Shown: positions 1-64,000 of the stretch, piece after piece
Position numbering within the stretch: position 1 is the first letter of the stretch
Layout of the letters: every line of letters starts with the position of its first letter
NCBI GenBank assembly: GCA_963663965.2
Contig: CAXXFK010000018.1
Span: forward strand, 78,935-142,934
DNA length: 64,000 nucleotides
Direction of reading: 5' to 3'
Source of the DNA: Sedimentisphaerales bacterium
Lineage (GTDB): Bacteria; Planctomycetota; Phycisphaerae; Sedimentisphaerales; SM23-30
The notes under the pieces: model-generated
Databases searched by the model: none
Seen by the model: only the letters and a program-made list of their open reading frames with translations
What the model was told of the DNA's origin: nothing
Translations under genes and position numbers: made by a program

Positions 1-643
1 GTTTTTCTAACTTGATTTGTTCCAGCATTTTGCCGGCTTCCTGAGCCCCGTGGGTTTCGGGATAGTTCTGGATTACACGCTGATAATCCCTGGCGGCCTC
101 GGTGGTCAGGCCCAGTTCGCGATATTTGTAATCGGCCTGGCGATACATGATCCAGGCCGTGCGCTGGTATTCGAGCCGGTTCTCGATCATGGGTTCCAAC
201 TGCTTATCCAATTGGCTATTAAGCCGGGCCAACTGGGCTTCCTGCTGGCGACTGGTCAGCATATCTTCGACGATTTGCATGCGATAATTAAGTTCATAGC
301 GCAATTGCATTACTTCGGATTCGAGTTGTGCGATCCGTTGGCGGTTTTGAATCTCTTGCGATGGTTCCTGGGCCGAATCGATTTGCGGTTCATCTGGTAT
401 GGCCACATCAATGCTGGCAACTGCATCAATCGGTACAATGGCTTTGTTTTGCGGCTGGTTTGAAGACCAGGCGATTGAGAGTCCGATTACAATGGCGATG
501 CCTGCGGCGGCCAGTGACCAGCGGGTAACGCATTGGTGGTACATGGCCTGGCGGCGACAGCGGGCCGCCAGATTGTCGGTCAGTTGGGGTTGGGGAAGGC
601 TGCTTTCGGCGTTTCGTAATAGATTTTCAAGTTGATCTGACAT
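1..643 (-). CDS. Putative membrane-anchored anti-sigma factor (C-terminus beyond window edge)
   Basis: The minus frame is open from ATG 643 to position 1 with no stop (hand translation MSDQLENLLRNAESSLPQPQLTDNLAARCRRQAMYHQCVTRWSLAAAGIAIVIGLSIAW...). It has one hydrophobic TM segment followed by a coiled-coil/TPR-like part. It starts 9 nt after the stop of the ECF sigma gene, the classic sigma/anti-sigma arrangement. It is absent from the ORF track because it has no stop in the window. Confidence 0.5.
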   Translation of the reverse strand, partial: MSDQLENLLRNAESSLPQPQLTDNLAARCRRQAMYHQCVTRWSLAAAGIAIVIGLSIAWSSNQPQNKAIVPIDAVASIDVAIPDEPQIDSAQEPSQEIQNRQRIAQLESEVMQLRYELNYRMQIVEDMLTSRQQEAQLARLNSQLDKQLEPMIENRLEYQRTAWIMYRQADYKYRELGLTTEAARDYQRVIQNYPETHGAQEAGKMLEQIKLEK

Positions 644-652
644 AAGTTTCCT

Positions 653-1249
653 TTAAATAGTGTCTTTTATACAGGCCCCCAGGTATTCCCGGAGCTTCTG
701 GCGCGCGCGGTGCAATCTGACTTCCACGGTATTGGGTTCGATTTTCAAGATGCGGGCGATTTCTTTGATGTCGAGCTGTTCCAGATATTTAAATACGGTC
801 ACCTCACGGAGTTTGAGTGGTAATTTGCCCACGGCTTGCCGGACGAGGCGGCCGGTTTCCTGATCCATCAGACTGGCGTCGCTGGGTTCGGCCAGAGGGG
901 TATGGTCAAATTGTTTGAAAAGCTTCAGGTTCAATAATCGTTTGCGGTGCCAGCTGCGGCACTGGTTGACAGCGATGGTGGTGAGCCAGTTGGCCACGTT
1001 GCCGCGGGCGTTAAACTGGCTTTGTTTTTTCAAGGCGGTCAGGAAAGTATCCTGGACGATATCATCCACTTCAGAATTCCGCCAGCCGGTGAGGCGCCAG
1101 ACCAGGCGGGTGATGCGTTCCTGATGAAGATGTACCAGCTCTTCATAGGCGCAGGTTTCCCCCTGACCAAAACGGTGGGTCAGCTCACATACCGGCTTGA
1201 CATTTTCAGTGGGCAGGCCAGCAATGGTATCGGACAAACAGCTTTCCAT
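653..1249 (-). CDS. ECF-type RNA polymerase sigma-70 family factor
   Basis: ORF 653..1369. It carries a sigma region 2 motif (DDIVQDTFLTALKK) and a region 4 HTH (LDIKEIARILKIEPNTVEVRLHRARQKL). I prefer the ATG at 1249 (MESCLSD..., about 199 aa, typical ECF size). A start at 1369 cannot be excluded. Confidence 0.85.
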   Translation of the reverse strand: MESCLSDTIAGLPTENVKPVCELTHRFGQGETCAYEELVHLHQERITRLVWRLTGWRNSEVDDIVQDTFLTALKKQSQFNARGNVANWLTTIAVNQCRSWHRKRLLNLKLFKQFDHTPLAEPSDASLMDQETGRLVRQAVGKLPLKLREVTVFKYLEQLDIKEIARILKIEPNTVEVRLHRARQKLREYLGACIKDTI

Positions 1250-1836
1250 ATTCGCTATATATGATGTACGAGTGGGGAAAAACTTACAAAGAAAATCAGA
1301 ATTGGGTTCGTTTCTACCAGCGAGGTGTATGGAGTAATTGGTTGGGTGGTATACCAATTCCGATGCCAATGCCTTAACGATGCCAGACCAACAATCAAGC
1401 CGCCGAAGCTGGATATTGGCAGATGAGGAGAGATTGGAGAGATGCGGGGAGGTAGCTTTCGGCGAACATTGGGTTTGTTTGGCATGGTTTATAAGTATTT
1501 TATTTATAAATGGATGATTTTAGTTCTAATGGTTAGTTAAACTACACGTCGGGAATGCAACGGTCTTATGGGCTGCCCACATTGTATTGAATTGCTGTCA
1601 ACAAAATAATAAACACTTTGTTTAATAGATTTCGGGGAGTGGCTGGATTAGGGGTTTCAATGGGGGGAGGATTGACTTATAATGAGCCGCTTGAGCGTTA
1701 TACCCAACAGGTATGGGAAAGCCTGATCGATCGCAATCTAAGTAGTTAATATTAAAAGACTTATATTATGGCCAGTCTGGCATTTTTAATCGTAAAGGGT
1801 ATATGAATTGTAAGATCATGAAAGGAAATGAGTTAG

Positions 1837-3276
1837 ATGGCAAGTGATGTGCAGCAAGTTTCACCGGGGCCGGTGGGGCCGGAGTTACCTCCTGAGGGGA
1901 TGGCTGGACCAGTTGATGGTCCGGTCTCGAGTGGTAATATGGATGACTTAACTACCCCAGAGGGAATCCAGAGTACTATCAGCCGGATTACCGGCCTGGA
2001 TGGCCAGCCGCCGGAACCCCAAACCCTGATGGAGCGTTACGTGCACTGGCTGGGTGAACTGGGCGGGGGGCAGCGGTTTTGTGTCTATCTGGCGGCGGCG
2101 GGTGGTATGCTGCTGCTGGCGTGGCTGGCGAATCTGATTACCCGAAAAGTGTTGCTGGCTATCATTAAGAAGCATGTCGCGCGCACCAAGGTTCACTGGG
2201 ATGACATTCTGTTGCAGCAAAAGGTGTTTCACCGTATTTCGCACCTGGCCCCGGCGCTGTTGATTTACTATCTGAACGATTATGTTTTTGCCGGGTTGGA
2301 TACGGTTATCGGGGCGGTGGAAACCGCGTCGCTGGTCTATATGCTGCTGGTAGCCATTTTGACGCTGGACGCTTTGTTAAACGGGTTTATCGAAATTTAT
2401 CGTGGATTCAGCTTTGCCCACGCCTTTCCCATCAAAAGTTTTGTTCAGGTTGTCAAAATCATCATCTACTTTATCTGCGGGATCGTTGTCCTGTCGATGT
2501 TGATCGATAAAGACCCAACCCGGCTATTCGCGGGGATGGGGGCGATGACGGCGGTATTGATGCTGATTTTCAAGGATTCGATCCTGGGTTTTGTGTCGGG
2601 GATACAGCTGACCACGAATAAAATGGTGCGGTTGGGGGACTGGATCGAGATGCCCAGGTTTGGGGCTGATGGCGATGTAATCGATATCTCGCTGACGACG
2701 GTGAAGGTGCAGAACTGGGACAAGACGATTTCGACGATTCCCACCTACGCGCTGGTGAGCGATTCGTTCAAGAACTGGCGGGGGATGTCGGAATCGGCCG
2801 GGCGGCGGATCAAGCGTTCGGTCTGTATCGATATGAACAGTATCCGTTTTTGTGACGAAGGGATGCTGGAGCGGATGCGGCGGATTCAGTATATCGCCGA
2901 TTATCTTGACGCGAAGAAAGCGGAACTGGCCGCGTGGAACAGCGAACGGAAGGTGGATGACTCGACCCTGGTAAACGGGAGGCGTCTGACCAATATCGGG
3001 ACGTTTCGGGCTTATGTTGAGGCCTATCTCAAGCATCATGAACTCATTAATCAGAACATGACATTTCTGGTGCGTCAATTGCAGCCGACCGAACATGGCC
3101 TGCCGCTGGAGATTTATGTCTTTTGCAGCGATAAGGTCTGGGCCCATTATGAGGCGGTGCAGGCGGATATTTTCGATCATATGCTGGCAGTGTTGCCGGA
3201 ATTTGATTTGCGGGTATTTCAGAATCCGACGGGTGCGGATTGGGGGCGTATGATTCAAGGGGGGGGAAATGGGTGA
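1837..3276 (+). CDS. Mechanosensitive ion channel (MscS family) protein
   Basis: 479-aa ORF with several N-terminal TM helices followed by an MscS beta-domain signature (GDWIEMPRFGADGDVIDISLTTVKVQNWDKTISTIPTYALVSDSFKNW). Confidence 0.85.
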   Translation: MASDVQQVSPGPVGPELPPEGMAGPVDGPVSSGNMDDLTTPEGIQSTISRITGLDGQPPEPQTLMERYVHWLGELGGGQRFCVYLAAAGGMLLLAWLANLITRKVLLAIIKKHVARTKVHWDDILLQQKVFHRISHLAPALLIYYLNDYVFAGLDTVIGAVETASLVYMLLVAILTLDALLNGFIEIYRGFSFAHAFPIKSFVQVVKIIIYFICGIVVLSMLIDKDPTRLFAGMGAMTAVLMLIFKDSILGFVSGIQLTTNKMVRLGDWIEMPRFGADGDVIDISLTTVKVQNWDKTISTIPTYALVSDSFKNWRGMSESAGRRIKRSVCIDMNSIRFCDEGMLERMRRIQYIADYLDAKKAELAAWNSERKVDDSTLVNGRRLTNIGTFRAYVEAYLKHHELINQNMTFLVRQLQPTEHGLPLEIYVFCSDKVWAHYEAVQADIFDHMLAVLPEFDLRVFQNPTGADWGRMIQGGGNG

Positions 3277-3455
3277 AGTTTTTGTCAAAAACGCGGTTAT
3301 AATCGGTATACCTTACCTGAATTACGGCCGGAAAAGTAAAGGAAAGTAGATATCCAGTCTTGAAATATCGCTTTGATTATGGTATAATAACCGTATTATT
3401 TTGTGTTAATGTGTAGTGTACAAAGTGATATTTAGCAAAACCGAAGGAGTTGAAA

Positions 3456-4055
3456 ATGCTGAAAAAATGTCTATCGGTCTTATTGTTGATGGCGCCATTT
3501 GCGATGGGAAATGTGACCTTTCAGGATGATTTTGAAGGGGACCTTTCGCAATGGATCGGAAAAACAAATCAGGTCCATCATGGCGTGATTGCTGACGATC
3601 CGCTGAATTCGGGCAATAGTGTCTTGAAGTTCTCGCGCACGAATTCGAGTGGCGATATATTTTCGACGCCCCTGTTGAGTTATCAAGATGGTCCTATTAC
3701 CTTGTCGTTTGATTATCTGGGTATTTCGGATAATGGCGGCGCGGTGGCTGATTCGGGCGGCTTTGTGGGCTTTTCCTATGGCCTGGCGGGCACTCATTAC
3801 TGGAAACTGGCCACCCAGGGCAGCTATTCGGGTGTGGAAGAGCATCTGATTGACGATGGCAAATGGCACAGCTATTCACTGGTTATCAATCCGACGCAGG
3901 ATTTTCATATTATGATCGAAGATTTTGTCAATCCGGCCGGTGACGCTTATTTCGATAATATCAAGATCACCAATGCCGCCGTACCGGCGCCGGGCGCGTT
4001 GATCCTGGGTTCGCTGGGGACAGGACTGGTTGGCTGGATCCGCCGCAAGAAATAA
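3456..4055 (+). CDS. Secreted PEP-CTERM sorting-domain protein
   Basis: Signal peptide MLKKCLSVLLLMAPFAMG and a C-terminal PEP-CTERM-type signal VPAPGALILGSLGTGLVGWIRRKK. GAAGGAG lies about 8 nt upstream of ATG 3456. Confidence 0.8.
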   Translation: MLKKCLSVLLLMAPFAMGNVTFQDDFEGDLSQWIGKTNQVHHGVIADDPLNSGNSVLKFSRTNSSGDIFSTPLLSYQDGPITLSFDYLGISDNGGAVADSGGFVGFSYGLAGTHYWKLATQGSYSGVEEHLIDDGKWHSYSLVINPTQDFHIMIEDFVNPAGDAYFDNIKITNAAVPAPGALILGSLGTGLVGWIRRKK

Positions 4056-4084
4056 GTTTTGTTGTTAATATTAGAATCAAGAAA

Positions 4085-4109
4085 GCCGTCCTGAATGGGC
4101 GGTTTTTTT
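4085..4109 (+). terminator. Rho-independent terminator
   Basis: Stem CCGTCC / GGGCGG (one G-U pair), loop TGAAT, followed by T7, about 30 nt after the stop at 4055. Confidence 0.6.
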
Positions 4110-4132
4110 ATGCGCGGGGATGATACTAATGT

Positions 4133-4640
4133 GTTGATATTGGTTGGGCGGGGGTATTCCAGGGTGGACAAGCCGCAACCCAAAGAAAAAATCGATCACA
4201 CAAAGCCACAAAGGCACAAAGATATATACAGCCATTTAGACAGGATTACAGGATCAACAGGATAAAAAGTTCGGGACCATTAAATTATCTGGTAAGATGA
4301 AGTCATTACTTTGCTTATAAAGCATAAGAACAAAAAGCTTGCTAAGAAAACAAAGAAATGAGGGATTGTAGTACGGAAAGGGAAAATAAAATACATTTTC
4401 ACCGTGTAGTAAGTGAAGGGAGTTAAGGAATGGCCGGAGAGATGAAAAAAAACAGCCTTTTTAGACAGGATTACAGGATTTACAGGATTTAATGGGAATT
4501 CATATAAAATATAACAGCCTTTTGAACCGCAGATGGACGCAGATAGACGCAGATAAAAACCGATTTAAGTAATTATAATAAAATAACTTAGAACCACGTA
4601 AAAACGCGGAAAGCCACGGAAGAAAACAGGTATAAAATAG
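4133..4640. repeat. Composite word-repeat module (single copy of the family also found at 54955-56170)
   Basis: Short tandem octamer words: CACAAAG x3 (4196-4221), ACAGGAT x3 (4239-4263 and again 4464-4490), GCAGATGGAC/GCAGATAGAC (4524-4560), CACGnAA words (4591-4630). Blocks GGACAAGCCGCAACCCAAAGAAAAAAT and AACCGCAGATGGACGC...GATAAAAA...TTTAAGT...TTAGAACCACG recur at 55161-55256 and 56060-56110. Confidence 0.7.
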
Positions 4641-4843
4641 TTTAATTAAAGAAGATATGATTTTGATAATGAATAAATGCCAGAAATCGGGAAATAAAAC
4701 TAATTTTACTAAAGAGAAAGTGGTGGAACGGCTGGAGAATGGTGGGAGGGGGAAATTGGTTGATCGGGGGGCGGGTTGAAGTACCATAATCGGGTTGTTG
4801 ATTTTGAGGTGATGACGCATCGTGCAGACTGGGGGCCGAACGG

Positions 4844-5584
4844 ATGGCTTGTGAAAATAATCAGTTAAGTGACGACGGGAAGGCGCGGCATCGGGGGGCG
4901 GATCCGCGGGACGCGGGGTTGTTTGGGGAAGCATGGGCAGCAGTGCTACGGGAGGCGGCGGGGGACCTGGCGTGGCTGCTGGGGCGGGGGTACAGCGAGA
5001 AGTCGGGATTGAAGCTGGTGGGGGACCGGTACGCACTGCGGCAGCGGCAGCGGCAGGCGCTGATGCGGGGGGTGTGTACGGCGGCGGCGGGGCAGGCGCG
5101 GCGGGCGAAGCGGGTGAGGGCGGCGGCGCTACGAGGCGAGGTGGTGGCGATCGATGGGTATAATGTGGTTACGACGCTGGAGACGGCGCTGGGGGGCGGG
5201 GTTTTGGTGCGCGGGCTGGATGGGTGCTGGCGGGATGTGGCCGAGCTGCATGGCAGTTACCGGCCGGTGGCTGAGACGGAGGGGGCGCTGGAACGGGTGG
5301 GGGTGTATCTGGCGGGAGCGGGAGTAAAGGAGGTGCGGTGGTACCTGGACCGGCCGGTGTCGAACAGCGGGCGTCTGAAGGGATGGATGGAGGCGCTGGC
5401 CGGGCGGCGCGGCTGGGAGTGGGAGGTGGCGCTGGAGTATAATCCGGACCGGATGTTGATAGAGGCGGATGAGATTGTGGTGAGCAGTGACAGTGTGGTT
5501 CTGGATGGGTGCGGGCGGTGGTTTGACCTGGTGGGGGAGCTGATTGAGGGGCTGGATGGGGTTTGGCGGGTGGATTTGGGGTGA
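4844..5584 (+). CDS. DUF434-like / NYN (YacP-type PIN-like) domain protein
   Basis: 246-aa ORF, strikingly G+C-rich by eye compared with both flanks. The N-terminal part resembles DUF434 (LLGRGYSEKSGLKLVGDRYALRQRQRQAL). It is followed by an AIDGYNVV motif typical of YacP/NYN nucleases. The assignment is from memory and untested. Confidence 0.45.
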   Translation: MACENNQLSDDGKARHRGADPRDAGLFGEAWAAVLREAAGDLAWLLGRGYSEKSGLKLVGDRYALRQRQRQALMRGVCTAAAGQARRAKRVRAAALRGEVVAIDGYNVVTTLETALGGGVLVRGLDGCWRDVAELHGSYRPVAETEGALERVGVYLAGAGVKEVRWYLDRPVSNSGRLKGWMEALAGRRGWEWEVALEYNPDRMLIEADEIVVSSDSVVLDGCGRWFDLVGELIEGLDGVWRVDLG

Positions 5585-5720
5585 GGGGAATGACTTTGGG
5601 AAATATACAAGTTAACTTTGAGGTTAGGATATAAGCTTACGTATCATTTCGAATAAATATTCAAGCATTGAATTTACGAAATTTTCATTTCTTATGGCGG
5701 CAAATCAATTTTCTTAAAAT

Positions 5721-5743
5721 CAGACTATAGTCTGAAGACAGTC
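5721..5743. promoter_or_regulatory. C-box-like operator palindromes upstream of the controller HTH gene
   Basis: Perfect 14-nt palindrome CAGACTATAGTCTG (5721-5734) containing GACT-ATA-GTC, followed by a GACAGTC half-repeat (5737-5743). GATAAT lies at 5745-5750. Confidence 0.4.
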
Positions 5744-5827
5744 GGATAATAAATGTTTACTTTAGTCTGCAAGCGAGAATCAGCAGCAGAAAGCTTGCTT
5801 ATCTATTCAATGAAAGGACTTACTAGC

Positions 5828-6043
5828 ATGCTGGGAGATACTTTACGTTACTACCGTAAAAAAGTTGGTTTAACGCAAGAGCAATTAGCTGAGAAAGCAG
5901 GCATCCATCGAACTTATGTAAGCCTGCTTGAACGAAACCTCAAATCACCAACAATAGACACTTTATTTCTCATATGTAATGCGCTTCATGTGAAACCCAG
6001 TAGTTTGATCAAAGCATTAGAAACTGAACAAGAAAAGAAATAG
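5828..6043 (+). CDS. XRE-family HTH protein, R-M controller (C) protein-like
   Basis: ORF 5753..6043. HTH_3 signature LRYYRKKVGLTQEQLAEKAGIHRTYVSLLERNLKSPTIDTLFLICNAL. AAAGGA lies 9 nt upstream of ATG 5828, giving a 72-aa C-protein-sized product; ATG 5810 is an alternative. It sits directly upstream of the methyltransferase. Confidence 0.75.
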   Translation: MLGDTLRYYRKKVGLTQEQLAEKAGIHRTYVSLLERNLKSPTIDTLFLICNALHVKPSSLIKALETEQEKK

Positions 6044-6062
6044 AGTGCTCTTGGATATAAAT

Positions 6063-7595
6063 ATGAAAATACCAATAATAGATTTATTTGCGGGGCCGGG
6101 AGGATTAGGGGAAGGCTTTTCGGCATATCAAAATAAAGAAGCTGAACAACCATTCGAAGTCATAAAATCGATTGAAAAAGATCAGATTGCACACAAAACA
6201 TTATTATTAAGGTCTTTTATTCGTAAATTCCCTTCAGATAAAAAGCCAGAAAAATACTTTAAATTTATTCAAACAAATTGGAATCTGAATAAGTTTAATA
6301 ATTTGCTTGATTGTAAGGAAGGGGCGGAAGCACGAAGAGAGGCATTATGTCTTGAACTTGGTAAAGATAATGAAGTAATTGATGAAGAAATAAACCAATC
6401 CTTATCTGAAATAATACTAAATAATAGACATTGGGTTCTCATTGGTGGTCCACCCTGCCAAGCTTATTCGCTGGTTGGCAGGTCAAGAAATAAGGGTAAA
6501 CAAGGTTGGACATTAGATAATGATTATAGGTCGCATCTATATCAAGAGTATTTGAAAGTTATAGGTAGATATCAGCCATCAGTATTTGTCATGGAGAATG
6601 TGAAAGGAATTCTATCAGCACGATTGAATGAAGGATTAATATTTGAAAAAATAATAAAGGATCTGGAACGACCAAACGAAGTCAAGTTAGAGGGAATTGT
6701 TGAACCAATAACGGGAAAAAAAATAACATATCGATTGTATTCATTCGTGAAAGAACCCGAATTATTTATAAACCTTAAACCAAAAGATTATATAATTAAG
6801 TCTGAAGATTATGGAATACCACAAAATAGACATCGAGTTATTTTGTTAGGCATCAGAGAAGATCTGAATGTAAAATTAACCCTTTTAAAAAAGAAAGAAA
6901 AAAAAATAACCGTATGGGAAGCTATTGGTGATCTACCTTCGGTGATGAGTGGGATTTCTAATAGAAATATTAATTTGTCAGAGTTTGATCAACAGCTGAA
7001 AAAGTACGCTGAAATACAAGAAATGTTATCAAGTGAATTCAAAAAACTAGTCTTAGATAACGATGTGTCGAAGGTAATAAAAAAAAGAATATATCAAATT
7101 AATAAAAATAATGGCAGAAAACCTTCGGTGTTTAATAAAGAATGGTTTCTTTGTGAAGATTTAAATGGTCATATTTGTAATCATGAGTCACGTAACCATA
7201 TTCGTTCTGATTTGCTGAGATATTTTTTCGTTTCGTGTTTCGGGGAAGCAAAAGACAGAACGCCTAAGCTGAGCGAATGGCCAGGTGAATTATTTCCAGA
7301 TCATAAGAATGCGAAATCCGGACATTTTGAAGATCGCTTCAGGGTGCAATTAAGGAACGAACCTTCAACTACAATTACCTGTCATATAGCAAAAGATGGT
7401 CATTATTATATTCATCCGGATCCAAGGCAATGTCGAAGTTTAACTGTTAGAGAAGCAGCAAGATTGCAAACATTTCCTGATGATTACTTTTTTTGTGGTA
7501 ATAAAACGAGTCAATATCAACAGGTTGGTAATGCTGTTCCTCCATTATTGGCCTATCAATTGGCTGATGTAGTATTCAAAGTATTAGAAGATTGA
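6063..7595 (+). CDS. dcm: DNA (cytosine-5)-methyltransferase
   Basis: All the canonical m5C MTase motifs are present: I IDLFAGPGGLGEGF, IV GGPPCQAYS, VI ENVKGIL, VIII QNRHRVILLG, IX/X REAARLQTFPDDY...QVGNAVPPLLA. Confidence 0.95.
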   Translation: MKIPIIDLFAGPGGLGEGFSAYQNKEAEQPFEVIKSIEKDQIAHKTLLLRSFIRKFPSDKKPEKYFKFIQTNWNLNKFNNLLDCKEGAEARREALCLELGKDNEVIDEEINQSLSEIILNNRHWVLIGGPPCQAYSLVGRSRNKGKQGWTLDNDYRSHLYQEYLKVIGRYQPSVFVMENVKGILSARLNEGLIFEKIIKDLERPNEVKLEGIVEPITGKKITYRLYSFVKEPELFINLKPKDYIIKSEDYGIPQNRHRVILLGIREDLNVKLTLLKKKEKKITVWEAIGDLPSVMSGISNRNINLSEFDQQLKKYAEIQEMLSSEFKKLVLDNDVSKVIKKRIYQINKNNGRKPSVFNKEWFLCEDLNGHICNHESRNHIRSDLLRYFFVSCFGEAKDRTPKLSEWPGELFPDHKNAKSGHFEDRFRVQLRNEPSTTITCHIAKDGHYYIHPDPRQCRSLTVREAARLQTFPDDYFFCGNKTSQYQQVGNAVPPLLAYQLADVVFKVLED

Positions 7596-7597
7596 TA

Positions 7598-8005
7598 ATG
7601 ACTGATAATGTAAGTAAAGAAAAGCGTAGTTGGAATATGTCACGCATCCACTGCAAAAATACAAAGCCTGAAAGGCAAGTGAGGTCGATTTTACATATGA
7701 TGGGATTTCGTTTTCGTTTACATCGAAAAGACTTGCCTGGCAAGCCAGATATTGTATTACCAAAGTATAAAACGGTTATATTTGTACATGGTTGTTTCTG
7801 GCATAGGCATAAAGGGTGTAAATATGCTTATACACCTAAAAGTCGACAGGAATTCTGGAAAAAAAAATTCGAAGATAATTCAAAAAGAGATAAAGACGTA
7901 ATAGATGAACTTAAAATGCTGGGGTGGAAAGTCATTATAATCTGGGAATGTGAAATTAAAAAACCGGATATTATTGTTGGTAAATTAGCCACTATTGCAA
8001 CATAA
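7598..8005 (+). CDS. vsr: Very short patch repair (Vsr) endonuclease
   Basis: Vsr signature NTKPERQVRSILHMMGFRFRLHRKDLPGKPDIVLPKYKTVIFVHGCFWHRH...IIIWECE. It overlaps or abuts the dcm stop (TGA 7593-7595). Confidence 0.9.
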   Translation: MTDNVSKEKRSWNMSRIHCKNTKPERQVRSILHMMGFRFRLHRKDLPGKPDIVLPKYKTVIFVHGCFWHRHKGCKYAYTPKSRQEFWKKKFEDNSKRDKDVIDELKMLGWKVIIIWECEIKKPDIIVGKLATIAT

Positions 8006-8006
8006 A

Positions 8007-8732
8007 TTAATTTTTTCTAAACTTTTCAAATTCTTCCGGTAAAAGAGTTAAAATCATATCTGGAGTCATGAAATACAGATCCCAAGTTAAGTTGAATTGA
8101 TCGATTATATCAGCGAGTCTTCTTGGACTTCCACCGCCTTTGCCTCCCGATCCTTTTTTGTTACTTCTTGTTTTTGGATTATAATATAAGGTGTATGTTG
8201 CTTCAATCAGTGATTTATTAGTAATTAATTCTTGTCTTGATGCTATTTGTTCGTGAAGATCTCCCAATTTATCAATATCACCTGATAACAATGCCATAGC
8301 TCTTTCTGGTTTGTCTTTATGAAAATTATAAATAAGATATGGGCCTCTTAAAAGATGGCGATAGTATGTTTGAAAATTGGATATTTCAGGAACCCATCTG
8401 TATCTTTTACCTGGTTTATAGCGATTACCATGCGTTTTTGGGCATAACTGATCAAAAAAGAAGAGTGATAACCATGCCCAGATTCCTTTATCTTTTAAGA
8501 CAAGTGGATAATCTAGGTCACAAAAAAGATCATGAAGGTATCGAGCCATTTCCAACTTATTGGTAAATGTTACTTTTTTGACGAAAGAATTCGAAACACC
8601 ATCTGAATAATCTGGATTATTCAGGATATGGACTGGGGGTGATTCGGGATTATCAGTATCTAAACTATCTAAGAATTCATGAAACTTGAGAATGCCAGAG
8701 TCTTTAAGTTTTCTAAGTTTGATGTTTTGCAT
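8007..8732 (-). CDS. Hypothetical protein (last gene of GHKL operon), no recognisable motif
   Basis: ORF 8007..8738. ATG 8732 lies 2 nt after the preceding stop, with GGAG 7 nt upstream. Codon usage is AT-rich like its neighbours. A Gly-rich patch KKGSGGKGGGSPRR lies near the C-terminus. No nuclease or NTPase motif was seen. Confidence 0.7.
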   Translation of the reverse strand: MQNIKLRKLKDSGILKFHEFLDSLDTDNPESPPVHILNNPDYSDGVSNSFVKKVTFTNKLEMARYLHDLFCDLDYPLVLKDKGIWAWLSLFFFDQLCPKTHGNRYKPGKRYRWVPEISNFQTYYRHLLRGPYLIYNFHKDKPERAMALLSGDIDKLGDLHEQIASRQELITNKSLIEATYTLYYNPKTRSNKKGSGGKGGGSPRRLADIIDQFNLTWDLYFMTPDMILTLLPEEFEKFRKN

Positions 8733-8734
8733 AG

Positions 8735-9499
8735 TCAATCTCCATTCTGAATGAAGTCGCAGTAGATATCAGAAATTTTGTATTTTCTTGCAAAAGCAAT
8801 GACAACACCATCTACCCATTCATCGAAATCTTCATTATTATTATCCAAATCAAATTCAGGGATTTTACCTGTACCTGGTAATGATTCGGCAAATAAAAGC
8901 CATTTCTTTTTCCATATATCATTATCGTTTTCTTCATCTTCTGGTGGATTACTTGTAATATATTGCAGAACACTTCTAATTATTGCCGGGTAAACCAGTG
9001 TAATAAATTCCTTAGAGCAACAAATTTGATCACGACTACCTGCTTTACTGTTTATCAATAGTATGGGGTAATTATTGTCAAATTCAACTTTCCATATTTC
9101 TTCAATATCATCAACGGATTTTACTGGTAAAATGCACTCTCTGTTACTTTCAAGTTCATCAAATTTGTATGGTTTCAGGCGGTCTGCAAATGCAAGCAAT
9201 TTGCCTGAAGTGTGTTGTGTATCCGTTACTTTAACTCGAAATAGTATGCCCTCTATGTCATCGAATTCATTAAGCTCACAATTATTTGGTTTAGTGATAT
9301 TTGATATTGTGCCAAAGGGATATCGCATCCATAGGCAACGCCTATATGCCTCTATAAAAACATACGCATCTTCAGGTAAGTTGTATTTGGATAGTGAGAG
9401 ATCGGCATCAAAATTCAGATGATTACCTTTTTGGGATACGACAATTGAAATATCGTTACGATTTAATTTTTTCCGACCAGTATAGTTAAGCCGTGGCAT
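8735..9499 (-). CDS. Hypothetical protein (third gene of GHKL operon), acidic C-terminal half
   Basis: 254-aa ORF. ATG 9499 overlaps the end of the upstream gene by 14 nt, with GGAGG 8 nt upstream. No recognisable catalytic motif. Confidence 0.7.
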   Translation of the reverse strand: MPRLNYTGRKKLNRNDISIVVSQKGNHLNFDADLSLSKYNLPEDAYVFIEAYRRCLWMRYPFGTISNITKPNNCELNEFDDIEGILFRVKVTDTQHTSGKLLAFADRLKPYKFDELESNRECILPVKSVDDIEEIWKVEFDNNYPILLINSKAGSRDQICCSKEFITLVYPAIIRSVLQYITSNPPEDEENDNDIWKKKWLLFAESLPGTGKIPEFDLDNNNEDFDEWVDGVVIAFARKYKISDIYCDFIQNGD

Positions 9500-11417
9500 T
9501 TTCTAAACCTCCTTCATTTTCTGTAATTGACGGTTTTACAAGCAAATCGCGGTTAGGATCAAAACCGATTAGCTTTAAGCGAAAATCGCAATTGAGAATT
9601 TCGGCGATAATAACATTGCCCCTAGTCTGGATAATTTTAAGACCTTTAGATTCAGGCTTCATTTTTTCAATGCGAAAATCGTTGATATTATATTTCGGTT
9701 TACGGTCTCTACGATCATAAAATATTTTAATCTGCATTTGCGCGGGCAGATTTAAACTACCTTCGCCCTTGGTAAGTGTAAAGCCGCCATTGATTTTGTT
9801 TAAACGATACCGCTTTGGCTTGTGGGGTATTTCTAAATGGGGCGGTCCGGTTCTATCGCCACGATCTTCTTTTTTCTTTCTTTTTTCTGGTCGTGATATG
9901 GTAATATCAGATGATGGTATTGAAAAGAAATCCAAGAGTAAATTATGGTCTTCCTGCTTAGCACTTTCTTCAGAAATGCCAATGATTTCACTTACGCTTT
10001 TCTTGATAAAAGTGAGGGTTTTTGAGCCATAGGTGTACCTGTTTTTGAAGTTATCAGATGTTGTTGACCATTCGGTGTGTGATGGGTTTTCAGCATTACC
10101 GAGAAAGTCTGCTATATGTGGTTCGTCAGCGATTACTAGTGAAACCACACTTCGATTAGTCGGTATTCTTTTTTCATCTGGTATAATCAGGCCTTTTCGA
10201 ATAAATACGGGATAACCTTTAGAGTAGCTTGGGTGTCTTTGTATGAAGACTTTGAAATAAGTCTCATGTTCCACTTGTTTTATTTTGTCTTTGATGTATA
10301 CCGGCACTTTAATGGCAATATTTTCTTCACTAACTAAGCGCTTACGAATAATATTTTGAATCTCAGCAGGTACTAATTTTTCGGACCATTCTGGTGCTGC
10401 AGTTGATACTGGACATATTGTTTCAAGGCATTCATCACTAGGCAACTTGTTGGCCCATTTAGCGAGTTCAATTTTCGCATGCAATTCTTTGTTGTCGCTT
10501 AGGAAGTCTGAATTAAGAATAGCTTCTATTGAACCAGATTCAATTCTAGTATTATTGTCGGGAGTAGCTATATCAACATATAATTCACCTGTTATAATTG
10601 GCCAAAAGTAATGTGAAATCAGTGCCTGCAGTATTGATTGTTCATTAATGTCATCATCTATAAATGGCACAATTAATGAAAGGCCGGGTTCACTTGAACG
10701 TGCCAAGTGAAAATCATTGCAGAATCTAGTGATTTCGTCTGAGTGGCCATTATCATCAAGAGGAACAGGTATATAATCGTTTTGTATTGGAATCTGTTTT
10801 GCATACCAACCATCTGATGTAAAATCTTCGCTATTAACTTTATGAGACCTCAATAAACATTGTCCAAAGAATATTTTTTGGTTATCTTCCGAACGAACTG
10901 ACAGGCCGAAGAATGCTTTGATATTGCTGGCCTTTGGGAAAACAATTTTTCCAATTCCATGTCTGCCTCTATCTGAATCATGTTTACCCGATTGACCTTC
11001 TGCTCTGAAAAAGTAATAAAATGGATTTGAATCTTTTTCCTCTGGTTCAGAATATTCTATTAAATTACCATTCAATCCAGATGTATTAAAATCCTCAATA
11101 ACAACATATTTACATGGTTGGTTTCTGTCCGGGCAATCTTGTAATCCGTTATTTTTTGCATTTAAATGATTCCATAGTTCTTCAGTAAAATAAAATCGAG
11201 CTTTTTCGGGTTGCAAAGCACCATTATCATTAGATAAATAAATCCTTATTCCAACCGGATTGTTCAAATCAATTCTGGCATCTAAGGAATTTTGGATTGC
11301 TTCTCGAATCAAACTTGTCGAGATAGAGTTGTCTGACTCAAAAAATTTGCTGTGCATTGGTTCCCTTTTTTTGCCCTGTGGCAAAATACGATCAAAAAAC
11401 CAACCAAAACCGGACAT
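9486..11417 (-). CDS. GHKL (Bergerat-fold) ATPase, MORC/paraMORC/sacsin-like N-terminal domain with an unknown C-terminal ~400 aa
   Basis: 643 aa. N-box LIREAIQNSLDA (ExxxNxxDA), a DxGxG-like motif VVIEDFNTSGLNG, and a G-loop GRHGIGKIVF, in the canonical order within the first ~170 aa. AAGGAG lies 6 nt upstream of ATG 11417. Confidence 0.75.
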   Translation of the reverse strand: MSGFGWFFDRILPQGKKREPMHSKFFESDNSISTSLIREAIQNSLDARIDLNNPVGIRIYLSNDNGALQPEKARFYFTEELWNHLNAKNNGLQDCPDRNQPCKYVVIEDFNTSGLNGNLIEYSEPEEKDSNPFYYFFRAEGQSGKHDSDRGRHGIGKIVFPKASNIKAFFGLSVRSEDNQKIFFGQCLLRSHKVNSEDFTSDGWYAKQIPIQNDYIPVPLDDNGHSDEITRFCNDFHLARSSEPGLSLIVPFIDDDINEQSILQALISHYFWPIITGELYVDIATPDNNTRIESGSIEAILNSDFLSDNKELHAKIELAKWANKLPSDECLETICPVSTAAPEWSEKLVPAEIQNIIRKRLVSEENIAIKVPVYIKDKIKQVEHETYFKVFIQRHPSYSKGYPVFIRKGLIIPDEKRIPTNRSVVSLVIADEPHIADFLGNAENPSHTEWSTTSDNFKNRYTYGSKTLTFIKKSVSEIIGISEESAKQEDHNLLLDFFSIPSSDITISRPEKRKKKEDRGDRTGPPHLEIPHKPKRYRLNKINGGFTLTKGEGSLNLPAQMQIKIFYDRRDRKPKYNINDFRIEKMKPESKGLKIIQTRGNVIIAEILNCDFRLKLIGFDPNRDLLVKPSITENEGGLENATA

Positions 11418-11429
11418 ATGAAACTCCTT

Positions 11430-11672
11430 TCATAATTCAAAATTTCGTTTTGATTTTGAAAACGTGAACCTCATTTTAGAAATTTTTATTTCTTTTTCTA
11501 ATGCCGAAAAAATTTTATTGATATCTTGCTCTGAATATTCATACGAGCTTTTGTTTGAACAATTACCAAGTAGTCTAATCTTTTCAATTATCTCATTAGT
11601 TCTTCGACTTGCAATACGTACAAAACGATCTTTGCGAGACTCGTCTTTTTTTGAAATATTACTAATTTTCAT
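11430..11672 (-). CDS. Small basic helical protein (first gene of GHKL operon)
   Basis: 80 aa from ATG 11672 (MKISNISKKDESRKDRFVRIASRRTNEIIEKIRLLGN...). Its TGA (11430-11432) lies inside the SD of the GHKL gene. There is no SD of its own. The longer 118-aa version would start upstream of the predicted promoter. Confidence 0.45.
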   Translation of the reverse strand: MKISNISKKDESRKDRFVRIASRRTNEIIEKIRLLGNCSNKSSYEYSEQDINKIFSALEKEIKISKMRFTFSKSKRNFEL

Positions 11673-11703
11673 AATATGTATTCTTAAATATGGAAATATA
11701 TGT

Positions 11704-11731
11704 AATATATTCAAAATGCTACATGTGTCAA
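11704..11731 (-). promoter_or_regulatory. Sigma-70-like promoter of the GHKL operon
   Basis: On the minus strand: TTGACA (11731-11726), a 16-nt spacer, then TATATT (11709-11704), about 30 nt upstream of ATG 11672. Confidence 0.45.
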
Positions 11732-12167
11732 GACGGTTTTTTGAAAATAATATTAAATATTGTTCAAAATATTGTAAAAGCTTCAATATAAAACATTTGC
11801 ATTATTATTAAAAGTGCTACTTTCAGCAAAGAATTATTATTAATGTGAAATTTCATTATCTCTATCGTGACGCCAGCAATTATTAAGATATTTCATGATG
11901 AAGTATTGGCAGGAGAATTGAAGTTGGAGGATATGGAGCCTTATTTGTGGGAGGGAGAATTTTTTGTCCCATCGGAAGTTGGTTTAAAGATTTGCAACCG
12001 GAAGTATTTACGGTCGATGATCATATCTGGCATTCGATTGAAGGAGTTGAACCAACCGATGATTTACCAACTTGTGATGTAACTGCGGAAGAATTCAAGA
12101 ATCGGTTTCGGAGTGCATCTTTGCAGGATTAGAATCAAGGGCAAGTGTTTCGGTGAAAGGGATTATT

Positions 12168-12284
12168 ATGAGTGCGGTTGAGAGGCGGGGGTGGACTCGG
12201 GATGAGTTGATTTTGGCGGTGAATTTGAATTGTAAGACGCCGTTTGGGCGGATTCATGATCAGGTTCTCAAAAAGCCACGCTGA
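12168..12284 (+). pseudogene. N-terminal remnant of an HNH-type restriction-endonuclease-like gene, cut by a MITE
   Basis: The 38-aa reading frame MSAVERRGWTRDELILAVNLNCKTPFGRIHDQVLKKPR stops inside the left inverted repeat of the element at 12276. The WTRDELILA..L....PFGR N-terminus is typical of a family of HNH proteins (from memory). Confidence 0.3.
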
Positions 12285-12539
12285 AGGGCCTGTTGCCCAA
12301 AGACAGATCAAGCAGGGTTGCTTGACCAGTCTGACTGGCCCAAGTATTTCTGTCGTCCCTGCGGGACTTGTTCTGAGTGGGTTTGGCCTGAATCCCCCCA
12401 ATGAATTGGGGGGCTACGCACTGACAGCCCGCCTGAGGCGGATCTTCGACCCTGCGGGCTTCAGGGGTATCCGCCGGGCGGCAGATGGTATTTTTCGTGA
12501 CGCTCGACCTGTATTTGTGCAACAGGCCCTGAAGCGTGG
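12276..12539. mobile_element. MITE-like element with 21-nt terminal inverted repeats
   Basis: Left end CCACGCTGAAGGGCCTGTTGC (12276-12296). Right end GCAACAGGCCCTGAAGCGTGG (12519-12539); its reverse complement matches the left end at 19/21 positions. No coding capacity. It contains the 17-mer GAGGCGGATCTTCGACC (12435-12451) shared with other repeats. Confidence 0.5.
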
Positions 12540-12768
12540 GCTCCGTAGGGGCGCTATCTGCGGTTTGGCTCAACCGTCCGTACGAGGGAGGGCCGATAAT
12601 CGTGAGGGTTAAGGAAGGGGTGTGTAAAAAAGGGTGAAAATAAGTGAAATTATATGTGGTAGCGCTGTTAAGGCGGTTATTGATTGTGACGATAAAGTTA
12701 GCGTTATTTTAGCGTATCTGTTCAAACGAATCAGAGAATGTGATAGTCACTGTTTTGAAGGAGTCGTC

Positions 12769-14727
12769 ATGAGGCTGAAGATCAGAGAGAAGTTTTTGTT
12801 CCCCACGATTATTCTACTGGTTATCGGAATGAGTATCGCCGGGTATGTTTCGTATCGAATAGCCCGTAACGCGCTGGCCGAGTCGGTGCTTTCCGAAAAG
12901 ACCCAACTGGTGAAGTCAACGAACAACATGCTCAAATCGTGGCTGGATACCATGGTGATCACCTTGCAGAGTTGGAGAGTCGACGACCTCTTTGCCAGGT
13001 CTCTGGACGGGTCCGTTGAGGGGCAGGCGGCGCGAGAAGCCGCCAACGCCAAATTGGTCAACTATGTGAAATCGTACGGGTGTTTTGAAACCCTGAATGT
13101 TGTCAACAAGGCCGGTGATATTGTCGCATCCAGCGAACAAAGCATTATTGGTAAAATCAATCTGGCCGACCGGGCGTATTTTGGCGAGTCGATGAATGGC
13201 AAGACTGCTGTCACCGACGCGTTGATCAGCAAAAATACCGGGAATCCGATTGTGGTGATTTCCGCGCCGATAGAGGTAAACGGGAGCATCACAGGGATTA
13301 TCATTTCGGTGATCGATCTGGCGGTATTCAGCCAACAGTTTATTGAGCCGATAAAAATCGGCGAGACCGGGTATCTGGCGTTGATGAATAGCACCGGCAA
13401 GCTGATCGCGCATCCCAAGAAAGAGTGGATTCTCAGTAAGGATTTTACCGACCAGGACTGGTATCAGGCCATTTTGCAGAAGAAAAGCGGGCATATTTAT
13501 TATAATTTGTCCGGGACTGATAAAGTGGCCGCGTTTGAACATTATCCGGAACGTGACTGGTACCTGATCGCCACGGCCAATCAGGATGAAGCCTTTGCCG
13601 CGATTAAGGAACTGGCCTATTCCAGCCTGGGCGTGAGTGTTGGCCTGGTGGTGGTCATGCTGGCGGTGATCGGGATTCTGACCAGCCTTTTCATTATCAA
13701 GCCGATTTCCAGAATGAGTGATCGATTGCAGGATATTGCCCAGGGAGAAGGGGATCTGACCCAACGACTGGAGGTGAAGTCGCAGGATGAGATCGGTGAA
13801 CTGGCCGGCTGGTTTAACCGTTTTATTGAAAAGCTGCAAGGGATTATCCGGCAGATTGCCGAAAATACCCGGACGCTGACCGAATCGTCCATGGCGCTTT
13901 CTACGACGGCCAGTCAACTTGCCAGCGGGGCTGAAGAGACCACGAATCAATCCAACGGGGTGGCCGCGGCCGCGGAAGAGATGTCGGTCAATATGAATAC
14001 GATGTCGGCATCAACGGAACAGATGACCGCGAACATGAAATCGGTGGCCGCGGCGGTTGAAGAAATGACCGCCAGCATCAGCGATGTGGCCAAGAATGCC
14101 GGGCAGGCCTCCCAGATTGCCAGTCAGGCGACCAGTCTGGCAGACGCCTCCAATGAGAAAATTGGATACCTGGGGGCAGCGGCTGATGAGATCGGCAAAG
14201 TGATCGAAGTGATTCAGGACATTGCCGAACAGACCAATCTGCTGGCATTGAACGCCACCATTGAAGCGGCCCGGGCCGGAGAAGCGGGAAAAGGATTTGC
14301 CGTTGTTGCCACGGAGGTGAAGGAACTGGCCAAACAGACTGCCGAGGCGACGGAAGATATCAGCAAGCGTATTACCGCCATCCAGAACACCACGGGGGAT
14401 TCCGTGGAATCCATCAGTAAAATCAGCGAAGTGATCAGACACGTCAATGAGGTTTCAAACGCGATTGCCTCGGCGGTTGAAGAACAAAATATTACGACGC
14501 GGGAAATCGCCCAGAATGTGGCCCAGGTTGCTTCTGTGTCAGAAACCGTGGCCCTGGGGGTTTCTGATTCCGCTACCGCCAGTCAGGAGATTACGCGTAA
14601 TATTGCCGGGGTGGACAGTGCCGCCCGGCAAACTGCCCAGGGGGCCACTCAAACTCAGGCCGCCGGCGCGGAACTCTCGAAAGTGTCTGAAGGGCTGCAG
14701 GCCCTTGTGGGGCAATTTAAGTTCTGA
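12769..14727 (+). CDS. Methyl-accepting chemotaxis protein (dCache-type sensor, HAMP, MA domain)
   Basis: ORF 12634..14727. GAAGGAG precedes ATG 12769 ([17 protein letters not shown], a TM helix). It has a periplasmic Cache-like domain, a second TM, a HAMP domain ([15 protein letters not shown]) and the conserved signalling hairpin [35 protein letters not shown]. Confidence 0.9.
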
Positions 14728-14771
14728 TTTCGCGCGGTTTCCAAGTAAGATTCGAAGGCAATGTAACTTGA

Positions 14772-14802
14772 TGGCTGACATGACGATGTCGGCCATTTTT
14801 TT
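14772..14802 (+). terminator. Rho-independent terminator
   Basis: 10-bp stem TGGCTGACAT / ATGTCGGCCA (one G-U pair), loop GACG, followed by T7. Confidence 0.7.
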
Positions 14803-15067
14803 AGCAGACGCCCCCGGGCTTATCCGTCGTCTGGATTTTTCCATGAATTAGAGTCGGCCAGCAATGAAGCACTACGCGGTCATCCAATTCGACTGGAATC
14901 CTGGCAGTTATCGCGGTGTCCTCAGTTGGAATCATGCCCGATAAACCTATTGGCGGTCAATATAGCGCCACGGGCGGATTTTGCTTGTATTGGGTCTCTC
15001 GATGGGTTATAATGATGGTTTGCATTGGAGACCCGAAAGAAGAATACTATTATTATTGAAGGAGAAA

Positions 15068-15787
15068 ATGATGAAGAGAATGTCTGTATGTGTCGGTATG
15101 TTTTTACTGGCGGCGATATTGTGTCCGATAAGTATGGCCCACGCGGGTGTTACGTATTATTGGACGGACTGGACGGACGCGACGACCGGTCTGGCGGGAT
15201 CGGCAGATGGTTCGATCGCAACCGGGAGCGAGACGATTGGTATCAGTTATACTGGTGAGGTTAATTTTGCCCAGACCAATAGTGGGACCAATTACTGGAC
15301 CGGTCTGAAAAATGGCGGCAGTACGCCGGCCACAACTTACACGGCCGCCGGCCTGGTGGATAACGGCCCGGTCAGCAGCGATATTATCAGCCTCAAGGGC
15401 GGTAACCAGATTGTTAATACAATTACCTTTTCACAGGCAGTTGTTGATCCGGTACTGGCCATTATGAGTATGGGACAAAATTCTGTACCGGTTAAATATT
15501 ACTTTGACACACCGTTTGATGTGTTAAGTTTTGGCCAGGGTTACTGGGGCAACGGCACGTTGGCCGAAGATGCCGGTAATGTGTTATTGGGTTATGAAGG
15601 TCATGGTATTATCCAGTTAAAAGGGACTTATACCGCCATCAGCTGGACCTGTCCGACATTTGAAAACTGGCACGGCTTTACCGTGGGTGTCGCGGGCGCG
15701 GCTATGCCGGCGGTTCCGGCACCGGGCGCTTTGATCCTGAGCGGACTGGGCTCTGGCCTGGTAGGCTGGATACGTCGCAAGAAATAA
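15068..15787 (+). CDS. Secreted PEP-CTERM sorting-domain protein
   Basis: GAAGGAG precedes ATG 15068. Signal peptide MMKRMSVCVGMFLLAAILCPISMAHA. The C-terminus VPAPGALILSGLGSGLVGWIRRKK is nearly identical to that of the 3456..4055 protein. Confidence 0.8.
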   Translation: MMKRMSVCVGMFLLAAILCPISMAHAGVTYYWTDWTDATTGLAGSADGSIATGSETIGISYTGEVNFAQTNSGTNYWTGLKNGGSTPATTYTAAGLVDNGPVSSDIISLKGGNQIVNTITFSQAVVDPVLAIMSMGQNSVPVKYYFDTPFDVLSFGQGYWGNGTLAEDAGNVLLGYEGHGIIQLKGTYTAISWTCPTFENWHGFTVGVAGAAMPAVPAPGALILSGLGSGLVGWIRRKK

Positions 15788-15821
15788 GAATCGCATTAAG
15801 TTACGTTCAGAAACAATGATC

Positions 15822-15848
15822 AAGCTCGTCTTTTTGGCGGGCTTTTTT
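15822..15848 (+). terminator. Rho-independent terminator (weak)
   Basis: Stem AAGCTCGTC / GGCGGGCTT with two G-U pairs, loop TTTTT, followed by a T-run. Confidence 0.45.
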
Positions 15849-16157
15849 AATGCGCGAAGAATTCCGGCAATATTGGGCGGCCCATGCGAATATATTGTGA
15901 AATGATGGATTATTCGTGTTATTTTCGCATGGGAAACAGTCACTTAGGCTATGAGAAGCCCAGAGCAGTGGAAAAACAAAGGATGGCATCGAATTTTCGG
16001 TAGATCATGGATTGATAAAAGTCGATGAGATTGCTATAATAATTTATTCCAACAGGATTTGAAGAGAATCAATCATGCCTTATTCCTGCTTAGCCTGCCT
16101 CATCATGAGTCCCCCCTTAGATTTAATCTCCCTTATTGATCTCCCGAGGAATGAACA

Positions 16158-19100
16158 ATGACGTTAACTTTGAGAACTATTCTGACGGTTTTATGTTTTG
16201 TGTCTGCCGGTATGCCATTGTGCGCGGCGCCCTATTTTGGCGAAGAGACAACGGCGTTACAGCCGGATGGGACGTCGGTGACGGTGGTGTTGTGGGGAGA
16301 TGAATATTATATTCGGGCGGAGACACCGGATGGGTATACGGTGGTGCGCGATCCGGAGACCGGGTGGATCTGTTACGCGGAGTTGAATGCAGATGGGAGC
16401 GACATGTTGTCGACAGGATTGCCCTATGAAGGGGAATCGCTGGAGAGTGGGGTGACGACGGGGAATGGGGCCGTGGGCAGTCAGGCACAGATCAAGATTC
16501 AGGTGCGGCGCGAGCGGATGCGGGGTGTGGGTAAGAAGATCGATTTGAAACGGGACGCGCGTCTGGCGAAGGTGCAGGAGAACCGGCGGTTATTGATGGG
16601 TGAGCGTTATGACGAGGAGACAGGCATGGTGCTGGCGGCGCCGGGTGATGAGTCGGGCGTGATCATACTGGGAGAGGCGCCAGCGATTGAACCGGCATTG
16701 ACCGGGACGATGACCGGGTTGACACTGCTGGTGGATTTTCCGGATTTACGCGGGACGATTCCCCGGGAGGCTATCGATGATTATTGCAACACGCCGGGCT
16801 ATACCGGCTATAGCAACAACGGCTCGGTGCGGGATTATTTTTATGATATTTCCAATGGGAAACTGACCTATCTCAACACTGTGACTGAATATTATACCGC
16901 CAGGAACAGCCGGTCTTATTATACAGATGAGTCGATTGGTTATGGCACCCGGGCGCAGGAATTGATTAAAGAGGCGCTGGATTATCTGGAGAGTCAGAAC
17001 TTTAATTTTTCTCAGATTACGGTCAAGAATGGCCGGTTTCAGGCTTTGAACGTCTTTTACGCGGGCAACGCGGACAATAACTGGGCCAAAGGGATCTGGC
17101 CGCATAAAGGATATTATGGCAATTGGGTGTCGCAGAATTATGGTATCCGGACCGGGGATTATCAGATTTCCAATATCGGGTCCAACCTGCGTCTGGGTAC
17201 ATTCTGTCATGAGAATGGCCATATGATTCTGGGATTGCCGGATTTGTATGATTATGGCGGGGAATCGCGGGGTGTGGGTAATTATGACCTGATGGCCGGG
17301 GGCGGCAGTTCGACCAATCCGGTACCGGTTAATCCGTATTTCCGGGCGTTGAACGGCTGGGAAAATGTGGTTGATATCACCGAAAGCGGTGGAGGGGTAG
17401 AATATTCCCATACCTCCAATTCGTTTACAACGTATAAATATACGAACGCGTCCTATACGAATGAATACTTCATGATCGAAAGCAATATCAAGACGGGGCG
17501 GCGTTCGGCCATGCCGGATGAGGGCTTATTGATCTGGCATGTTGATACCGCCGGCAGTAACGATAATGAACAGATGACGGCAAGTTCGCATTATAAAGTA
17601 TCCGTTGAGCAGGCGGACGGTCTGTTTCAGTTGGAAAACAATAATAACAGCGGCGGATCAAACGATTTGTTTCATGCCGGGAATGCTGACCAGTTCAGCG
17701 CCACTACGACACCGGATTCGGATTGGTGGAGTGGTGAAGAATCGGGCCTGTTGATCAGTAATATCAGTGCGGTGGGGACACCGATGACCTTTATCGCAGT
17801 GAATGTCAACAATGACTTCTGGGTGACACCCGGTGGTGCCGGTGTGCGGTTTACCCGTCTGGAAGACGGACCGATTGTGCCTGGGAGCCAGGCGCTGACA
17901 TTACATAATAATAACTCCTCGCGTACCGTTTCGTTTACGGCTCAGACGGGTTCGAGCTGGTTGGGTCTCTCGCCGACCAGCGGTCAAATCAGTCCGCAAT
18001 CGACCGCAACGATTACGGTGGTTCCACAGGGAAACCTGTCGACACTGGATCCTCAAGCCCTGACGGGAACGATTACCGTGACGGATCTTGGCACCAGTAT
18101 TCAATATTCACGAAACGTGGTTCTGTCGATTAAAAACCGCCTTGGGGTAGCGTACTGGACGCTGGATGATACCGGCACAGATGAAGCGCTGGATGCGACG
18201 GGTAGCGGTTTCAATGGTATTTTGTCAGGTGGACTATCCTACGCGACCAATAAAGCGGAGGGACGCTTTGGCGATTGCCTGCAATTTGACGGGATTAATG
18301 ATTATATCGATGTTCCCAATGGATTTGAGGATTTCAGTGTGGGGTATACCATTTCATTCTGGGCCAATCCAAGCGCGGCAAAAACCTGGGCACGGTTTAT
18401 CGATTTCGGCAATGGCGCACCCAGTGATAATATTCTGGTTACGCGGCGCAGTAGTTCCAAAGATCTGCAAGTCGACGCATATAAAGGCGCCACCCGGCTG
18501 GGGACACTGATCGTGACGGATGCTATTGAGTTGGATGTCTGGCAGCATTTTGTCGTGGCGGTTGATGATGCCGGGCAGGCTGTTTTGTATAAGAATGGCC
18601 AGTCGATCCAGACGGGGAATCTGGGGATCCTGGAGAATATTACCCGAGGTAACAATTATATCGGGCGAAGCAACTGGGCCGCGGACGCTTACTATGAAGG
18701 GTATCTGGATGATGTGCGGATTTATAACTACGCGCTGACCGGGGAGGAGATTGGTGATTTATATGCCAATGGCGGAGGGAGTTTTAATTTAAGCCCGGCC
18801 AAGGCCGCTTCCGGTGTCTACTGTGACGCGCAGCTGGAGTGGATTCCGGGACCGCTGACCCAAAGGCATCTGGTTTATTTCGGGCAGGATGAGACCCTGG
18901 TTGATACCAGCGATCGTTATGGCGGCGCTTATTTGGCGGTGAGTGAAACCAACCGTTTTGATCCGCCGATGCTGGCCACCGGCCAGGATTATTACTGGCG
19001 GATAGACGATGAACTGATTAACGGACAGGTTGTCAAAGGTGTGACCCGTCGTTTTCATACGACCGGGTCGATTACTTATGAAGTATGGAAAGGAATCTCC

Positions 19101-21296
19101 GGAACGGCGATCTCCGCCCTGACCGATTCTCCGGCGTATCCGGATCATCCGGATATCCGGGAGCATGCGTTATCGTTTGACGCTCCGGTTAACTGGGAGG
19201 ATAATTATGGCACGCGGATGCGTGGCTATCTGATCCCCAAGACCAGCGGCCGGTATACGTTCTGGATTGCCGGTGATGACAATTGCGAACTGTGGCTCAG
19301 TGAAAACGCCGATCCCCGCTACGCGACCCAAATTGCCTATGTGCCGGGATGGAGCGACTGGCATCAATGGGTGAAATATAGCGAACAGGCATCCAATTCG
19401 ATCGATCTGAAGGCGGGCAAGCGATATTATATCATGGCCTTGCATAAAGAGGGAGGCGGCGGAGATAACCTATCGGTAGCCTGGCAGGGGCCGGACAGTC
19501 CGAGTCGCAGTGTGATTGGCGCGGAATTCCTACAGCCGTATTATGGCAATAAACGTCCACAGTTTGCATTCGCGTATGAAGAAAAAGCAAAGGTGGCAGA
19601 AGGAGAGACATTGCTAGATTATTTAAACAGCCAGGCAGAGGATCCGGACGGCGACTGGATTACGTATCGTAAACTTGGCGGGCCGGCCTGGCTGTCGGTG
19701 AGAGCGGACGGTACCCTGGGTGGCACACCTGACTGGCAGGATGGCGGCGATAACTATTTCCGCATTGGCGCTGTCGACAACCGGGGCAGCCAGGGTGAAA
19801 TGCGATTGAAGATTCCAGTGGCCAATAAGCATGGAGGGGAACGGGGCCGTCGCGATCTGGCGGATCTGGCAACAAACTGGCTGGCCGATGATCCGTCGGG
19901 AACTGGCGTGAGTGAGATTTCGGATCTGGATTTGGATCACACAGTGGATATGCAGGATATGGGGATTATGACCGGGCGCTGGCAAACGGGTATTGTCGAT
20001 GGTCTGGTTGCCTCTTACTCGATGGATAACCAGGGCGGGACCGTGGTGCATGACGGCTATGGCGATCATGACGGCCAGCTCTTGAACAGCGGTGAGTTTA
20101 ACTGGACAAGCGGTGTTCAGGGCGATGCCTTGCGGTTTGATGGTTATGATGATCTGGTCGATTGCGGCTCAAACAATGAGGTTACGAATCTGAGTGGCGA
20201 CTTCAGTGTTTCGTTGTGGATGAAAGTTGACGCCATCTCATTGACCAAGACCATGCATATACTGGGTCAGCGGAATAGCAACCAGCATATCTGGAGCTTG
20301 CAACTCTGGGGCGCCCAGGATGGGCATTTAACCGGATTCGTGAACAGCAGCGGTAACTGGGCGCTGACTGAGACGAATGTTACTCCTGAGCCTGGCCGCT
20401 GGTATCATGTGGTGATGAATTATGCCGATCGGGGAGATCGAAAAGTACGCATCTATGTTGATGGGACCGAAGCCGGGACTTTACAGCAGTCGACCGCCAG
20501 CGGTAGCAAGCAGGTCAGTACTTCGATCCCCCTGACGATGGGTGACCGAGTTGGCGGTGACCGGACGTTCGCCGGTTTGCTCGATAATGTGGCTGTTTAC
20601 AATAAAGTGTTATCCAGCAATGAAATTCACGAACTGGGCCGGCAGGACGCGTATGTTGCCCATTGGCCATTCGATACCGATGCCACTGACAGTCAGGGTG
20701 TCAATCATGGAACGTTTAAGAATGGAGCTGGAATTGTCGTTGAAACGGGAGAGGTTGTAATTGGCGCCGGCGCTTTAAAGCTGGATGGTGTAGATGATCA
20801 GGTATCCTGTGTTACGGGCGCCGATATTACCCAGCAGGGCGATTTCAGTGTCTCTTTATGGATCAAGCCGGATGATATTTCTTTAAGCAATACCATGCAC
20901 CTGATCGGCCAGCGAGACGCTTTCAATCATATCTGGAGTTTTCAGTTATGGGGCGCCCAGAGCGGGCATCTGACCGGTTTTGTCAATAGCAGCGGCGGCT
21001 GGGCGTTAACCGAATCAGATTTTACGCCCGAGGTTGGGCACTGGTATCATATCGTGATGACCTACAGCGATTCCGGGGACCGGAAGGTCTGGCTTTATGT
21101 GAATGGCGTGATGATGGGGACGATGCAGCAATCCGCGGCGGCGGGTGACCGGCTCGTGAGTCAGTCTATTCCTCTGACGATTGGAGACAAGACCGGTGGC
21201 CAACGGGCCTTTGCCGGGACCATCGATGATGTCAGAATTTATGGCAAAGTGTTGAGCGCTGAAGATGTTCAGGCACTGGCCAATGGCATTTATTGA
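16158..21296 (+). CDS. Giant secreted M6-family (immune inhibitor A-like) metalloprotease with LamG-type and PA14 domains
   Basis: 1712 aa with a signal peptide. Zinc motif HENGHMILGLPDLYD. A PA14-like segment (YTFWIAGDDNCELWLSENA...YYIMALHKEGGGGDNLSVAW). At least three LamG/concanavalin-like modules (LDDVRIYNYAL, LDNVAVYNKVL, IDDVRIYGKVL). A dockerin/EF-hand-like segment DLDLDHTVDMQDM. Confidence 0.85.
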   Translation: MTLTLRTILTVLCFVSAGMPLCAAPYFGEETTALQPDGTSVTVVLWGDEYYIRAETPDGYTVVRDPETGWICYAELNADGSDMLSTGLPYEGESLESGVTTGNGAVGSQAQIKIQVRRERMRGVGKKIDLKRDARLAKVQENRRLLMGERYDEETGMVLAAPGDESGVIILGEAPAIEPALTGTMTGLTLLVDFPDLRGTIPREAIDDYCNTPGYTGYSNNGSVRDYFYDISNGKLTYLNTVTEYYTARNSRSYYTDESIGYGTRAQELIKEALDYLESQNFNFSQITVKNGRFQALNVFYAGNADNNWAKGIWPHKGYYGNWVSQNYGIRTGDYQISNIGSNLRLGTFCHENGHMILGLPDLYDYGGESRGVGNYDLMAGGGSSTNPVPVNPYFRALNGWENVVDITESGGGVEYSHTSNSFTTYKYTNASYTNEYFMIESNIKTGRRSAMPDEGLLIWHVDTAGSNDNEQMTASSHYKVSVEQADGLFQLENNNNSGGSNDLFHAGNADQFSATTTPDSDWWSGEESGLLISNISAVGTPMTFIAVNVNNDFWVTPGGAGVRFTRLEDGPIVPGSQALTLHNNNSSRTVSFTAQTGSSWLGLSPTSGQISPQSTATITVVPQGNLSTLDPQALTGTITVTDLGTSIQYSRNVVLSIKNRLGVAYWTLDDTGTDEALDATGSGFNGILSGGLSYATNKAEGRFGDCLQFDGINDYIDVPNGFEDFSVGYTISFWANPSAAKTWARFIDFGNGAPSDNILVTRRSSSKDLQVDAYKGATRLGTLIVTDAIELDVWQHFVVAVDDAGQAVLYKNGQSIQTGNLGILENITRGNNYIGRSNWAADAYYEGYLDDVRIYNYALTGEEIGDLYANGGGSFNLSPAKAASGVYCDAQLEWIPGPLTQRHLVYFGQDETLVDTSDRYGGAYLAVSETNRFDPPMLATGQDYYWRIDDELINGQVVKGVTRRFHTTGSITYEVWKGISGTAISALTDSPAYPDHPDIREHALSFDAPVNWEDNYGTRMRGYLIPKTSGRYTFWIAGDDNCELWLSENADPRYATQIAYVPGWSDWHQWVKYSEQASNSIDLKAGKRYYIMALHKEGGGGDNLSVAWQGPDSPSRSVIGAEFLQPYYGNKRPQFAFAYEEKAKVAEGETLLDYLNSQAEDPDGDWITYRKLGGPAWLSVRADGTLGGTPDWQDGGDNYFRIGAVDNRGSQGEMRLKIPVANKHGGERGRRDLADLATNWLADDPSGTGVSEISDLDLDHTVDMQDMGIMTGRWQTGIVDGLVASYSMDNQGGTVVHDGYGDHDGQLLNSGEFNWTSGVQGDALRFDGYDDLVDCGSNNEVTNLSGDFSVSLWMKVDAISLTKTMHILGQRNSNQHIWSLQLWGAQDGHLTGFVNSSGNWALTETNVTPEPGRWYHVVMNYADRGDRKVRIYVDGTEAGTLQQSTASGSKQVSTSIPLTMGDRVGGDRTFAGLLDNVAVYNKVLSSNEIHELGRQDAYVAHWPFDTDATDSQGVNHGTFKNGAGIVVETGEVVIGAGALKLDGVDDQVSCVTGADITQQGDFSVSLWIKPDDISLSNTMHLIGQRDAFNHIWSFQLWGAQSGHLTGFVNSSGGWALTESDFTPEVGHWYHIVMTYSDSGDRKVWLYVNGVMMGTMQQSAAAGDRLVSQSIPLTIGDKTGGQRAFAGTIDDVRIYGKVLSAEDVQALANGIY

Positions 21297-21338
21297 TCCC
21301 AGTCAGGATCGATTAAAAACTGCCAGGCATAACTGTTA

Positions 21339-22364
21339 TCAGGTGAGAAATTCCGCCCAGTCCGCTTTGAATTCGCCCTGGGTGGCGAGTTCGATCAGGT
21401 ATTGGGCCAGGCGCCGACCGTTGAATTCGCGGTGGCAATGTTCCATGCCGGCCCGGGCGATCGTTTTGCGGGCGGATTCATCCTTAGAGAAGCGTTCGGC
21501 GAGTTCGAGGCATTGTTCGATGGTATGGAAATAGCAAAGATGTTCCTGATCGCGGAACAGGCATTCGGTGTTGGGGACATGGCGTGCGAGGGTAAAGGCG
21601 CCGCAGGCGAGCAGGTGGGTGAGGCGGTCGGAATGGTATTTGGAGATGGTATTGAAGGCGTTGATGGATAACGCCATTTTCGCGCCCCGGATGGCGTCGA
21701 AATATTCTTTTCCGACCAGGCCCGGACGCGACAAACAGCCCCAGACGGTCATATTGTGTTTCTCGACCAATTGGTGAATCAGTTCGGGGCGCATGGTATC
21801 CTGGCCGATGAGATGGTGAGATAACTTGCCGACAAAAAGCAGATTGCTTTGCCATTGCGAGTCGACCGGAGCGGGATGTTCGGTATCCGGGTCACAAGGG
21901 TTGGGCAGGAAGGCGATCCGCTTCAGGCCGGCCTGTTGATATTTTATGAGGTCTTCTCCAGCTCCGGATGGGATAAACCAGTCGCAAAGCCGGCCAATCG
22001 GCATGACTTGTTCATCGTGGCAATGCAGGGCGTCGCTGTAACGAAACAGGAAAACCGCATGAGGCGCTTCGGCGCGCAGCATTTCAACCGTCTGATGATC
22101 GAGCAACTTGTAAACCATTAAGATGATGATATCGGGCTGATAATGGCGGGTGAGTTGCGCCAGGGCCTGATCCGTGCGTTTACGGGCTAATTTCAAGGCC
22201 AGTTTACGGGATTGAAACGGGCTGAATTGCAGCAGCATATTGGGATAGCTGAATTCAAGGACATCATGGCCCAGGCGCTGGAAGCCTTTGCTGAATTTCC
22301 GCAGATTACTCCAGAGCGTTCCCGGATGGCCATGGCGAAAATCGCCGATCAACAGAATTTTCAT
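21339..22364 (-). CDS. CgeB-like glycosyltransferase family protein
   Basis: ORF 21339..22376; MKILLIGD at 22364. The C-terminal part resembles the Glyco_trans_1_2/CgeB family (ERFSKDESARKTIARAGMEHCHREF). Assigned by resemblance only. Confidence 0.55.
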   Translation of the reverse strand: MKILLIGDFRHGHPGTLWSNLRKFSKGFQRLGHDVLEFSYPNMLLQFSPFQSRKLALKLARKRTDQALAQLTRHYQPDIIILMVYKLLDHQTVEMLRAEAPHAVFLFRYSDALHCHDEQVMPIGRLCDWFIPSGAGEDLIKYQQAGLKRIAFLPNPCDPDTEHPAPVDSQWQSNLLFVGKLSHHLIGQDTMRPELIHQLVEKHNMTVWGCLSRPGLVGKEYFDAIRGAKMALSINAFNTISKYHSDRLTHLLACGAFTLARHVPNTECLFRDQEHLCYFHTIEQCLELAERFSKDESARKTIARAGMEHCHREFNGRRLAQYLIELATQGEFKADWAEFLT

Positions 22365-22381
22365 CGATGCAGTCATAAACG

Positions 22382-23425
22382 TTAGAGTCGAGCGAGGCTG
22401 TCGTCAAAAAAGCGGGTCAGTGTTTCGCGATAGGTTTTCCGGTTGTTCAGATAGGGTTCGAAGGGGGCCGGGTCTTGATTAAGAATACGTTGAGTATATC
22501 GAATCAATGCGGGATAGAGTCCGTTACGAAATCCTTCGATATTCCAGTTTTCACCCTGGTAGGTCTGGACAAAGGCTTCGCCGCGTAAATCAAATGAGAC
22601 CGGAATGAACGGTGTGCCCAGTGACAGTGAAATAATCGTGGAATGCAACCGGAAACCGACCACATAACGCGCCTGGTTATATAAGTCATAATAAGGCTGG
22701 GTTTCGAGCGAATGCACGACCGGGCAGGCGGGGGCCAGTCTGGCGGCCAGCGGCAGATCCCGTTCGTGGTGGCAACTCAGAACGACTTCAAAGCCCTGCT
22801 GCCGGCAATGCCGGATATATTTTTGTACAGACCGTGTCAGGAAAAATGCCGCCAACCGCTTCTTTTTGCCAAACTCAGCGGAGGGTACTGAAATAGCGAC
22901 AGGACCTTCATGGCGGAAACAAAACGGTTGATCGAAAACGAAGGTGGCGGGGCAGCCGGTTAATATCATATTCCGGATGCCAAACGCTTTGAGATATTCG
23001 ACCGTCGGCCGGTCACGAACCGATGAGCCGATGGCTATCTGATTCAGCGCGATCATTTCCGCGCGGCTTTGATCGGAGCAGGTACGAATGGTATTGAAAC
23101 TGGATCCGCAACCGATCCCAACCAGCAACACCGGTTTTTTAATCTGTTTGATACTATCCAGATCGGTCACGACGCCCCATTGACCATTTTTGCGGCACTG
23201 GTAAAGATTGGAGCCGCCAATGACGATGAGATCCGCCTGGCGGTTTGAACGTTCCAGATTGGGGCCCCGCAAGCCGTAATATTCGGCCGGGATATGGGGC
23301 CGGTTTACCGGAATCAATTCAATGGTCGCATCGGGGAAATGGCGGCGCAGCTGTTTGTGGATTCCGTTGATAACGAAATCGTCGCCGATATTCTTTCTGC
23401 GGGGACAATAATGGTGAATGATCAT
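22382..23425 (-). CDS. Polysaccharide pyruvyl transferase family protein
   Basis: 347 aa with N-terminal KNIGDDFV and IGGSNLY motifs typical of PS_pyruv_trans. It lies in a cluster with glycosyltransferases. Confidence 0.7.
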   Translation of the reverse strand: MIIHHYCPRRKNIGDDFVINGIHKQLRRHFPDATIELIPVNRPHIPAEYYGLRGPNLERSNRQADLIVIGGSNLYQCRKNGQWGVVTDLDSIKQIKKPVLLVGIGCGSSFNTIRTCSDQSRAEMIALNQIAIGSSVRDRPTVEYLKAFGIRNMILTGCPATFVFDQPFCFRHEGPVAISVPSAEFGKKKRLAAFFLTRSVQKYIRHCRQQGFEVVLSCHHERDLPLAARLAPACPVVHSLETQPYYDLYNQARYVVGFRLHSTIISLSLGTPFIPVSFDLRGEAFVQTYQGENWNIEGFRNGLYPALIRYTQRILNQDPAPFEPYLNNRKTYRETLTRFFDDSLARL

Positions 23426-23648
23426 GAAGGTATCGAGATTTAAATTTTTATAGCTAGCCGGTTCGGGTTAAAAGACGCAATCCTGAGGATTCCGGGTAAC
23501 ATTATGCATAAATAGCCCGGACTGTCAAGACTGATGGCTGTTGGCACACGGGCAGTATCCTAGTCAGGATCGCTTCGATTTAGTATTTTCAATTAGTTAG
23601 CGATGGTGTATAGTATTCTACGGGCCGAAACGGCCTTTATGGACAGTT

Positions 23649-24782
23649 ATGCGAATCTGTTTATTGACATCGACTTTTTTGCCCAAACTGGGCGGCGCGG
23701 AGTTATGCGTCGATTACCTGGCGCGTGAATTTCATTCGGCGGGTCATGACGTCGTGGTGGTGGCCCCGGTTTCGGATTCGCCGAATTCAGTCATTGACCG
23801 GCCTTATCCCATTTATCGCTATCAGAAACCGTTCAGTCAATATGGCTGGTATGGGGCGGCAAAGCGGTTGTTAATACGTTTACAGCGGGAAAAGCCGTTC
23901 GATCTTGTCAATGCTCATATGACCTATCCGGCCGGTTATCTTGGTCGATGGATGGCGGTCCGGTTTGGCATCCCGCTGGTGATAACTCCACATGGCGGCG
24001 GTTTGTTTTACCGATCACGTTTCCGCCGGCGCCGGTGGATCTGGTCGCGCATTATTAACGCTCTGGAACAGGCTGATGGTGTGATCGCGCTCAGCGGCTA
24101 TTTTGAGACCTTGCTCCGGGAAGCGGCTCCCGGCCAGCGGCAGATCGTGCGGATTGGTAATGGCGTTGACAATAGCGAATACGCAGCGATCGAATCGGCA
24201 TTTACCGGACCGCTGGCATTTCTGAATGGATGTCACTATGTGATGGGAATCGGGCGCCTGGTGGGACGCAAAGGGTTCGACACCGCGATAAAAGGATTTG
24301 CGCGGGTCGCCGCTGACTATCCTGAGTTGCATCTGGTATTGGCGGGTGATGGCCCAAAGCGGGACGAGTTAGAGGCGCTTGCCCGGCAAAGCGGCGGAGG
24401 TGAACGGATCCATTTTGTCGGCGCTCAGACCGGGCGGATTAAAGTGGCGTTACTGCAACGGGCCCAGTTGGTTATTATCCCGTCAGTGGAAGAAGATAAC
24501 ATGCCGCTGGTGGTGCTGGAAGCGATGGCCGCGGGCCGGCCGGTGCTGGCCAGCCGGTTGGGTGGGATTCCTGATGTTGTGGTAGATGGTGAAAACGGCA
24601 GGTTATTTGAACCGGGCAATGATCAGGAACTGGCCACAGGCTTAGGAGAGATGATGCAGCAGGGTAAGAAATTGGAGCGGATGGCTCATCTTGCCCGACA
24701 AACAGCCGATAACCTGGATTGGTCTGTCATATCGAAACAATATTTACAGATGTTCCAGCAAATTACCCAGCAGAACACCTGA
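23649..24782 (+). CDS. Glycosyltransferase family 4 (GT-B, Glycos_transf_1)
   Basis: MRICLLTSTFLPKLGGAE N-terminus. C-terminal EEDNMPLVVLEAMAAGRPVLASRLGGIPDVV (E-x7-E region). Confidence 0.9.
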   Translation: MRICLLTSTFLPKLGGAELCVDYLAREFHSAGHDVVVVAPVSDSPNSVIDRPYPIYRYQKPFSQYGWYGAAKRLLIRLQREKPFDLVNAHMTYPAGYLGRWMAVRFGIPLVITPHGGGLFYRSRFRRRRWIWSRIINALEQADGVIALSGYFETLLREAAPGQRQIVRIGNGVDNSEYAAIESAFTGPLAFLNGCHYVMGIGRLVGRKGFDTAIKGFARVAADYPELHLVLAGDGPKRDELEALARQSGGGERIHFVGAQTGRIKVALLQRAQLVIIPSVEEDNMPLVVLEAMAAGRPVLASRLGGIPDVVVDGENGRLFEPGNDQELATGLGEMMQQGKKLERMAHLARQTADNLDWSVISKQYLQMFQQITQQNT

Positions 24783-24800
24783 TTGTTACAATCAGGTTTG

Positions 24801-26024
24801 TCAGGACAATTCTGGACCCAGACCCTGAATTGTAAATGATGCCATTTGATACTGTTCCAGGACTGTCATGACATCATCCCGGCTGACTTTTTCGAGTAAG
24901 AGGAGTTCTTCTGCCAGGGGAATGTTTTCGTGTCGATAGGTCCAGTCGAAACCCAGGGGCACCAGGCGGCCCATGGGCAGTTCACCGTGAAGCGTAAGCG
25001 CTGATGCGATTTTATTTTTATTAGCGATCAGTTCATTGTCCCGGATCCCGTCCTGCATGAGTTTGGTATAGACGGATCGAACGGTATCCAGAACTTTTTC
25101 GGTGTTTTGCGGGTCGCAGGAGATATAGGTAAAAAACGCGCCGGTTCCATCCATGGCGTCGTAATCCATATCGGCGCTATCGGCCATTGCATTATCGACC
25201 AGGGCCCAATATAAGCGGGAATTGGCGGTATCGCCAATAATGTTGGATAGGATCAGGGCGGCGCGTCTTAAATCATCCTGGGAGGAAGGACCGGCATTGA
25301 TCAGGCATAAATGCTGGCGGACGATATTGGCACGCGATTCCATCCGGATCTGCCCGGTACCAGAAAAATGGCTGAGTGAACGCTGGGGGTTGGTGGGTTC
25401 CCAATGGCCGCAAAATCGATGGGCCTGTTCCACCAGACGATCCCAATCGATTTTGCCGCAGGCAGCCAGCACCATATTATCCGGCGCGTACCGGCGATGG
25501 AAATAATCCCGCATCTGATCGGCGGTGAGGGCTGTAATGCTTTCATCGGTACCGAGTACGGAATTGCCACAGCTATGGTTGCCGAAATGCAGTTGCCGGC
25601 AGCGGTCCATGACATCGAAATGCGGCATATCCTTGTACATGGCAATTTCTTCCAGGATCACGTTCTTTTCCATGTTGAAATCATCATCGCGCAAGGCGGG
25701 TCTCAATAGGTCGGCCCATAATTCGATGATTTGATTCTGATATTCCGGCAGAATGGCCGCGTAAAAAACGGTATTTTCTTCAGAGGTAAACGCGTTATAT
25801 TTGGCGCCCATCCGGTCGAACTCCAGATTCACTTCGAGCGCGGATCGTTTATGAGTCCCTTTAAACATCATATGTTCCAGAAAATGGCTGACTCCGGCCA
25901 CTTCGGGCCATTCATCGCGTGATCCGGTTCGGGTAAAAAAACCCAGCGCCATGGACCGGGCGGAAGGCATTTCTTCGGCTATTATGGTTAAACCATTATT
26001 TAGAATGGTTTTATGGAATTTCAT
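24801..26024 (-). CDS. M16 (pitrilysin/insulinase) family peptidase
   Basis: Inverted zinc motif HFLEHMMFKGT near the N-terminus; 407 aa, typical M16 length. Confidence 0.9.
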   Translation of the reverse strand: MKFHKTILNNGLTIIAEEMPSARSMALGFFTRTGSRDEWPEVAGVSHFLEHMMFKGTHKRSALEVNLEFDRMGAKYNAFTSEENTVFYAAILPEYQNQIIELWADLLRPALRDDDFNMEKNVILEEIAMYKDMPHFDVMDRCRQLHFGNHSCGNSVLGTDESITALTADQMRDYFHRRYAPDNMVLAACGKIDWDRLVEQAHRFCGHWEPTNPQRSLSHFSGTGQIRMESRANIVRQHLCLINAGPSSQDDLRRAALILSNIIGDTANSRLYWALVDNAMADSADMDYDAMDGTGAFFTYISCDPQNTEKVLDTVRSVYTKLMQDGIRDNELIANKNKIASALTLHGELPMGRLVPLGFDWTYRHENIPLAEELLLLEKVSRDDVMTVLEQYQMASFTIQGLGPELS

Positions 26025-26218
26025 ATTGGTTCCTTAGTTAGGGACATTTGATATAACAGGGTATTATTTCAGGCATTATAGTGATACGTACCTGATGCAT
26101 CAATGAAATGATTGGTACTTTTCAAAGAGGTTAAATGTCATAGCTGATTCAGTTGATAAAAAAACACCGGTCATTGATCAATTTACCGGTGTTCGTGATG
26201 TTAGTTGTATTTTGAGAA

Positions 26219-26992
26219 TTAAGGGACAACAATATCCGTTCTTGGTTCAAAACCTTTATGCCATGACAGGGTCCACAAATCAGCTAATTTGACTGCCTCC
26301 GCATGGCCATCCAGGAATGAAACGGTAATGGCTTTATTATGACGGTTCAGCCAGAACCGGCCCATATTGGTGTTCATACCACCCTGATAATATCCTGTTT
26401 CCAGGTAAGATTCGGTTTTAGTAAATGTTGGATTGTCAGTGTCCAACGGCCAGCCATCCACCCAAACGCAATCGGCAAACACGGGCACCTCTGCACCATG
26501 CTTGACACTTTCAGCGTTGTTACCGAAATCTCTGGTTTGATAAGATGCGGCATATGGATCATCCGGGCCATACAGCCAGCCGTTAATACCGTAACTACCA
26601 TGACTACGAACGCCGCCGCTTGGATTCCAATCCCATGGACGTTTTACCGTTCCAATGTAATCATTTTGGGGATTATTGGGCAAATCGATGTTTTCATAAG
26701 GTGCTTTGGTACAGAATCGGTTTGCAGATACCTTATCAATAGACTGGGCTATCGAATTCATCCATAAGTTTTTGGTGTTATAGCTGTCCTGATAGGGCAG
26801 AAGCTTGCCATCATAGTTGGCAAAATAAAGTTCCAGCGCCTGTCTTAATGTGCGGTTATTATTTAAGCAGACTTGAGTTTTTGCCTGTTCCCTGGCTTTA
26901 CCCAGCGCCGGCATTAAGATTGCCACCAGCAAGGCGATGATCGATATGACCACGAGTAACTCAATTAACGTAAAGGCTTTTTTGTTTTTCAT
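26219..26992 (-). CDS. Prepilin-type N-terminal cleavage/methylation domain protein with H-X9-DG motif
   Basis: [28 protein letters not shown]-terminus. C-terminal [17 protein letters not shown], i.e. H followed by 9 residues then DG (TIGR04294-type). Confidence 0.85.
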
Positions 26993-27280
26993 TGGATTTG
27001 TCCATAAAATAACATAAGAATTATTTATTTAACCGAATTCTTCAGATCAGTTGTTATATGAAATTTATTTTGGCCAGGATTACAAATTATGTGACATAAT
27101 AAATTGATCAACTCTCTCTATTTTTTTCGATGATTTCCTGGGATTTTAAAGTTTTTGGTTGCTTAATTGTATAATATTTCTATTTTGTTGCTTTTTGGGC
27201 TAATATTATCGCGTTCAGGCGTATGTTTTATTATTTAAAAAATATTGAAACTTACTCAGATTGAAATAGGTAATTTGATG

Positions 27281-28108
27281 CTATTTGAGCAGGCTGGCGA
27301 AATTGGGGTAGCTGGTCAGGATGTCGTTGGCAGGGCGTACCTTATAGCCTCGATGCCAGGGTAAAGTCCATAATTCCGCCAGATCGATCCGTTCGACATG
27401 GGCATCCACAAATCCAACATTGATTTTTTTGTTATGCCGGTCGATACAGATTCTGCGCATGCCATTATCGAAATTGATGTAGCCATCATCGTCAGTGATT
27501 GAAACCGGAGGGGCATTATTGGAAAGCGGCCAGCTATCAACCCAGATGCCGTCCATGAAAATGGGGGTGTTGGAGCGGACCTTGGAAAATTTCTTTCCAT
27601 AATAATAATTATCATAGGGGTCGCCTTTGGGGCCGTAATAACCTGGTTGTTCCACCCAGGCGTTGATGGTATAGGAGCCGGTTGAACTGCTCAAGGCGCC
27701 CAATCCGGAACTGAAATTGGCTTTCCAGGGGCGATTAAAAGAGCCGTAATAGGTAGTGGCTTCCTTGATCACTTTGGGGCAATGAAGGATTTCCATGACC
27801 CCTTCACGGTATCTTTCCGGGTCGCTTTTATAGCCTTTTACGCCCATGTATTCAGCCAGTTCGTCATACCAGTAGTATGAAACGGCGCCGCCTGGATTGT
27901 TGCCACCGACTACCAGAACCGCATCGTCGTTGGCGTCGGCATAATAGATCATGCCGAAGACCATTTGCCGGATTCGATTGGAACAAACCGAAGCCCGACT
28001 CTGGTCACGCGCTTTGCCCAGCGCCGGCATCAGTATGGCTACCAATAAGGCGATAATGGAAATAACGACCAATAATTCAATCAAAGTAAAGGCTTTTTTA
28101 TGGTTCAT
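27281..28108 (-). CDS. Prepilin-type N-terminal cleavage/methylation domain protein with H-X9-DG motif
   Basis: The N-terminus is identical to the previous paralog ([31 protein letters not shown]). C-terminal DRHNKKINVGFVDGHVE. Confidence 0.85.
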   Translation of the reverse strand: MNHKKAFTLIELLVVISIIALLVAILMPALGKARDQSRASVCSNRIRQMVFGMIYYADANDDAVLVVGGNNPGGAVSYYWYDELAEYMGVKGYKSDPERYREGVMEILHCPKVIKEATTYYGSFNRPWKANFSSGLGALSSSTGSYTINAWVEQPGYYGPKGDPYDNYYYGKKFSKVRSNTPIFMDGIWVDSWPLSNNAPPVSITDDDGYINFDNGMRRICIDRHNKKINVGFVDAHVERIDLAELWTLPWHRGYKVRPANDILTSYPNFASLLK

Positions 28109-28672
28109 GCTGAGAAGTCCTGATATTTAATTTAAAAGTTTCGTTATCAATATCCACACCCGGGCTGGAAACTGGTACAAATTCGAAATTTCACAATATA
28201 TTATTGAGATGTAAAAGCGAACAAAAAAGCAGTCAGGTATATTAATTCTCCCCATGCTACTACTGCGAAAATCAAAGACACTTGATCAGAGCGTTGGCGA
28301 ATGATACAAGAAAACGGATCATAAAATCTTATCGGTTATTTCCAGAAAACGTGAACTTGATCCTTTAATTATAGCCTACCGGAAAAATTTTTGGAATTGA
28401 TGAGGGTAAGCTAATAATGGATAATAGTAATTTGTCTCCTTTTACGCATGAGCATGATATTTCTTGGGGAATTTCTTCATGGTCTGCCAAAGAGATGTAA
28501 GGGAAGGCAAGGGGTTTGTATTTTGTAAGTCTATTTAAAATAGTTAATTACAGTTTATTTTGGGCACATTCTTCATTTTGGATAATGTTCTTGCCTTAAT
28601 TTAAGCTAATTTGGCATCAAATATCGGTCGATCTGAAGATTGTAAATTACAGCTTCAGGAGATGGATTTCAT

Positions 28673-29080
28673 ATGTCATATTTAGAATGGACTGACACGC
28701 TTTCTGTGGGTGTGACCAAAATCGATCAGGAACATCAGCAGTTAGTTAAAATTGTCAATACGCTTTATGAAGCGGTAATGGCCCGTAAAAGTCAGGAAAT
28801 ACTCAAGCCGATCCTTTTTGAAATGGCCAAATATGCAGCCAGCCATTTCTGTACTGAAGAAACCTATATGGATCATTACGGGTATCCGGCGATGGATGCT
28901 CATGTTCAGGAGCATCAGAATTTTGTAAATAAAATTGAGCAGTTTGTTCAGCAATTTGAAGCTGGTAAGCTATTTCTTACTACCGAAATAATGGATTTTC
29001 TAAAGAACTGGCTTATCAATCATATTCAGGGAACAGACAAAAAATACACAGCATTTTTTCATCAAAATGGTTTGCACTAG
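28673..29080 (+). CDS. Bacteriohemerythrin
   Basis: WTDTLSVGVTKIDQEHQQLV, with H...H...E and HIQGTDKKY metal-ligand motifs. Confidence 0.9.
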   Translation: MSYLEWTDTLSVGVTKIDQEHQQLVKIVNTLYEAVMARKSQEILKPILFEMAKYAASHFCTEETYMDHYGYPAMDAHVQEHQNFVNKIEQFVQQFEAGKLFLTTEIMDFLKNWLINHIQGTDKKYTAFFHQNGLH

Positions 29081-29119
29081 TATAAAAAATTCACCTAACC
29101 CTTGAGAAAGGAGCAAATT

Positions 29120-29533
29120 ATGGCATTTTTTCAATGGACACCTGAGTTATCTGTCGGCATTCAGGATATCGATCTACAGCATAAGAAACTGGTTGATCTG
29201 ATCAACCGGCTTTATGATGCGATTAAAAGCCGTCAAGCCGGCCAGATCCTCGAAACGATTCTGGCGGATCTGGTTGATTATACGGTCACCCACTTTACTT
29301 ATGAAGAAATGTTTCTGGATAAAAATGGTTATCCAGAATTGGCGGCCCACAAACCCAAGCACAACAATTTTGTCGCAAAGATAAAACAGTATATGGAAGA
29401 TCATAAATCCGGTAAACTGTTTCTCTCGACTGAAATTATGGATTTTCTGAAAGACTGGCTGACCTCTCATATCATGGGGACAGACAAGGAATATGCCAAG
29501 TACTTTAGTGAGAAGGGTTTGGTTGCAGTATAG
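29120..29533 (+). CDS. Bacteriohemerythrin
   Basis: AAGGAG precedes ATG 29120. MAFFQWTPELSVGIQDIDLQHKKLV...HIMGTDKEY. It is a paralog of the upstream gene. Confidence 0.9.
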   Translation: MAFFQWTPELSVGIQDIDLQHKKLVDLINRLYDAIKSRQAGQILETILADLVDYTVTHFTYEEMFLDKNGYPELAAHKPKHNNFVAKIKQYMEDHKSGKLFLSTEIMDFLKDWLTSHIMGTDKEYAKYFSEKGLVAV

Positions 29534-29567
29534 TATCGCGGCTTCGATCCATTCGGTTGTAAAATCA

Positions 29568-29595
29568 AAGGGAATCCATAGTGATTCCCTTTTTT
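29568..29595 (+). terminator. Rho-independent terminator
   Basis: Perfect 9-bp stem AAGGGAATC / GATTCCCTT, loop CATAGT, followed by a T-run. Confidence 0.75.
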
Positions 29596-29725
29596 AATAT
29601 TTTTTAAAATTATTGCTGGTATCGGTTGATATCCTGCGTATAAAATTTGTGAGAAACCTTCCTTCAATTTATGTTTACATAACATAACTCACTATTTGAC
29701 AAACCTTTTGATAAGGAGCAGTTTT

Positions 29726-30685
29726 ATGAAAACCCGTATTAGCATTGCGTTAATTATCGTGGTATGCCTGGCAATGACCGGTACTGAAATATATGGTCAA
29801 GGTTGGGGTGGGCCTCAAGGTGGATGGAATCAGCAGCAGGACCAGCAGAATCAGCAGGGTAGCTGGGGTCAGCAGCGGGGCCAGGGCGGTGGTTGGGGTA
29901 ACCAGGGTCAGGGCCAGGGTGGCGGTTGGGGTGGGCCTGGCCAGGGACAACAAGGCGGCTGGGGCGGCCCCGGTCAGGGCAATATGCAACAGCGTGGCGG
30001 TTTTGGCCAGCAGGGTGGCGATCGCATGCAGCAGATGCAGGACCGCATGCAGCAGATGAGTGAGGAATTGATGAATTTTCTGAATAAATATGCTCCCAAT
30101 GCCGCTCGCGAAGTCAATGCCCTGCGTAATCAGGATAACAACCAGTATATGCAGAAGATGATGGAATACCGCCGCAGTTATGGCCAGGTATTGTCTTATT
30201 CCGATACCAATCCGGAACTCTGTAAGGCTTGTGTCGCCCGAGTTGCCTTGCAGGATCAAGTGGATGCCACGGTGGATTCTCTGAGCGCCAACGCGAATAA
30301 CGCGACCGCTTTGCAGCAGTCGCAACGTACCCTGTACAATCAATTGGGTACCCTTTTTGATGCCATCGTCAAGGAGCAGCAGGGATTGTTGTTTGAAATG
30401 AAAAAAGAGCTGACCGCCAATAATGGCAATAACAACAATCAAATGGCACAACAGGATCAGCAACAACAGCAAGGCCGTGGTAATCGTGGCAACAATATGA
30501 TGGGTAATTTTGGTCAACGTGGCGGCTTTGGCGGTTTTGGCCGTGGACCGGTTACTCAGGAACGTTTGCAACAGCGTGAAGCGGATATCAAGAGTTGGGC
30601 AACCAATAAAGAAAAACTGGTTAAGCTTCGCTTTGATGAATTGACCATCAATGTGTCCAGATTCCCATGGGATTCCGGCTTCTAA
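29726..30685 (+). CDS. Secreted Gln/Gly/Asn-rich low-complexity protein with helical core
   Basis: TAAGGAG precedes ATG 29726. Signal peptide MKTRISIALIIVVCLAMTG. GGWGGPGQGQ-type repeats and Q/N runs flank a helical middle part (DRMQQMQDRMQQMSEEL...). It may be Spy/CpxP-like, but this is unverified. Confidence 0.6.
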   Translation: MKTRISIALIIVVCLAMTGTEIYGQGWGGPQGGWNQQQDQQNQQGSWGQQRGQGGGWGNQGQGQGGGWGGPGQGQQGGWGGPGQGNMQQRGGFGQQGGDRMQQMQDRMQQMSEELMNFLNKYAPNAAREVNALRNQDNNQYMQKMMEYRRSYGQVLSYSDTNPELCKACVARVALQDQVDATVDSLSANANNATALQQSQRTLYNQLGTLFDAIVKEQQGLLFEMKKELTANNGNNNNQMAQQDQQQQQGRGNRGNNMMGNFGQRGGFGGFGRGPVTQERLQQREADIKSWATNKEKLVKLRFDELTINVSRFPWDSGF

Positions 30686-30723
30686 AAATAATTTGGGCCA
30701 TATCGTTTTAACCATCCGGAAAG

Positions 30724-30751
30724 CCCGGTCAGTAAAGACCGGGTTTTTTTT
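30724..30751 (+). terminator. Rho-independent terminator
   Basis: Stem CCCGGTC / GACCGGG, loop AGTAAA, followed by T8. Confidence 0.8.
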
Positions 30752-30760
30752 AGTTATTCT

Positions 30761-30964
30761 CAGAGCCCCTACCTGAATGAGTTTTCTACTAAGACCGGCT
30801 GCACAAGTCGTCCGCAGTGTTCTCGGGACCCAACATCCTCGACAATCCATAGAAGGGTGGCCTGCGGGTGTTTGATCCCTGCGGTTTGCTTGAGGCGGAT
30901 CTTCGACCTTGCTGACCACTTTTTCGCCCGGTCTCGCCACAAAAACATTTTGTCAGGCACTCTG
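30761..30964. mobile_element. MITE-like repeat, copy A (second copy at 40162-40342)
   Basis: About 80-85 percent identical by eye to 40162-40342 (shared ...GACCGGCTGCA.AAGT.GTCCGC...GGGACCCAA.ATCCTCGACAA...CATTTTGTCAGGC.CTCTG). The ends are imperfect inverted repeats (CAGAGCCCCTACCTGAATG / CATTTTGTCAGGCACTCTG). This copy carries an extra segment with GAGGCGGATCTTCGACC (30892-30908). Confidence 0.55.
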
Positions 30965-30992
30965 AAAAGCCCGGAAAGACCAAGGGGAACCG

Positions 30993-31081
30993 CTAAAAAT
31001 TCATTCTGGGCTGCAAGCAGGCACTCCGCGTGCAGCGAAATAGTGTTTCCCTCAGGGCAGTGTCACAAAAAACCATAAATA
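30993..31081. repeat. Dispersed repeat R2, copy A
   Basis: CTAAAAATTCATTCTGGGCTGCAAGCAGGCACTCCGCGTGCAGCG...CACAAAAAACCATAAATA matches 32909-32998 (CTGAAAATTAATTCAGGGTTGCAAGCGGGCATTCCGCGTGCAGCG...CATAAAAAACCGTGAATA). Confidence 0.5.
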
Positions 31082-31166
31082 GAGTCACATGTGCTCGGAT
31101 CATGGATTCTTTACAGAGAAAAACCATCTTTGCTTTTGCCGCTAAAGCCATTTTTAGAGGTACCCT

Positions 31167-31200
31167 AAAAAAAAGCCCATGGTTGATTTAACCACGGGCT
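31167..31200 (-). terminator. Rho-independent terminator of the histone-like gene
   Basis: On the minus strand: stem AGCCCGTGGTT / AACCATGGGCT (one G-U pair), loop AAATC, followed by T8. Confidence 0.7.
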
Positions 31201-31243
31201 TTGCGGACAATGATATTTTCCTTTCGCGAAAAAATACCAGTCC

Positions 31244-31495
31244 TTAAATATCCTGGGGTTTCAGAGTCGAACGGCGATTGGCCTCAACACGCTGAAGGGC
31301 CTTGTCCAGAGCGCAATACAGACTGTCAGAGATCGCCTGAATCGCGTCTGAACTGCACATGCAACCTTTGGAGCGAACATAAGCTTTGACTTTGCTGGCA
31401 ACTACCAGAACTTCTTTGGGAGAAGCACATTTTTTAGTACCACAAGACTTGGCGGCAGCTTTTTTGGTTGCTTTTTTGGCGGCTTTCTTTGCCAT
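31244..31495 (-). CDS. Bacterial histone-fold (DUF1931 / Bd0055-HBb-like) protein with Lys/Ala-rich N-terminal tail
   Basis: GGAGGA lies 8 nt upstream of ATG 31495. 83 aa: the tail MAKKAAKKATKKAAAKSCGTKKCASPK is followed by EVLVVASKVKAYVRSKGCMCSSDAIQAISDSLYCALDKALQRVEANRRSTLKPQDI. This fits the singlet histone-fold pattern (..RvS.dA...L......I...A...A...R.T....DI). Confidence 0.6.
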   Translation of the reverse strand: MAKKAAKKATKKAAAKSCGTKKCASPKEVLVVASKVKAYVRSKGCMCSSDAIQAISDSLYCALDKALQRVEANRRSTLKPQDI

Positions 31496-32020
31496 GTTTG
31501 AATCCTCCATGAAAGTAGGAAGTTAATAAGAACAATTAATCCATTAAGGGGAATTTTCTATCTTTCAATCGGCAATTTCAACAAAAAAACATCGAAAAAA
31601 CAGAGAAATTGTCTGAAAAGGGCCATTTAGGGGCTTTTTGGGGCAGTTTCAGGATTTTGTAACCATAAAAATGATCTCGAAATACTAATTTAAGGCGTTT
31701 TTATGGTACTTTCAAGGTGTTTACCAAAGCCTGTTAACCATGAACCAGGGCTTTTAATGGGGATTGACGCGTCAATTGGGCTTTCAAAGACCGGATTGAG
31801 ATACGAAATTCACAGTATTTTTGTTTGATTCCCAGTGAAAATGACTTTAGGCGGTGGCCTCAAGGCATAAATTAACATTTTTCTGATAAAATTACTAAAA
31901 AACGCTTGCTGATTTGGACGAAAGAGGTAAAAGATTTATCTAGCAAAGGTGGCACACGTTGTTTTACCGGAGTAATACCATGATGAGCAGTTATATAAGC
32001 TGGAGGGCATGAGGTTGTTT

Positions 32021-32395
32021 ATGAGCTCAGATAACTATGTAACCTTGATTGTAGCAAAGGACCCGGAAGAGGCTGAATACTATCAGACACTTCTGGAAGA
32101 TCATGATATCGACGTCTACGTTGATGAAGATGCTGTCGATGAAGAAGGCGGTATTGCCGTGATGGTGCCAGATGACACCCTGGAAGACGCGCAGCATATT
32201 CTGGAACAGCGTGACACGATTGATGAGGAACTGGATATGGAATATGATGACGAATTCGAAGATGAAGACGAAGAGGATGAAGATTTTGACGGTTATGAGG
32301 AGATTGATGAGGATGAGGAAGATGACGAATATTACGATGATGAGGAAGAAGAAGAGGATGACTATTATGAGGATGATAGTGACGAATATTATTAA
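32021..32395 (+). CDS. Extremely acidic protein (DUF2007-like N-terminus, Asp/Glu-rich tail)
   Basis: ORF 32009..32395. MSSDNYVTLIVAKDPEEAEYYQTLLEDHDIDVYV resembles the small PII-like DUF2007 fold. The C-terminal ~60 aa are almost only D/E/Y. Confidence 0.55.
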   Translation: MSSDNYVTLIVAKDPEEAEYYQTLLEDHDIDVYVDEDAVDEEGGIAVMVPDDTLEDAQHILEQRDTIDEELDMEYDDEFEDEDEEDEDFDGYEEIDEDEEDDEYYDDEEEEEDDYYEDDSDEYY

Positions 32396-32471
32396 TCAAG
32401 TCACCCCCGTTTTCGACGGATAATATATATGTAGTCAAAATAATTTGGAACCCGGATAAAAGAGAATAAAG

Positions 32472-32900
32472 GTGTTACCCATGATGGATCAAAATGACCT
32501 GCTTGTCGATGAGCAGGAGGGGATTTTTGACGAGACACAGCAGCGCCAGAACGATCAGGATCGCCGCGCCAGTTCTGAGCGGCGTTGCGGTTTGGACCGG
32601 CGATCGATGCAATTGCCTTATGAAGGCCCGGATCGCAGGCAACAGGATGAAGAACGACGCAGCAGTTGGGATCGCAGGCGCGGTCCCGGACGCCGACGGA
32701 CGGATGAGCGCCGCTCGGCCGAAGAAGGCGAAATGAGTGACGAGCAATTCGAATATCTCAAAGCGATCGAGGAGTATAAAAAGGTCAATCGCCGGCCATT
32801 TCCATCGTTTACTGAAATCCTGGAAATTATCAAAGCAATGGGGTATCGTAAGGTTGAAGAAGCCGTGCCCATAAGTACTCTCAAACGGGTAGAAGATTAA
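32472..32900 (+). CDS. Arg-rich protein with conserved C-terminal helical domain
   Basis: 142 aa with repeated DRR/ERR motifs (DRRASSERRCGLDRRS...DRRQQDEERRSSWDRRRGPGRRRTDERRS). The C-terminal FEYLKAIEEYKKVNRRPFPSFTEILEIIKAMGYRKV domain is seen in PVC bacteria (from memory). Confidence 0.55.
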   Translation: MLPMMDQNDLLVDEQEGIFDETQQRQNDQDRRASSERRCGLDRRSMQLPYEGPDRRQQDEERRSSWDRRRGPGRRRTDERRSAEEGEMSDEQFEYLKAIEEYKKVNRRPFPSFTEILEIIKAMGYRKVEEAVPISTLKRVED

Positions 32901-32908
32901 GGGTGCCT

Positions 32909-32998
32909 CTGAAAATTAATTCAGGGTTGCAAGCGGGCATTCCGCGTGCAGCGGGACAAGCATTTCTTTCTAAACGGCATCATAAAAAACCGTGAATA
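32909..32998. repeat. Dispersed repeat R2, copy B
   Basis: See copy A at 30993-31081. It is preceded by GGTGCCTCTGAAAA, which resembles the right end of the 30761-30964 MITE. Confidence 0.5.
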
Positions 32999-33320
32999 TT
33001 TACAAAACTGATTGGGCGGTCCATGATTTGTTTTTAAATTCTTTATCTTCATAAGATTTTGACGTTGCGGTTCTATTCACTTTTTGAATGATATCAGCCA
33101 TTCGCGAGAATGGTATATTTTATATCTATATGATATATGGCTAGTTATGTTGTTTTTTGTAAAACTTGTTGGTTATCATTCTTAGCTAATTAATGATCTG
33201 GCGATTGGCGGTTGAATTTTCGGTCCTGTATCGGTTGTAACGATTAAATTAAGTACGGTAATCCGTTCGCCGATATTAGAGGGGTGAAAGGATCAATAAA
33301 GAAATGAAAGGCCAAGAGAG

Positions 33321-34064
33321 ATGAATGGGCAAACGGCCACTGAACAAATTATGAATTCAGACAAGGTTCAGGGAACTCAACTCTGGATCGAACAGATTCT
33401 CAAAGATTCCATTGGCTCAGGTTTTCAGCTGACGATGCCGGGCTTTATCTTCAATCTCATCCTGGGGGCGATCTTAAGCTATTTCCTGGGATGGTTGTAT
33501 ATCCGGTTTGGCAAAACGCTTTCGGACCGGCGGACCTTTGCCCGGCAGTTTATTATGCTGACCCTGATCACGATGTTGATCATATCCATTGTCAAATCGT
33601 CCCTGGCGCTTTCGATGGGGCTGGTGGGCGCTTTATCGATTGTTCGATTCCGGGCCGCAATTAAAGAACCCGAGGAACTGATCTATTTGTTTTTTGCAAT
33701 TGGCATCGGTCTGGGATTGGGAGCGGACCTTTGGATGTATACGGTTGTTGCATTTGTTTTTATCGGGTTGATTATTGTTTTGCGCGGCATGCGACACGAA
33801 AAAGACGATCACCAGAATTTACACATCGTCATCCGCAGCCGACTGGATGACGGGATTTCTCTCAAACAGATCGTCGATACCTTGAAACCCGCGTGTGAGG
33901 GATTGGATCTAAAGCGCTACGATGAGACGGGGACCGGTCTGGAAGCCGTATTTCAAGTGGAGTATAAAGATTTCGCTCAGCTTGACCAGAGCCGGGAATC
34001 ATTGTTAAAACTGGGGCAGGACATTCGGCTGGCTTTTGTTGATCAACAGGGATTATTGCATTAG
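33321..34064 (+). CDS. DUF4956 domain-containing membrane protein
   Basis: Multi-TM protein with the characteristic LSMGLVGALSIVRFRAAIKEPEELIYLFFAIGIGLGLGA segment. It lies immediately upstream of a CotH gene, as is usual for this family. Confidence 0.7.
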   Translation: MNGQTATEQIMNSDKVQGTQLWIEQILKDSIGSGFQLTMPGFIFNLILGAILSYFLGWLYIRFGKTLSDRRTFARQFIMLTLITMLIISIVKSSLALSMGLVGALSIVRFRAAIKEPEELIYLFFAIGIGLGLGADLWMYTVVAFVFIGLIIVLRGMRHEKDDHQNLHIVIRSRLDDGISLKQIVDTLKPACEGLDLKRYDETGTGLEAVFQVEYKDFAQLDQSRESLLKLGQDIRLAFVDQQGLLH

Positions 34065-34066
34065 TT

Positions 34067-36742
34067 ATGAAGCTAAAGCGCTCCGAACATAAAACGGTTC
34101 TGCGTCGCGGATGGTCCTGCTTGCGGAACATCCGCCTGCGATTATTCGTTCTGATAATTGTTGGACTGGGACTACTGGCGGGGTTGTTCGTTTCGGGGGT
34201 ATGGGCCGGTTATCGACTGAATCTCTGGTATTCCCGTAAGGGGTTTACCGTCAAAGCCTGGGGGCGCAGCTTATTAGTCCATCAATTGGGATGTGTCAAA
34301 CATTTCTTTCAGGGATTATCCGTTCAGCCGGAACGTATCGATATCGACATCAAGGCCAAAGATATGGCCATCCTGGAAGCGATCCGTCAGGATGCTCTCA
34401 ACAAGGGCAATCTGTTTTCCACCCCGGATGACTGGGTCTCGGCCCGGATACGGTATCAGGGCCAGAGTTATGATGCCGCCGTGCGACTTAAAGGAGATAT
34501 GCCGGACCATTGGTATGAAAAAGATGGCTGGTCGTTGAAAATCAAATTGAAAAATGATCAGACCTTGTTTGGTATGCGCCGTTTTTCCATTCAACAACCC
34601 TGGACGCGCTGGTTTCTGGCCGAATGGATAACCCATCGCTGGCTGGCCTATCATGATCTCATCGCGATGCGTTATCAGTTCATTGAAGTGGGGATTAATG
34701 GGAAAAATCAGTCCATCTTTGCCGTCGAAGAAAATTTCGATAAATATTTAATTGAAAACAATTGTTTTCGCGAAGGGCCCATTTTAAGGTTTAATAACGA
34801 TTTATCCTGGTCGCTGGGGCCGGATAACCCACTTTATTTCGATAATTTTCTGGATGCTTCGATCGAGCCGGGTTTTCCTGAATCGGCGCTAAACGATCCC
34901 GCCATGAAAGTTATCTGGCAGAAAGCGGCTACGTTACTGGAGCAATTGCGCACGGGACAGCTGGCAGTTGAACAGGTGATTGATGTCGATAAGATGGCGT
35001 TATATTTCGCACTTTTTGAGCTTTTCAAGAGCGACCATATTGTTTCGCTGGATAATATGAGACTTTATTACAATCCCATTACCAGCCGAATCGAGCCGGT
35101 GGGTTATGATTGTGAAGATATCCAGACATTATCCTATGTTGACGGTAATTCAATCAGTGGTTATTATCCGGAGCCGGGACTGTATCCATCTCCCAATGCC
35201 TGGCGTCGCCTTCTGTTTTGTAACCGGGCATTTTATTCGGCCTACCTGCGTGCTCTGGAGCGGATATCCGCCCCGGGTTATCTGGAAGCCTTTTTCAAAG
35301 CAATTGAGAATGATCAGCAAAAAGCCCTGGCGATCCTTTACAAGGGCAATCCATGGTATTTCTATGAAGATGAAAACCTGCTTAAAACCAATCGAGATTT
35401 TATTCGATCGGTTCTCAAAACCCCGATCGGACCGGTATGCTATTTAAAATCCTGCGATCTGGAGCGACGGCAATTAACCTTTCAGATCAGAAACCTTGGG
35501 ATTTTACCGGTTGTGCTGGACAGTTTTCAGTCAGGTAATATTCAAATCCGCCCCAGTCAGGAGATTCTCCTGTATAGTCACACCCCCGGTCCGGCAAAGC
35601 GATATCATGAGATTACCGTTGCCATTTCACCCGATATTGAGCCGGCCGGGCAGGACTGGACCAATGCTTTGACAGTTAGATGGCACAAAATGGGGCTGAC
35701 AGAAACTCGGGAAACCAAGGTACATAACTGGCCGGCAGTGACGGATGAATTTTCCGGACCGGATGCCTTGAGGGTGGATTCAACCGTCGAAAAATTTGAT
35801 TTTATCATTGGCGATAAGGATGGCAACTATCGTATTCAACCCGGGCGCCATACTCTGACTGAACCTTTAATTGTCCCAGTTGGGAGAAAGCTGATCTGTG
35901 GTCCGGGTACGGTTCTGGATTTGACCACCCAGGCCATGTTGATCAGCCGTTCGCCTCTGGAATTTATTGGTTCTGCAGAAGACCCCATTGGCTTGATCAG
36001 TTCAGATAAAAAGGGAATGGGATTGATCGTCATGGATGCCGGCGGGATCTCTCATCTGGAACAGGTTTATTTTAATGGACTATCCAATCCTCAGAATCAC
36101 GGATGGTCAGTTTCGGCTGCTGTTTCGTTTTATCAATCGGATGTCGATGTCCGGGATTGTGTTTTCCGGGCCAATCGTTGTGAAGATTATCTGAATACCA
36201 TACGATGTCGCTTTTCCCTGGAACGCACTCGTTTTGAACATACGGCCGCCGATGCGTTTGATTCTGATTTCAGTCAAGGATCCATGAAACAGGTTGGGTT
36301 TATTCAGTGTGGCAACGATGCCGTTGATGTATCCGGCACGCAGATCGAAATCGATGATATCGTTATTGAAAAAGCCGGGGACAAAGGCCTCAGCGCCGGC
36401 GAACGCAGTCGTATGTCTGTTCAAAACGCTTATCTCACCGATTGTGAGATTGCCGTGGCATCCAAAGACGATTCCGAGTTAACCATAGCCAAGGTTGCCA
36501 TTCACAAGAGCCGGGTTGGTTTTACGGCGTTTCAGAAAAAATCAGAATATGGTCCGGGCATCATCCGGGCCACCGGGATTTTCTGTAACGATAGTCTGGA
36601 AGCCATCATGCTCGAACAAGGTTCCCTGATCGAAATAGAGGGCCAGAAACAAGCGTGGACCCACGAGAAAATCCGCGATCTGTTCTATGGGGAGCTCTAT
36701 GGACGTAAGAGCGGTATACTTATGCTCGACACCGATCAGTAA
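34067..36742 (+). CDS. CotH kinase family protein fused to a right-handed beta-helix region
   Basis: 891 aa with an N-terminal TM anchor. CotH-like core (AAVRLKGDMPDHWYEKDGWSLKIKLKNDQTLFGMRRFSIQQP). The C-terminal third has parallel beta-helix-like repeats. Confidence 0.7.
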   Translation: MKLKRSEHKTVLRRGWSCLRNIRLRLFVLIIVGLGLLAGLFVSGVWAGYRLNLWYSRKGFTVKAWGRSLLVHQLGCVKHFFQGLSVQPERIDIDIKAKDMAILEAIRQDALNKGNLFSTPDDWVSARIRYQGQSYDAAVRLKGDMPDHWYEKDGWSLKIKLKNDQTLFGMRRFSIQQPWTRWFLAEWITHRWLAYHDLIAMRYQFIEVGINGKNQSIFAVEENFDKYLIENNCFREGPILRFNNDLSWSLGPDNPLYFDNFLDASIEPGFPESALNDPAMKVIWQKAATLLEQLRTGQLAVEQVIDVDKMALYFALFELFKSDHIVSLDNMRLYYNPITSRIEPVGYDCEDIQTLSYVDGNSISGYYPEPGLYPSPNAWRRLLFCNRAFYSAYLRALERISAPGYLEAFFKAIENDQQKALAILYKGNPWYFYEDENLLKTNRDFIRSVLKTPIGPVCYLKSCDLERRQLTFQIRNLGILPVVLDSFQSGNIQIRPSQEILLYSHTPGPAKRYHEITVAISPDIEPAGQDWTNALTVRWHKMGLTETRETKVHNWPAVTDEFSGPDALRVDSTVEKFDFIIGDKDGNYRIQPGRHTLTEPLIVPVGRKLICGPGTVLDLTTQAMLISRSPLEFIGSAEDPIGLISSDKKGMGLIVMDAGGISHLEQVYFNGLSNPQNHGWSVSAAVSFYQSDVDVRDCVFRANRCEDYLNTIRCRFSLERTRFEHTAADAFDSDFSQGSMKQVGFIQCGNDAVDVSGTQIEIDDIVIEKAGDKGLSAGERSRMSVQNAYLTDCEIAVASKDDSELTIAKVAIHKSRVGFTAFQKKSEYGPGIIRATGIFCNDSLEAIMLEQGSLIEIEGQKQAWTHEKIRDLFYGELYGRKSGILMLDTDQ

Positions 36743-36756
36743 GTTAACCGGATAGA

Positions 36757-37650
36757 TTATACCTGATTTTTTCTGCGATAGCGGTATTTTAAAGGGCAAA
36801 AACCGGTTTTTTGTTTAAACTGCTGGGAGAAATAAAAGACAGAACTGAAACCCAGGCGATCGGAAATCTGATTGACGGGCAAATCGGTGTGATCCAGTAA
36901 TTCGCGGGCACGTTGAAATCTAAACTCCAGTTGATACTGTCGCGGGGACAGTCCGGTATGATTTTTGAAATGTTTACGAAACCAGGAATAACTGACGCAA
37001 AGCTGTTCCGCCAGTTCCCTCAAATCGATATTTTCCGTCATGCGGTCGATCAGCGTTGCTTTCGCCTGGTTAATAATCTGGATTTTTTCGTTATCGAAAT
37101 CTTCCTGCCCTTTATTGGCCAGCAAATGGGCCAGAATCGTAATGGTATGGCTGGCTAACAGATATTGGAATCCTTGAGGTTCATGCCGGGCAGTTTCAAC
37201 TAACTGAATAAAATGATCCATCCAGACGTCGGAGGCACGCAAATTAATAACCGGTTTACCTGGATCGAATTCCGGACAATTCATAAAGCGTTCGGCAGTA
37301 TTGCCGGTCATTTCGATCCAGTATTCATCCCAACCGGTCTGGATGTCCGGACGATAACGATGCCAGATATGGGGATAGACAATAAAAAGGCAATTTTTCT
37401 CAATGCGAATCAAACCGCTCTCGGTGGATTCAAAAGTGCCTGAGCCATTGGGAATATAAACCAGTGTGTAGGTATCCAGAATGCGGCCTTTGCGCCAGGT
37501 AAAATTGTGGTCATCAGGATGCTTGGCAGGGGGGTAGGGATGCTGGGGAGGAATTTTGGAGTTGCCTACGCTGACCACGGTGAAACCCCAGGTGCGATTG
37601 GGATCTGTTATCGGGAAATATTTGAAAAAAGTATAGGCGGGAGCGGTCAT
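36757..37650 (-). CDS. AraC family transcriptional regulator (cupin sensor + HTH)
   Basis: C-terminal double HTH (LRELAEQLCVSYSWFRKHFKNHTGLSPRQYQLEFRFQRARELL...VNQISDRLGFSSVFYFSQQFKQKTG). Confidence 0.9.
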   Translation of the reverse strand: MTAPAYTFFKYFPITDPNRTWGFTVVSVGNSKIPPQHPYPPAKHPDDHNFTWRKGRILDTYTLVYIPNGSGTFESTESGLIRIEKNCLFIVYPHIWHRYRPDIQTGWDEYWIEMTGNTAERFMNCPEFDPGKPVINLRASDVWMDHFIQLVETARHEPQGFQYLLASHTITILAHLLANKGQEDFDNEKIQIINQAKATLIDRMTENIDLRELAEQLCVSYSWFRKHFKNHTGLSPRQYQLEFRFQRARELLDHTDLPVNQISDRLGFSSVFYFSQQFKQKTGFCPLKYRYRRKNQV

Positions 37651-37841
37651 ATCATATCCCTTAAAAAATATGCCATAAAACGCATTTATAATATAATAAC
37701 CTGCTTATTATAATATCAAAAGTATAAATTTTTAGAAGTATGCACAGGTAAACACGAGATGGTTCAGTTATGGTTGAATGTGCATATAACTGGTTGATAT
37801 TGTTAAGGTAAGAATCATTGCGATAACAGGGAGCTGAATAT

Positions 37842-39005
37842 ATGAACGAGTATCTGACACCTCGTGAACGGGTATTAAAAGCGCTGAATCATCAGGAACC
37901 GGACCGGGTACCCATTGATCTGGGCGGGTTTCAAACCGGAATTCATAAAAAATCTTATGAAGCATTGATACAACATCTGGGCTTGAGTGAAGAGATTATT
38001 ATTATGGATCCGGTTCAACAACTGGCTCAGCCCAGTGAAGCCGTTTTACAACGTTTTCGGGTTGATACTCGCTATGTCTGTGCCAACGGACCGGATGGTT
38101 TTGATGGATCGATTAAACAGCATACGCGTAAAGGCAGGTTATGGCACGACCTGACTGATGAGTTTGGCGTTGTCTGGTCGATGCCGGATGATCAACAATT
38201 GTATATGGATATTAGTCATCATCCTCTCCGGGATGCGTCGATCAGAGATATAAAAGATTATCAATTTCCCAATGGCAGGGATCCCAGCCGGTTCGCAGGA
38301 TTGAGAGAGAAAGTGGCCAAACAGCGTCGCGAAACAAGCTACGCCTTATGTACAGGAATCGGCGGTGTGATCTATGAATATTGCTGGTACATGCGTGGTC
38401 TGGAGCAATGGTTTATCGATATACTGGAGCAGCCGGCGTTTTGTGCGGCATTGCTGGATTGTACCTTGACATACTGGAAGGATTTCTATACCGGCTTTCT
38501 GGGGCAAATTGGCGATCTGGTCGATGTGATTATGATTGGGGATGACCTGGCCGGCCAATCCGGTCCCCTTTTTGCTCCATCTTTTTACCGTGAATTTGTC
38601 AAACCACGTCAGAAAGCGCTGGTTCAGCATATTCGTTTCATGACCGGCGCAAAAATCTGGTATCATACCTGTGGCGGCTGTAAACCGTATATCCCCGATC
38701 TGATTGACAATGGCGTCGATATTCTTAATCCTATTCAAACTAGCGCGGAAGGTATGGATCCCACTCAGTTAAAACGTGAATTTGGTTCAGATATTACGCT
38801 ATGGGGTGGCGGTATCGATTCTCAACATATATTCCCGTTTGCCACCCCAGATGAAGTACGTGAGCACGTTCGCGCCAATCTGGCAATCTTCAAGCCTGAT
38901 GGCGGTTATGTTTTTAACAATATCCATAATATTCAGCCTGGTATTCCAGTGGAGAATATTGTTGCTCTTTATGATGCAGCATATGAATTTGGATTCTATC
39001 AATAG
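37842..39005 (+). CDS. Uroporphyrinogen decarboxylase (URO-D) family protein, MtaA/CmuA-like
   Basis: 387 aa. N-terminal LTPRERVLKALNHQEPDRVPIDLG and C-terminal YHTCGGCKPYIPDLIDNGVDILNPIQ motifs typical of URO-D family enzymes. It is divergent from the AraC gene. Confidence 0.8.
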   Translation: MNEYLTPRERVLKALNHQEPDRVPIDLGGFQTGIHKKSYEALIQHLGLSEEIIIMDPVQQLAQPSEAVLQRFRVDTRYVCANGPDGFDGSIKQHTRKGRLWHDLTDEFGVVWSMPDDQQLYMDISHHPLRDASIRDIKDYQFPNGRDPSRFAGLREKVAKQRRETSYALCTGIGGVIYEYCWYMRGLEQWFIDILEQPAFCAALLDCTLTYWKDFYTGFLGQIGDLVDVIMIGDDLAGQSGPLFAPSFYREFVKPRQKALVQHIRFMTGAKIWYHTCGGCKPYIPDLIDNGVDILNPIQTSAEGMDPTQLKREFGSDITLWGGGIDSQHIFPFATPDEVREHVRANLAIFKPDGGYVFNNIHNIQPGIPVENIVALYDAAYEFGFYQ

Positions 39006-39097
39006 TGCCGAGAGTATTCATTATTTTGTTCCTAAAAGGCAAAATCGATTTAGCATTGGCCTTTATATAACACGAAGTTGTTTGGGGATTTAAGACT

Positions 39098-39889
39098 ATG
39101 AAAAAACGAACAGGTTTTACTCTGATTGAGTTATTGGTAGTTATCTCAATTATTGCCTTACTTGTAGCGATTCTGATGCCGGCGCTGAATAAAGCGCGAG
39201 AGTCCTCCAAGCGCGCCTGGTGTGTCAACAGCGCCCGGAGTCTGACATTGGCCTGGATGATGTACGCTGACGATAATGAAGGCCGGTTGTGTGGTCCACG
39301 CGGGGTGTTGCCCGCGGATACTCCATATGGCTGGGTCATGGGCGTGCTGGACGATGATACCGGACAATTCAGCCAGTATCCGGTGGATCAATCCGAGCAG
39401 TCTCAAATTGAGGCGATCCGGGGAGGGAAACTGTATCGTTATACCAATACGGTCGAAGTTTACCGTTGCCCGGTCGCGAAACCACAGGAGATGCGCACCT
39501 ATAGCTGTAATTTCGTATTGGGGGTTGACAGTGATCAGAATGGCCGCTGCCGTAAGTTAGAAGATATCAAGCATGCGAGTGAACGGATTGTTTTTCTGGA
39601 TGACTATGGCAATAACTGGGACGCGCAATGGGTCGTTTGGTATGATCAACCCCGCTGGTGGAATCCCATTCCGGCCCGCCATGGTCCCGGAACCGTGACT
39701 TCATTCGCCGATGGGCATGCGGATTACTGGCGCTGGACCGATCCGCGTACGATCGAATGGAGCAATTTAACCTGGCTGGAAGCTGAAACGCAAAGAAACT
39801 CCGGCAATACCTTGCAATCCAATAATATGGATTTAATGACGATCCAGCGTGGCATATTTGGTAAACTGGGTTACGTTGTAATCGATTAA
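39098..39889 (+). CDS. Prepilin-type N-terminal cleavage/methylation domain protein with H-X9-DG motif
   Basis: [31 protein letters not shown]-terminus. C-terminal ARHGPGTVTSFADGHAD (H-X9-DG). Confidence 0.85.
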   Translation: MKKRTGFTLIELLVVISIIALLVAILMPALNKARESSKRAWCVNSARSLTLAWMMYADDNEGRLCGPRGVLPADTPYGWVMGVLDDDTGQFSQYPVDQSEQSQIEAIRGGKLYRYTNTVEVYRCPVAKPQEMRTYSCNFVLGVDSDQNGRCRKLEDIKHASERIVFLDDYGNNWDAQWVVWYDQPRWWNPIPARHGPGTVTSFADGHADYWRWTDPRTIEWSNLTWLEAETQRNSGNTLQSNNMDLMTIQRGIFGKLGYVVID

Positions 39890-40161
39890 TTCACCCCCCC
39901 ATGGGGATGAATCCTGAGGATATGATCCGTGTCAACCTGGCGAGGCGGGATCGAGCCAGAGAGAGTTTGCCGGTTGGAATGATCCTGGATTTATATATCA
40001 TACTTTAGGGGATTCAACTGTCTTGAGTGGATTTCCAGGTTCATAATGATGAGATTGGCTGTTTCCGGTCCTGATCACCTTGGCAGGGAGGGTAATAATT
40101 CCGGGAAGCTTTCACAGTAAACACTTGATCTCTGGGGACTGGATATTAAAATGGAATAATT

Positions 40162-40342
40162 TAGAGTGCCTGACGAAATGAATTTACTACTGTGACCGGC
40201 TGCAAAAGTGGTCCGCTACGTTCTTGGGACCCAATATCCTCGACAACTTATAGAAAGGTTGCCTGTGGGGGTATGAACCCTGTTGCATTGCTGATTACTT
40301 TTTTACTCGGTCTTGCTATAAATCATTTTGTCAGGCGCTCTG
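40162..40342. mobile_element. MITE-like repeat, copy B (see 30761-30964)
   Basis: Terminal inverted repeats AGAGTGCCTGACGAAATG / CATTTTGTCAGGCGCTCT. The internal sequence is homologous to copy A. No ORF. Confidence 0.55.
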
Positions 40343-40387
40343 AATGAAGGAAATATTGCCAATTAATTTTATCCTGGAGTTATTACC

Positions 40388-41014
40388 TTGGAAAGTTCAT
40401 TTGATGCAAAGGCTAAAGAGTGGGATAGCGACCCTCAGAAAGTTGAACTGGCTAGAAAATTCACAGATTGTCTTTTGAAGACCATAGACTGGAGGAGTTC
40501 ATTTAAAGTTCTGGAATTTGGTTGCGGTACCGCCCTGGTTAGCATGAACCTGGTTGATCGAACCGATCGTATCTATTTGTCTGATACTTCAAATGGTATG
40601 CTTGAGGTTGCCAGGGCCAAGATTGACCGTTGTGGGATAAAAAATGTGATACTCTGCCCCGGCGAATTAAATGAAAATGCTAATACACTTCCCCCTTTGG
40701 ATGTGGTTTATTCCCTCATGGCATTTCATCATATCCGGGATATCGATCGTTTGGTCGCAGTGATTGCCCGGTTGCTTAAACCGGGCGGGATGTTATGTAT
40801 TGGCGATCTTGAAGCGGAAGATGGCAGTTTTCATCAAGGAGATTTTGACGGGCATCACGGTTTTGATTTGATCGCTCTGGAGCAAACACTGGAACAGGCA
40901 GGATTGAATGTCTGTCAAGTCACTCGTTTTCATCAAATCAGCAAGCCCGATAAGGAGGGTGAGTTTAAAGACTATCCCTTGTTTTTTATGGGGGTAAGGA
41001 AGATGCTCGCTTAA
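40388..41014 (+). CDS. Class I SAM-dependent methyltransferase
   Basis: TTG start with GGAG 8 nt upstream. Motif I VLEFGCGTALVS; post-I and motif II/III spacing (LKPGGMLCIGD). Confidence 0.8.
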   Translation: MESSFDAKAKEWDSDPQKVELARKFTDCLLKTIDWRSSFKVLEFGCGTALVSMNLVDRTDRIYLSDTSNGMLEVARAKIDRCGIKNVILCPGELNENANTLPPLDVVYSLMAFHHIRDIDRLVAVIARLLKPGGMLCIGDLEAEDGSFHQGDFDGHHGFDLIALEQTLEQAGLNVCQVTRFHQISKPDKEGEFKDYPLFFMGVRKMLA

Positions 41015-41244
41015 AGCATTATAAATCGCACTATATAATTAAGTCGAAATTGTTGGCATATTTTTTGTTTGTAGACTTTGGCTTACTGATTTTAGGATAT
41101 AAAAGGCCGGGTATTTATTTCAAGCCCCCAGGGATAAGATTCGATCTCACTATCAGGTAATGTAGCGTTGTGTTCACGTATTATCGGCCGTTGTGGCCGA
41201 ATACGTAATATGACAAATCAACTTATAGACTGGAGAGTAGATCG

Positions 41245-42243
41245 ATGAAAAAATGGACAGGTTATATCGTTATGGCTTTTATTTTCCTGGTATCAGTATC
41301 AGGTTGGTCTAAAGATTATAAAGTTGGAGTCGCATGGTATGGGAAATCAGGCATGGCCGATACCGTTGCCAAAGGCCTGGAGGAATCGATTAAAGCTTCC
41401 ATACCCGGAGTCCAGTTAGAATGTCACCCGTCGCTCAAGGATGCCGAAGAATTGGATGGTGTCGTCAAACAATTTCAGCAGGACAAGGATGCCATGGTTA
41501 TATTGCGTTCAAACGGAGCTCAATATCTGATTGAAAATCCCCCCACCATACCGACATTTATCGGGGCTTGTAATAATCCGGTTGATCTTGGGGTTATCAA
41601 AAATCTCAAGTCACCCGAAGGGAATATCACCGGGGTGACATATTCCTTATCGGTTGAAACGCAGTTTGAAACATTTCGGGCGATTGTCCCTAAAATCAAG
41701 TCCATGGTTCTGCTGTTGGAAGAGGGACATCCCAGTTCGGCAATTGATCAGGCCGGTACCAAAGAATTATGTAAAAAGCTCAAAATTGAGTATCAAGAAA
41801 AGTTCTGCAAGGTCTATAAAAACAAAGAAGGCAAAGTGGATGATGAAACAAGACAGAAGACCTTTCAGGAAGTGACTGCCGCAGTTGAAGAATTTAAAGG
41901 CAAAGTATCCATCATTGTGCTGGGTAATCAGGCATTATTTATCGATAATGCCAAAGTGGTCATGGACGCCGCCGGGAAAACCCCGGTTCTGGCCTATTCC
42001 GCCAAGTCGGTAAAAGACGGCGCATTATGCGGCTTGTCCGCTGACGATCTTAAATTAGGACGGATGCTGGGGGATTCTATTGCTGAGGTGCTGGTCAAAG
42101 GGAAAGCCATTAAGGAGGTCCCGGTTAAAGTTGATCTCAAACCCCAGTTGTATATTAACGTAAAAACGGCGGAGGCGCTCAAACTGGAAATTCCTTATGA
42201 AATTCTCAGTGTGGCAAAATGTGAAGGCGTTGAAAAAATGTAA
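41245..42243 (+). CDS. Periplasmic substrate-binding protein (ABC_sub_bind / BMP-like)
   Basis: Signal peptide MKKWTGYIVMAFIFLVSVSG. Type I periplasmic binding fold-like alternation. It lies 66 nt upstream of a chemoreceptor gene. Confidence 0.65.
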   Translation: MKKWTGYIVMAFIFLVSVSGWSKDYKVGVAWYGKSGMADTVAKGLEESIKASIPGVQLECHPSLKDAEELDGVVKQFQQDKDAMVILRSNGAQYLIENPPTIPTFIGACNNPVDLGVIKNLKSPEGNITGVTYSLSVETQFETFRAIVPKIKSMVLLLEEGHPSSAIDQAGTKELCKKLKIEYQEKFCKVYKNKEGKVDDETRQKTFQEVTAAVEEFKGKVSIIVLGNQALFIDNAKVVMDAAGKTPVLAYSAKSVKDGALCGLSADDLKLGRMLGDSIAEVLVKGKAIKEVPVKVDLKPQLYINVKTAEALKLEIPYEILSVAKCEGVEKM

Positions 42244-42309
42244 CTTGATTCGTCAGTCATGATCTACCAGGTAAAATCTTTTACCCGACAATTAAGGATT
42301 ATCAGTTTT

Positions 42310-44268
42310 ATGAAGTTAAAAATAAGAGAGAAGTTTTTATTGCCTTGCATCGTTTTGTTGATAACCTGCCTGTCCATTACCGGTTATATCACCTATAAAA
42401 CATCCAGGTCTTCCATGGAGCATGCCGTTCAAAACCAGGCGCAACTGCAAGCCTCCTTTGGCAAGCGATCGATAGCCGCCTGGATCGATAATCGACGAGT
42501 GGATCTGGAAAACATGAGCCGTCAGAAGATTTATCATAATGCCATCAGTGATGATTTTATGGGCAAGGCAGCACGCAAAGCGCTCAATGTCGAATTGGCG
42601 GAAATCATCAAAGAATATGGCTGGTATGAGAATATCATTCTGGTTGATGTTAACGGGAATATTATCTCCAGTGGCGATGAGACGGTGATCGGTAAGATTA
42701 ATGTTGCCAGTCGAAACTATTTTCTGGCATCAATAAAGGGCGAATACTATATGTCGCCGGTTATGATCAGCAAGGCCTCCGGATTACCCGTTTTTGCCAT
42801 GTCCACCCCCATTAAGGAAGATGATGCCATAGTTGGTGTTCTCAGTATGATTGTCAGTATGGAATATATTCAACAACTCTATATTGATCCGATTAAGATC
42901 GGCGAACATGGTTATGCCTATATAACCGATTCTGAAGGGCTTTTGCTGGCCCATCCCAAGAGGGAGTATATCCTGGAAAAGAACCTGGGTGAAAACGACT
43001 GGTTTGGACAAATGGCGCAACAGGAGAATGGCGTTATCCGCTACACTTTTGAAAGAGTCGGCAAATTTGCCGCCTTTGAGAGCGATCCAGAGCGCGGTTG
43101 GATTTTTGCCGTTACAGCCAATACCGATGAGATTTATGCACCGATCACAAAAATTGGTCAAACGGCCTTTACTTCCGGCATTGCAACGATTGCATTAATC
43201 ATAACAGCCATCATCCTGGTCACACAAATGGTTGTAATTCGGCCGCTAAAAACCGTTGGTTCGCGTCTTCGTGATATTGCCGAAGGCGAAGGTGACCTGA
43301 CGATGCGTCTGGATGAAAGCCGTAAGGATGAAGTGGCGGATCTGGCCCATTGGTTTAATGTTTTTGTCGGCAAACTACAGGATGATATCCGCCAGATGGG
43401 GATCCAGGCCGACCGGATGAATCAAGCGTCCAGGCGCCTGGGTCAGAATGCCCAGCAGTTAACCGCCGCTTCCGACGCCATGGGCCAGCAATCTAACAGC
43501 GCTTCCCAGGCTGTCGATCAAATGAATGAGACGATGAATTCCGTGGTAAGCCGTAGTGAAGATATGGCCGCGCGGATCAATTCCGTGGCCACTGCGGTTG
43601 AGGAAATGTCCGTCAGTATTACTGAGGTTGCCCGCAATACTGAAGAAGCCGCGAAAAAGGCCGGAAATGCTTCAAGTCAAACCCAAGCCAGCAATGAGAA
43701 GATTGGACAGCTTAATCTGGCTGCGGAAGAAATCGGCAAAGTCATTGAAGTGATTCAGGATATCGCCGAGCAAACTAACTTGCTGGCTTTAAATGCTACT
43801 ATCGAAGCGGCGCGTGCCGGAGATGCCGGTAAAGGATTTGCGGTGGTCGCTACTGAGGTCAAAGAGCTGGCGCGTCAGACCGCTGAAGCGACCAGTAACA
43901 TTGCCCAGCGTATTACGGCTATCCAGCAGACAACCGGTGAAACGGTCGAAGCAATCAGCGGGATAGGGCAGTCCATTGTACAAGTCAATGATGTTTCGCA
44001 GTCTATCGCATCCTCGGTTGAGGAACAGAGCATTACTACGCGTGAAATCGCTCAGAATGTTTCCCAGACGGCAGATGCTTCCCGAAATGTCACCGCCAGT
44101 ATCAATCAGACGGCTGAAACTTCAAGACAACTTCACGATAATATCGCATCGGTTGATCATGCAGCCAAAGAGCTGGTTCAGATTGCGGTTGATACTGAAA
44201 CAGCAGGTCAGGAACTCGACAGTCTGGCCAGCAATCTGGCGCAGTGGGTCAGTAGATTTAAGGTATGA
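42310..44268 (+). CDS. Methyl-accepting chemotaxis protein (dCache-type sensor, HAMP, MA domain)
   Basis: ORF 42259..44268; [17 protein letters not shown] at 42310. Same architecture as 12769..14727, and the signalling hairpin is nearly identical at protein level ([35 protein letters not shown]). Confidence 0.9.
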
Positions 44269-44291
44269 CCTTCAAGGCAATGCACATCATC

Positions 44292-44323
44292 AGGCTCGTG
44301 TCGTATTGACGCGGGCCTTTTTT
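44292..44323 (+). terminator. Rho-independent terminator of the chemoreceptor gene (group II intron target)
   Basis: 9-bp stem AGGCTCGTG / CGCGGGCCT (two G-U pairs), 9-nt loop, followed by T6 ending exactly at the intron 5' GTGCG. Confidence 0.7.
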
Positions 44324-46215
44324 GTGCGCCGGGCATGATATCATGCTCATGGGGTTAAAGTCCCCTGCGGGCCGTGATGAGCGGAACCGCGAGCCGAAGG
44401 CAACTGCGGTGCAGTGATGCATCGTGGGAAGGAAGCCTCAGGTCAAAGTTGGACTCGACGGACAGGAACCGGATAGCAGGCCGGTGTCGTCTGGGTAAGG
44501 GAGCAATGGATTCCGATGCCCGATACTCATTCGGAGACGACAACGGTAAATTCGGCGAGGCCCAACGGGAAGCATGATATCTTACCCCGGGAGATCTGCA
44601 AGGCAGTCCTGTTGGACACTGTGCTATCAAGACTATAACGCTCAAGATGGCACGGATTCTTGCAGAAGTCAGCAGAGGTCATAGTAGGGGGCTTCCTTTA
44701 AGCTCCCAAAGGACCGAATTTTATGGACAGGCTCGTTGCGAGCGAGACACTCGATGGCCAACCAGGCACCGACAACTCAAGGCGATTTGAACCCCGGCCG
44801 GGGCGGCGAGAGCGGTACTCAAGCTGTCCGGCCCGAGGCGTGTAGTTGCGCTGCGGCGATCTCGACACCCCAACCCCTGACCGACCATCTGATGGAACAG
44901 ATTGTTGCCAAAGACAATCTGCGCCAGGCTTATCGGCGCGTCGTGGCCAATAAAGGAGCGGCCGGTATCGACGGTATGACCGTTGAAGACCTGTACGCAT
45001 GGTGCCGCGCGCATATCAGCGAACTGATCGAACACCTGTTGACCGGCCGGTATCGTCCGGCACCGGTGCGCGGAGTTACTATTCCCAAGCCCGGCGGCGG
45101 TCGGCGGCAACTGGGCATTCCCACCGCCGTGGACCGGATGGTACAACAGGCGATCCTACAAGTCCTGACTCCCATTTTTGAGCGAGAATTCAGTAACGCC
45201 AGTTATGGGTTTCGGCCCGGCCGAAGCGCTCATCAGGCCATTGGCAAGGCGAGCGAGTATGTCCGGAACGGCTACAACGTTGTAGTCGATATGGACTTGG
45301 AGAAGTTCTTTGACCGGGTCAATCACGATATGCTGATGGCCCGAGTGGCCCGCTCTGTCAAAGACAAGCGGCTGCTGAAACTGCTGCGAGCCTTCTTAAA
45401 TGCGGGCTTAATGCAGGATGGCGTGGTGCAACCGCGCGAAGAGGGCACTCCGCAAGGCGGCCCCCTGAGCCCATTGCTGGCGAATGTGTTATTGACAGAC
45501 TTCGACCGGGAGATGGAAAAGCGCGGCCACCGATTTGTGCGTTATGCGGATGACTGCAATATCTATGTGCAGTCGATTCGGGCCGGCGAACGGGTGCTGG
45601 ACAGTGTGACTCGTTTCCTGCAAGTCCAGCTGAAACTCAAAGTGAATCGGGAGAAATCGGCGGTAGGCCATGTGAGTGAGCGCAGCTTTCTCGGCTACCG
45701 CCTGTTTCGACGACGGGAGCCTCGGACTGTCCCAAAAGAGTGTCTCCCGTTTTAAGGACAAGATTCGCGAGTTGACCCGGCGCAACAAGCCGGGGCGATA
45801 CGCGGCGATTATTACGCGCGTAAACCGTACGCTGACCGGATGGCTCAATTATTACCGATATATCCGCAGCGATGCGACACTGAAGAAGCTGGACGGCTGG
45901 ATTCGCCGCAAGTTGCGAGCCATCAAACTCAAACAACTCAAGCGGAACTATACGACTGCCAAGTTCTTTATTCGCCACGATGTCGCCGAATACCAAGCCT
46001 GGCTCGGCGCATTGAGCGGTGTGGGGTACTGGCGGAAAAGCGCCATGCCTGAATCGCACCAAGCCATGAATTTGCAATGGTTTAAAGAACAAGGATTGAT
46101 CAGCCTGTCTCGCAGATGGCGGGATTTAAAAGAAATTCCATAGGAAACCGCCCGGTGCCGAGCAGGCACGCCGGGTGGTGTGAGAGGTTGGGGCTGCAAA
46201 GCCCCCGCCTACTCG
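44324..46215 (+). mobile_element. Group II intron, bacterial class C (IIC)-like
   Basis: It starts with GTGCG at 44324. About 570 nt of structured non-coding RNA precede an RT/maturase ORF. After the ORF comes a domain V-like hairpin CCGCCCGGTGCC-GAGCA-GGCACGCCGGGTGG (46148-46178) with a CGC triad and a 2-nt 3' bulge. A domain VI-like GGGGCT-GCAA-AGCCCC hairpin follows. The 3' end is approximate (plus or minus 10 nt). Confidence 0.8.
44892..46143 (+). pseudogene. Group II intron-encoded reverse transcriptase/maturase, interrupted by a frameshift
   Basis: RT motifs are present (GAAGIDGMTVEDL, IPKPGGGRRQLGIPTAVDRMVQQA, SYGFRPGRSAH, VVDMDLEKFFD, PQGGPLSPLLAN, FVRYADDCNIYV), followed by the X/thumb region (RVNRTLTGWLNYYRY). 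The frame changes near 45708 between ...FLGYRLF and DDGSLGLSQKSVSRFKDKIRELT. No HNH/En domain. Confidence 0.8.
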
Positions 46216-46270
46216 ATATGTAATAAACAGGATGGTTATCTTATGCCGGCAGTATTAGCTGGCCATAGGA

Positions 46271-47185
46271 TTATTCCTGCTTAATTGATTGAGAGGTCAT
46301 TCGAAAATCCCTCGGGGTCATCCCTGTCCGATTTTTAAAAACCCGGTGAAAATAGTAACTGTTTTCATATCCCACTCTCGTTGCCACTTCATTACAGCGC
46401 AAAGACGTGGTTCGTAACAGGGTGCGGGCGGCTTCAATGCGTAATTGCTGTTGATATTCCAAAGGGGTCATTTGATATTCCCGCTTGAAGATGCGAAACA
46501 AGTACCCTCGTGAAATACCACAATTGTCTGCCAGTCGGTCGATATCCAGAGGCAGGTGAAAGTTCTGGCGGATTGCTTCGCGAGCCTTGATCAAGGCGTC
46601 ATGTTCGGTTGGAGTGGCTGTTTCGACATTTCCGATTGTAATCAGCAGTTCAAATACGGTCATCAAAGCCCGTTGTTCATAAAAATGGGATAGCGGACTG
46701 GCCTGATCGGCAAAATCGACGATTTCAATTAATACAGACTTAAGTTGACGGGTTTGCTGGGCATTGAGTTGAACAGGGCCTGCCAGATTGGTGTTGATTC
46801 CAAATAATTCCAAAATCAATTGCTCAATCGCCAGATCCAGAAAAATGCCTTGATCAGTCTCGTAGGTGAAAGTGACTTCTGAATAAATGGTATCAGCCCG
46901 GTCAGTAACAAAATCATGTGATTGGCCGGGTGATATGATTGCCAGCGATCCTGGTCCGGCCTGGAATTTCTTGCCATTTACCCGATAGCCGCCCTGATTT
47001 GCAGTGTATAATACCAGATGATAAACTGGATGGGCGTGTTCCCGAAAGGTTTTCTGGTCACCATAAGGCCGGTTTTGATCGATAGTTGCATGATGCAGAC
47101 AGGGATAATATTTGCCCTGAGGCAGATGTAAAGCCAGCCATTGGGCCTGTACTGGACGTCCGGAAGTACGGATATAACTTCGCAT
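46271..47185 (-). CDS. AraC family transcriptional regulator
   Basis: Cupin-like N-terminus. C-terminal HTH pair (IDRLADNCGISRGYLFRIFKREYQMTPLEYQQQLRIEAARTLL...CNEVATRVGYENSYYFHRVFKNRTGMTP). Confidence 0.9.
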   Translation of the reverse strand: MRSYIRTSGRPVQAQWLALHLPQGKYYPCLHHATIDQNRPYGDQKTFREHAHPVYHLVLYTANQGGYRVNGKKFQAGPGSLAIISPGQSHDFVTDRADTIYSEVTFTYETDQGIFLDLAIEQLILELFGINTNLAGPVQLNAQQTRQLKSVLIEIVDFADQASPLSHFYEQRALMTVFELLITIGNVETATPTEHDALIKAREAIRQNFHLPLDIDRLADNCGISRGYLFRIFKREYQMTPLEYQQQLRIEAARTLLRTTSLRCNEVATRVGYENSYYFHRVFKNRTGMTPRDFRMTSQSIKQE

Positions 47186-47302
47186 AAGTCACTATTGTAT
47201 AATAAAAGGTGATGATTATGTATTTGATTTAATGGCCAGATGATTATAATACATATAATAAATTGATTCAAGTCTCGTTTTACTTATAAGTATCGTGAAG
47301 CA

Positions 47303-48348
47303 ATGAAAAACAAACACTGGAATGAATTGTTAAAGCTGATCGCTGGTGAGCCGCTGGAGATGTTACCGACCGGACTGATTATCGATAGTCCCTGGTTGCC
47401 TGGATGGGCTGGCATTGACACCCTGGATTATTTTACCAGTGATGAACTCTGGTTTCAGGCGAATTTAAAAGCGGAAGAGGTATTTGAAGACCTCTGGTTC
47501 CTGCCCGGTTTCTGGGCTGAATATGGGATGTGTACGGAACCGTCGGCTTTTGGCGCCCGTTGCAGCTGGCATCGGAATGAGTTGCCGTTTGCACATAAAA
47601 CCATTCATAGTCTGGAAGAAATCGACCGGCTTGTCGTACCAGACCCGGCAGTAGACGGCTTGGCGCCTTTTGTGATAAAGCGGTTAGAGAGGTATCGTTC
47701 CCGGATCGAGCAGGCCGGACATTCAATACGCTTTGCCGTGGCGCGCGGCCCGCTTAATGTGGCCTCTTTTATGATGGGAGCGACTGAATTTTTAATGGCA
47801 TTGCGTGATGATTCCCTTAGAATTCACAAGCTGTTACGGGTAATTACGGACTACCTGATACAATGGCTCGACCTGCAAATCAAAACATTTGACAGTATTG
47901 AGGGGATTTTAGTTCTGGATGATATCGTTGGATTCTGTGGGGAGCCGGATTTTCTGGAATTCGCCCGGCCTTATCTGACTGAAATATTTCAGGCTTTCAA
48001 TGTTCCAGTCAAGCTCTTTCATAACGATGCTGATGGCCGTGTTTGTGCCGGATACCTTCATAAGATGGGGGTCAATATTTTTAATTTCAGTTTTCTGCAC
48101 AACCTGGCGGAAATGCGAGAGTGGGCAGGCGATAAGTTACGCTGCTGGGCAATATTCCGCCGAGGGATATTCTGGCCCAGGGCGAACCGTCCGATGTCAA
48201 AGCCGCCGTGCAATCCGCACTGGCCGGCTTAAATGATTATCGCAATATTATCATGTCCTGTGGCGGGGGTACGCCCGATGGAGTATCGACTGAAAACATT
48301 CAGGCCTTATTGGAATCGACACAGGAGTTCCAAAAAACTTTGGTTTAA
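47303..48348 (+). pseudogene. URO-D family protein gene with a 1-nt frameshift near 48135
   Basis: Frame 1 (47303..48232) ends in nonsense after ...AEMREWAGDK. The conserved C-terminus VTLLGNIPPRDILAQGEPSDVKAAVQSALAGLNDYRNIIMSCGGGTPDGVSTENIQALLESTQEFQKTLV continues in another frame up to TAA 48346-48348. GATAAGTTACG would read GDKVTL if one A were added. Confidence 0.75.
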
Positions 48349-48362
48349 TTTTGGGGGCATTT

Positions 48363-49604
48363 ATGCGCAATCTTTTTGCAGTGTGTTTGATGGGAATTTT
48401 CATGAGCCAGTTACTGGCTGCTGATCGTAAAGAGTTTACCGTCCGTGGCGGGGAGTCGGACTGGCTGAATATGCCGGTTGCTGTCAGTCTTGATGGGCTG
48501 CGTCCTTGTGGCGACGATGAAATGATCTTGCTTGAACAAGTGATTGGAACCCGTCGATTTAGTGTGCCCTGTCAGGTCGAACCCGGACCAAACGCGCAAC
48601 TCTGGTTTATTCCCTTAGAACCCATCCCATCCGGGAATATCGTTTCTTACGAAATAAGTTTGAAATCCGCCGAGGCCGTTACGCCGGTCGTGATAGTTGA
48701 GCGAACGGATAAAGAGTTTAAACTGTTAACTTCACAAGGGCCTGTTTTGGATTATTACTATGCACTGCACGATGTGCCCGCGGGAGTCGATCCGGCTTTT
48801 CGGCGCAGCGGTTTTATTCATCCGCTCTGGTCGCCCGGAGGACAGGTGCTCACAGAGATCCAGCCCAAAGACCATTATCATCATTATGGGATCTGGAATC
48901 CCTGGACCAAAACCCATATCGAAGGCCGCGAGATCGATTTCTGGAACCTGGTCAAGAAACAGGGTACCGTTCGGTTTGCCGGTTTGCTGGCCATTGAAAC
49001 CGGGCCGGTTTTTGCCCGTTTGGCGGTCAGGCAGGAACATGTGATGTTTGAGTCAGATGGCCGTGAACGGGTCGCCATGAACGAACTCTGGGATATTAAG
49101 GCCAGTTCCGCCAAGTTAAAAGGCAAACCGGTCTGGGTCATCGATCTGACTTCCACGTTAAATAATAATCTGGATAGCCCCATTGAACTGGCCGAATATC
49201 GCTATGGCGGCGGCTTGGGATTCCGCGCGACCGATCTCTGGACCAATAAGAACAGTACGGTTTTGACCTCTGAAGGCAAAACCCGTAAGGAGGCCGACGC
49301 CAGTCGGGCGCGCTGGTGCAATATTTCCGGTCAGACCGATCAAGGGAAAGCCGGCATTTTGTTTCTCAGTCATGATCGTAATCGTGAACATCCCGAACCG
49401 ATGCGGATGTGGCCGGAGGATGCCAATGGCGGTCGGGGGGATGTGTTCTTTGAATTTTGTCCGATCCGGCTTAAGAACTGGTTTCTCCAGCCGGACAAAA
49501 CGTATGTATTAAGCTATCGTATGATCGTTTATGACGGCGATCTGGATGTGAAGATTGCCGAAGTATTATGGAATAATTTTGTGAATCCGTTGGCGGCCGA
49601 ATAA
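48363..49604 (+). CDS. DUF6807 (PmoA-family-like) secreted protein
   Basis: Signal peptide MRNLFAVCLMGIFMSQLLA. The HPLWSPGGQVLTEIQPKDHYHHYGIWNPWTKTHIEGREIDFWNL segment is typical of the family that accompanies ThuA and Gfo/Idh/MocA genes (from memory). Confidence 0.55.
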   Translation: MRNLFAVCLMGIFMSQLLAADRKEFTVRGGESDWLNMPVAVSLDGLRPCGDDEMILLEQVIGTRRFSVPCQVEPGPNAQLWFIPLEPIPSGNIVSYEISLKSAEAVTPVVIVERTDKEFKLLTSQGPVLDYYYALHDVPAGVDPAFRRSGFIHPLWSPGGQVLTEIQPKDHYHHYGIWNPWTKTHIEGREIDFWNLVKKQGTVRFAGLLAIETGPVFARLAVRQEHVMFESDGRERVAMNELWDIKASSAKLKGKPVWVIDLTSTLNNNLDSPIELAEYRYGGGLGFRATDLWTNKNSTVLTSEGKTRKEADASRARWCNISGQTDQGKAGILFLSHDRNREHPEPMRMWPEDANGGRGDVFFEFCPIRLKNWFLQPDKTYVLSYRMIVYDGDLDVKIAEVLWNNFVNPLAAE

Positions 49605-49630
49605 CTAACCCTAAGATTCAGGAGTACGAG

Positions 49631-50407
49631 ATGAAACATGGAATTAAAACCGGGCTGCTATGTGTTGCCCTGGCATTTACCCTGGCGTTATGCATGGGGC
49701 AGAACAAGCCGCTAGGCAAGCACGTACTGATTTATACCAAAAACGGCAAAGGTTACGTGCATGATAATATTGCCGCCAGTGTCGAGTGCCTGAAGGGTAT
49801 CTGCGATCGCAATCAATGGACCTATGAGGTTAGTGATGACTCCGCGATATTTACCCCGGAAAAGCTGAAAACGTTTGATGTTCTGGTATTTACCAATACC
49901 AACAATGAAACGGTTGATACGGACGATCAGAAAAAGGCGTTTCAGGATTATATCCACGCCGGGGGCGGCTTTGTCGGTATTCATTCGGCCTGTGGATCAG
50001 AACGTCAGTGGCCCTGGTTCTGGGATAATCTAGGCGGAAAATTTGTGCGGCATCCCCCGTTGCAGCCTTTTGATATCAAGGTCATCGATCCTAAACACGT
50101 ATCGACCCGTCATTTGGGTGAAATCTGGAAGTGGGAAGATGAGTGTTACTTTATGAACCAGCTGAATCCGGATATTCATGTTTTGCTGACGGTGGATTTA
50201 CGCACCATCAAAGATGAAGGCAAAACCAAATATCCCGGTGAAGTTTTCGGCAATTATTTTCCTTTGTGCTGGTGTCATGAATTTGAGGGCGGGCGCCAGT
50301 GGTATACGGCGCTGGGCCATAAAATCGATCATTATCAAGACGAAAATTTTGTCAACCATCTGGCCGGCGGCCTCCGCTGGGCAATGACCAAACCTGTCAA
50401 GAAATAA
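49631..50407 (+). CDS. ThuA domain-containing protein
   Basis: VLIYTKNGKGYVHDNI...DVLVFTNT...GGGFVGIHSA...FPLCWCHEFEGGRQWYTALGH...HLAGGLRWA matches the ThuA (trehalose utilisation-like) pattern. Confidence 0.8.
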   Translation: MKHGIKTGLLCVALAFTLALCMGQNKPLGKHVLIYTKNGKGYVHDNIAASVECLKGICDRNQWTYEVSDDSAIFTPEKLKTFDVLVFTNTNNETVDTDDQKKAFQDYIHAGGGFVGIHSACGSERQWPWFWDNLGGKFVRHPPLQPFDIKVIDPKHVSTRHLGEIWKWEDECYFMNQLNPDIHVLLTVDLRTIKDEGKTKYPGEVFGNYFPLCWCHEFEGGRQWYTALGHKIDHYQDENFVNHLAGGLRWAMTKPVKK

Positions 50408-50419
50408 GAAAGGGTAACC

Positions 50420-51781
50420 ATGAAACGAAGAGATTTTCTTAAGTGTACCGCGGCCGCGGCCGGTTTCAGTATTGTACCATCCTCGGTATTTGCCCAGTTT
50501 GGTCCTAATAGCAAGATTAATGTCGCTCATATTGGCTGCGGCCGTATTTGCCGTGAACATGATTTACCGGAGGTTATCCGTCATGATTTCTGCCGATATG
50601 TCGCGGTTGCCGATGTTGACTTGAAACGCGCCAAAGACGGCAAGAAAAAAATTGATGATTATTATGCCAAAAAGAACACCTCGACAGATGTGAAAGTCTA
50701 TCAGGATTACCGTGAAATGCTGCAAGACAAGAGCATTGACGCGGTGGTGATTTCGACGCCGGACCACTGGCACGCTCAACCGGCGATGGAAGCCGCATTG
50801 GCTGGTAAGGATGTTTACCTGCAGAAACCCACCTCGCTGACCATTGCTGAGGGGCGGCAGATGAGCGACACCTTCAATCATACCGGGCGTATTTTCCAGC
50901 TTGGCAGTCAGCAGCGCTCGCGCAGTCCGTGGCCTCAGTTTAAACTGGTATGTGAACTGGTTCGCAACGGGCGGCTGGGTGAGCTTAAGCATGTTGAAGT
51001 AGGGCTGGGTACGGATCCTGGCTGTGGTGATGAACCGGAAATGCCGATTCCCAGTAATTTGAATTACGATATGTGGCTGGGCGCGACGCCGGAAGTTTAC
51101 TATACAGAAAAAAGAGTGCATCCGCAAAAAGATTTCAGCCGGCCGGGCTGGCTGCGCTGTGAGCAGTTTGGCGCGGGGATGATTACCGGCTGGGGTGTTC
51201 ACCATCTCGATATTGCCCACTGGGGTATGGGGGCGGAGTTTACCGGGCCGACGGAAATCGAATGTGAAAAAGTGGTCTATCCCAAATCGGGTTTGTGGAA
51301 TGTTCATGGCGATTTCACGATTCACGCCAAGTATGCCAGCGGCGTGACCATGGAGATTTCCAGCCGGTTTACCAATGGCGTGAAGTTTATCGGGACGGAA
51401 GGCTGGATATTCGTTTCGCGCGGCAATGTACAGGTTACAGCCAGCGATCCGGTGCCGAAGGGTGAGAGTAATGCCCTGAAGGCCAGTGATCCCAAGATGT
51501 TAGCGGCCCTGGGGCCTGATGGTTTCCGGTTGTATGACAGTCCGGAGCAGCATCTTAACTGGCTGGAATGTATTCGTAACCGTCAGATGACCATTTCGCC
51601 GGCGGAAGTGGCGCATCGGTCCTGTACGGTTTGCCTGGTCAGCCATATTTCGATGAAATTCCCCAAGAAGAAATTGTACTGGAATCCGGTTAAAGAAGAA
51701 TTTGTCGGCAATGCCGAAGCGAACAGTATGCTGTCGCGTCCTCAACGCAAGCCCTGGGGTACGAACAATATCAAAGTATAG
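50420..51781 (+). CDS. Gfo/Idh/MocA family oxidoreductase with Tat signal
   Basis: Twin-arginine signal MKRRDFLKCTAAAAGFSIV. Rossmann start INVAHIGCGRI. Family motif VISTPDHWHA. Confidence 0.9.
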   Translation: MKRRDFLKCTAAAAGFSIVPSSVFAQFGPNSKINVAHIGCGRICREHDLPEVIRHDFCRYVAVADVDLKRAKDGKKKIDDYYAKKNTSTDVKVYQDYREMLQDKSIDAVVISTPDHWHAQPAMEAALAGKDVYLQKPTSLTIAEGRQMSDTFNHTGRIFQLGSQQRSRSPWPQFKLVCELVRNGRLGELKHVEVGLGTDPGCGDEPEMPIPSNLNYDMWLGATPEVYYTEKRVHPQKDFSRPGWLRCEQFGAGMITGWGVHHLDIAHWGMGAEFTGPTEIECEKVVYPKSGLWNVHGDFTIHAKYASGVTMEISSRFTNGVKFIGTEGWIFVSRGNVQVTASDPVPKGESNALKASDPKMLAALGPDGFRLYDSPEQHLNWLECIRNRQMTISPAEVAHRSCTVCLVSHISMKFPKKKLYWNPVKEEFVGNAEANSMLSRPQRKPWGTNNIKV

Positions 51782-51814
51782 CAGTGGGACAATAAACCGT
51801 TTTTTCCCCAATAG

Positions 51815-51845
51815 AAGGTGGGTCAATCATTGGCTCACCTTTTTT
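51815..51845 (+). terminator. Rho-independent terminator
   Basis: Stem AAGGTGGG / CTCACCTT (one G-U pair), 11-nt loop, followed by T-run TTTTT. Confidence 0.55.
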
Positions 51846-51989
51846 AATTATCCATCCAGGTATAAATCAAGCAATTTATCAAGTGTTGAGCTATTTACTT
51901 GCACACAAAGGCGGAACTCGTTACAATAAATTCTGGAACATAAGCAAATTTACCTCCCGATATCCCCTTATGATCACGAGGAAAATGAG

Positions 51990-54932
51990 ATGAAAAGCAT
52001 GATGGTCTCCCTGTTTATTTTGTCGGTATGGCTGATTTCGTTTTCTCTGGGTGCGGCACCGTTAGACAATATTGTTACCACCGGGTTATGGCATATGGAT
52101 GAGACGCTGGCGGATGGATTTATGACGCCGGATGATGATTCGAATAATCCGGGCCGGGACCGGGATCTGACGTTGTTTTATTCCGGGACCAATCCCAATC
52201 CGCCGGTTGTGGTTGCGGGTAAAGAGGCCGGGGCATTGGCGTTTAGCGGGGAGAATATCGCGATTGCATCGAATTTCTGGAACTCTTCTTATACTGAATT
52301 TTATATTGAATACTGGCTCTATCTGTACAGTACGCCAACGGATCTGGGATCGGCGATCATGTACCTGTTCAGTTCGAGTTTATTCGAATCGGCGGTCTGG
52401 CCCCGCACTAATGCCACGACCGGGGCCAATGAAGATTATATGCGGTTCAAAATTTATACATCGTCCGGCAATCATACCGGTGAGATTATGGTGGCTGATC
52501 TGAAAAACCAGTGGCTTCATGTGGTTCAGTCTTATGACGCCAGTCGCCATTATGTCTTTACGATTACTGATGAATCTGGTGGTGTGCGTTCGGTGACGTT
52601 TACCGGTTCCAGCAAGCTCAAGTCGGTAACTTGTGGATTCCAGTTTGGTTATACTCCCGGCAAGCCATCCAACCGGGGTTTTCGGGGGATGATCGATGAG
52701 GTTAAAATCTCCAACAGTCTGACCATACCCCATCAGGCCTACAGCCCGGTTCCAGCCCAGGGCGCTACGCTGACCGAGCCGCCGGCGGTATTACGCTGGT
52801 CGCCGGGTTATGTGGCGGCGTTCAGCGATGTTTATCTGGGTAACAACAGCGCGAATGTGGCGGCTGGGGTCAAGTATCCCGGTGATATCGATGGCAGTAC
52901 GATGGTCGATCTGCTAGATTTTAACTGGTTATCCAATGGTTGGGGTCAGGTGGAGCAATCGCCCTGTGTGGATATTAACCATGACAGCGCGATTGATACG
53001 GTCGATCTGGCCGGTCTGCAGGGGGACTGGCTGGCGGATCCTTTGCCCTGGTACCTGGGTGGAACGGGATCGAATACCTTGCCGGCGCCGAAGATGGCGC
53101 CTGCCACCCAGTATTACTGGCGGGTGGCGAGCGCCAACTGTGATGAAACCGATCCGGGGGTGATCTGGTCATTTACCACCGGTTCGGCACGGTCCACATC
53201 GCCTGCGCCGGCGAATAATGCTACGGGCGTATCGACTATGGATTATCAATGCCAGCTGGGCTGGACACCGGGTTTTGGCGCGGATTCATTTAATGTCTAT
53301 TTTGGTACTAATTCGGATCCGGGCTATTATACCAACGTAGCTGAGCCGTTGGCGATATCCCCTGATCTGCAGCCGGGAAAGCGGTATTACTGGCGTGTCG
53401 ATACGCTGGGTGAATCTGGTGTTACCGAGGGGACAGTCTGGAGTTTTACCACCGGGGCTATGATCGCCACGCACCCGACGCCCGCCCAGGGAGCGACGAA
53501 GGTTACCTATCCGCTGGAGGGTGTTCAACTCAGCTGGAGCAGTGATTTTGCGCCCCAGGCCTATCATGTTTATTTCGGCAGTGAGAATCCACCCGCCTAC
53601 CTGGGTTCGACTACCGATCCGGATTATCTGACACCGGCGGTTGACTCGAATACAACGTATTACTGGCGGGTTGACGCGGTCGATCCGCTGGGGACAGTCG
53701 TTGGGCCGGTCTGGAGTTTCAGTACCACGACTCCGGCGTTTCCGACGGCGGAAGGTTTTGGGCGGTTTGCTTCCGGGGGCAGGGGGGGTACGGTTTATCA
53801 TGTGACCACCCTGAACGATTCGGGTTCGGGCAGTTTTCGCGACGCGGTGAGTCAGAGCAACCGTACGATTGTTTTTGATGTTGGGGGACAGATTGTGTTG
53901 TCATCGCGGCTGGGGATCACCAAAAATAATCTGACGATTGCCGGCCAGACGGCGCCGGGACAGGGGATTTCGATCGCGGGGCCGGGGATTTCGGTGGGCG
54001 CGGATAACCTGATTATCCGTTACCTGCGGGTGCGTTATACTAATTCCGATACCCAGGATGACACGTTCAGTTTGAACGATACCTGTGAGAATATCATTAT
54101 CGACCACCTGTCCACCTCGTGGGGGACGGATGAAGTTTTTTCGATAACCGGATCGCAATTGATCACTGCGCAGTGGTGTATTATCGCGGAAGGTCAGAAC
54201 ACGCTGGGGCATTCCAAGGGAAGCCTGCTGGAATGGCCGCAGTTGACCATGCATCATTGCCTGTACGCGCATAACAATGACCGGAACCCGAAGAGCAAAG
54301 GGGTGTTCGATTACCGTAATAATGTGGCTTATGACTGGGGGTTCGCGCCGTTTATCGCCGGGGGTGGGTCCGCCGGGATGAGTTATGCCAATTGCGTGGG
54401 CAATTATTATATCGCCGGGGCCAGCAGTACGACCAGGGCGGGTGTGATGGTTATCCTGGGTAACTCCAATTATCACATGTACTTCGAAAATAACCGGATC
54501 GATTCGAATCAAAACGGGGTGGCCGATGGGGTGGATCTTGGGCTGGCCATGATCGATCCGGAGCAGCCGCTGACGGTGATGGCTGAGCCGTACGCGTATC
54601 CGGTAGTGGCGACGGATTCGCCGGAGGTGGCTTATCTGCGGGTGCTGCAATACGCGGGCTGCTCGCTACAGCGCGACGCGATCGATACCCGGATTGTTAA
54701 CCAGGTGAAAAATCAGACCGGGGGAATTGTGTACCATTATAATGATGTCGGTGGGTTGGGGACGATAGCCGGGGGCGCGGCGCCGGTGGATACCGATCAG
54801 GATGGTATGCCCGATAGCTGGGAGGATGGCCATGACGGGCTGAGTAAGACGAATCCGGATGACCGTAATGGGGATCCGGATGGGGATGGGTATACGAATC
54901 TGGAAGATTATCTTAACTCGATTGCTCCCTGA
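51990..54932 (+). CDS. Secreted multidomain pectate lyase (LamG-like, dockerin-like, three YYWRVD modules, PL1-type beta-helix, TSP3 repeats)
   Basis: 980 aa with a signal peptide. LamG-like N-terminus (MIDEVKISNSL). Dockerin-like DIDGSTMVDLLDF...DINHDSAIDTVDL. Three ~95-aa modules end in VWSFTT. Pectate-lyase core GGRGGTVYHVTTLNDSGSGSFRDAV...LTIAGQTAPGQGISIAG...IIRYLRVR. C-terminal DTDQDGMPDSWE...DPDGDGYTNLEDY. Confidence 0.85.
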   Translation: MKSMMVSLFILSVWLISFSLGAAPLDNIVTTGLWHMDETLADGFMTPDDDSNNPGRDRDLTLFYSGTNPNPPVVVAGKEAGALAFSGENIAIASNFWNSSYTEFYIEYWLYLYSTPTDLGSAIMYLFSSSLFESAVWPRTNATTGANEDYMRFKIYTSSGNHTGEIMVADLKNQWLHVVQSYDASRHYVFTITDESGGVRSVTFTGSSKLKSVTCGFQFGYTPGKPSNRGFRGMIDEVKISNSLTIPHQAYSPVPAQGATLTEPPAVLRWSPGYVAAFSDVYLGNNSANVAAGVKYPGDIDGSTMVDLLDFNWLSNGWGQVEQSPCVDINHDSAIDTVDLAGLQGDWLADPLPWYLGGTGSNTLPAPKMAPATQYYWRVASANCDETDPGVIWSFTTGSARSTSPAPANNATGVSTMDYQCQLGWTPGFGADSFNVYFGTNSDPGYYTNVAEPLAISPDLQPGKRYYWRVDTLGESGVTEGTVWSFTTGAMIATHPTPAQGATKVTYPLEGVQLSWSSDFAPQAYHVYFGSENPPAYLGSTTDPDYLTPAVDSNTTYYWRVDAVDPLGTVVGPVWSFSTTTPAFPTAEGFGRFASGGRGGTVYHVTTLNDSGSGSFRDAVSQSNRTIVFDVGGQIVLSSRLGITKNNLTIAGQTAPGQGISIAGPGISVGADNLIIRYLRVRYTNSDTQDDTFSLNDTCENIIIDHLSTSWGTDEVFSITGSQLITAQWCIIAEGQNTLGHSKGSLLEWPQLTMHHCLYAHNNDRNPKSKGVFDYRNNVAYDWGFAPFIAGGGSAGMSYANCVGNYYIAGASSTTRAGVMVILGNSNYHMYFENNRIDSNQNGVADGVDLGLAMIDPEQPLTVMAEPYAYPVVATDSPEVAYLRVLQYAGCSLQRDAIDTRIVNQVKNQTGGIVYHYNDVGGLGTIAGGAAPVDTDQDGMPDSWEDGHDGLSKTNPDDRNGDPDGDGYTNLEDYLNSIAP

Positions 54933-54954
54933 TGGTTATGAATGGATTGTGGGC

Positions 54955-56170
54955 GATTGGGTTCGTTTGGAATCCGGGGGGGTGTTTTAGAGAATCGTTT
55001 CACACGAAGCTATCAAACCACGAGAAGAAAAACAGAATCTTTTCGACAGGATCATCCCGATCCAGATGGCTCGGGATTTCGCTTGGCTCAATATCCGGGA
55101 CTTTCGGCTGATGACAGGATATAAGAAATGGGATTTTGGATTTAATGCAACAGCCGATTTAACCGCAGATGGACGCTGATAAAAAACGGGTTTAAGTTGT
55201 TAAAATATAAGAAGTTAGAACCACGGAATACTCGGAATACACGGAAGAAAAAAAAGATATAATTTATTGATATAAAACAGGTTATGACTTAATGATGGAT
55301 TCTAGTGAATGCGGTGAACTTTCGGTTTTTATGTTAAAATAGGTAGGATTGGGTTCGTTTGGATCTGGGGGGGGGCTTAGAGAATTGTTTCACACGAAGT
55401 CGCCAAGCCGCAAAGAAGAAACAGCCAGAAATCCGAACCACTAATGGACACGAATGGACACCAATATGAAAAAGGCGAAAAGGCGAAAAAAACGGCCGAT
55501 AGAACCACGAAGCGCCTTCGGCTTCACGAAGCGCGTCCTCCTGAGGCGGATCTTCGACCCTTCTGAGGCGGATCTACGACCTTCGGCGCTACACGAAGGG
55601 GCTATGGCTGAATAAAAATGATATAAATACTTTATGATAAATAAGATACAGGCTATTTTTTCTTCATTGGGTTCGTTTGGAAATTGGGGTGAATATGGGA
55701 ATACCGGAAGGGTTTGGTGTCTGCATTCATTACCAGCAAGATGCTCGTTCTGGCTTTGGTATTCTGTTGTCAAAGAGCGGGTGTTTTTTTTCGAAAGCGG
55801 CGGCCGGGGGTTTGTTGGTGGTTGGGTTTACCCGTTTGTTGATTTTAGGTCATTATTGCGTGAATGTCAAATTTAAAATTAAGTTTTATTTTTGGTAAAT
55901 ATGGTGGGGTGGCTTTTTGTGTTATGGGCTGGTTGGTAGATTATGGGAGTAGGGATTGCCATGAAATTTCGGAGTGTGGCTTCGAATGTTCAGGTGAGAG
56001 GTTTTTACCTGGGGTGAGAATGTCGCTTTTGAGGAAACGGTAAGAAAAGTGTTGAACCACTGACACAGGGCGGTCAAGCCGCAACCAAAGAAGAAATAGT
56101 TCACACATAGAAGCCACTAAGCCGCTAAGGCGCAAAGAAAAAATAGTTTGTCAGACAGGCTAACAGGATT
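54955..56170. repeat. Three tandem copies of the composite word-repeat module (same family as 4133-4640)
   Basis: The unit head GATTGGGTTCGTTTGGA..GGGGGG..TTAGAGAAT.GTTTCACACGAAG occurs at 54955-55009 and 55347-55399, and is truncated at 55665-55691. Each head is followed by short tandem words (CACGGAA/CTCGGAA, ATGGACAC, AAAGGCGA, CTGAGGCGGATCT.CGACC x2, AGCCAC/AGCCGC, ACAGGAT). There are no ORFs with coding character. Confidence 0.7.
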
Positions 56171-56347
56171 GACGGGATCGGATAGAGTTTTGTAAGTATT
56201 TATTGTGCCAGTTTTTATGGGGGGGATTCGATTGGTTAGTGTGGTTTTTTTTGTTTGTAAATGCGGATTATAAAATATTTATGATGCGATAATTTATTAT
56301 GAATCCGTATAAATATTCCAAAATAAGATAATATATTCTCGATAGAT

Positions 56348-56375
56348 TTGCTTATAGAAAAACTTGTGATATAAT
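56348..56375 (+). promoter_or_regulatory. Sigma-70-like promoter with extended -10
   Basis: TTGCTT (56348-56353), 16-nt spacer, TGATATAAT (TG-extended -10, TATAAT 56370-56375). AAGGA SD at 56413-56417 precedes ATG 56425. Confidence 0.5.
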
Positions 56376-56424
56376 TAATCAGTCAAGCACAATAATAAAA
56401 CTTAAATTTCTAAAGGAAATAATC

Positions 56425-58719
56425 ATGGATATTTTCAGCCGCTGGAAAAAACAGGATGTGAACAATCTGACCCGAGCTCGTGAAAACGCCAAAAACAAAA
56501 AGAATGAAAAAATGACACAGAAAGACTTGGCAGATGAAATGAAGGTTTCTCAAAGCGTCATTTCTAAGTGGGAAAAGAATATAAGTACCATACCGGCCAA
56601 CCAACTATTCAGACTTGGTGAAATTCTGGGAGTGTCTGCGGAATCATTACTGCAAAGTGAGCCGTTAAAATTTTCCAGTTGGCCCAACTTGCAACCGTAT
56701 CATACTCTTGATGCTAAATTGAGCCTCTACAATTCTCTTTTTCGCAATGTCGACTGGAATCTGATGGTTAGTGGAGGAATCAGCTCTTCAATTACCGACC
56801 TAAAAAAAGCGACAGATTATTATCGTCGCAAACCGATGGTGGGTATCATCGGTCGGTTTGACGCAGGTAAATCAGCCTTGATCAACGAGTGGTTGGGCGA
56901 AGAAGTATTACCTGAGCGCTATCAACCGATGACATCGCTACCGACTTTGGTTATGCATACTGATATTAAACCGACCTGGATGAAAACGAATGAAGATGTG
57001 TTGGTTCTTGACGAAGAGAATTATAATGCCATCTTTTGGTGGGAAAAACCTGATTCGGTGGTTGCCATTGGAAAACGAAACGCATTGGTGGAATTTGCAA
57101 GTCACAAAGGAGATATCCTATCGGAATCCGCGAAAATTGCTATCGTCTTTATTGACAATCCCGTTTTGTATTCCTGTTCGATTGTAGATTTTCCTGGCTT
57201 TCTTCATAGTGAAAAAGATGAGTCTCTGACAAAATTGCTCATGAGCCAACTGGATGTTTTAATCTATACCAGTCCAATTAATGGCTGTATGGAAACATAC
57301 GACCGGGATATGCTGGCGAACTATTTACCCGTCTTGCCAGTTATACGGCCAAGGCATGAATCAAAAGACGGTTTTGTGCCCTACAAAAACCTTATAATCG
57401 CGATTACTCGTTGCGATCGTGATGAAAAAAAAGATAAGGTCGACGGAGTTATCAATGACCTAAAAGAAAGCCTACCGGTCATTTATACGGAGAATACTTT
57501 GCCTTTATTGTCGGATATAGTTGGGCAGGAAATTACCGCATTAGATCTTTGCAATCGAATTGTACCGTTTTCAATCAAAGTTCCTGAACGGCGTAATGTG
57601 TTGATAGACGAACTCAAAAATATCCTGACTGAATATATGCCGGACTGGTGGAATCACCAGGCAGCCAAAGAAATAGAGGGCCAGAAAAATACTGCTATCA
57701 AGATTCTAGAAAATCGAATCGCAGATATCGATGATCAGGTGAATAACAAAGATCATAATGAAATTCTATATCAACACATGAAATCGGTAATGTCAGCTAT
57801 CAGTAAGCTGATTATTAAAAGCCAGGACGACCTGAACGAGATTATTGTTAAATCACAGAATCAAACCATCAGTGAATTTACAAATAGCTATAATACGTTA
57901 ATGACCCAGGAGGCTATGACAGAATATATAACAAAACGGTTTGCAAATGAAAAAAATGCAAAAAAGCGAATAGGCAACAGTTTAAGTGAACACTTAAAAA
58001 TGTTAATCCAGAAAGCTATTCAGCCGGAAACGGACCAGTTCGCTAAAGTTCTTGACCAAAAACTGGTGGAGTTGAATGATAAAATCAAAGAATTACTGAC
58101 GCTGCCAACCGATAAATTTTCCAAAGCTGAAATGGGTGATATACATGTTAATCCAGTATTACCGAATTTTGATACACGAGTTGCTTTTGTCTCAGGATTG
58201 GCAGGTCTGGGCACTTTGGGAGCCTTGAGTGCATGGGCTTCACTGGTAGCCGCGGGCAGCAACCTGGGCGCCTATATACTGGTCGCGAAGATTTCCGGCC
58301 TCTTGGCAGCCGCCGGTATTCATGTCGGTGGCGGCGCGGCTTTGGTATCGCTGGTATCTGTATTAGGCGGTCCGGTTACGGTGGCAATCGGCCTGTCGGT
58401 TATCCTTGCTGCGGCCGTGTTTGGCAGCATGAAATTGTTTGGCCCAACCTGGCAAGTACGCATGGCCAAAAAAATTATCGAAGAATGCAGCAAAAATAAT
58501 ATACTTGAAAATTGTACCAATGCGATTATTAAATACTGGGATGCTACACAAGCCGGGACAAAAAAAGGAATGAATGGTATCAGGGATGAAATTGAATCTA
58601 AATACAATGAATTAAAGCAACTGGTTGAAAATTTTGACAGCGTTAAAGAAGAGCTCGGCCGCCAGAAAAAAAATTGCCAGACCATTCGAAGTGAAGCCAT
58701 AAAACTGCCTGGTATGTAA
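56425..58719 (+). CDS. Fusion protein: XRE-type HTH + dynamin-like GTPase + helical stalk + glycine-zipper transmembrane region
   Basis: 764 aa. HTH_3 (MTQKDLADEMKVSQSVISKWEKNISTIPANQLFRLGEILGVSAESLL). GTPase G1 GIIGRFDAGKSALIN, G3 VDFPGF, G4 ITRCDRD. A long coiled-coil middle part. About 90 aa of Gly/Ala-rich hydrophobic helices (VSGLAGLGTLGALSAWASLVAAGSNLGAYILVAKISGLLAAAGIHVGGGAALVSLVSVLGGPVTVAIGLSVILAAAVFG). A helical C-terminal tail. Confidence 0.8.
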   Translation: MDIFSRWKKQDVNNLTRARENAKNKKNEKMTQKDLADEMKVSQSVISKWEKNISTIPANQLFRLGEILGVSAESLLQSEPLKFSSWPNLQPYHTLDAKLSLYNSLFRNVDWNLMVSGGISSSITDLKKATDYYRRKPMVGIIGRFDAGKSALINEWLGEEVLPERYQPMTSLPTLVMHTDIKPTWMKTNEDVLVLDEENYNAIFWWEKPDSVVAIGKRNALVEFASHKGDILSESAKIAIVFIDNPVLYSCSIVDFPGFLHSEKDESLTKLLMSQLDVLIYTSPINGCMETYDRDMLANYLPVLPVIRPRHESKDGFVPYKNLIIAITRCDRDEKKDKVDGVINDLKESLPVIYTENTLPLLSDIVGQEITALDLCNRIVPFSIKVPERRNVLIDELKNILTEYMPDWWNHQAAKEIEGQKNTAIKILENRIADIDDQVNNKDHNEILYQHMKSVMSAISKLIIKSQDDLNEIIVKSQNQTISEFTNSYNTLMTQEAMTEYITKRFANEKNAKKRIGNSLSEHLKMLIQKAIQPETDQFAKVLDQKLVELNDKIKELLTLPTDKFSKAEMGDIHVNPVLPNFDTRVAFVSGLAGLGTLGALSAWASLVAAGSNLGAYILVAKISGLLAAAGIHVGGGAALVSLVSVLGGPVTVAIGLSVILAAAVFGSMKLFGPTWQVRMAKKIIEECSKNNILENCTNAIIKYWDATQAGTKKGMNGIRDEIESKYNELKQLVENFDSVKEELGRQKKNCQTIRSEAIKLPGM

Positions 58720-58733
58720 ACGAAGGAAAAAAG

Positions 58734-59024
58734 GGAAGGGAAAAAGGGGGCATTCTACATTATTGCCATTGAATTTTTGTGATTTAAAATACAGGTATTA
58801 TGCCAAGGGCAGCACGGGCCAGTGTGGGTGATATATGTTATCATGTGATCCATCGTGGTAATGATCGTGCGGGGGGCTTTCACCGGTATCAATTGCCAAC
58901 TCCCCTTGGGCAACCAGGATTGGATAGAGGGCATTGCTCAGAAATTTGGTTTAGAACAGACCAACCGGCCAAGAGGCCGGTCACGGAAAGATGCGAAAAA
59001 GTAGAATGTCCCCTTTTCCCTTCC
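58734..59024 (+). mobile_element. MITE derived from an internally deleted IS200/Y1-transposase-like (PF01797-type) gene, copy 1
   Basis: Inverted ends GGAAGGGAAAAAGGGGGCATTCTAC / GTAGAATGTCCCCTTTTCCCTTCC. Inside are the first ~30 codons (MPRAARASVGDICYHVIHRGNDRAG.F) and the last ~30 codons (..GNQDWIEGIAQKFGLEQTNRPRGRSRKDAKK, in another frame) of a Y1-transposase-like gene. The catalytic middle is missing. About 88 percent identical by eye to 61107-61393. Confidence 0.65.
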
Positions 59025-59270
59025 GGCAAGCTCGCTCAATCACCCAATCGGGTAGTATCTTACGGATCGAATTTAAAGTCGAAACTTCCAATTTGCGATA
59101 AATTTCTAAAGGTTTTTCACGACGATCACCGAAATTATTGTCAGACATAGGTAGCCTCCGTTCGATAATGTTTTGTTCATAATTTCACTATCGACTCCGG
59201 AGGCTTTTTTTCTATAATTACCTTAAACTACCGCCATTCGGTCCTGCTCCCTTTCGAACAGCCTATTCAT

Positions 59271-59303
59271 AAAAAAGCCCTGTCAGTGTTGGATAACAGG
59301 GCT
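59271..59303 (-). terminator. Rho-independent terminator of the GH172 gene
   Basis: On the minus strand: stem AGCCCTGT / ACAGGGCT, 12-nt loop, followed by T6. Confidence 0.7.
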
Positions 59304-59333
59304 TCAGGATATCTATATCGCAGGGTATTTCAC

Positions 59334-60422
59334 TTATGGCTGCGTTGCATACCAATAGGCGACCGATGAAAACTGGTTTTCGGCGTCATTATTATGGCCA
59401 TGTTCGATTGTCACCTTCAGCGATTTTTCAAACGGGATCGGATCGGGAATATGCCAGCGATACACCGAAAAGGTTCCCCAGCAGAAGTTTTCCCGCTCGC
59501 CTTCGTGCCACGTGTGATAGCAGGTTCCAAAATAAGGCGACTGGAACGGCCGGCGGACTCCCCAGGCCATATTGAAGTAATCTTCGGCCCCGGTTCCCAT
59601 GATCGAAGTCGGCATCTGCTGGCCATCAACGAATATCATGTCATCGCCTTCGTACCATTTGCCCTTCTCGTCCTGGTGGGCTTCGATGTTGAAAATACAG
59701 CCGATGTAATGTCCTTTTCCCTGGGTATCGAGAATGACATAGTTTTCCGCAGCCGAGGTGTTTTTGTTATCCGCAAGCTCGCCGGCGATTGTCTTTTCAC
59801 TGCGATACTGTGTATGAAAATAACAGGTCTCTGGCGGCAGGGTTTTGTGCTTTTGATAATCGATATGGTAATAGAACGATCTGATTTTCTGATCGCCGGT
59901 ATTGGAGATGGAAATCACCGCTTTGCGGCGAAACGCCATGGGAAAATAGCCATTGAACGCTGCTCTGCGCGGAGGGTGGTCCATGACCGATTCGGCCGAC
60001 TTCATTACCACGATCATCGCACTGTTAAAGTCTGCACAGTCACCGTGGGCCATGCCGAAAAAGGGACCGAAGGGACAGTCCACCGCGGGTTCAGCGGCAT
60101 CATCCCAACGAATTCGCAGCACCAGCTTCGATAAGTAATCGGGATAGTCCTGAACACCCACGGTAAACCACATATGCTTGATAATGCCGGGACCTGTCAG
60201 CGCAGCGATATCAGCCGTCTGCCCGGGTTCAAGAGAAATACTATCTTTATTGCCACCAGTCACATTGAAGCTGGAAGCCCGGCAGGCCTGGTAATCCTGC
60301 GTCACTATCAGCGAAGGAATATTTCCGTCAGCGCCCCTGCTCTGCGCCGGCGTACAAGCCGACAGGAACAAAATGCAGCTCGTTATCATGACTGATGCGT
60401 AATATTTTCCAATCGTGTCCAT
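59334..60422 (-). CDS. DUF2961 / GH172 family lipoprotein
   Basis: ORF 59334..60440; AAGGAG lies 7 nt upstream of ATG 60422. Lipobox LFLSAC. DUF2961 hallmarks are present (GPGIIKHMWFT, YFHTQYR, GKGHYIGC, WYEGDDMIFVDG, GTGAEDYFN, YRWHIPDPIPFEKSLKVTIEHGH). Confidence 0.85.
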   Translation of the reverse strand: MDTIGKYYASVMITSCILFLSACTPAQSRGADGNIPSLIVTQDYQACRASSFNVTGGNKDSISLEPGQTADIAALTGPGIIKHMWFTVGVQDYPDYLSKLVLRIRWDDAAEPAVDCPFGPFFGMAHGDCADFNSAMIVVMKSAESVMDHPPRRAAFNGYFPMAFRRKAVISISNTGDQKIRSFYYHIDYQKHKTLPPETCYFHTQYRSEKTIAGELADNKNTSAAENYVILDTQGKGHYIGCIFNIEAHQDEKGKWYEGDDMIFVDGQQMPTSIMGTGAEDYFNMAWGVRRPFQSPYFGTCYHTWHEGERENFCWGTFSVYRWHIPDPIPFEKSLKVTIEHGHNNDAENQFSSVAYWYATQP

Positions 60423-61106
60423 ATTTATACTCCTTATCATTCAAACCAAGGGCAGTGTCCATTTAACTGTGTAAATGGTTTTACGATTCATAGCAGATTC
60501 CACTTCTGTCTTGCTTTCTCATCAATCTTTCATCAACTTGTATTTATCATCCTGGAGGATAAGGCTCTGCTGGAGAGCAACCTGAGCGTCAGGTCAGGGT
60601 GATGCGGAGACAAGAGGCTCAGGAACAGGCCAAGTTGTCCTTGAGCCATTTTTGTTTTAGCTCACAAAGTGACAAACTCAATCAAAACAGTATCGCCGCA
60701 GGTGCCCCCATCTTTGTCACATCGGCATTCGGTCAGTGAACTTGATGGCAAGCTGGTTCATCGCTGACTTACCGGCGCCGTATCGGCATTGTCCGTTTTT
60801 TTGCAATATTTGCAAGAGCCAAATAAAAAATCTTCGGTATGGACACTTCAGTTCAACCTGGAATCAATCACGGACCATCCTGACCTGTGATCCTGGTCAT
60901 CGTAACGGCGATTGCCGGTTTTATCGCACCTATCCTTCATGTCTGAAGAAAATGAGAAGATATCGCCCCTGGGAAGATGATAAACTTGCTTTGATATTCT
61001 CGATCCCGATGCCTGTATCAACAAATGAACTGTAGTTGGCCGAGATTAATTCACCGACCGCACAGTTGTCCTTGATCCATAGATGTCCTTTCAGACAAAT
61101 CAGAGC

Positions 61107-61393
61107 AGGGAAAAGGGGACATTCTACTTTTTGCTTACCATTGGCTGTTTCGGGTTTAAAATGCCGGTATTATGCCAAGGACAGCAAGAGCCAGTGTGGG
61201 TGGTATGTGTTATCATGTGATCCATCGTGGTAATGATCGTGCGGAGGTATTTCACCGGTATCAATTGCCAATTCCCCTTGGGTAACCAGGATTGGATAGG
61301 GGGCATTGCCAAGAAAATTGGATTAGAGCAGACCATTCGGCCAATGGGATGTCCACGGAAAGATGCGAAAAAGTAGAATGTCCCCTTTTCCCT
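61107..61393 (+). mobile_element. MITE derived from an internally deleted IS200/Y1-transposase-like gene, copy 2
   Basis: Inverted ends AGGGAAAAGGGGACATTCTAC / GTAGAATGTCCCCTTTTCCCT. The internal sequence is colinear with copy 1 (ATGCCAAGGACAGCAAGAGCCAGTGTGGGTGGTATGTGTTATCATGTGATCCATCGTGGTAATGATCGTGCGGAGG...). Confidence 0.65.
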
Positions 61394-61837
61394 TTTTTCA
61401 GATTCGTTGTGAGAAAGAGAAAAAGAACCGGCTGGATATGTCATTCTGGAATGGGGTGGCCGTAGAAAATGGAAAAATTTAAATTAGGCGTTACAAGTAA
61501 TACTCGAGCCAATTAAAGATTATAACTCTATTTAGATTAAGGCATTAGCAATTCAGGGTGGATGCCGCGTCATTGTTTTTCAAGTGATTTAATCACCATG
61601 GCTAAGATTTATTTTGTTTTGTTCTGGTCCTAAACCCGATATAGTAATATAATTGCAATTAGTATAAAGTTTGGTTTGCTGAGTGAGTAAATCGGCTCGG
61701 GTCAGGTTTGTTTCTGTCCCCTCCCAAATTTCTCCTTCAACCTTCCATTTTTATCAGGCTGAATTGTCGGCCGCTTTCTGTGTGACCTGGAAAGTTGAAT
61801 GAGGGTCACATACCCGAAGATAACAGGAGATTTTGTT

Positions 61838-62179
61838 ATGGGTAAAAAAGTATATGTTGGAAACTTGACCTATGGTGTATCGCAAGCGGATCTGGAACAA
61901 ATGTTCAGCGCTTACGGTACGGTCGAAAGCGCTCAAATTGTCATGGATCGCACCACCGGGCAAAGTAAAGGATTTGGGTTTGTTGAGATGAGTAGCGATT
62001 CGGAAGCGCAAGCTGCAATCGGAGCGTTAAACGGTCAGGACTGCGGCGGCCGGGAACTCAAAGTGAACGAAGCCAAGCCGCGCGAAAATCGTAGTGGCGG
62101 GGGTGGTTATGGTGGCAGCCGCGGCGGCGGCGGTGGCTATGGTGGCAGTCGCGGCGGCGGCGGTCGAAATCGCTATTAA
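61838..62179 (+). CDS. RRM-type glycine-rich RNA-binding protein
   Basis: MGKKVYVGNLTYGVSQADLEQMFSAYGTVESAQIVMDRTTGQSKGFGFVEM contains RNP2 (VYVGNL) and RNP1 (KGFGFVEM). C-terminal GGYGGSRGGGGG repeats. Confidence 0.9.
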   Translation: MGKKVYVGNLTYGVSQADLEQMFSAYGTVESAQIVMDRTTGQSKGFGFVEMSSDSEAQAAIGALNGQDCGGRELKVNEAKPRENRSGGGGYGGSRGGGGGYGGSRGGGGRNRY

Positions 62180-62201
62180 TCACATAGACAGACTAAGCGC
62201 A

Positions 62202-62234
62202 AAGGAGGCCCAAACATTGTGGCCTCCTTTTTTA
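62202..62234 (+). terminator. Rho-independent terminator
   Basis: Perfect 9-bp stem AAGGAGGCC / GGCCTCCTT, 10-nt loop, followed by a T-run. Confidence 0.8.
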
Positions 62235-62274
62235 TTTTATGTGCAAGTTCAAATAATGGCAAAGGGCGTAAAAT

Positions 62275-62394
62275 ATGGTACCGGCTAAGAAGGGCAATGC
62301 CGTAAAAATACACTGTTTGGAAAAACTGGATGATGGCACAATATTTTTTAATTTTGACAATCAGGATCCGATGGAATTGACTATCGGCGATTGA
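62275..62394 (+). pseudogene. FKBP-type peptidyl-prolyl isomerase N-terminal remnant
   Basis: MVPAKKGNAVKIHCLEKLDDGTIFFNFDNQDPMELTIGD followed by TGA. The next codons (QVIPV..) would continue the FKBP motif IG.GQVIPGFE but are out of frame after an indel. The gene is then cut off by the RAYT remnant. Confidence 0.35.
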
Positions 62395-62499
62395 CAGGTC
62401 ATCCCAGTTTTGAACCGGTGTCCCCCTCCCCATTGTCTTGACAAAAATATTGACTTTTTCAGGTGGAGTTATCGTCTGGGCGGGGGCAGTCGTCCCGGA

Positions 62500-62784
62500 A
62501 GGAGCCCGGAGAGCGACTGGAGTTCGTCATGGATTAATAGGCGGGAACGAGGAATCTGGCAGCGGCGGTTCTGGGAGCATTGGGTTCGGGATTCGGTTGA
62601 TTATGAAAATCATGTCCATTATATTCATTATAATCCAGTGAAACATGGATATGTCGAGTATCCGCAGGATTGGCCGTGGTCGTCGTATCATAAATTTGTG
62701 GACAAGGGCTGGTACGCGGGATTTGATTGGAATCGCATCGGTGAATTGGAGATACCGGATGCGTATGAAGATGGGCAAAAATAA
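62500..62784 (+). pseudogene. REP-associated tyrosine transposase (RAYT, TnpA-REP) C-terminal remnant
   Basis: RRERGIWQRRFWEHWVRDSVDYENHVHYIHYNPVKHGYVEYPQDWPWSSYHKFVDKGWY matches the conserved C-terminal third of RAYTs. The N-terminal HUH-containing part is absent. Confidence 0.6.
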
Positions 62785-62818
62785 TCCGTATAGACAGAGT
62801 GTTTCTTTCACATTAAAG

Positions 62819-62885
62819 AACAGCGTGGGCGGCGCCCACCCGACGGGTTGTGGAGGAATCAAACAGCGTGGGCGGCGCCCACCCG
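62819..62885. repeat. Two REP-like palindromic units next to the RAYT remnant
   Basis: The 24-nt direct repeat AACAGCGTGGGCGGCGCCCACCCG occurs at 62819-62842 and 62862-62885. Each copy contains the palindrome GTGGGCG-G-CGCCCAC. Confidence 0.55.
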
Positions 62886-62895
62886 GGGTTTGGAA

Positions 62896-64000
62896 TTATT
62901 GGGGTTTGACGATTTTTAAATAATCGGGCAGGGGGGAGTTTTTGAGGGTTTTGATGCCCTGGGTGAGGCAGGTGGCGTTGGACTGGGCGCCGAGGGCGTT
63001 GGTGTGGGTGGTTTCGTTTTTGTCGAAGTAAAGGGCGGTGACGGTTTTTTGTCCGATCTGGTCGTAGTGGTCGGCGATGAGCCGGTTGAGGTCGATAAAA
63101 AGGGCATCTTGTGCCTGGGCGGCTTGTCGGGCCCAGAGGGCGTAACTGTCGGTGGCGCGGTTGACGGTGTCGCCGGTCCAGTGGTTGCGCGGGATGGGAG
63201 AGCAGACGATGGCGGTGGCGCCTTTGGCCTGGATTTCCTGGATGTACTGGCGGAGGTACCAGCCGTAGGAGTAAACGGTTTCGGGTTGGCCGGTGAGCAG
63301 GTTGTCGATCTGCTGGGTTTCGTCGGTGTTGCCTTTGATGGTGCCGCGGGCGCGCTGGCGGTCGTTGATGGGAGAGGAGTCGTTATGGCCGAACTGCATG
63401 ATGACAAAGTCGCCGGGTTGGATGCGGTCCAGGATGGGCTGCCACAGGCCGGAGGTGCGGAAGGAGCGGCTGCTGGTGCCGCCCATGGCGCGGTTTTCGA
63501 TATTGAGGCGGGTGCGGTCGAAGAAATCGGCGATGGGCGCGCCCCAGCCCCACTGGCCGTTGGCGCCGTCGCCGCGGCTGCCGGTGCGGACGGTGGAGTC
63601 GCCGATGAGGTAGAGGGTAGGCAGGTCGGGATTGGATTTTGGTTGGGCCGCGGGCATCCAGGGGGCGATGAGCCATTGACGGACCTGATCGACCAGGACG
63701 GGGGGATGGTAGGGGGTGACAGTCTGGCCAAGGTCAGAGAGGGCAGCGGTGAGGGGGGTGTCGATGACCTTAAGGCCGGAAACGACCATTGCGGCGTTGA
63801 TAAACGCGCCTTCGGGGCCGGTGTGGGTGTGGTCGATGGGGAATAACTGACGGACACGGATGGGGCCGAGCAGGTGGTACTGGTCGGCGATCATTTCGCG
63901 CAGGTCGATAAAGGTGACGCCGGTCTGGTCGGCCAGTTGGCGGGCCAGGGCGCAGAAGGTGTTTTTCCGTTCGATCTGGCCGTTGGGCCAGACGTTGCGG
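62896..64000 (-). CDS. SGNH/GDSL hydrolase, rhamnogalacturonan acetylesterase (CE12)-like, probably tandem-domain; N-terminus beyond window edge
   Basis: The frame of ORF 62896..63894 stays open upstream to the window end (…NVWPNGQIERKNTFCALARQLADQTGVTFIDLREMIADQYHLLG…DHTHTGPEGA, which is the end of a first SGNH domain). The second domain has block I LYLIGDSTV, block II NRAMGGTSS, block III MQFGHND and block V THTNALGA. Confidence 0.8.
   Translation of the reverse strand, partial: RNVWPNGQIERKNTFCALARQLADQTGVTFIDLREMIADQYHLLGPIRVRQLFPIDHTHTGPEGAFINAAMVVSGLKVIDTPLTAALSDLGQTVTPYHPPVLVDQVRQWLIAPWMPAAQPKSNPDLPTLYLIGDSTVRTGSRGDGANGQWGWGAPIADFFDRTRLNIENRAMGGTSSRSFRTSGLWQPILDRIQPGDFVIMQFGHNDSSPINDRQRARGTIKGNTDETQQIDNLLTGQPETVYSYGWYLRQYIQEIQAKGATAIVCSPIPRNHWTGDTVNRATDSYALWARQAAQAQDALFIDLNRLIADHYDQIGQKTVTALYFDKNETTHTNALGAQSNATCLTQGIKTLKNSPLPDYLKIVKPQ

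What the first reader, a model, noticed from the sequence alone, without database searches (positions are those of the whole stretch)
8007..11731. Tightly coupled four-gene GHKL-ATPase operon with no recognisable nuclease, convergent on a C/Dcm/Vsr module: candidate undescribed restriction-like defence system
Seen in sequence. Four minus-strand genes form one packed unit: 11672->11430 (80 aa, basic), 11417->9486 (643 aa), 9499->8735 (254 aa) and 8732->8007 (241 aa). The unit sits behind a TTGACA-N16-TATATT promoter. The small gene's TGA lies inside the AAGGAG of the 643-aa gene. The 254-aa gene starts 14 nt before the 643-aa gene ends (GGAGG upstream). The last gene starts 2 nt after the preceding stop (GGAG upstream). 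The 643-aa protein has the Bergerat-fold ATP-binding motifs in canonical order: LIREAIQNSLDA, VVIEDFNTSGLNG, GRHGIGKIVF. These are closest to the MORC/paraMORC/sacsin HATPase_c_3 type. Its remaining ~400 aa and the two downstream proteins show no PD-(D/E)xK, HNH, GIY-YIG, PLD, helicase or P-loop signature that I can see. The operon ends 1 nt from the end of vsr, inside the same AT-rich island. That is exactly where the restriction component of an R-M system would sit. Established knowledge. MORC-like GHKL ATPases were predicted computationally to be embedded in R-M-like loci (Iyer, Abhiman and Aravind 2008), and MutL-like GHKL proteins occur in some validated multigene defence systems. I know of no characterised mechanism for a compact GHKL + two unknowns + small protein cassette paired with Dcm/Vsr. 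Inference. This may be a methylation-gated, ATP-dependent multi-subunit effector whose nuclease or other killing activity lies in a novel fold.
Basis: partly seen in the sequence, partly recalled or inferred. Interest (0 to 1): 0.85.

Follow-up and report, generated by a model that had tools for sequence, protein, structure and literature searches.

The report
Dcm-linked GHKL ATPase three-gene cassette
A conserved trio of genes (a topoisomerase-VI-B-like ATPase plus two proteins with no recognisable relatives, one of them with a fold not seen in solved structures) sits beside a cytosine methyltransferase/Vsr repair pair and is probably the untested killing arm of a restriction-like defence system whose distant relatives are already listed as a defence candidate.

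Summary
Four packed minus-strand genes (80, 643, 254 and 241 aa) converge on a C-protein/Dcm/Vsr operon inside an AT-rich island.

- **Core unit:** three genes, A-B-C. They keep the same order and overlaps in about 48 of 79 related loci. The 80-aa gene is an accessory, present in 9 loci.
- **A:** a GHKL ATPase with transducer and C-terminal beta-sandwich. Its model (pLDDT 88) best matches topoisomerase VI-B, then Hsp90, SMCHD1 and MutL. No Pfam model hits it.
- **C:** a confident model (pLDDT 93) with no match in PDB or BFVD.
- **B:** no detectable homology. It could not be modelled.
- **Linkage to Dcm:** in the window's clade, 31 of 39 loci carry Dcm, usually with Vsr and often in the same operon. 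A Planctomycete clade has 0 of 41.
- **Not wholly undescribed:** profile comparison ties A and C (B only weakly) to cassettes that PADLOC lists as PDC-M33, an untested candidate, and to Pfam DUF6339. An ExxxH motif fits the published description of 'paraMORC2'.
- **Complication:** seven relatives also carry an EcoRII-like nuclease next to Dcm, so A-B-C need not be the only restriction component.

Most likely this is a methylation-gated, ATP-driven effector with an unidentified nuclease. Nothing has been tested experimentally. I rate it a new variant of a known kind, of moderate to high interest.

The parts
5720..5743 (+). C-box-like operator: perfect 16-bp palindrome TCAGACTATAGTCTGA followed by GACAGTC, upstream of the controller gene
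   Evidence: The exact GACTATAGTC occurs only here in the 64-kb window and is absent upstream of the A-B-C operon. That it acts as an operator is inferred from the known GACT...AGTC C-box pattern (my own knowledge).
5753..6043 (+). Controller (C) protein, HTH_3. The true start is probably an internal ATG near 5810 or 5828.
   Evidence: Pfam HTH_3 2e-17. Several PADLOC 'Control_protein' models hit, down to 5.7e-12.
6045..7595 (+). C5-cytosine DNA methyltransferase (Dcm-type, 516 aa)
   Evidence: Pfam DNA_methylase 4.6e-49, TIGR00675 3e-42, PADLOC DrmMII and MTase_II models.
7592..8005 (+). Vsr very-short-patch repair endonuclease; overlaps the end of dcm by 4 nt
   Evidence: Pfam Vsr 1.2e-31, TIGR00632 2.4e-44.
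8007..8732 (-). Protein C (241 aa): remote member of the DUF6339 / PDC-M33C superfamily, mostly helical, fold without a solved relative. Invariant W85, W87, C97, Y123-Y124-R125-H126, Q162, R204-R205, Q212, T216, D218, E234.
   Evidence: Alignment. AF2 pLDDT 92.9, pTM 0.89. Foldseek best E 3.4 in PDB and 1.4 in BFVD. hhalign to DUF6339-type proteins: 97.7%, E 1.5e-12, 229 columns.
8735..9499 (-). Protein B (254 aa): unknown fold. Large family with N-(Y/F)-T-G-R at the N terminus; E50, Y52, R59, G63, R88 nearly invariant. From the sequence pattern, an apparently strand-rich N-terminal half and an acidic, apparently helical C-terminal half.
   Evidence: 2207 clusters at 50% identity. No Pfam, PADLOC, NCBIfam or PDB hit.
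9486..11417 (-). Protein A (643 aa): GHKL ATPase (about 1-255), helical and transducer region (about 259-500, with R407 and E443-x3-H447), disordered basic linker (504-526), C-terminal beta-sandwich (537-633)
   Evidence: AF2 pLDDT 87.9. Foldseek: Topo VI-B 1e-11 to 1e-9, Hsp90 about 2e-8 to 6e-5, SMCHD1 4e-6, Topo II ATPase, MutL NTD. Invariant motifs. PADLOC PDC-M33A 9.6e-26.
11430..11672 (-). Small basic protein (80 aa): accessory gene of unknown role, conserved directly upstream of A in 8 other loci
   Evidence: phmmer and tblastn hits in L003, L015, L029, L030, L032, L036, L053, L060. Alignment with invariant F17, A21, R24, S39, N40, Y44.
11704..11731 (-). Promoter-like site TTGACA-N16-TATATT, 32 nt upstream of the small gene's ATG
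   Evidence: Best-scoring site in the region (11/12). The total number of sites is not above chance.

Best explanation
The locus is a horizontally acquired, methylation-based defence module made of two convergent operons. One operon (C-box, controller protein, C5-cytosine methyltransferase, Vsr) marks the host's own DNA and repairs the T:G mismatches that 5-methylcytosine deamination causes. The other (small protein, A, B, C) encodes the effector.

A is a Topo VI-B-like GHKL ATPase. Like its relatives, it should dimerise on ATP binding and close as a clamp on DNA. B and C are made in fixed proportion with A through overlapping genes and evolve in step with it. They probably form a complex with A and supply target reading and the damaging activity, most likely DNA cleavage by a catalytic site not yet recognised. 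C is the best candidate because it is the most conserved. DNA lacking the Dcm mark would be attacked.

Shown: gene structure, the fold of A, the novelty of C's fold, co-inheritance of A-B-C, and linkage to Dcm/Vsr.

Inferred: complex formation, gating by methylation, DNA cleavage, and defence itself.

The cassette is a divergent branch of the three-gene superfamily that PADLOC lists as the untested candidate PDC-M33.
For: - **Packing and coupling:**. The 13-17 nt A/B overlap is kept in L001-L003.
- **A is a GHKL ATPase:** invariant ATP-binding residues, also kept in archaeal and Firmicute relatives. Model pLDDT 87.9 matches Topo VI-B, Hsp90, SMCHD1 and MutL.
- **A-B-C is one unit:** same order in about 48 of 79 species loci. 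Pairwise distances correlate at 0.70-0.81.
- **Linkage to Dcm:** 31 of 39 loci in the window's clade against 0 of 41 in the sister clade, p = 4e-15. Dcm lies on the same strand in 24 of 30 cases, with gaps often 0-50 bp. Four different arrangements occur. Vsr is present in 25 of 30. Exceptions are contig ends or IS insertions.
- **Distant relatives repeat the pattern:** haloarchaeal plasmids have dcm next to A'-B'-DUF6339; an E. faecalis plasmid has AIPR next to A'-B'-C'.
- **Prior prediction:** PDC-M33 was proposed from embedding in BREX, DISARM, type I R-M or Hma systems.
- **Mobility and control:** AT-rich island; controller protein with a C-box.
- **Precedent:** a GHKL ATPase controls a nuclease in a validated defence protein (VcSduA/paraMORC3, PMC12137116).
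- **Not phage-borne:** no relative in 2.9 million viral contigs.
Against: - No nuclease fold or motif was found in A or C, and no hit of any kind for B. B was not modelled, so the effector activity is entirely inferred.
- Seven related loci already carry an EcoRII-like endonuclease beside Dcm/Vsr. There, A-B-C is not needed to complete an R-M system.
- A Planctomycete clade carries A-B-C, A-B or A alone among housekeeping genes with no methyltransferase, sometimes as several loci per genome.
- The methyltransferase tracks A-B-C only weakly (rho 0.20-0.27). That is unlike an R-M pair with matched specificity, although MTase distances are near saturation.
- The C-box is found only upstream of the methyltransferase operon, not the effector operon.
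- There are no experimental data for this cassette or for PDC-M33.
Confidence: 0.5

Rival explanations
1. A-B-C is a self-contained defence or abortive-infection system that merely rides with methyltransferase-based systems (the 'embedded' pattern). It senses infection by some other cue and is not gated by Dcm methylation.
For: - PDC-M33 was defined by embedding inside other defence systems.
- The E. faecalis relative sits with AIPR and no Dcm.
- L077 sits next to Mrr with no Dcm.
- The Planctomycete cassettes have no methyltransferase.
- EcoRII-like enzymes already complete the R-M in 7 loci.
- ABC and MTase congruence is weak.
Against: - In the window's clade the neighbour is almost always specifically Dcm(+Vsr), not a mix of defence genes. 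It is frequently in the same operon, with gaps of 0-50 bp.
- Apart from EcoRII-C, no other defence family recurs in more than three of the 147 neighbouring ORFs scanned (DUF6036 3; AbiEii and AAA_21 2 each).
Confidence: 0.2
2. A-B-C is a portable helper for very-short-patch repair. A would be a MutL-like GHKL clamp that, with B and C, recruits or stimulates Vsr at T:G mismatches created by 5-methylcytosine deamination. It would limit the mutational cost of carrying Dcm rather than attack foreign DNA.
For: - Vsr accompanies the cassette in 25 of 30 Dcm-linked loci.
- A resembles MutL and other GHKL clamps.
- E. coli MutL is known to stimulate Vsr (established knowledge; the parallel is drawn in Iyer et al. 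2008).
- The absence of any nuclease in A-B-C fits a non-nucleolytic helper.
Against: - The haloarchaeal relatives have Dcm with no Vsr annotated nearby.
- L009 has Dcm but no Vsr within 8 kb.
- The E. faecalis, Rhizobium and Planctomycete relatives have neither.
- A controller protein and an AT-rich mobile island fit a toxic effector better than a repair factor.
Confidence: 0.1
3. A-B-C does not cut DNA. It is an ATP-driven clamp that binds and compacts or blocks unmethylated DNA, interfering with replication or transcription in the way MORC and SMCHD1 act in eukaryotes. In Planctomycetes the family may serve a cellular chromosome function.
For: - No nuclease signature anywhere in the cassette.
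- SMCHD1 and Hsp90-type clamps are among the structural matches.
- A has a basic disordered linker and a beta-sandwich domain.
- Planctomycete genomes carry A-solo and A+B paralogues among housekeeping genes.
Against: - There is no precedent in bacteria.
- The many invariant polar residues in C look more like an active site than a scaffold.
- The hypothesis is hard to reconcile with the need for a controller protein unless binding itself is toxic.
Confidence: 0.1

Closest known systems
PADLOC phage defence candidate PDC-M33 (Payne et al. 2024, bioRxiv 10.1101/2024.01.29.577857; cassette CAS_00129, three families, count 98 in supplementary file 8), whose third gene corresponds to Pfam DUF6339
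   Same: - Three genes in the same order and of similar sizes: GHKL of about 630-670 aa, a second protein of about 250-345 aa, a third of about 230-260 aa.
- A is homologous over its full length (hhalign 99.9%, E 4e-36), and so is C (97.7%, E 1.5e-12).
- The N-box, G1, G2, R407 and ExxxH motifs are shared.
- Relatives sit beside a C5 methyltransferase on haloarchaeal plasmids.
   Different: - The window's B and C, and 112 of their relatives, do not reach the PDC-M33B/C models at E <= 0.01.
- A matches PDC-M33A only over its N-terminal 270 residues.
- The B-to-B' link is weak (41%).
- The window's clade has its own near-obligate Dcm+Vsr linkage and a GGKGxGSPRR loop in C that the haloarchaeal proteins lack.
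- PDC-M33 itself is untested, so it supplies a name, not a mechanism.
paraMORC GHKL ATPases of restriction-modification loci (Iyer, Abhiman and Aravind 2008, PMC2292703), especially paraMORC2
   Same: - GHKL plus S5/transducer module with intact ATP-binding motifs.
- Neighbourhoods with cytosine methylases and Vsr.
[quoted passage not shown] A has an invariant E443-x3-H447 in that region, conserved across the superfamily.
   Different: - No paraMORC2 sequence was available, so membership rests on a verbal description only.
- The published neighbourhoods centre on superfamily II helicases and restriction-endonuclease-fold nucleases. The window has neither. B and C are not mentioned in that paper.
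- No Pfam HATPase_c_3 hit.
Topoisomerase VI B subunit (type IIB topoisomerase; M. mazei 9o0g_B, S. shibatae 1mx0)
   Same: Best structural match to the model of A (E 1e-11 to 1e-9). The long alignments (761-763 columns) to the 605-606-residue M. mazei chains span most of A.
   Different: - Sequence identity is 10-12% and TM-score about 0.3 over the whole chain.
- There is no Topo VI-A/Spo11-like partner. C has no structural match at all. B has no Toprim or TP6A_N hit.
- So this is a similarity of architecture, not evidence of topoisomerase activity.
VcSduA / paraMORC3 (GHKL-Shedu; Adams et al. 2025, PMC12137116)
   Same: A validated anti-phage protein in which a GHKL ATPase is required together with a nuclease. 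It shows that GHKL-controlled nucleases do act in defence.
   Different: It is a single polypeptide with a recognisable PD-(D/E)xK (DUF4263) nuclease and no dependence on a methyltransferase. The window's cassette has separate partners with no recognisable nuclease.
[not shown]
   Same: Same theme of a GHKL protein encoded next to a C5 methyltransferase and Vsr.

Membership tests
GHKL (Bergerat-fold) ATPase superfamily | N-box (ExxxNxxD), G1 box (DxGxG-like) and G2 box (GxxGxG) in canonical order | tested here: met
   E39, N43, D46; D109, G114, G117; G151, G154, G156, K157 are invariant in 51 sequences and kept in archaeal, Firmicute and Rhizobium relatives.
GHKL (Bergerat-fold) ATPase superfamily | Bergerat fold followed by a transducer (S5-like) domain, seen in structure | tested here: met
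   AF2 model pLDDT 87.9. Foldseek probability 1.00 to Topo VI-B, Hsp90, SMCHD1 and Topo II ATPase, and 0.92 to MutL NTD. This is a predicted structure, not an experimental one.
GHKL (Bergerat-fold) ATPase superfamily | Match to a curated GHKL sequence model (Pfam HATPase_c / HATPase_c_3) | tested here: not met
   No Pfam hit at E <= 0.1 for A or at E <= 0.05 for 51 relatives. No NCBIfam hit. No PDB hit by sequence profile.
paraMORC2 (Iyer et al. 2008) | [quoted passage not shown] | tested here: met
   E443 and H447 are invariant (ENPAHTEW) and conserved in distant relatives. The criterion is taken from the paper's text.
paraMORC2 (Iyer et al. 2008) | Sequence-level membership in the published family | not testable with these tools
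paraMORC2 (Iyer et al. 2008) | Neighbourhood with a superfamily II helicase and a restriction-endonuclease-fold nuclease | tested here: not met
   No helicase or nuclease family in the window's operon. An EcoRII-like nuclease is present in 7 related loci only.
Topoisomerase VI (type IIB) | B-subunit architecture | tested here: met
   Top Foldseek hits 9o0g_B, 9o8p_B and 1mx0, E 1e-11 to 1e-9.
Topoisomerase VI (type IIB) | Partner A subunit (Spo11-like winged helix with catalytic Tyr, plus Toprim) | tested here: not met
   - C has no structural match to anything in the PDB.
- B has no Pfam or PADLOC hit, including Toprim, TP6A_N, JetD and GajA models.
- B's N-terminal Tyr is Phe in Planctomycete relatives.
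- B's structure was not modelled, so a cryptic Toprim is not strictly excluded.
PADLOC PDC-M33 | Hit to PDC-M33A | tested here: met
   9.6e-26, but over residues 32-303 only. hhalign to PDC-M33A-positive proteins is 99.9% over the full length.
PADLOC PDC-M33 | Hits to PDC-M33B and PDC-M33C | tested here: not met
   No hit for the window's B or C at E <= 0.1, nor for 112 relatives at E <= 0.01. Profile-profile comparison: C 97.7%, B 41%.
PADLOC PDC-M33 | Three genes in the order A>>B>>C | tested here: met
   Same order and sizes in the window, in L083-L087 and in CAS_00129.
Pfam DUF6339 (PF19866) | Score above the gathering threshold (23.2 bits) | tested here: not met
   - The window's C gives no hit. 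The best relative, P0161, scores 19.6 bits, E 8e-4.
- 2 of 58 C relatives hit at E <= 0.01.
- Remote homology is supported by hhalign at 97.7%.
Type II restriction-modification system | Cognate DNA methyltransferase (with controller protein and C-box) | tested here: met
Type II restriction-modification system | Restriction endonuclease with a known nuclease fold | tested here: not met
   No PD-(D/E)xK, HNH, GIY-YIG or PLD family hit in any of the four proteins. No EcoRII-like gene in the window.
Type II restriction-modification system | Cleavage of unmethylated DNA that is blocked by the cognate methylation | not testable with these tools
   Needs experiment.

The most novel reading that the evidence does not exclude
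A-B-C is a new class of ATP-dependent restriction enzyme. A Topo VI-B-like GHKL clamp captures DNA that lacks the Dcm mark. A protein with a previously unseen fold (C, the DUF6339 superfamily) is the nuclease, perhaps using its invariant Tyr-Tyr-Arg-His cluster in chemistry unlike the known restriction folds. The same machine would then underlie the untested PDC-M33 candidates in Bacteria and Archaea.
Probability: 0.3. Interest if true: 0.8.

Novelty: new variant of a known kind. Interest (0 to 1): 0.6.

Why it matters
- **Scale without a function.** B alone has about 2,200 clusters at 50% identity, and A has relatives in 394 of 185,579 species genomes. Yet none of the three families has a curated functional name, and the Pfam, NCBIfam and PDB sequence searches run here found no confident relative for any of them.
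- **A possible new catalytic fold.** If this is the effector of a Dcm-gated restriction system, it would add a new DNA-targeting fold. It would also give the first mechanism for the GHKL-plus-Dcm-plus-Vsr theme predicted in 2008 and for the PDC-M33 candidate.
- **A bacterial context for the Topo VI-B architecture.** The system would show that architecture working with partners other than a Spo11-like subunit.
- **Experimentally tractable.** The locus is compact: about 3.7 kb plus a 2.3-kb methyltransferase operon.

Tried and rejected
- **Folding B and C together.** Only C could be modelled with the last job, so B's fold is unknown.
- **PDB sequence-profile searches** for A, B and C found nothing meaningful.
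- **Split Topo VI-A/Spo11 idea (B as Toprim, C as winged helix with catalytic Tyr).**
  - C matches no solved structure.
  - B has no Toprim-family hit, and its N-terminal half looks strand-rich rather than alternating alpha/beta.
  - B's Tyr6 is Phe in many relatives.
  - I rejected this as a positive claim.
- **My recollection that 'PDC-M' meant Millman-derived candidates was wrong.** The paper shows these are candidates from guilt-by-embedding, and the M and S labels appear to correspond to its multi-gene and single-gene candidates.
- **Controller-protein operator upstream of the A-B-C operon:** none found.
- **Island boundaries:** no flanking direct repeats or tRNA.
- **Source contig:** a lookup by exact protein found nothing.
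- **Viral contigs:** no relatives. Plasmid and phage collections hold only distant relatives.
- **Alternative partners downstream of the Planctomycete A-B and A-only loci:** only unrelated housekeeping genes.
- **Literature searches** for DUF6339, PDC-M33, and GHKL with defence found no characterisation of this cassette.

Full report
**1. The observation**

The four minus-strand ORFs are exactly as described: 11672->11430 (80 aa), 11417->9486 (643 aa, 'A'), 9499->8735 (254 aa, 'B') and 8732->8007 (241 aa, 'C').
- A and B overlap by 14 nt.
- There is a 2-nt gap between B and C.
- The small gene's stop abuts the AAGGAG that precedes A.
- One base separates the convergent ends of vsr and C.

On the plus strand lie a controller-type HTH protein (HTH_3 2e-17; PADLOC 'Control_protein' models), a C5 methyltransferase (DNA_methylase 4.6e-49) and Vsr (1.2e-31). 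The 6-12 kb stretch has GC 0.30-0.37 against about 0.5 in the flanks.

The TTGACA-N16-TATATT site is the best promoter-like match in the region, but such sites are no commoner here than chance.

A perfect 16-bp palindrome containing GACTATAGTC sits upstream of the controller gene and nowhere else in the window. It is not upstream of the A-B-C operon.

**2. What the proteins are**

*Sequence models.* None of A, B or C hits any Pfam or NCBIfam model. Neither do 51 relatives of A or 112 relatives of B and C, apart from two weak DUF6339 hits. Sequence profiles find nothing in the PDB.

*Protein A.*
- The three quoted motifs fall on invariant columns: E39/N43/D46, D109/G114/G117 and G151/G154/G156/K157.
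- An AlphaFold2 model (pLDDT 87.9) is matched by Foldseek to topoisomerase VI-B (E 1e-11 to 1e-9, with long alignments to the M. mazei subunit). Hsp90, SMCHD1, Topo II ATPase domains and the MutL N-terminal domain follow.
- A therefore consists of a GHKL ATPase, a transducer, a disordered basic linker (504-526) and a C-terminal beta-sandwich (537-633). No nuclease domain was seen.
- An invariant Arg (R407) and an invariant E443-x3-H447 lie in the transducer region.

*Protein C.* The model is very confident (pLDDT 92.9, pTM 0.89) and mostly helical. It has no significant match in the PDB (best E 3.4) or among viral models. It is the most conserved of the three and has many invariant polar and aromatic residues: W85, W87, Y123-Y124-R125-H126, Q162, R204-R205, D218, E234.

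It belongs to a large family of 2207 clusters at 50% identity. Its conserved polar residues are few: N5, T7, R9, E50, Y52, R59, R88. Its Tyr6 is Phe in many relatives.

**3. Comparative genomics**

A has relatives in 394 species genomes, and 79 loci were examined.
- A, B and C occur together in the same order in about 48 loci.
- The A/B overlap of 13-17 nt is kept in the three loci with called genes.
- Pairwise distances of A, B and C correlate strongly, with rho 0.70-0.81.

A neighbour-joining tree of A splits the loci in two.

*Clade I* spans many phyla and includes the window.
- 31 of 39 loci carry a C5 methyltransferase within 10 kb. The sister clade has 0 of 41 (Fisher p = 4e-15).
- The exceptions are contig ends, a truncated vsr next to an IS66 transposase, a Mutator transposase, and one locus beside Mrr.
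- Dcm lies downstream on the same strand in 15 loci, upstream on the same strand in 9, convergent in 5 plus the window, and divergent in 1. Gaps are often 0-50 bp.
- Vsr is present in 25 of 30.
- The window's convergent layout is therefore a minority arrangement of a unit that is usually a single operon.

*Clade II* is Planctomycete.
- It has A-B-C, A-B or A alone among unrelated housekeeping genes with no DNA methyltransferase.
- There are sometimes two loci per genome.

*Accessory genes.* The 80-aa protein has homologues immediately upstream of A in eight other loci. Other loci carry different unannotated genes in that position, of about 210 aa or about 390 aa.

*Neighbours in clade I.* The most recurrent extra family is the EcoRII catalytic domain. 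It occurs in seven loci, always next to Dcm/Vsr, and not in the window.

*Methyltransferase congruence.* MTase distances correlate only weakly with those of A, B or C (rho 0.20-0.27, Mantel p about 0.004-0.01). This suggests the methyltransferase partner has been exchanged. These distances are near saturation, so the result is soft.

*Mobile elements.* No relative occurs in 2.9 million viral contigs.

**4. Relation to what is known**

*PDC-M33.*
- A hits PADLOC PDC-M33A (9.6e-26) over its N-terminal 270 residues. B and C hit nothing.
- tblastn found distant A relatives on plasmids. In each, two genes of similar size follow A:
  - Haloarchaeal plasmids: dcm | A' (632 aa) - B' (345 aa) - 'DUF6339 family protein' (229 aa).
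  - E. faecalis pJF3A-4253-2: HTH, AIPR, A' (639 aa) - B' (288 aa) - C' (262 aa).
  - Rhizobium pRlX5: A' (670 aa) - B' (260 aa) - C' (257 aa).
- The haloarchaeal and E. faecalis proteins score as PDC-M33A, B or C.
- Profile comparison of the window's families with them gives A 99.9% (E 4e-36, full length), C 97.7% (E 1.5e-12, full length) and B 41% (E 3e-4, C-terminal two thirds).
- The ATP-binding motifs, R407 and the ExxxH motif are shared.

*paraMORC.* Iyer, Abhiman and Aravind (2008) predicted that MORC-like 'paraMORC' GHKL ATPases work in R-M systems with cytosine methylases and Vsr. [quoted passage not shown] I could not test sequence membership.

*Validated precedent.* One paraMORC family is now validated: paraMORC3, the GHKL-Shedu protein VcSduA. 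There the ATPase and a PD-(D/E)xK nuclease are both required.

*Literature.* I found no paper that characterises this cassette, DUF6339 or PDC-M33.

**5. How it most likely works**

*Shown.*
- A compact, co-inherited A-B-C unit.
- A Topo VI-B-like GHKL ATPase with intact catalytic motifs.
- A partner (C) with a fold unlike any solved structure.
- Strong, arrangement-independent linkage to Dcm(+Vsr) in the window's clade.
- A mobile, AT-rich island with a controller protein.

*Inferred.*
- A dimerises on ATP and clamps DNA, as its structural relatives do.
- A, B and C form a complex.
- The complex damages DNA that lacks the Dcm mark.
- C, or possibly B, carries the catalytic site.
- Vsr offsets the mutational cost of 5-methylcytosine.
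- The small protein is an optional regulator or adaptor.

I give this reading a probability of about 0.5.

*What lowers the confidence.*
- No nuclease can be identified.
- EcoRII-like enzymes in seven loci mean A-B-C is not required to complete an R-M system there.
- The Planctomycete clade has no methyltransferase.
- The methyltransferase is only weakly congruent with A-B-C.

*Rivals.*
- An independent defence or abortive-infection system that rides with methyltransferase systems (0.2).
- A MutL-like helper of Vsr repair (0.1).
- A non-nucleolytic DNA clamp or a cellular chromosome function (0.1).

**6. Verdict**

- The cassette is real, widespread and Dcm-linked, and it lacks any recognisable nuclease.
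- It is not wholly undescribed. It is a divergent branch of a superfamily already catalogued as an untested defence candidate (PDC-M33/DUF6339), and it fits the paraMORC theme.
- It is a three-gene core rather than four.
- It need not be the sole restriction component.

I rate it a new variant of a known kind, with interest 0.6. It is a good experimental target because the mechanism, and possibly a new catalytic fold, remain open.

Noticed in passing
window 44408-44714 (+): Two adjacent Rfam matches to group II intron domains D1-D4 (RF02001, 115.7 bits; RF01998, 49.1 bits). They indicate a group II intron far from the finding.
   Followed up: no
L034/L048, L035/L042, L027/L045, L041/L056, L047/L065, L043/L066: Single Planctomycete genomes carry two paralogous loci: one with A alone and one with A plus B but no C. 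Both sit among housekeeping genes with no methyltransferase. This looks more like a vertically inherited cellular function than a mobile defence cassette.
   Followed up: partly
L007 ~15198-16253, L029 8900-10132, L033 ~6500, L060 8441-9295, L069 12480-13706, L072 15143-16351, L075 ~6500: An EcoRII-like endonuclease (Pfam EcoRII-C, best E 1.3e-70) lies next to Dcm/Vsr in seven A-B-C loci. These loci hold a complete conventional R-M-V system plus the cassette. The window has no such gene.
   Followed up: yes
L007 8830-9459, L051 9286-9942, L074 430-1077, L076 ~4000-4500, L080 8438-9916; L039 8808-9998, L077 8807-9955: The position directly upstream of A is variable. Besides the 80-aa protein, there is an unannotated family of about 210 aa (five loci) and one of about 390 aa (two loci). 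The two members scanned individually (L051 9286-9942 and L077 8807-9955) have no Pfam hit. These may be alternative regulators or sensors.
   Followed up: partly
window 5720-5743 and 5758-5767: Classical-looking C-box (TCAGACTATAGTCTGA, then GACAGTC) upstream of the controller gene. A second near-copy (TACTTTAGTC) lies inside the longest ORF, which suggests the real start codon is further downstream (about 5810 or 5828). Here the controller gene heads the methyltransferase operon rather than a restriction gene, which is unusual.
   Followed up: partly
window 3450-4055 (+) and 14981-15787 (+): Two secreted-looking proteins end in almost the same C-terminal tail (VPAPGALILGSLGTGLVGWIRRKK and VPAPGALILSGLGSGLVGWIRRKK). 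These look like PEP-CTERM-type sorting signals. They lie on either side of the AT-rich island.
   Followed up: no
L040 13525-15196: A truncated vsr remnant is followed at once by an IS66-family transposase where relatives have Dcm-Vsr. This is an apparently decayed copy in which A-B-C survives without its methyltransferase.
   Followed up: partly
P0316 (389 aa): A relative of B with a 130-residue N-terminal extension. One member of the scanned B and C set (identity not reported by the tool; plausibly this protein, given its extension) hit PDC-M33A at E 4.5e-5. This could be a natural fusion of the end of A with B, or a gene-calling artefact.
   Followed up: no
window 26000-29000, 31000-32000 and 55000-58000; 32258-32391: Further low-GC stretches (0.37-0.43) elsewhere in the window may be other acquired islands. 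There is also an acidic (Asp/Glu-rich) coding tandem repeat at 32.3 kb.
   Followed up: no

Follow-up and report, generated by a model that had tools for sequence, protein, structure and literature searches.

An acquired HTH-dynamin gene as a credible candidate for a single-gene anti-virus or anti-mobile-DNA protein

Mycobacterial IniA is a membrane-stress-related dynamin encoded in the conserved iniBAC operon and induced by cell-wall drugs, and Bacillus subtilis DynA is the product of a chromosomal housekeeping gene, with two fused BDLP modules and peripheral membrane binding. ToxR/CadC-type regulators and RodZ each carry a cytoplasmic HTH on the very polypeptide that tethers it to the inner membrane; the XRE-type HTH of RodZ binds MreB, not DNA. 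DLP genes are described as lying mostly in operon pairs in bacteria (PMC6104087). Defence by Eleos, a two-gene dynamin system (Millman et al. 2022), depends on the P-loop, and DynA is described as clustering at membranes when triggered by phage, with lysis delayed (PMC8844932, PMC12998192).

The window analysed here (the whole 64 kb stretch of DNA) carries a 764-aa gene in a low-GC single-gene islet flanked by sugar-metabolism genes, consistent with the sequence-only reading, which had placed such an ORF in an AT-rich islet of its own. The gene is solitary in the window, with neither a partner dynamin nor a toxin operon, and no defence gene adjoining the islet was identified there. Its GC content is 41.5% and its GC3 is 42%, compared with a GC3 of 50-62% in six nearby genes. 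Judged by the low GC3 and the sugar-metabolism neighbours, the gene is horizontally acquired. The features of the islet are:

54955..56146, no strand: left boundary, non-coding, in which a GATTGGGTTCGTTTGGAA... unit occurs three times alongside other short repeats (families D1-D3)
56267..56324, no strand: AT-rich inverted repeat I1 (ATTATAAAATATTTAT / ATAAATATTCCAAAAT) on the 5' side of the promoter, weakly suggestive of an operator
56348..56375, + strand: putative promoter with weak -35 TTGCTT (56348-56353) and extended -10 TGaTATAAT (56367-56375), from sequence reading
56413..56417, + strand: Shine-Dalgarno AAGGA with the ATG 7 nt further on, from sequence reading
56425..58719, + strand: CDS of 764 aa, start ATG (ORF list; Pfam HTH_3 and Dynamin_N; family HMM)
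56464..56652, + strand: XRE/Cro-C1-type HTH, residues 14-76, followed by a flexible linker, 77-92 (Pfam, AF2)
56701..56826, + strand: two N-terminal helices before the G domain, residues 93-134, BDLP-neck-like (AF2, Foldseek)
56827..57579, + strand: dynamin-type G domain, residues 135-385 (Pfam Dynamin_N, MMR_HSR1, motif columns)
57580..58104, + strand: helical stalk/trunk, residues 386-560 (AF2; PADLOC LeoBC/LeoA alignments)
58180..58440, + strand: Gly/Ala-rich hydrophobic block, residues 586-672, about four predicted membrane helices (hydropathy)
58441..58716, + strand: C-terminal tail of helices, residues 673-764, predicted to rejoin the stalk bundle (AF2)
58734..59024, no strand: right boundary, a 291-bp element with 15-nt terminal inverted repeats (inverted repeat I4)

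The extended -10 promoter and Shine-Dalgarno sequence that had been assigned to the gene can be read directly in the sequence, the promoter as a putative one; its weak -35 agrees with the consensus at only 3/6 positions, and a consensus scanner therefore did not list it. The arms of I1 are 16 nt long and 81% complementary, and the 9-mer at its core, ATAAATATT, is shared by the upstream regions of the two closest homologues (p ~0.04 against dinucleotide shuffles), a weak hint only that I1 may be an operator. The repeat array reported to the left of the gene is present, with repeat families spanning 54955-56146, a stretch that gave no Rfam match. On the right, the I4 element begins 15 nt past the stop codon, has arms (58734-58748 and 59010-59024) that are 93% complementary, and is present in one copy in the window. 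It had been called a transposase-derived MITE; the inverted-repeat element is there, and its transposase origin is putative only, Pfam giving no significant match to the internal ORF.

The domain order is exactly as first read: XRE HTH, dynamin-type G domain, helical stalk, glycine-rich hydrophobic block and helical tail. Pfam HTH_3 matches residues 27-73 (38.9 bits, cutoff 23, E 9e-10), HTH_19 also matches, and AF2 places HTH helices at 14-21, 32-39, 43-51, 58-68 and 72-76. Within the linker, residues 79-85 have a pLDDT <50; the two neck-like helices follow at 93-108 and 119-134. Dynamin_N matches residues 139-299 (49.6 bits, cutoff 27, E 5.8e-13), with a further match to MMR_HSR1. GTPase motifs were read in the translated ORF and compared with an alignment of 154 family members, giving G1 GRFDAGKS (143-150), G3 DFPG (255-258) and G4 TRCD (328-331), as first proposed, and G2 at T170. 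AF2 stalk helices span 387-440, 442-492, 495-505 and 509-558, and the PADLOC LeoBC and LeoA profiles align from the stalk region onwards. The claimed GxxxG/AxxxG-rich hydrophobic helices correspond to an 87-residue block in the position of the BDLP paddle, where K622, H633 and K670 are the only charged or ionisable residues and AF2 confidence is low; 20 small-xxx-small motifs lie within the surrounding 95 residues. The tail is modelled as helices at 676-690, 693-735 and 737-760, with the LeoBC alignment reaching residue 757. Overall, the AF2 model has a pLDDT of 72.9 and a pTM of 0.60, with an alpha/beta G domain at 138-385.

Foldseek returned Nostoc BDLP as the best match (2j69/2j68, E 9e-13, aligned over the full length), then Campylobacter DLP1/2 (5owv/5oxf), IniA (6j72) and mitofusin/Fzo1. 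With Dynamin_N in Pfam and bacterial dynamin-like proteins as the top structures, the earlier dynamin-like assignment stands, and the predicted fold matches the bacterial dynamin-like protein class (BDLP, DLP1/2, IniA, mitofusins). Nostoc punctiforme BDLP1 (2J68/2J69) and Campylobacter jejuni DLP1/DLP2 (5OWV/5OXF), the best matches over the full length after the HTH, share with the window protein a G domain, neck/trunk helices and a hydrophobic membrane element that trunk helices flank. However, sequence identity is 12-15%, the HTH is found in the window protein only, and the BDLP1 paddle falls far short of the length of the Gly-rich block, with its 87 residues and roughly four helices. IniA likewise has the BDLP fold (Foldseek E 2.8e-11) but lacks both the HTH and the multi-helix membrane block. 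The window protein resembles ToxR/CadC, PspA-PspF and RodZ in having an HTH held at the membrane, with proposed autoregulation tied to membrane state; none of these contains a dynamin GTPase, and the sequence comparison with them covered generic HTH profile matches. DynA, also a bacterial dynamin-like protein, is described as having an anti-phage effect via the membrane (PMC8844932, PMC12998192). Unlike DynA, the window protein has one G domain, integral hydrophobic helices, an HTH and a mobile-element distribution.

Eleos (LeoA + LeoBC; the ETEC Leo operon) resembles the window protein in its dynamin-type G domain, stalk and C-terminal membrane segment, and association with defence islands is common to Eleos and the HTH-dynamin family. 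The best match in the defence libraries was PADLOC LeoBC (E 4.9e-12, 43.8 bits, residues 496-757, including the membrane block), and the LeoA profile matched at E 5.8e-8. However, Eleos comprises two genes whereas the window gene stands alone, and the family has a conserved N-terminal XRE HTH whereas the description of Eleos makes no mention of one. Membership of Eleos was rejected because no LeoA-type partner gene is present in the 64 kb window and the LeoBC/LeoA scores are weak, the LeoBC match (43.8 bits) being also partial.

A family profile search, with clustering at 50% identity, yielded 568 clusters at E<=1e-30; at least 150 clusters share the full-length architecture, and nearly all of the best 150 of 568 representatives are full length. 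Among the window proteins, the family HMM matched the 764-aa ORF only (644 bits). Searches detected the HTH in 141 of the 154 representatives and in all 67 metagenomic genes, and its core is conserved across the family (Q32, A36, Q43, S47, K/R48, E50). G1, G2 and G3 columns are invariant or nearly so across the 154 representatives. The G4 Asp is present in 31/154, and family G4 is mostly [TS]HAH rather than NKxD/TKxD, which makes it uncertain whether most members are strictly specific for GTP, although TRCD is retained in the window protein. Found in 153/154 representatives, the membrane block has the highest mean pairwise identity of any region (46%), against 33.5% for the G domain, 32% for the HTH and 18% for the stalk, one of the two least conserved regions. 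The family is spread patchily across distant phyla, and its database labels read only 'dynamin family protein' or 'XRE-family regulator'. The family is large, unnamed and already represented in sequence databases, and the window protein is one of its divergent members. The sequence-only reading knew of no described HTH-dynamin combination in one polypeptide, and no paper in the literature searched describes such a fusion; an isolated oddity it is not.

Relatives were found on several kinds of mobile element. In Vibrio P2-like prophages, a relative lies between replication gene A/ogr and the portal, which is the position of the gpA-gpQ region, a defence hotspot holding old and tin in P2-like prophages (PMC9122126). 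A Phycisphaeraceae prophage carries one directly after the integrase, and in a Parasalinivibrio prophage one lies beside SLATT, SRAP and a nuclease, upstream of the terminase. Acinetobacter relatives reside on 10-12 kb mobilizable plasmids, a Carboxydocella plasmid carries one beside ArdC and near an annotated ATP-dependent endonuclease and SF1 helicase, and a Lactococcus plasmid one beside HEC-06/DUF262. The second-closest homologue sits among PD-T4-3, PDC-S11 and an MmeI-type enzyme. Near relatives there are also STAND NTPases, TA genes, integrase fragments, BrxL and a HerA-like ATPase, and some relatives lie right beside transposases, in transposon-flanked islets.

A metagenomic survey with crude ORF calling (150 neighbours in 28 independent locus groups) gave Tox-GHH six times, integrase three times, and TIR, Uma2, JukA and PDC-S03 twice each; type I RM, QatA, a CBASS cyclase with 4TM effector and HerA were each seen once. 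Ordinary housekeeping genes were returned as well, and the defence signal is qualitative, the counts having no background control. A housekeeping context for homologues had been set against a defence role in the sequence-only reading; among the relatives' loci examined there was no recurrent housekeeping neighbourhood (e.g. cell division, envelope biogenesis), and relatives were found on prophages, plasmids and defence-type islands. In curated mobile-element collections the family is rare (4 near-identical Vibrio records among 50,697 phage records, and 10 among 72,556 plasmids), and peptide-pattern scans found no full-length relative in IMG/VR viral contigs. Many members, the window gene included, are chromosomal and solitary.

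Because the family sits on prophages, plasmids and defence islands, the window gene is a credible candidate for a novel one-gene defence against viruses or mobile DNA. We give an even chance to the reading that this solitary acquired gene is a mobile conflict module (anti-phage/anti-mobile-element) at the cytoplasmic membrane, with a mechanism that we infer. The conserved Gly-rich helices would seat the protein in the inner membrane, the cytoplasmic part comprising HTH, G domain and stalk. Nucleotide-dependent dimerisation of G domains would drive self-assembly, as in other BDLPs, and the assemblies may seal or stabilise the membrane, or perturb it, where an invading element disturbs it. The HTH is most likely an autoregulator, probably an operator-binding autorepressor that would need to dimerise to bind DNA, with this binding coupled to the oligomeric/membrane-assembly state; recruitment of the protein into assemblies would therefore relieve repression and raise expression, a logic resembling PspA/PspF or membrane-tethered one-component regulators. 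For this proposed step the operator evidence is weak (p ~0.04), and XRE-type HTH folds may bind protein, not DNA, as in RodZ. A sensor-switch-effector mechanism and an abortive-infection phenotype might conceivably apply, as pure inference.

It is unlikely that the protein is a DynA/IniA-like dynamin that repairs or stabilises the membrane under stress (pore-forming antibiotics, bacteriocins, lysis from without), carried by mobile elements as a host-fitness gene with the HTH providing stress-responsive autoregulation. This explanation overlaps the conflict-module reading, since DynA-type repair is a reported form of phage resistance, and it agrees with the BDLP- and IniA-like fold, with the intimate membrane role suggested by the conserved membrane block and with the ordinary chromosomal contexts of some members. 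However, housekeeping BDLPs are vertical and syntenic, whereas the HTH-dynamin family is patchy, occurs in prophage hotspots and on plasmids, and is low in GC in the window; a nuclease toxin operon in six lineages also does not square with simple repair.

That one chain combines a domain for DNA binding with integral anchoring in the membrane raises the improbable alternative that the HTH binds a plasmid or prophage site, or incoming DNA, and the dynamin anchors that DNA at the membrane for the mobile element, serving partition, replication anchoring, entry, or superinfection exclusion at the DNA entry point. Two precedents speak for such a tether: the proteins by which prophages exclude superinfection typically reside in the inner membrane, and CrfC of E. 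coli, itself dynamin-like, acts on DNA replication forks, although the CrfC model matches the window protein in the P-loop region alone. While 715-761 codons are a large investment for very small Rep/Mob plasmids, these plasmids bring their own Rep and Mob functions; and while the gene adjoins the integrase in the Phycisphaeraceae prophage, many members, the window gene among them, stand alone on the chromosome, where no element remains for them to maintain. A conserved DNA site was not identified.

We consider it quite improbable that the protein is a membrane-tethered transcription factor (a CI-like lysogeny or stress regulator) whose output is gene regulation rather than membrane action, the dynamin part sensing membrane state or nucleotide level. 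The HTH is conserved to the same degree as the G domain (32% vs 33.5%), but the top conservation in the family lies in the membrane block. The position in the Phycisphaeraceae prophage is repressor-like and JGI labels relatives XRE-family regulators; the Vibrio P2-like prophage, however, encodes a CI and an Apl of its own, and there the gene lies in the accessory hotspot. A 690-residue mechanochemical module would be a costly sensor, and although the gene leads a toxin operon in six lineages, solitary copies such as the window gene have no obvious regulon.

That operon, in which the family gene comes first and a membrane-anchored GHH nuclease toxin lies downstream, was found in six independent lineages of about 50 examined. 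Tox-GHH is a polymorphic-toxin domain; here the nuclease has C-terminal Gly-rich membrane helices and is followed by a small immunity-like ORF. Inter-bacterial antagonism, with dynamin-driven vesicle formation or membrane fission exporting membrane-anchored toxins and the window copy an orphan that lost its toxin, would suit these features and the first link of LeoA to vesicle-associated toxin release in ETEC, yet is highly improbable given that no domain for secretion or delivery is recognisable in the toxin, that the small ORF is a candidate immunity protein not confirmed as such, and that the operon is confined to those six lineages, most family members being solitary.

The only long ORF in the islet encodes a protein of 764 amino acids, in which a sequence-only reading had recognized a helix-turn-helix (HTH) domain and a dynamin GTPase. 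Both were confirmed by Pfam above the curated cutoffs: HTH_3 at residues 27-73 (E 9e-10, 38.9 bits vs cutoff 23) and Dynamin_N at residues 139-299 (E 5.8e-13, 49.6 bits vs cutoff 27); HTH_19 also scored 33 bits vs a cutoff of 30.2. The G1, G3 and G4 motifs were found as that reading had named them, together with a G2 threonine, and all four lie in conserved columns of a 154-member alignment of family representatives. In an AlphaFold2 model of the protein (mean pLDDT 72.9, pTM 0.60) an XRE/Cro-C1-type HTH was present as five helices at residues 14-76 (pLDDT up to 91). The helices of the model, combined with hydropathy, matched the stalk, glycine-rich hydrophobic helices and helical tail that had been proposed.

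Features of the window gene and its protein (motifs compared with the 154-member alignment, other protein features from the AlphaFold2 model)
56425-58719, + strand: coding sequence with ATG start
residues 79-85: low-confidence linker
residues 93-134: two helices upstream of the G domain
residues 138-385: alpha/beta G domain
residues 143-150: G1 GRFDAGKS, in family-conserved columns
residue 170: G2 threonine (T170), in a family-conserved column
residues 255-258: G3 DFPG, in family-conserved columns
residues 328-331: G4 TRCD in the window protein, in family-conserved columns
residues 387-558: very long helices
between the long helices and the tail: hydrophobic stretch, poorly modelled
residues 676-760: helical tail

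The membrane block was placed by hydropathy at residues 586-672, where K622, H633 and K670 are the only charged or ionisable residues, and 20 small-xxx-small motifs were counted in the 95 residues around it. Lying between helices 509-558 and 676-760, it represents a membrane element of the type found in bacterial dynamin-like proteins (BDLPs). From sequence and model, the window protein is a predicted integral-membrane BDLP with a predicted cytoplasmic HTH on a flexible linker.

Foldseek comparison with the PDB returned Nostoc BDLP at the top (2j69/2j68, E about 1e-12), followed by the Campylobacter DLP1/DLP2 pair (5owv/5oxf), Mycobacterium IniA (6j72) and then Fzo1 and mitofusins, with LeoA (4aur) at rank 41. 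Matches to 2j69, 2j68, 5oxf, 6j72 and 5owv had E values of 1e-12 to 1e-10 and a probability of 1.00; TM-scores of the top matches were low (0.25-0.42), as hinged proteins of several domains would be expected to give. The sequence match to solved structures was confined to the P-loop region (5owv_C, E 0.0014). The window protein shares with the BDLP class the G1, G2 Thr, G3 DxxG and G4 motifs, the helical neck/trunk bundle and overall fold (AlphaFold2, Foldseek), and a membrane element between stalk helices, but differs from it by the N-terminal HTH. It is thus a dynamin of the BDLP/mitofusin class that carries an additional HTH at its N terminus.

The best PADLOC matches were to LeoBC (E 4.9e-12, 43.8 bits, in two stretches, the best at 496-757) and LeoA (E 5.8e-8, 30.3 bits), the remaining ones being generic HTH models, and the C-terminal half of the protein, membrane block included, is distantly LeoBC-like. 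However, Eleos is a gene pair (LeoA/LeoBC), whereas the window gene is flanked by non-coding repeats and an inverted-repeat element and lacks a partner; a family HMM run over all six frames of the 64-kb window found no second dynamin, the window ORF being the sole match. Moreover, the scores were at superfamily level, with no full-length, high-scoring match to LeoBC or LeoA. Membership of Eleos was therefore rejected, because the profile scores are weak and the partner gene is absent. DynA of B. subtilis differs in consisting of two BDLP modules, while a single Dynamin_N domain and a single P-loop were found in the 764 residues of the window protein. The only NCBIfam matches were to generic HTH repressors and, over the P-loop, to CrfC; equivalence to CrfC was discarded, since a 46-residue P-loop region alone matches, at 41 bits vs a cutoff of 1146. 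Structurally, the window protein belongs to the bacterial dynamin-like proteins, and it presumably works like them, but it lacks the gene pair and full profile match of Eleos and the double module of DynA.

A word-index homologue search recovered nine relatives only (22-38% identity, nearly all with HTH and Dynamin_N); a repeat with a 138-sequence alignment gave the same 9. The extreme rarity implied by these searches was rejected by an exhaustive profile search covering 1.84 billion cluster representatives, in which 568 representatives were found at E<=1e-30. The best 150 of the 568 all had E below 1e-148, and almost all of them extended from profile position 1-8 to about 733; spanning nearly the whole profile, they therefore have the complete architecture. 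An HTH-only HMM detected the domain in 141 of the 154 aligned representatives and in all 67 full-length metagenomic genes, with a conserved core of TQxxLAxxLGxSQxxISRxE, and the C-terminal hydrophobic block was present in 153/154. Named members came from Firmicutes (Bacillus cereus, B. albus, Metabacillus, Carboxydocella, Lactiplantibacillus, Lactococcus), Proteobacteria (Acinetobacter, Parasalinivibrio, Vibrio prophages) and Cyanobacteria (Calothrix, Microseira, Rubidibacter), along with one Mycobacteriaceae and one Phycisphaeraceae MAG. Their database labels read only 'dynamin family protein', 'putative membrane protein' or 'XRE-family regulator'. The window protein is divergent (mean identity 26% to the rest) and forms a small clade with the homologues P0002, P0003 and P0046.

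Across the alignment G1, the G2 threonine and DxPG were invariant or nearly so. The G4 consensus was [TS]HAH, and because the canonical guanine-specifying aspartate is retained in only 31 of the 154 members, among them the window protein with TRCD, nucleotide specificity may differ within the family. Conservation was compared between six regions.

Mean pairwise identity by region in the family alignment
membrane block: 46%, the highest of the six
G domain: 33.5%
HTH: 32%
tail: 25%
stalk: 18%
N-terminal helices: 14%

That the membrane block is the most conserved region of the family argues for a role beyond passive anchoring.

The literature searched held no description of an HTH-dynamin fusion or of this family, and PADLOC v2 had no dedicated model for it, giving weak LeoBC/LeoA and generic HTH similarity only. 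To our knowledge, dynamin-like proteins are represented in bacterial immunity only by the two-gene Eleos and the housekeeping DynA. What appears to be new, judged from sequence, is a single-gene family of HTH-bearing dynamins, predicted to be integral to the membrane and distributed over mobile elements and defence islands.

Homologues were repeatedly found on mobile elements. In Vibrio cyclitrophicus, four P2-like prophage elements have a 765-aa homologue with its own divergent HTH-like N-terminus, located between replication gene A/ogr and portal/terminase; this is the gpA-gpQ locus, a defence hotspot that in P2 holds old and tin (Rousset et al., PMC9122126). In the Phycisphaeraceae MAG the gene order is phage integrase, homologue, phage replication module, and in a Parasalinivibrio latis prophage the homologue has a SLATT protein, SRAP and a nuclease beside it and the terminase, portal and capsid genes downstream. 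Two Acinetobacter Rep/Mob plasmids (10-12 kb) and Lactiplantibacillus and Lactococcus dairy plasmids carry homologues; on one Lactococcus plasmid the neighbour is a DUF262 protein matching HEC-06. On a Carboxydocella plasmid the homologue adjoins ArdC, with annotated ATP-dependent endonuclease and SF1 helicase genes 6-8 kb away. Mutator-family transposases flank the homologue in four loci. Within the phage and plasmid collections searched the family was nevertheless rare: IMG/VR scans with two alignments gave HTH-only matches or nothing, and a central Bacillus-clade member had no match in the phage collection.

Conflict-related genes were also found as neighbours. P0003, the second-closest homologue, is surrounded by PD-T4-3 (E 1e-52), PDC-S11 (E 3e-125), an MmeI-type enzyme and a REase-like gene; in another island PhdYeFM/ParE and BrxL occur together with STAND NTPases and integrase fragments; the Calothrix homologue adjoins a HerA-like ATPase; and NB-ARC/STAND NTPases, PIN toxins and Uma2 occur at other loci. 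Scanning metagenomes brought in a further 80 loci, which fall into 32 groups at 70% identity, and 150 neighbours within 4.5 kb were surveyed in 28 of the 32 groups. Pfam matches, as raw counts without a background control, were led by Tox-GHH (six) and Phage_integrase (three), with two each for Transposase_mut, Uma2, TIR_2, Toprim_2 and DUF1232. PADLOC (E<=1e-10) matched JukA and PDC-S03 twice each and, once each, type I RM, a methyl-directed REase, QatA, HerA and a CBASS cyclase with its 4TM effector. Ordinary metabolic genes were among the 150 neighbours as well, and one well-annotated homologue locus was plainly chromosomal in appearance. The distribution of the family appears mobile and conflict-associated, and its putative enrichment in defence islands is a qualitative one. 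Since no recurrent housekeeping neighbourhood was found among the homologue loci examined, the defence role suggested by the sequence-only reading was not contradicted by genomic context.

Several other neighbours were noted. In two loci (L014:8052-9488 and L040:2226-3695) NB-ARC/STAND-type NTPase genes, grouped together by BLAST, are found upstream of the HTH-dynamin gene in divergent orientation, and STAND-like NTPase genes lie upstream of it in a third (L106:6408-8844); NTPase and dynamin could be functional partners or simply share an island. On both contigs bearing the homologue P0025, a 177-aa ORF without a Pfam match is located 43 nt upstream of it (L108:9425-9958 and L109:489-1022) and may be a clade-specific partner. 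Directly downstream of P0002, the closest homologue, is a gene for a small DUF1232 membrane protein (L001:2786-3142), a family that also recurs among the neighbours at two metagenomic loci; nothing equivalent occurs in the window. P0002 and P0003 are followed by unrelated genes, and no conserved partner gene was found in the window's clade. In one locus (L009:801-5122) two HTH-dynamin genes of 739 and 660 aa stand in tandem, the second without most of the membrane block, an arrangement that recalls the usual pairing of bacterial dynamins.

All-against-all BLAST of neighbours showed that in six independent groups the HTH-dynamin gene is followed directly by a block of three genes, which are on the same strand with gaps of -59 to +67 nt.

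The three-gene block: positions on the six homologue contigs, and encoded proteins
L054:10230-12596
L067:7975-10387
L080:10272-12748
L081:10275-12675
L086:10183-12503
L095:10207-12531
first protein type: helical, about 275 aa
second protein type: about 400 aa, N-terminal Tox-GHH (HNH/EndoVII; best E 1.4e-16), C-terminal Gly-rich hydrophobic helices
third protein type: about 125 aa, immunity-like by eye

The 125-aa product is, by eye, a putative immunity protein, and PDB profile searches gave no identification for the two unnamed proteins of the operon. Together with the HTH-dynamin gene the block appears to constitute an undescribed four-gene system, and it links the family to conflict systems independently of the island statistics.

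On the evidence of genomic context, we regard the case as evenly balanced that the family is a mobile conflict or defence module acting at the membrane. By analogy with other BDLPs, nucleotide-dependent dimerization of the G domain would drive assembly on the membrane. Assembly would then either stabilize the membrane, as DynA does, or perturb it through the Gly-rich helices, the trigger being an invader that disturbs the envelope. There is precedent in Eleos, whose dynamin P-loops are required for defence; for DynA, two reports (PMC8844932, PMC12998192) describe stabilization of the membrane during phage attack. The HTH most probably autoregulates its own gene. In keeping with this, the gene always keeps its own upstream region, it heads the toxin operon, and HTH dimerization would naturally track the oligomeric state, which could create a feedback loop. 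This feedback step is less probable than the overall reading of a mobile conflict or defence module. A further proposal, possible yet doubtful, is a single-polypeptide class of immunity in which a membrane-embedded mechanochemical GTPase would read DNA at the membrane through its own DNA-binding domain, either that of an invading phage or plasmid or its own operator, and convert the signal into membrane sealing or disruption, with one branch also arming a membrane-anchored GHH nuclease.

Other functions were weighed against these. That the gene serves fitness through membrane repair is unlikely, and such a role would overlap with DynA-type resistance. It is improbable that the protein tethers DNA to the membrane for element maintenance or entry exclusion, and very improbable that it is a membrane-tethered regulator with the dynamin as its sensor. 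Toxin export of a vesicle type is scarcely credible.

Whatever its role, this is a large, dispersed, mobile-element-borne family in which a dynamin is permanently fused to an HTH and an unusually conserved Gly-rich membrane module, joined in some members in an operon with a nuclease toxin. If it is a defence system, it would be of a compact single-gene type missed by current defence catalogues, and would extend the parallel with Mx, the eukaryotic antiviral dynamins. Should the single-polypeptide reading be true, no earlier dynamin would be known to link the recognition of DNA directly with membrane remodelling; specialists would not expect a dynamin that binds DNA. The family is uncharacterised but experimentally tractable, a handle on what bacterial dynamins sense and do in infection: the HTH is a testable input or feedback node, K149 offers a switch mutant and the Gly-rich block is a candidate effector.

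Returning to the window, the gene is solitary, without a dynamin partner or toxin operon. Its GC content is 41.5% and its GC3 42%, vs a GC3 of 50-62% in six nearby genes. The extended -10 and Shine-Dalgarno sequences reported earlier are readable (TGaTATAAT at 56367-56375 and AAGGA at 56413-56417); the -35 is weak and a consensus promoter scanner did not list the putative promoter. An AT-rich inverted repeat at 56267-56324 is a weak candidate operator, and its 9-mer core also occurs upstream of the two closest homologues (p about 0.04, weak). A location inside a prophage was not supported: the window contains no tRNA, Pfam found no phage genes among ten neighbouring ORFs (42259-60440), and the surrounding genes belong to sugar metabolism (ThuA, GFO/IDH/MocA, DUF6807, DUF2961 and a large Ig-domain protein).

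Elements flanking the window gene
54955-56146: left flank, repeat-rich and non-coding (repeat search)
58734-59024: right-hand element, 291 bp, starting 15 nt past the stop codon, with 15-nt inverted termini (GGAAGGGAAAAAGGG / CCCCTTTTCCCTTCC)

The left flank (about 1.2 kb) contains three copies of a unit starting GATTGGGTTCGTTTGGAA at 54955, 55347 and 55665 (spacings of 392 and 318 nt), a tandem 22-mer (55537-55580) and three CAAAGAAGAAA[CT]AG words; Rfam found no structured RNA or riboswitch in the flanks of the gene, this one included. The right-hand element is single-copy within the 64-kb window. An ORF starting inside it (58800-59150) opens MPRAARASVGDICYHVIHRGNDR and by eye resembles an IS200/RAYT-type N-terminus; it had no significant Pfam match. 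A transposase origin of the element was not confirmed. On the opposite strand, a 55-aa ORF (58981-59148, - strand) with a strong GGAGG ribosome-binding site seems to run into the element and might be what is left of the 5' part of a gene disrupted by it. An exact 14-mer, TAAATTTCTAAAGG, forms a direct repeat (56403-56416 and 59099-59112) that brackets the window gene and the right-hand element, its left copy overlapping the Shine-Dalgarno. The repeat may be due to chance or be a relic of insertion; chance is probable, because a repeated 14-mer arises in about 4% of local shuffles. An ORF at 44736-45755 (+ strand), some 10 kb upstream of the islet, carries a strong RVT_1 reverse-transcriptase domain (E 3e-40).
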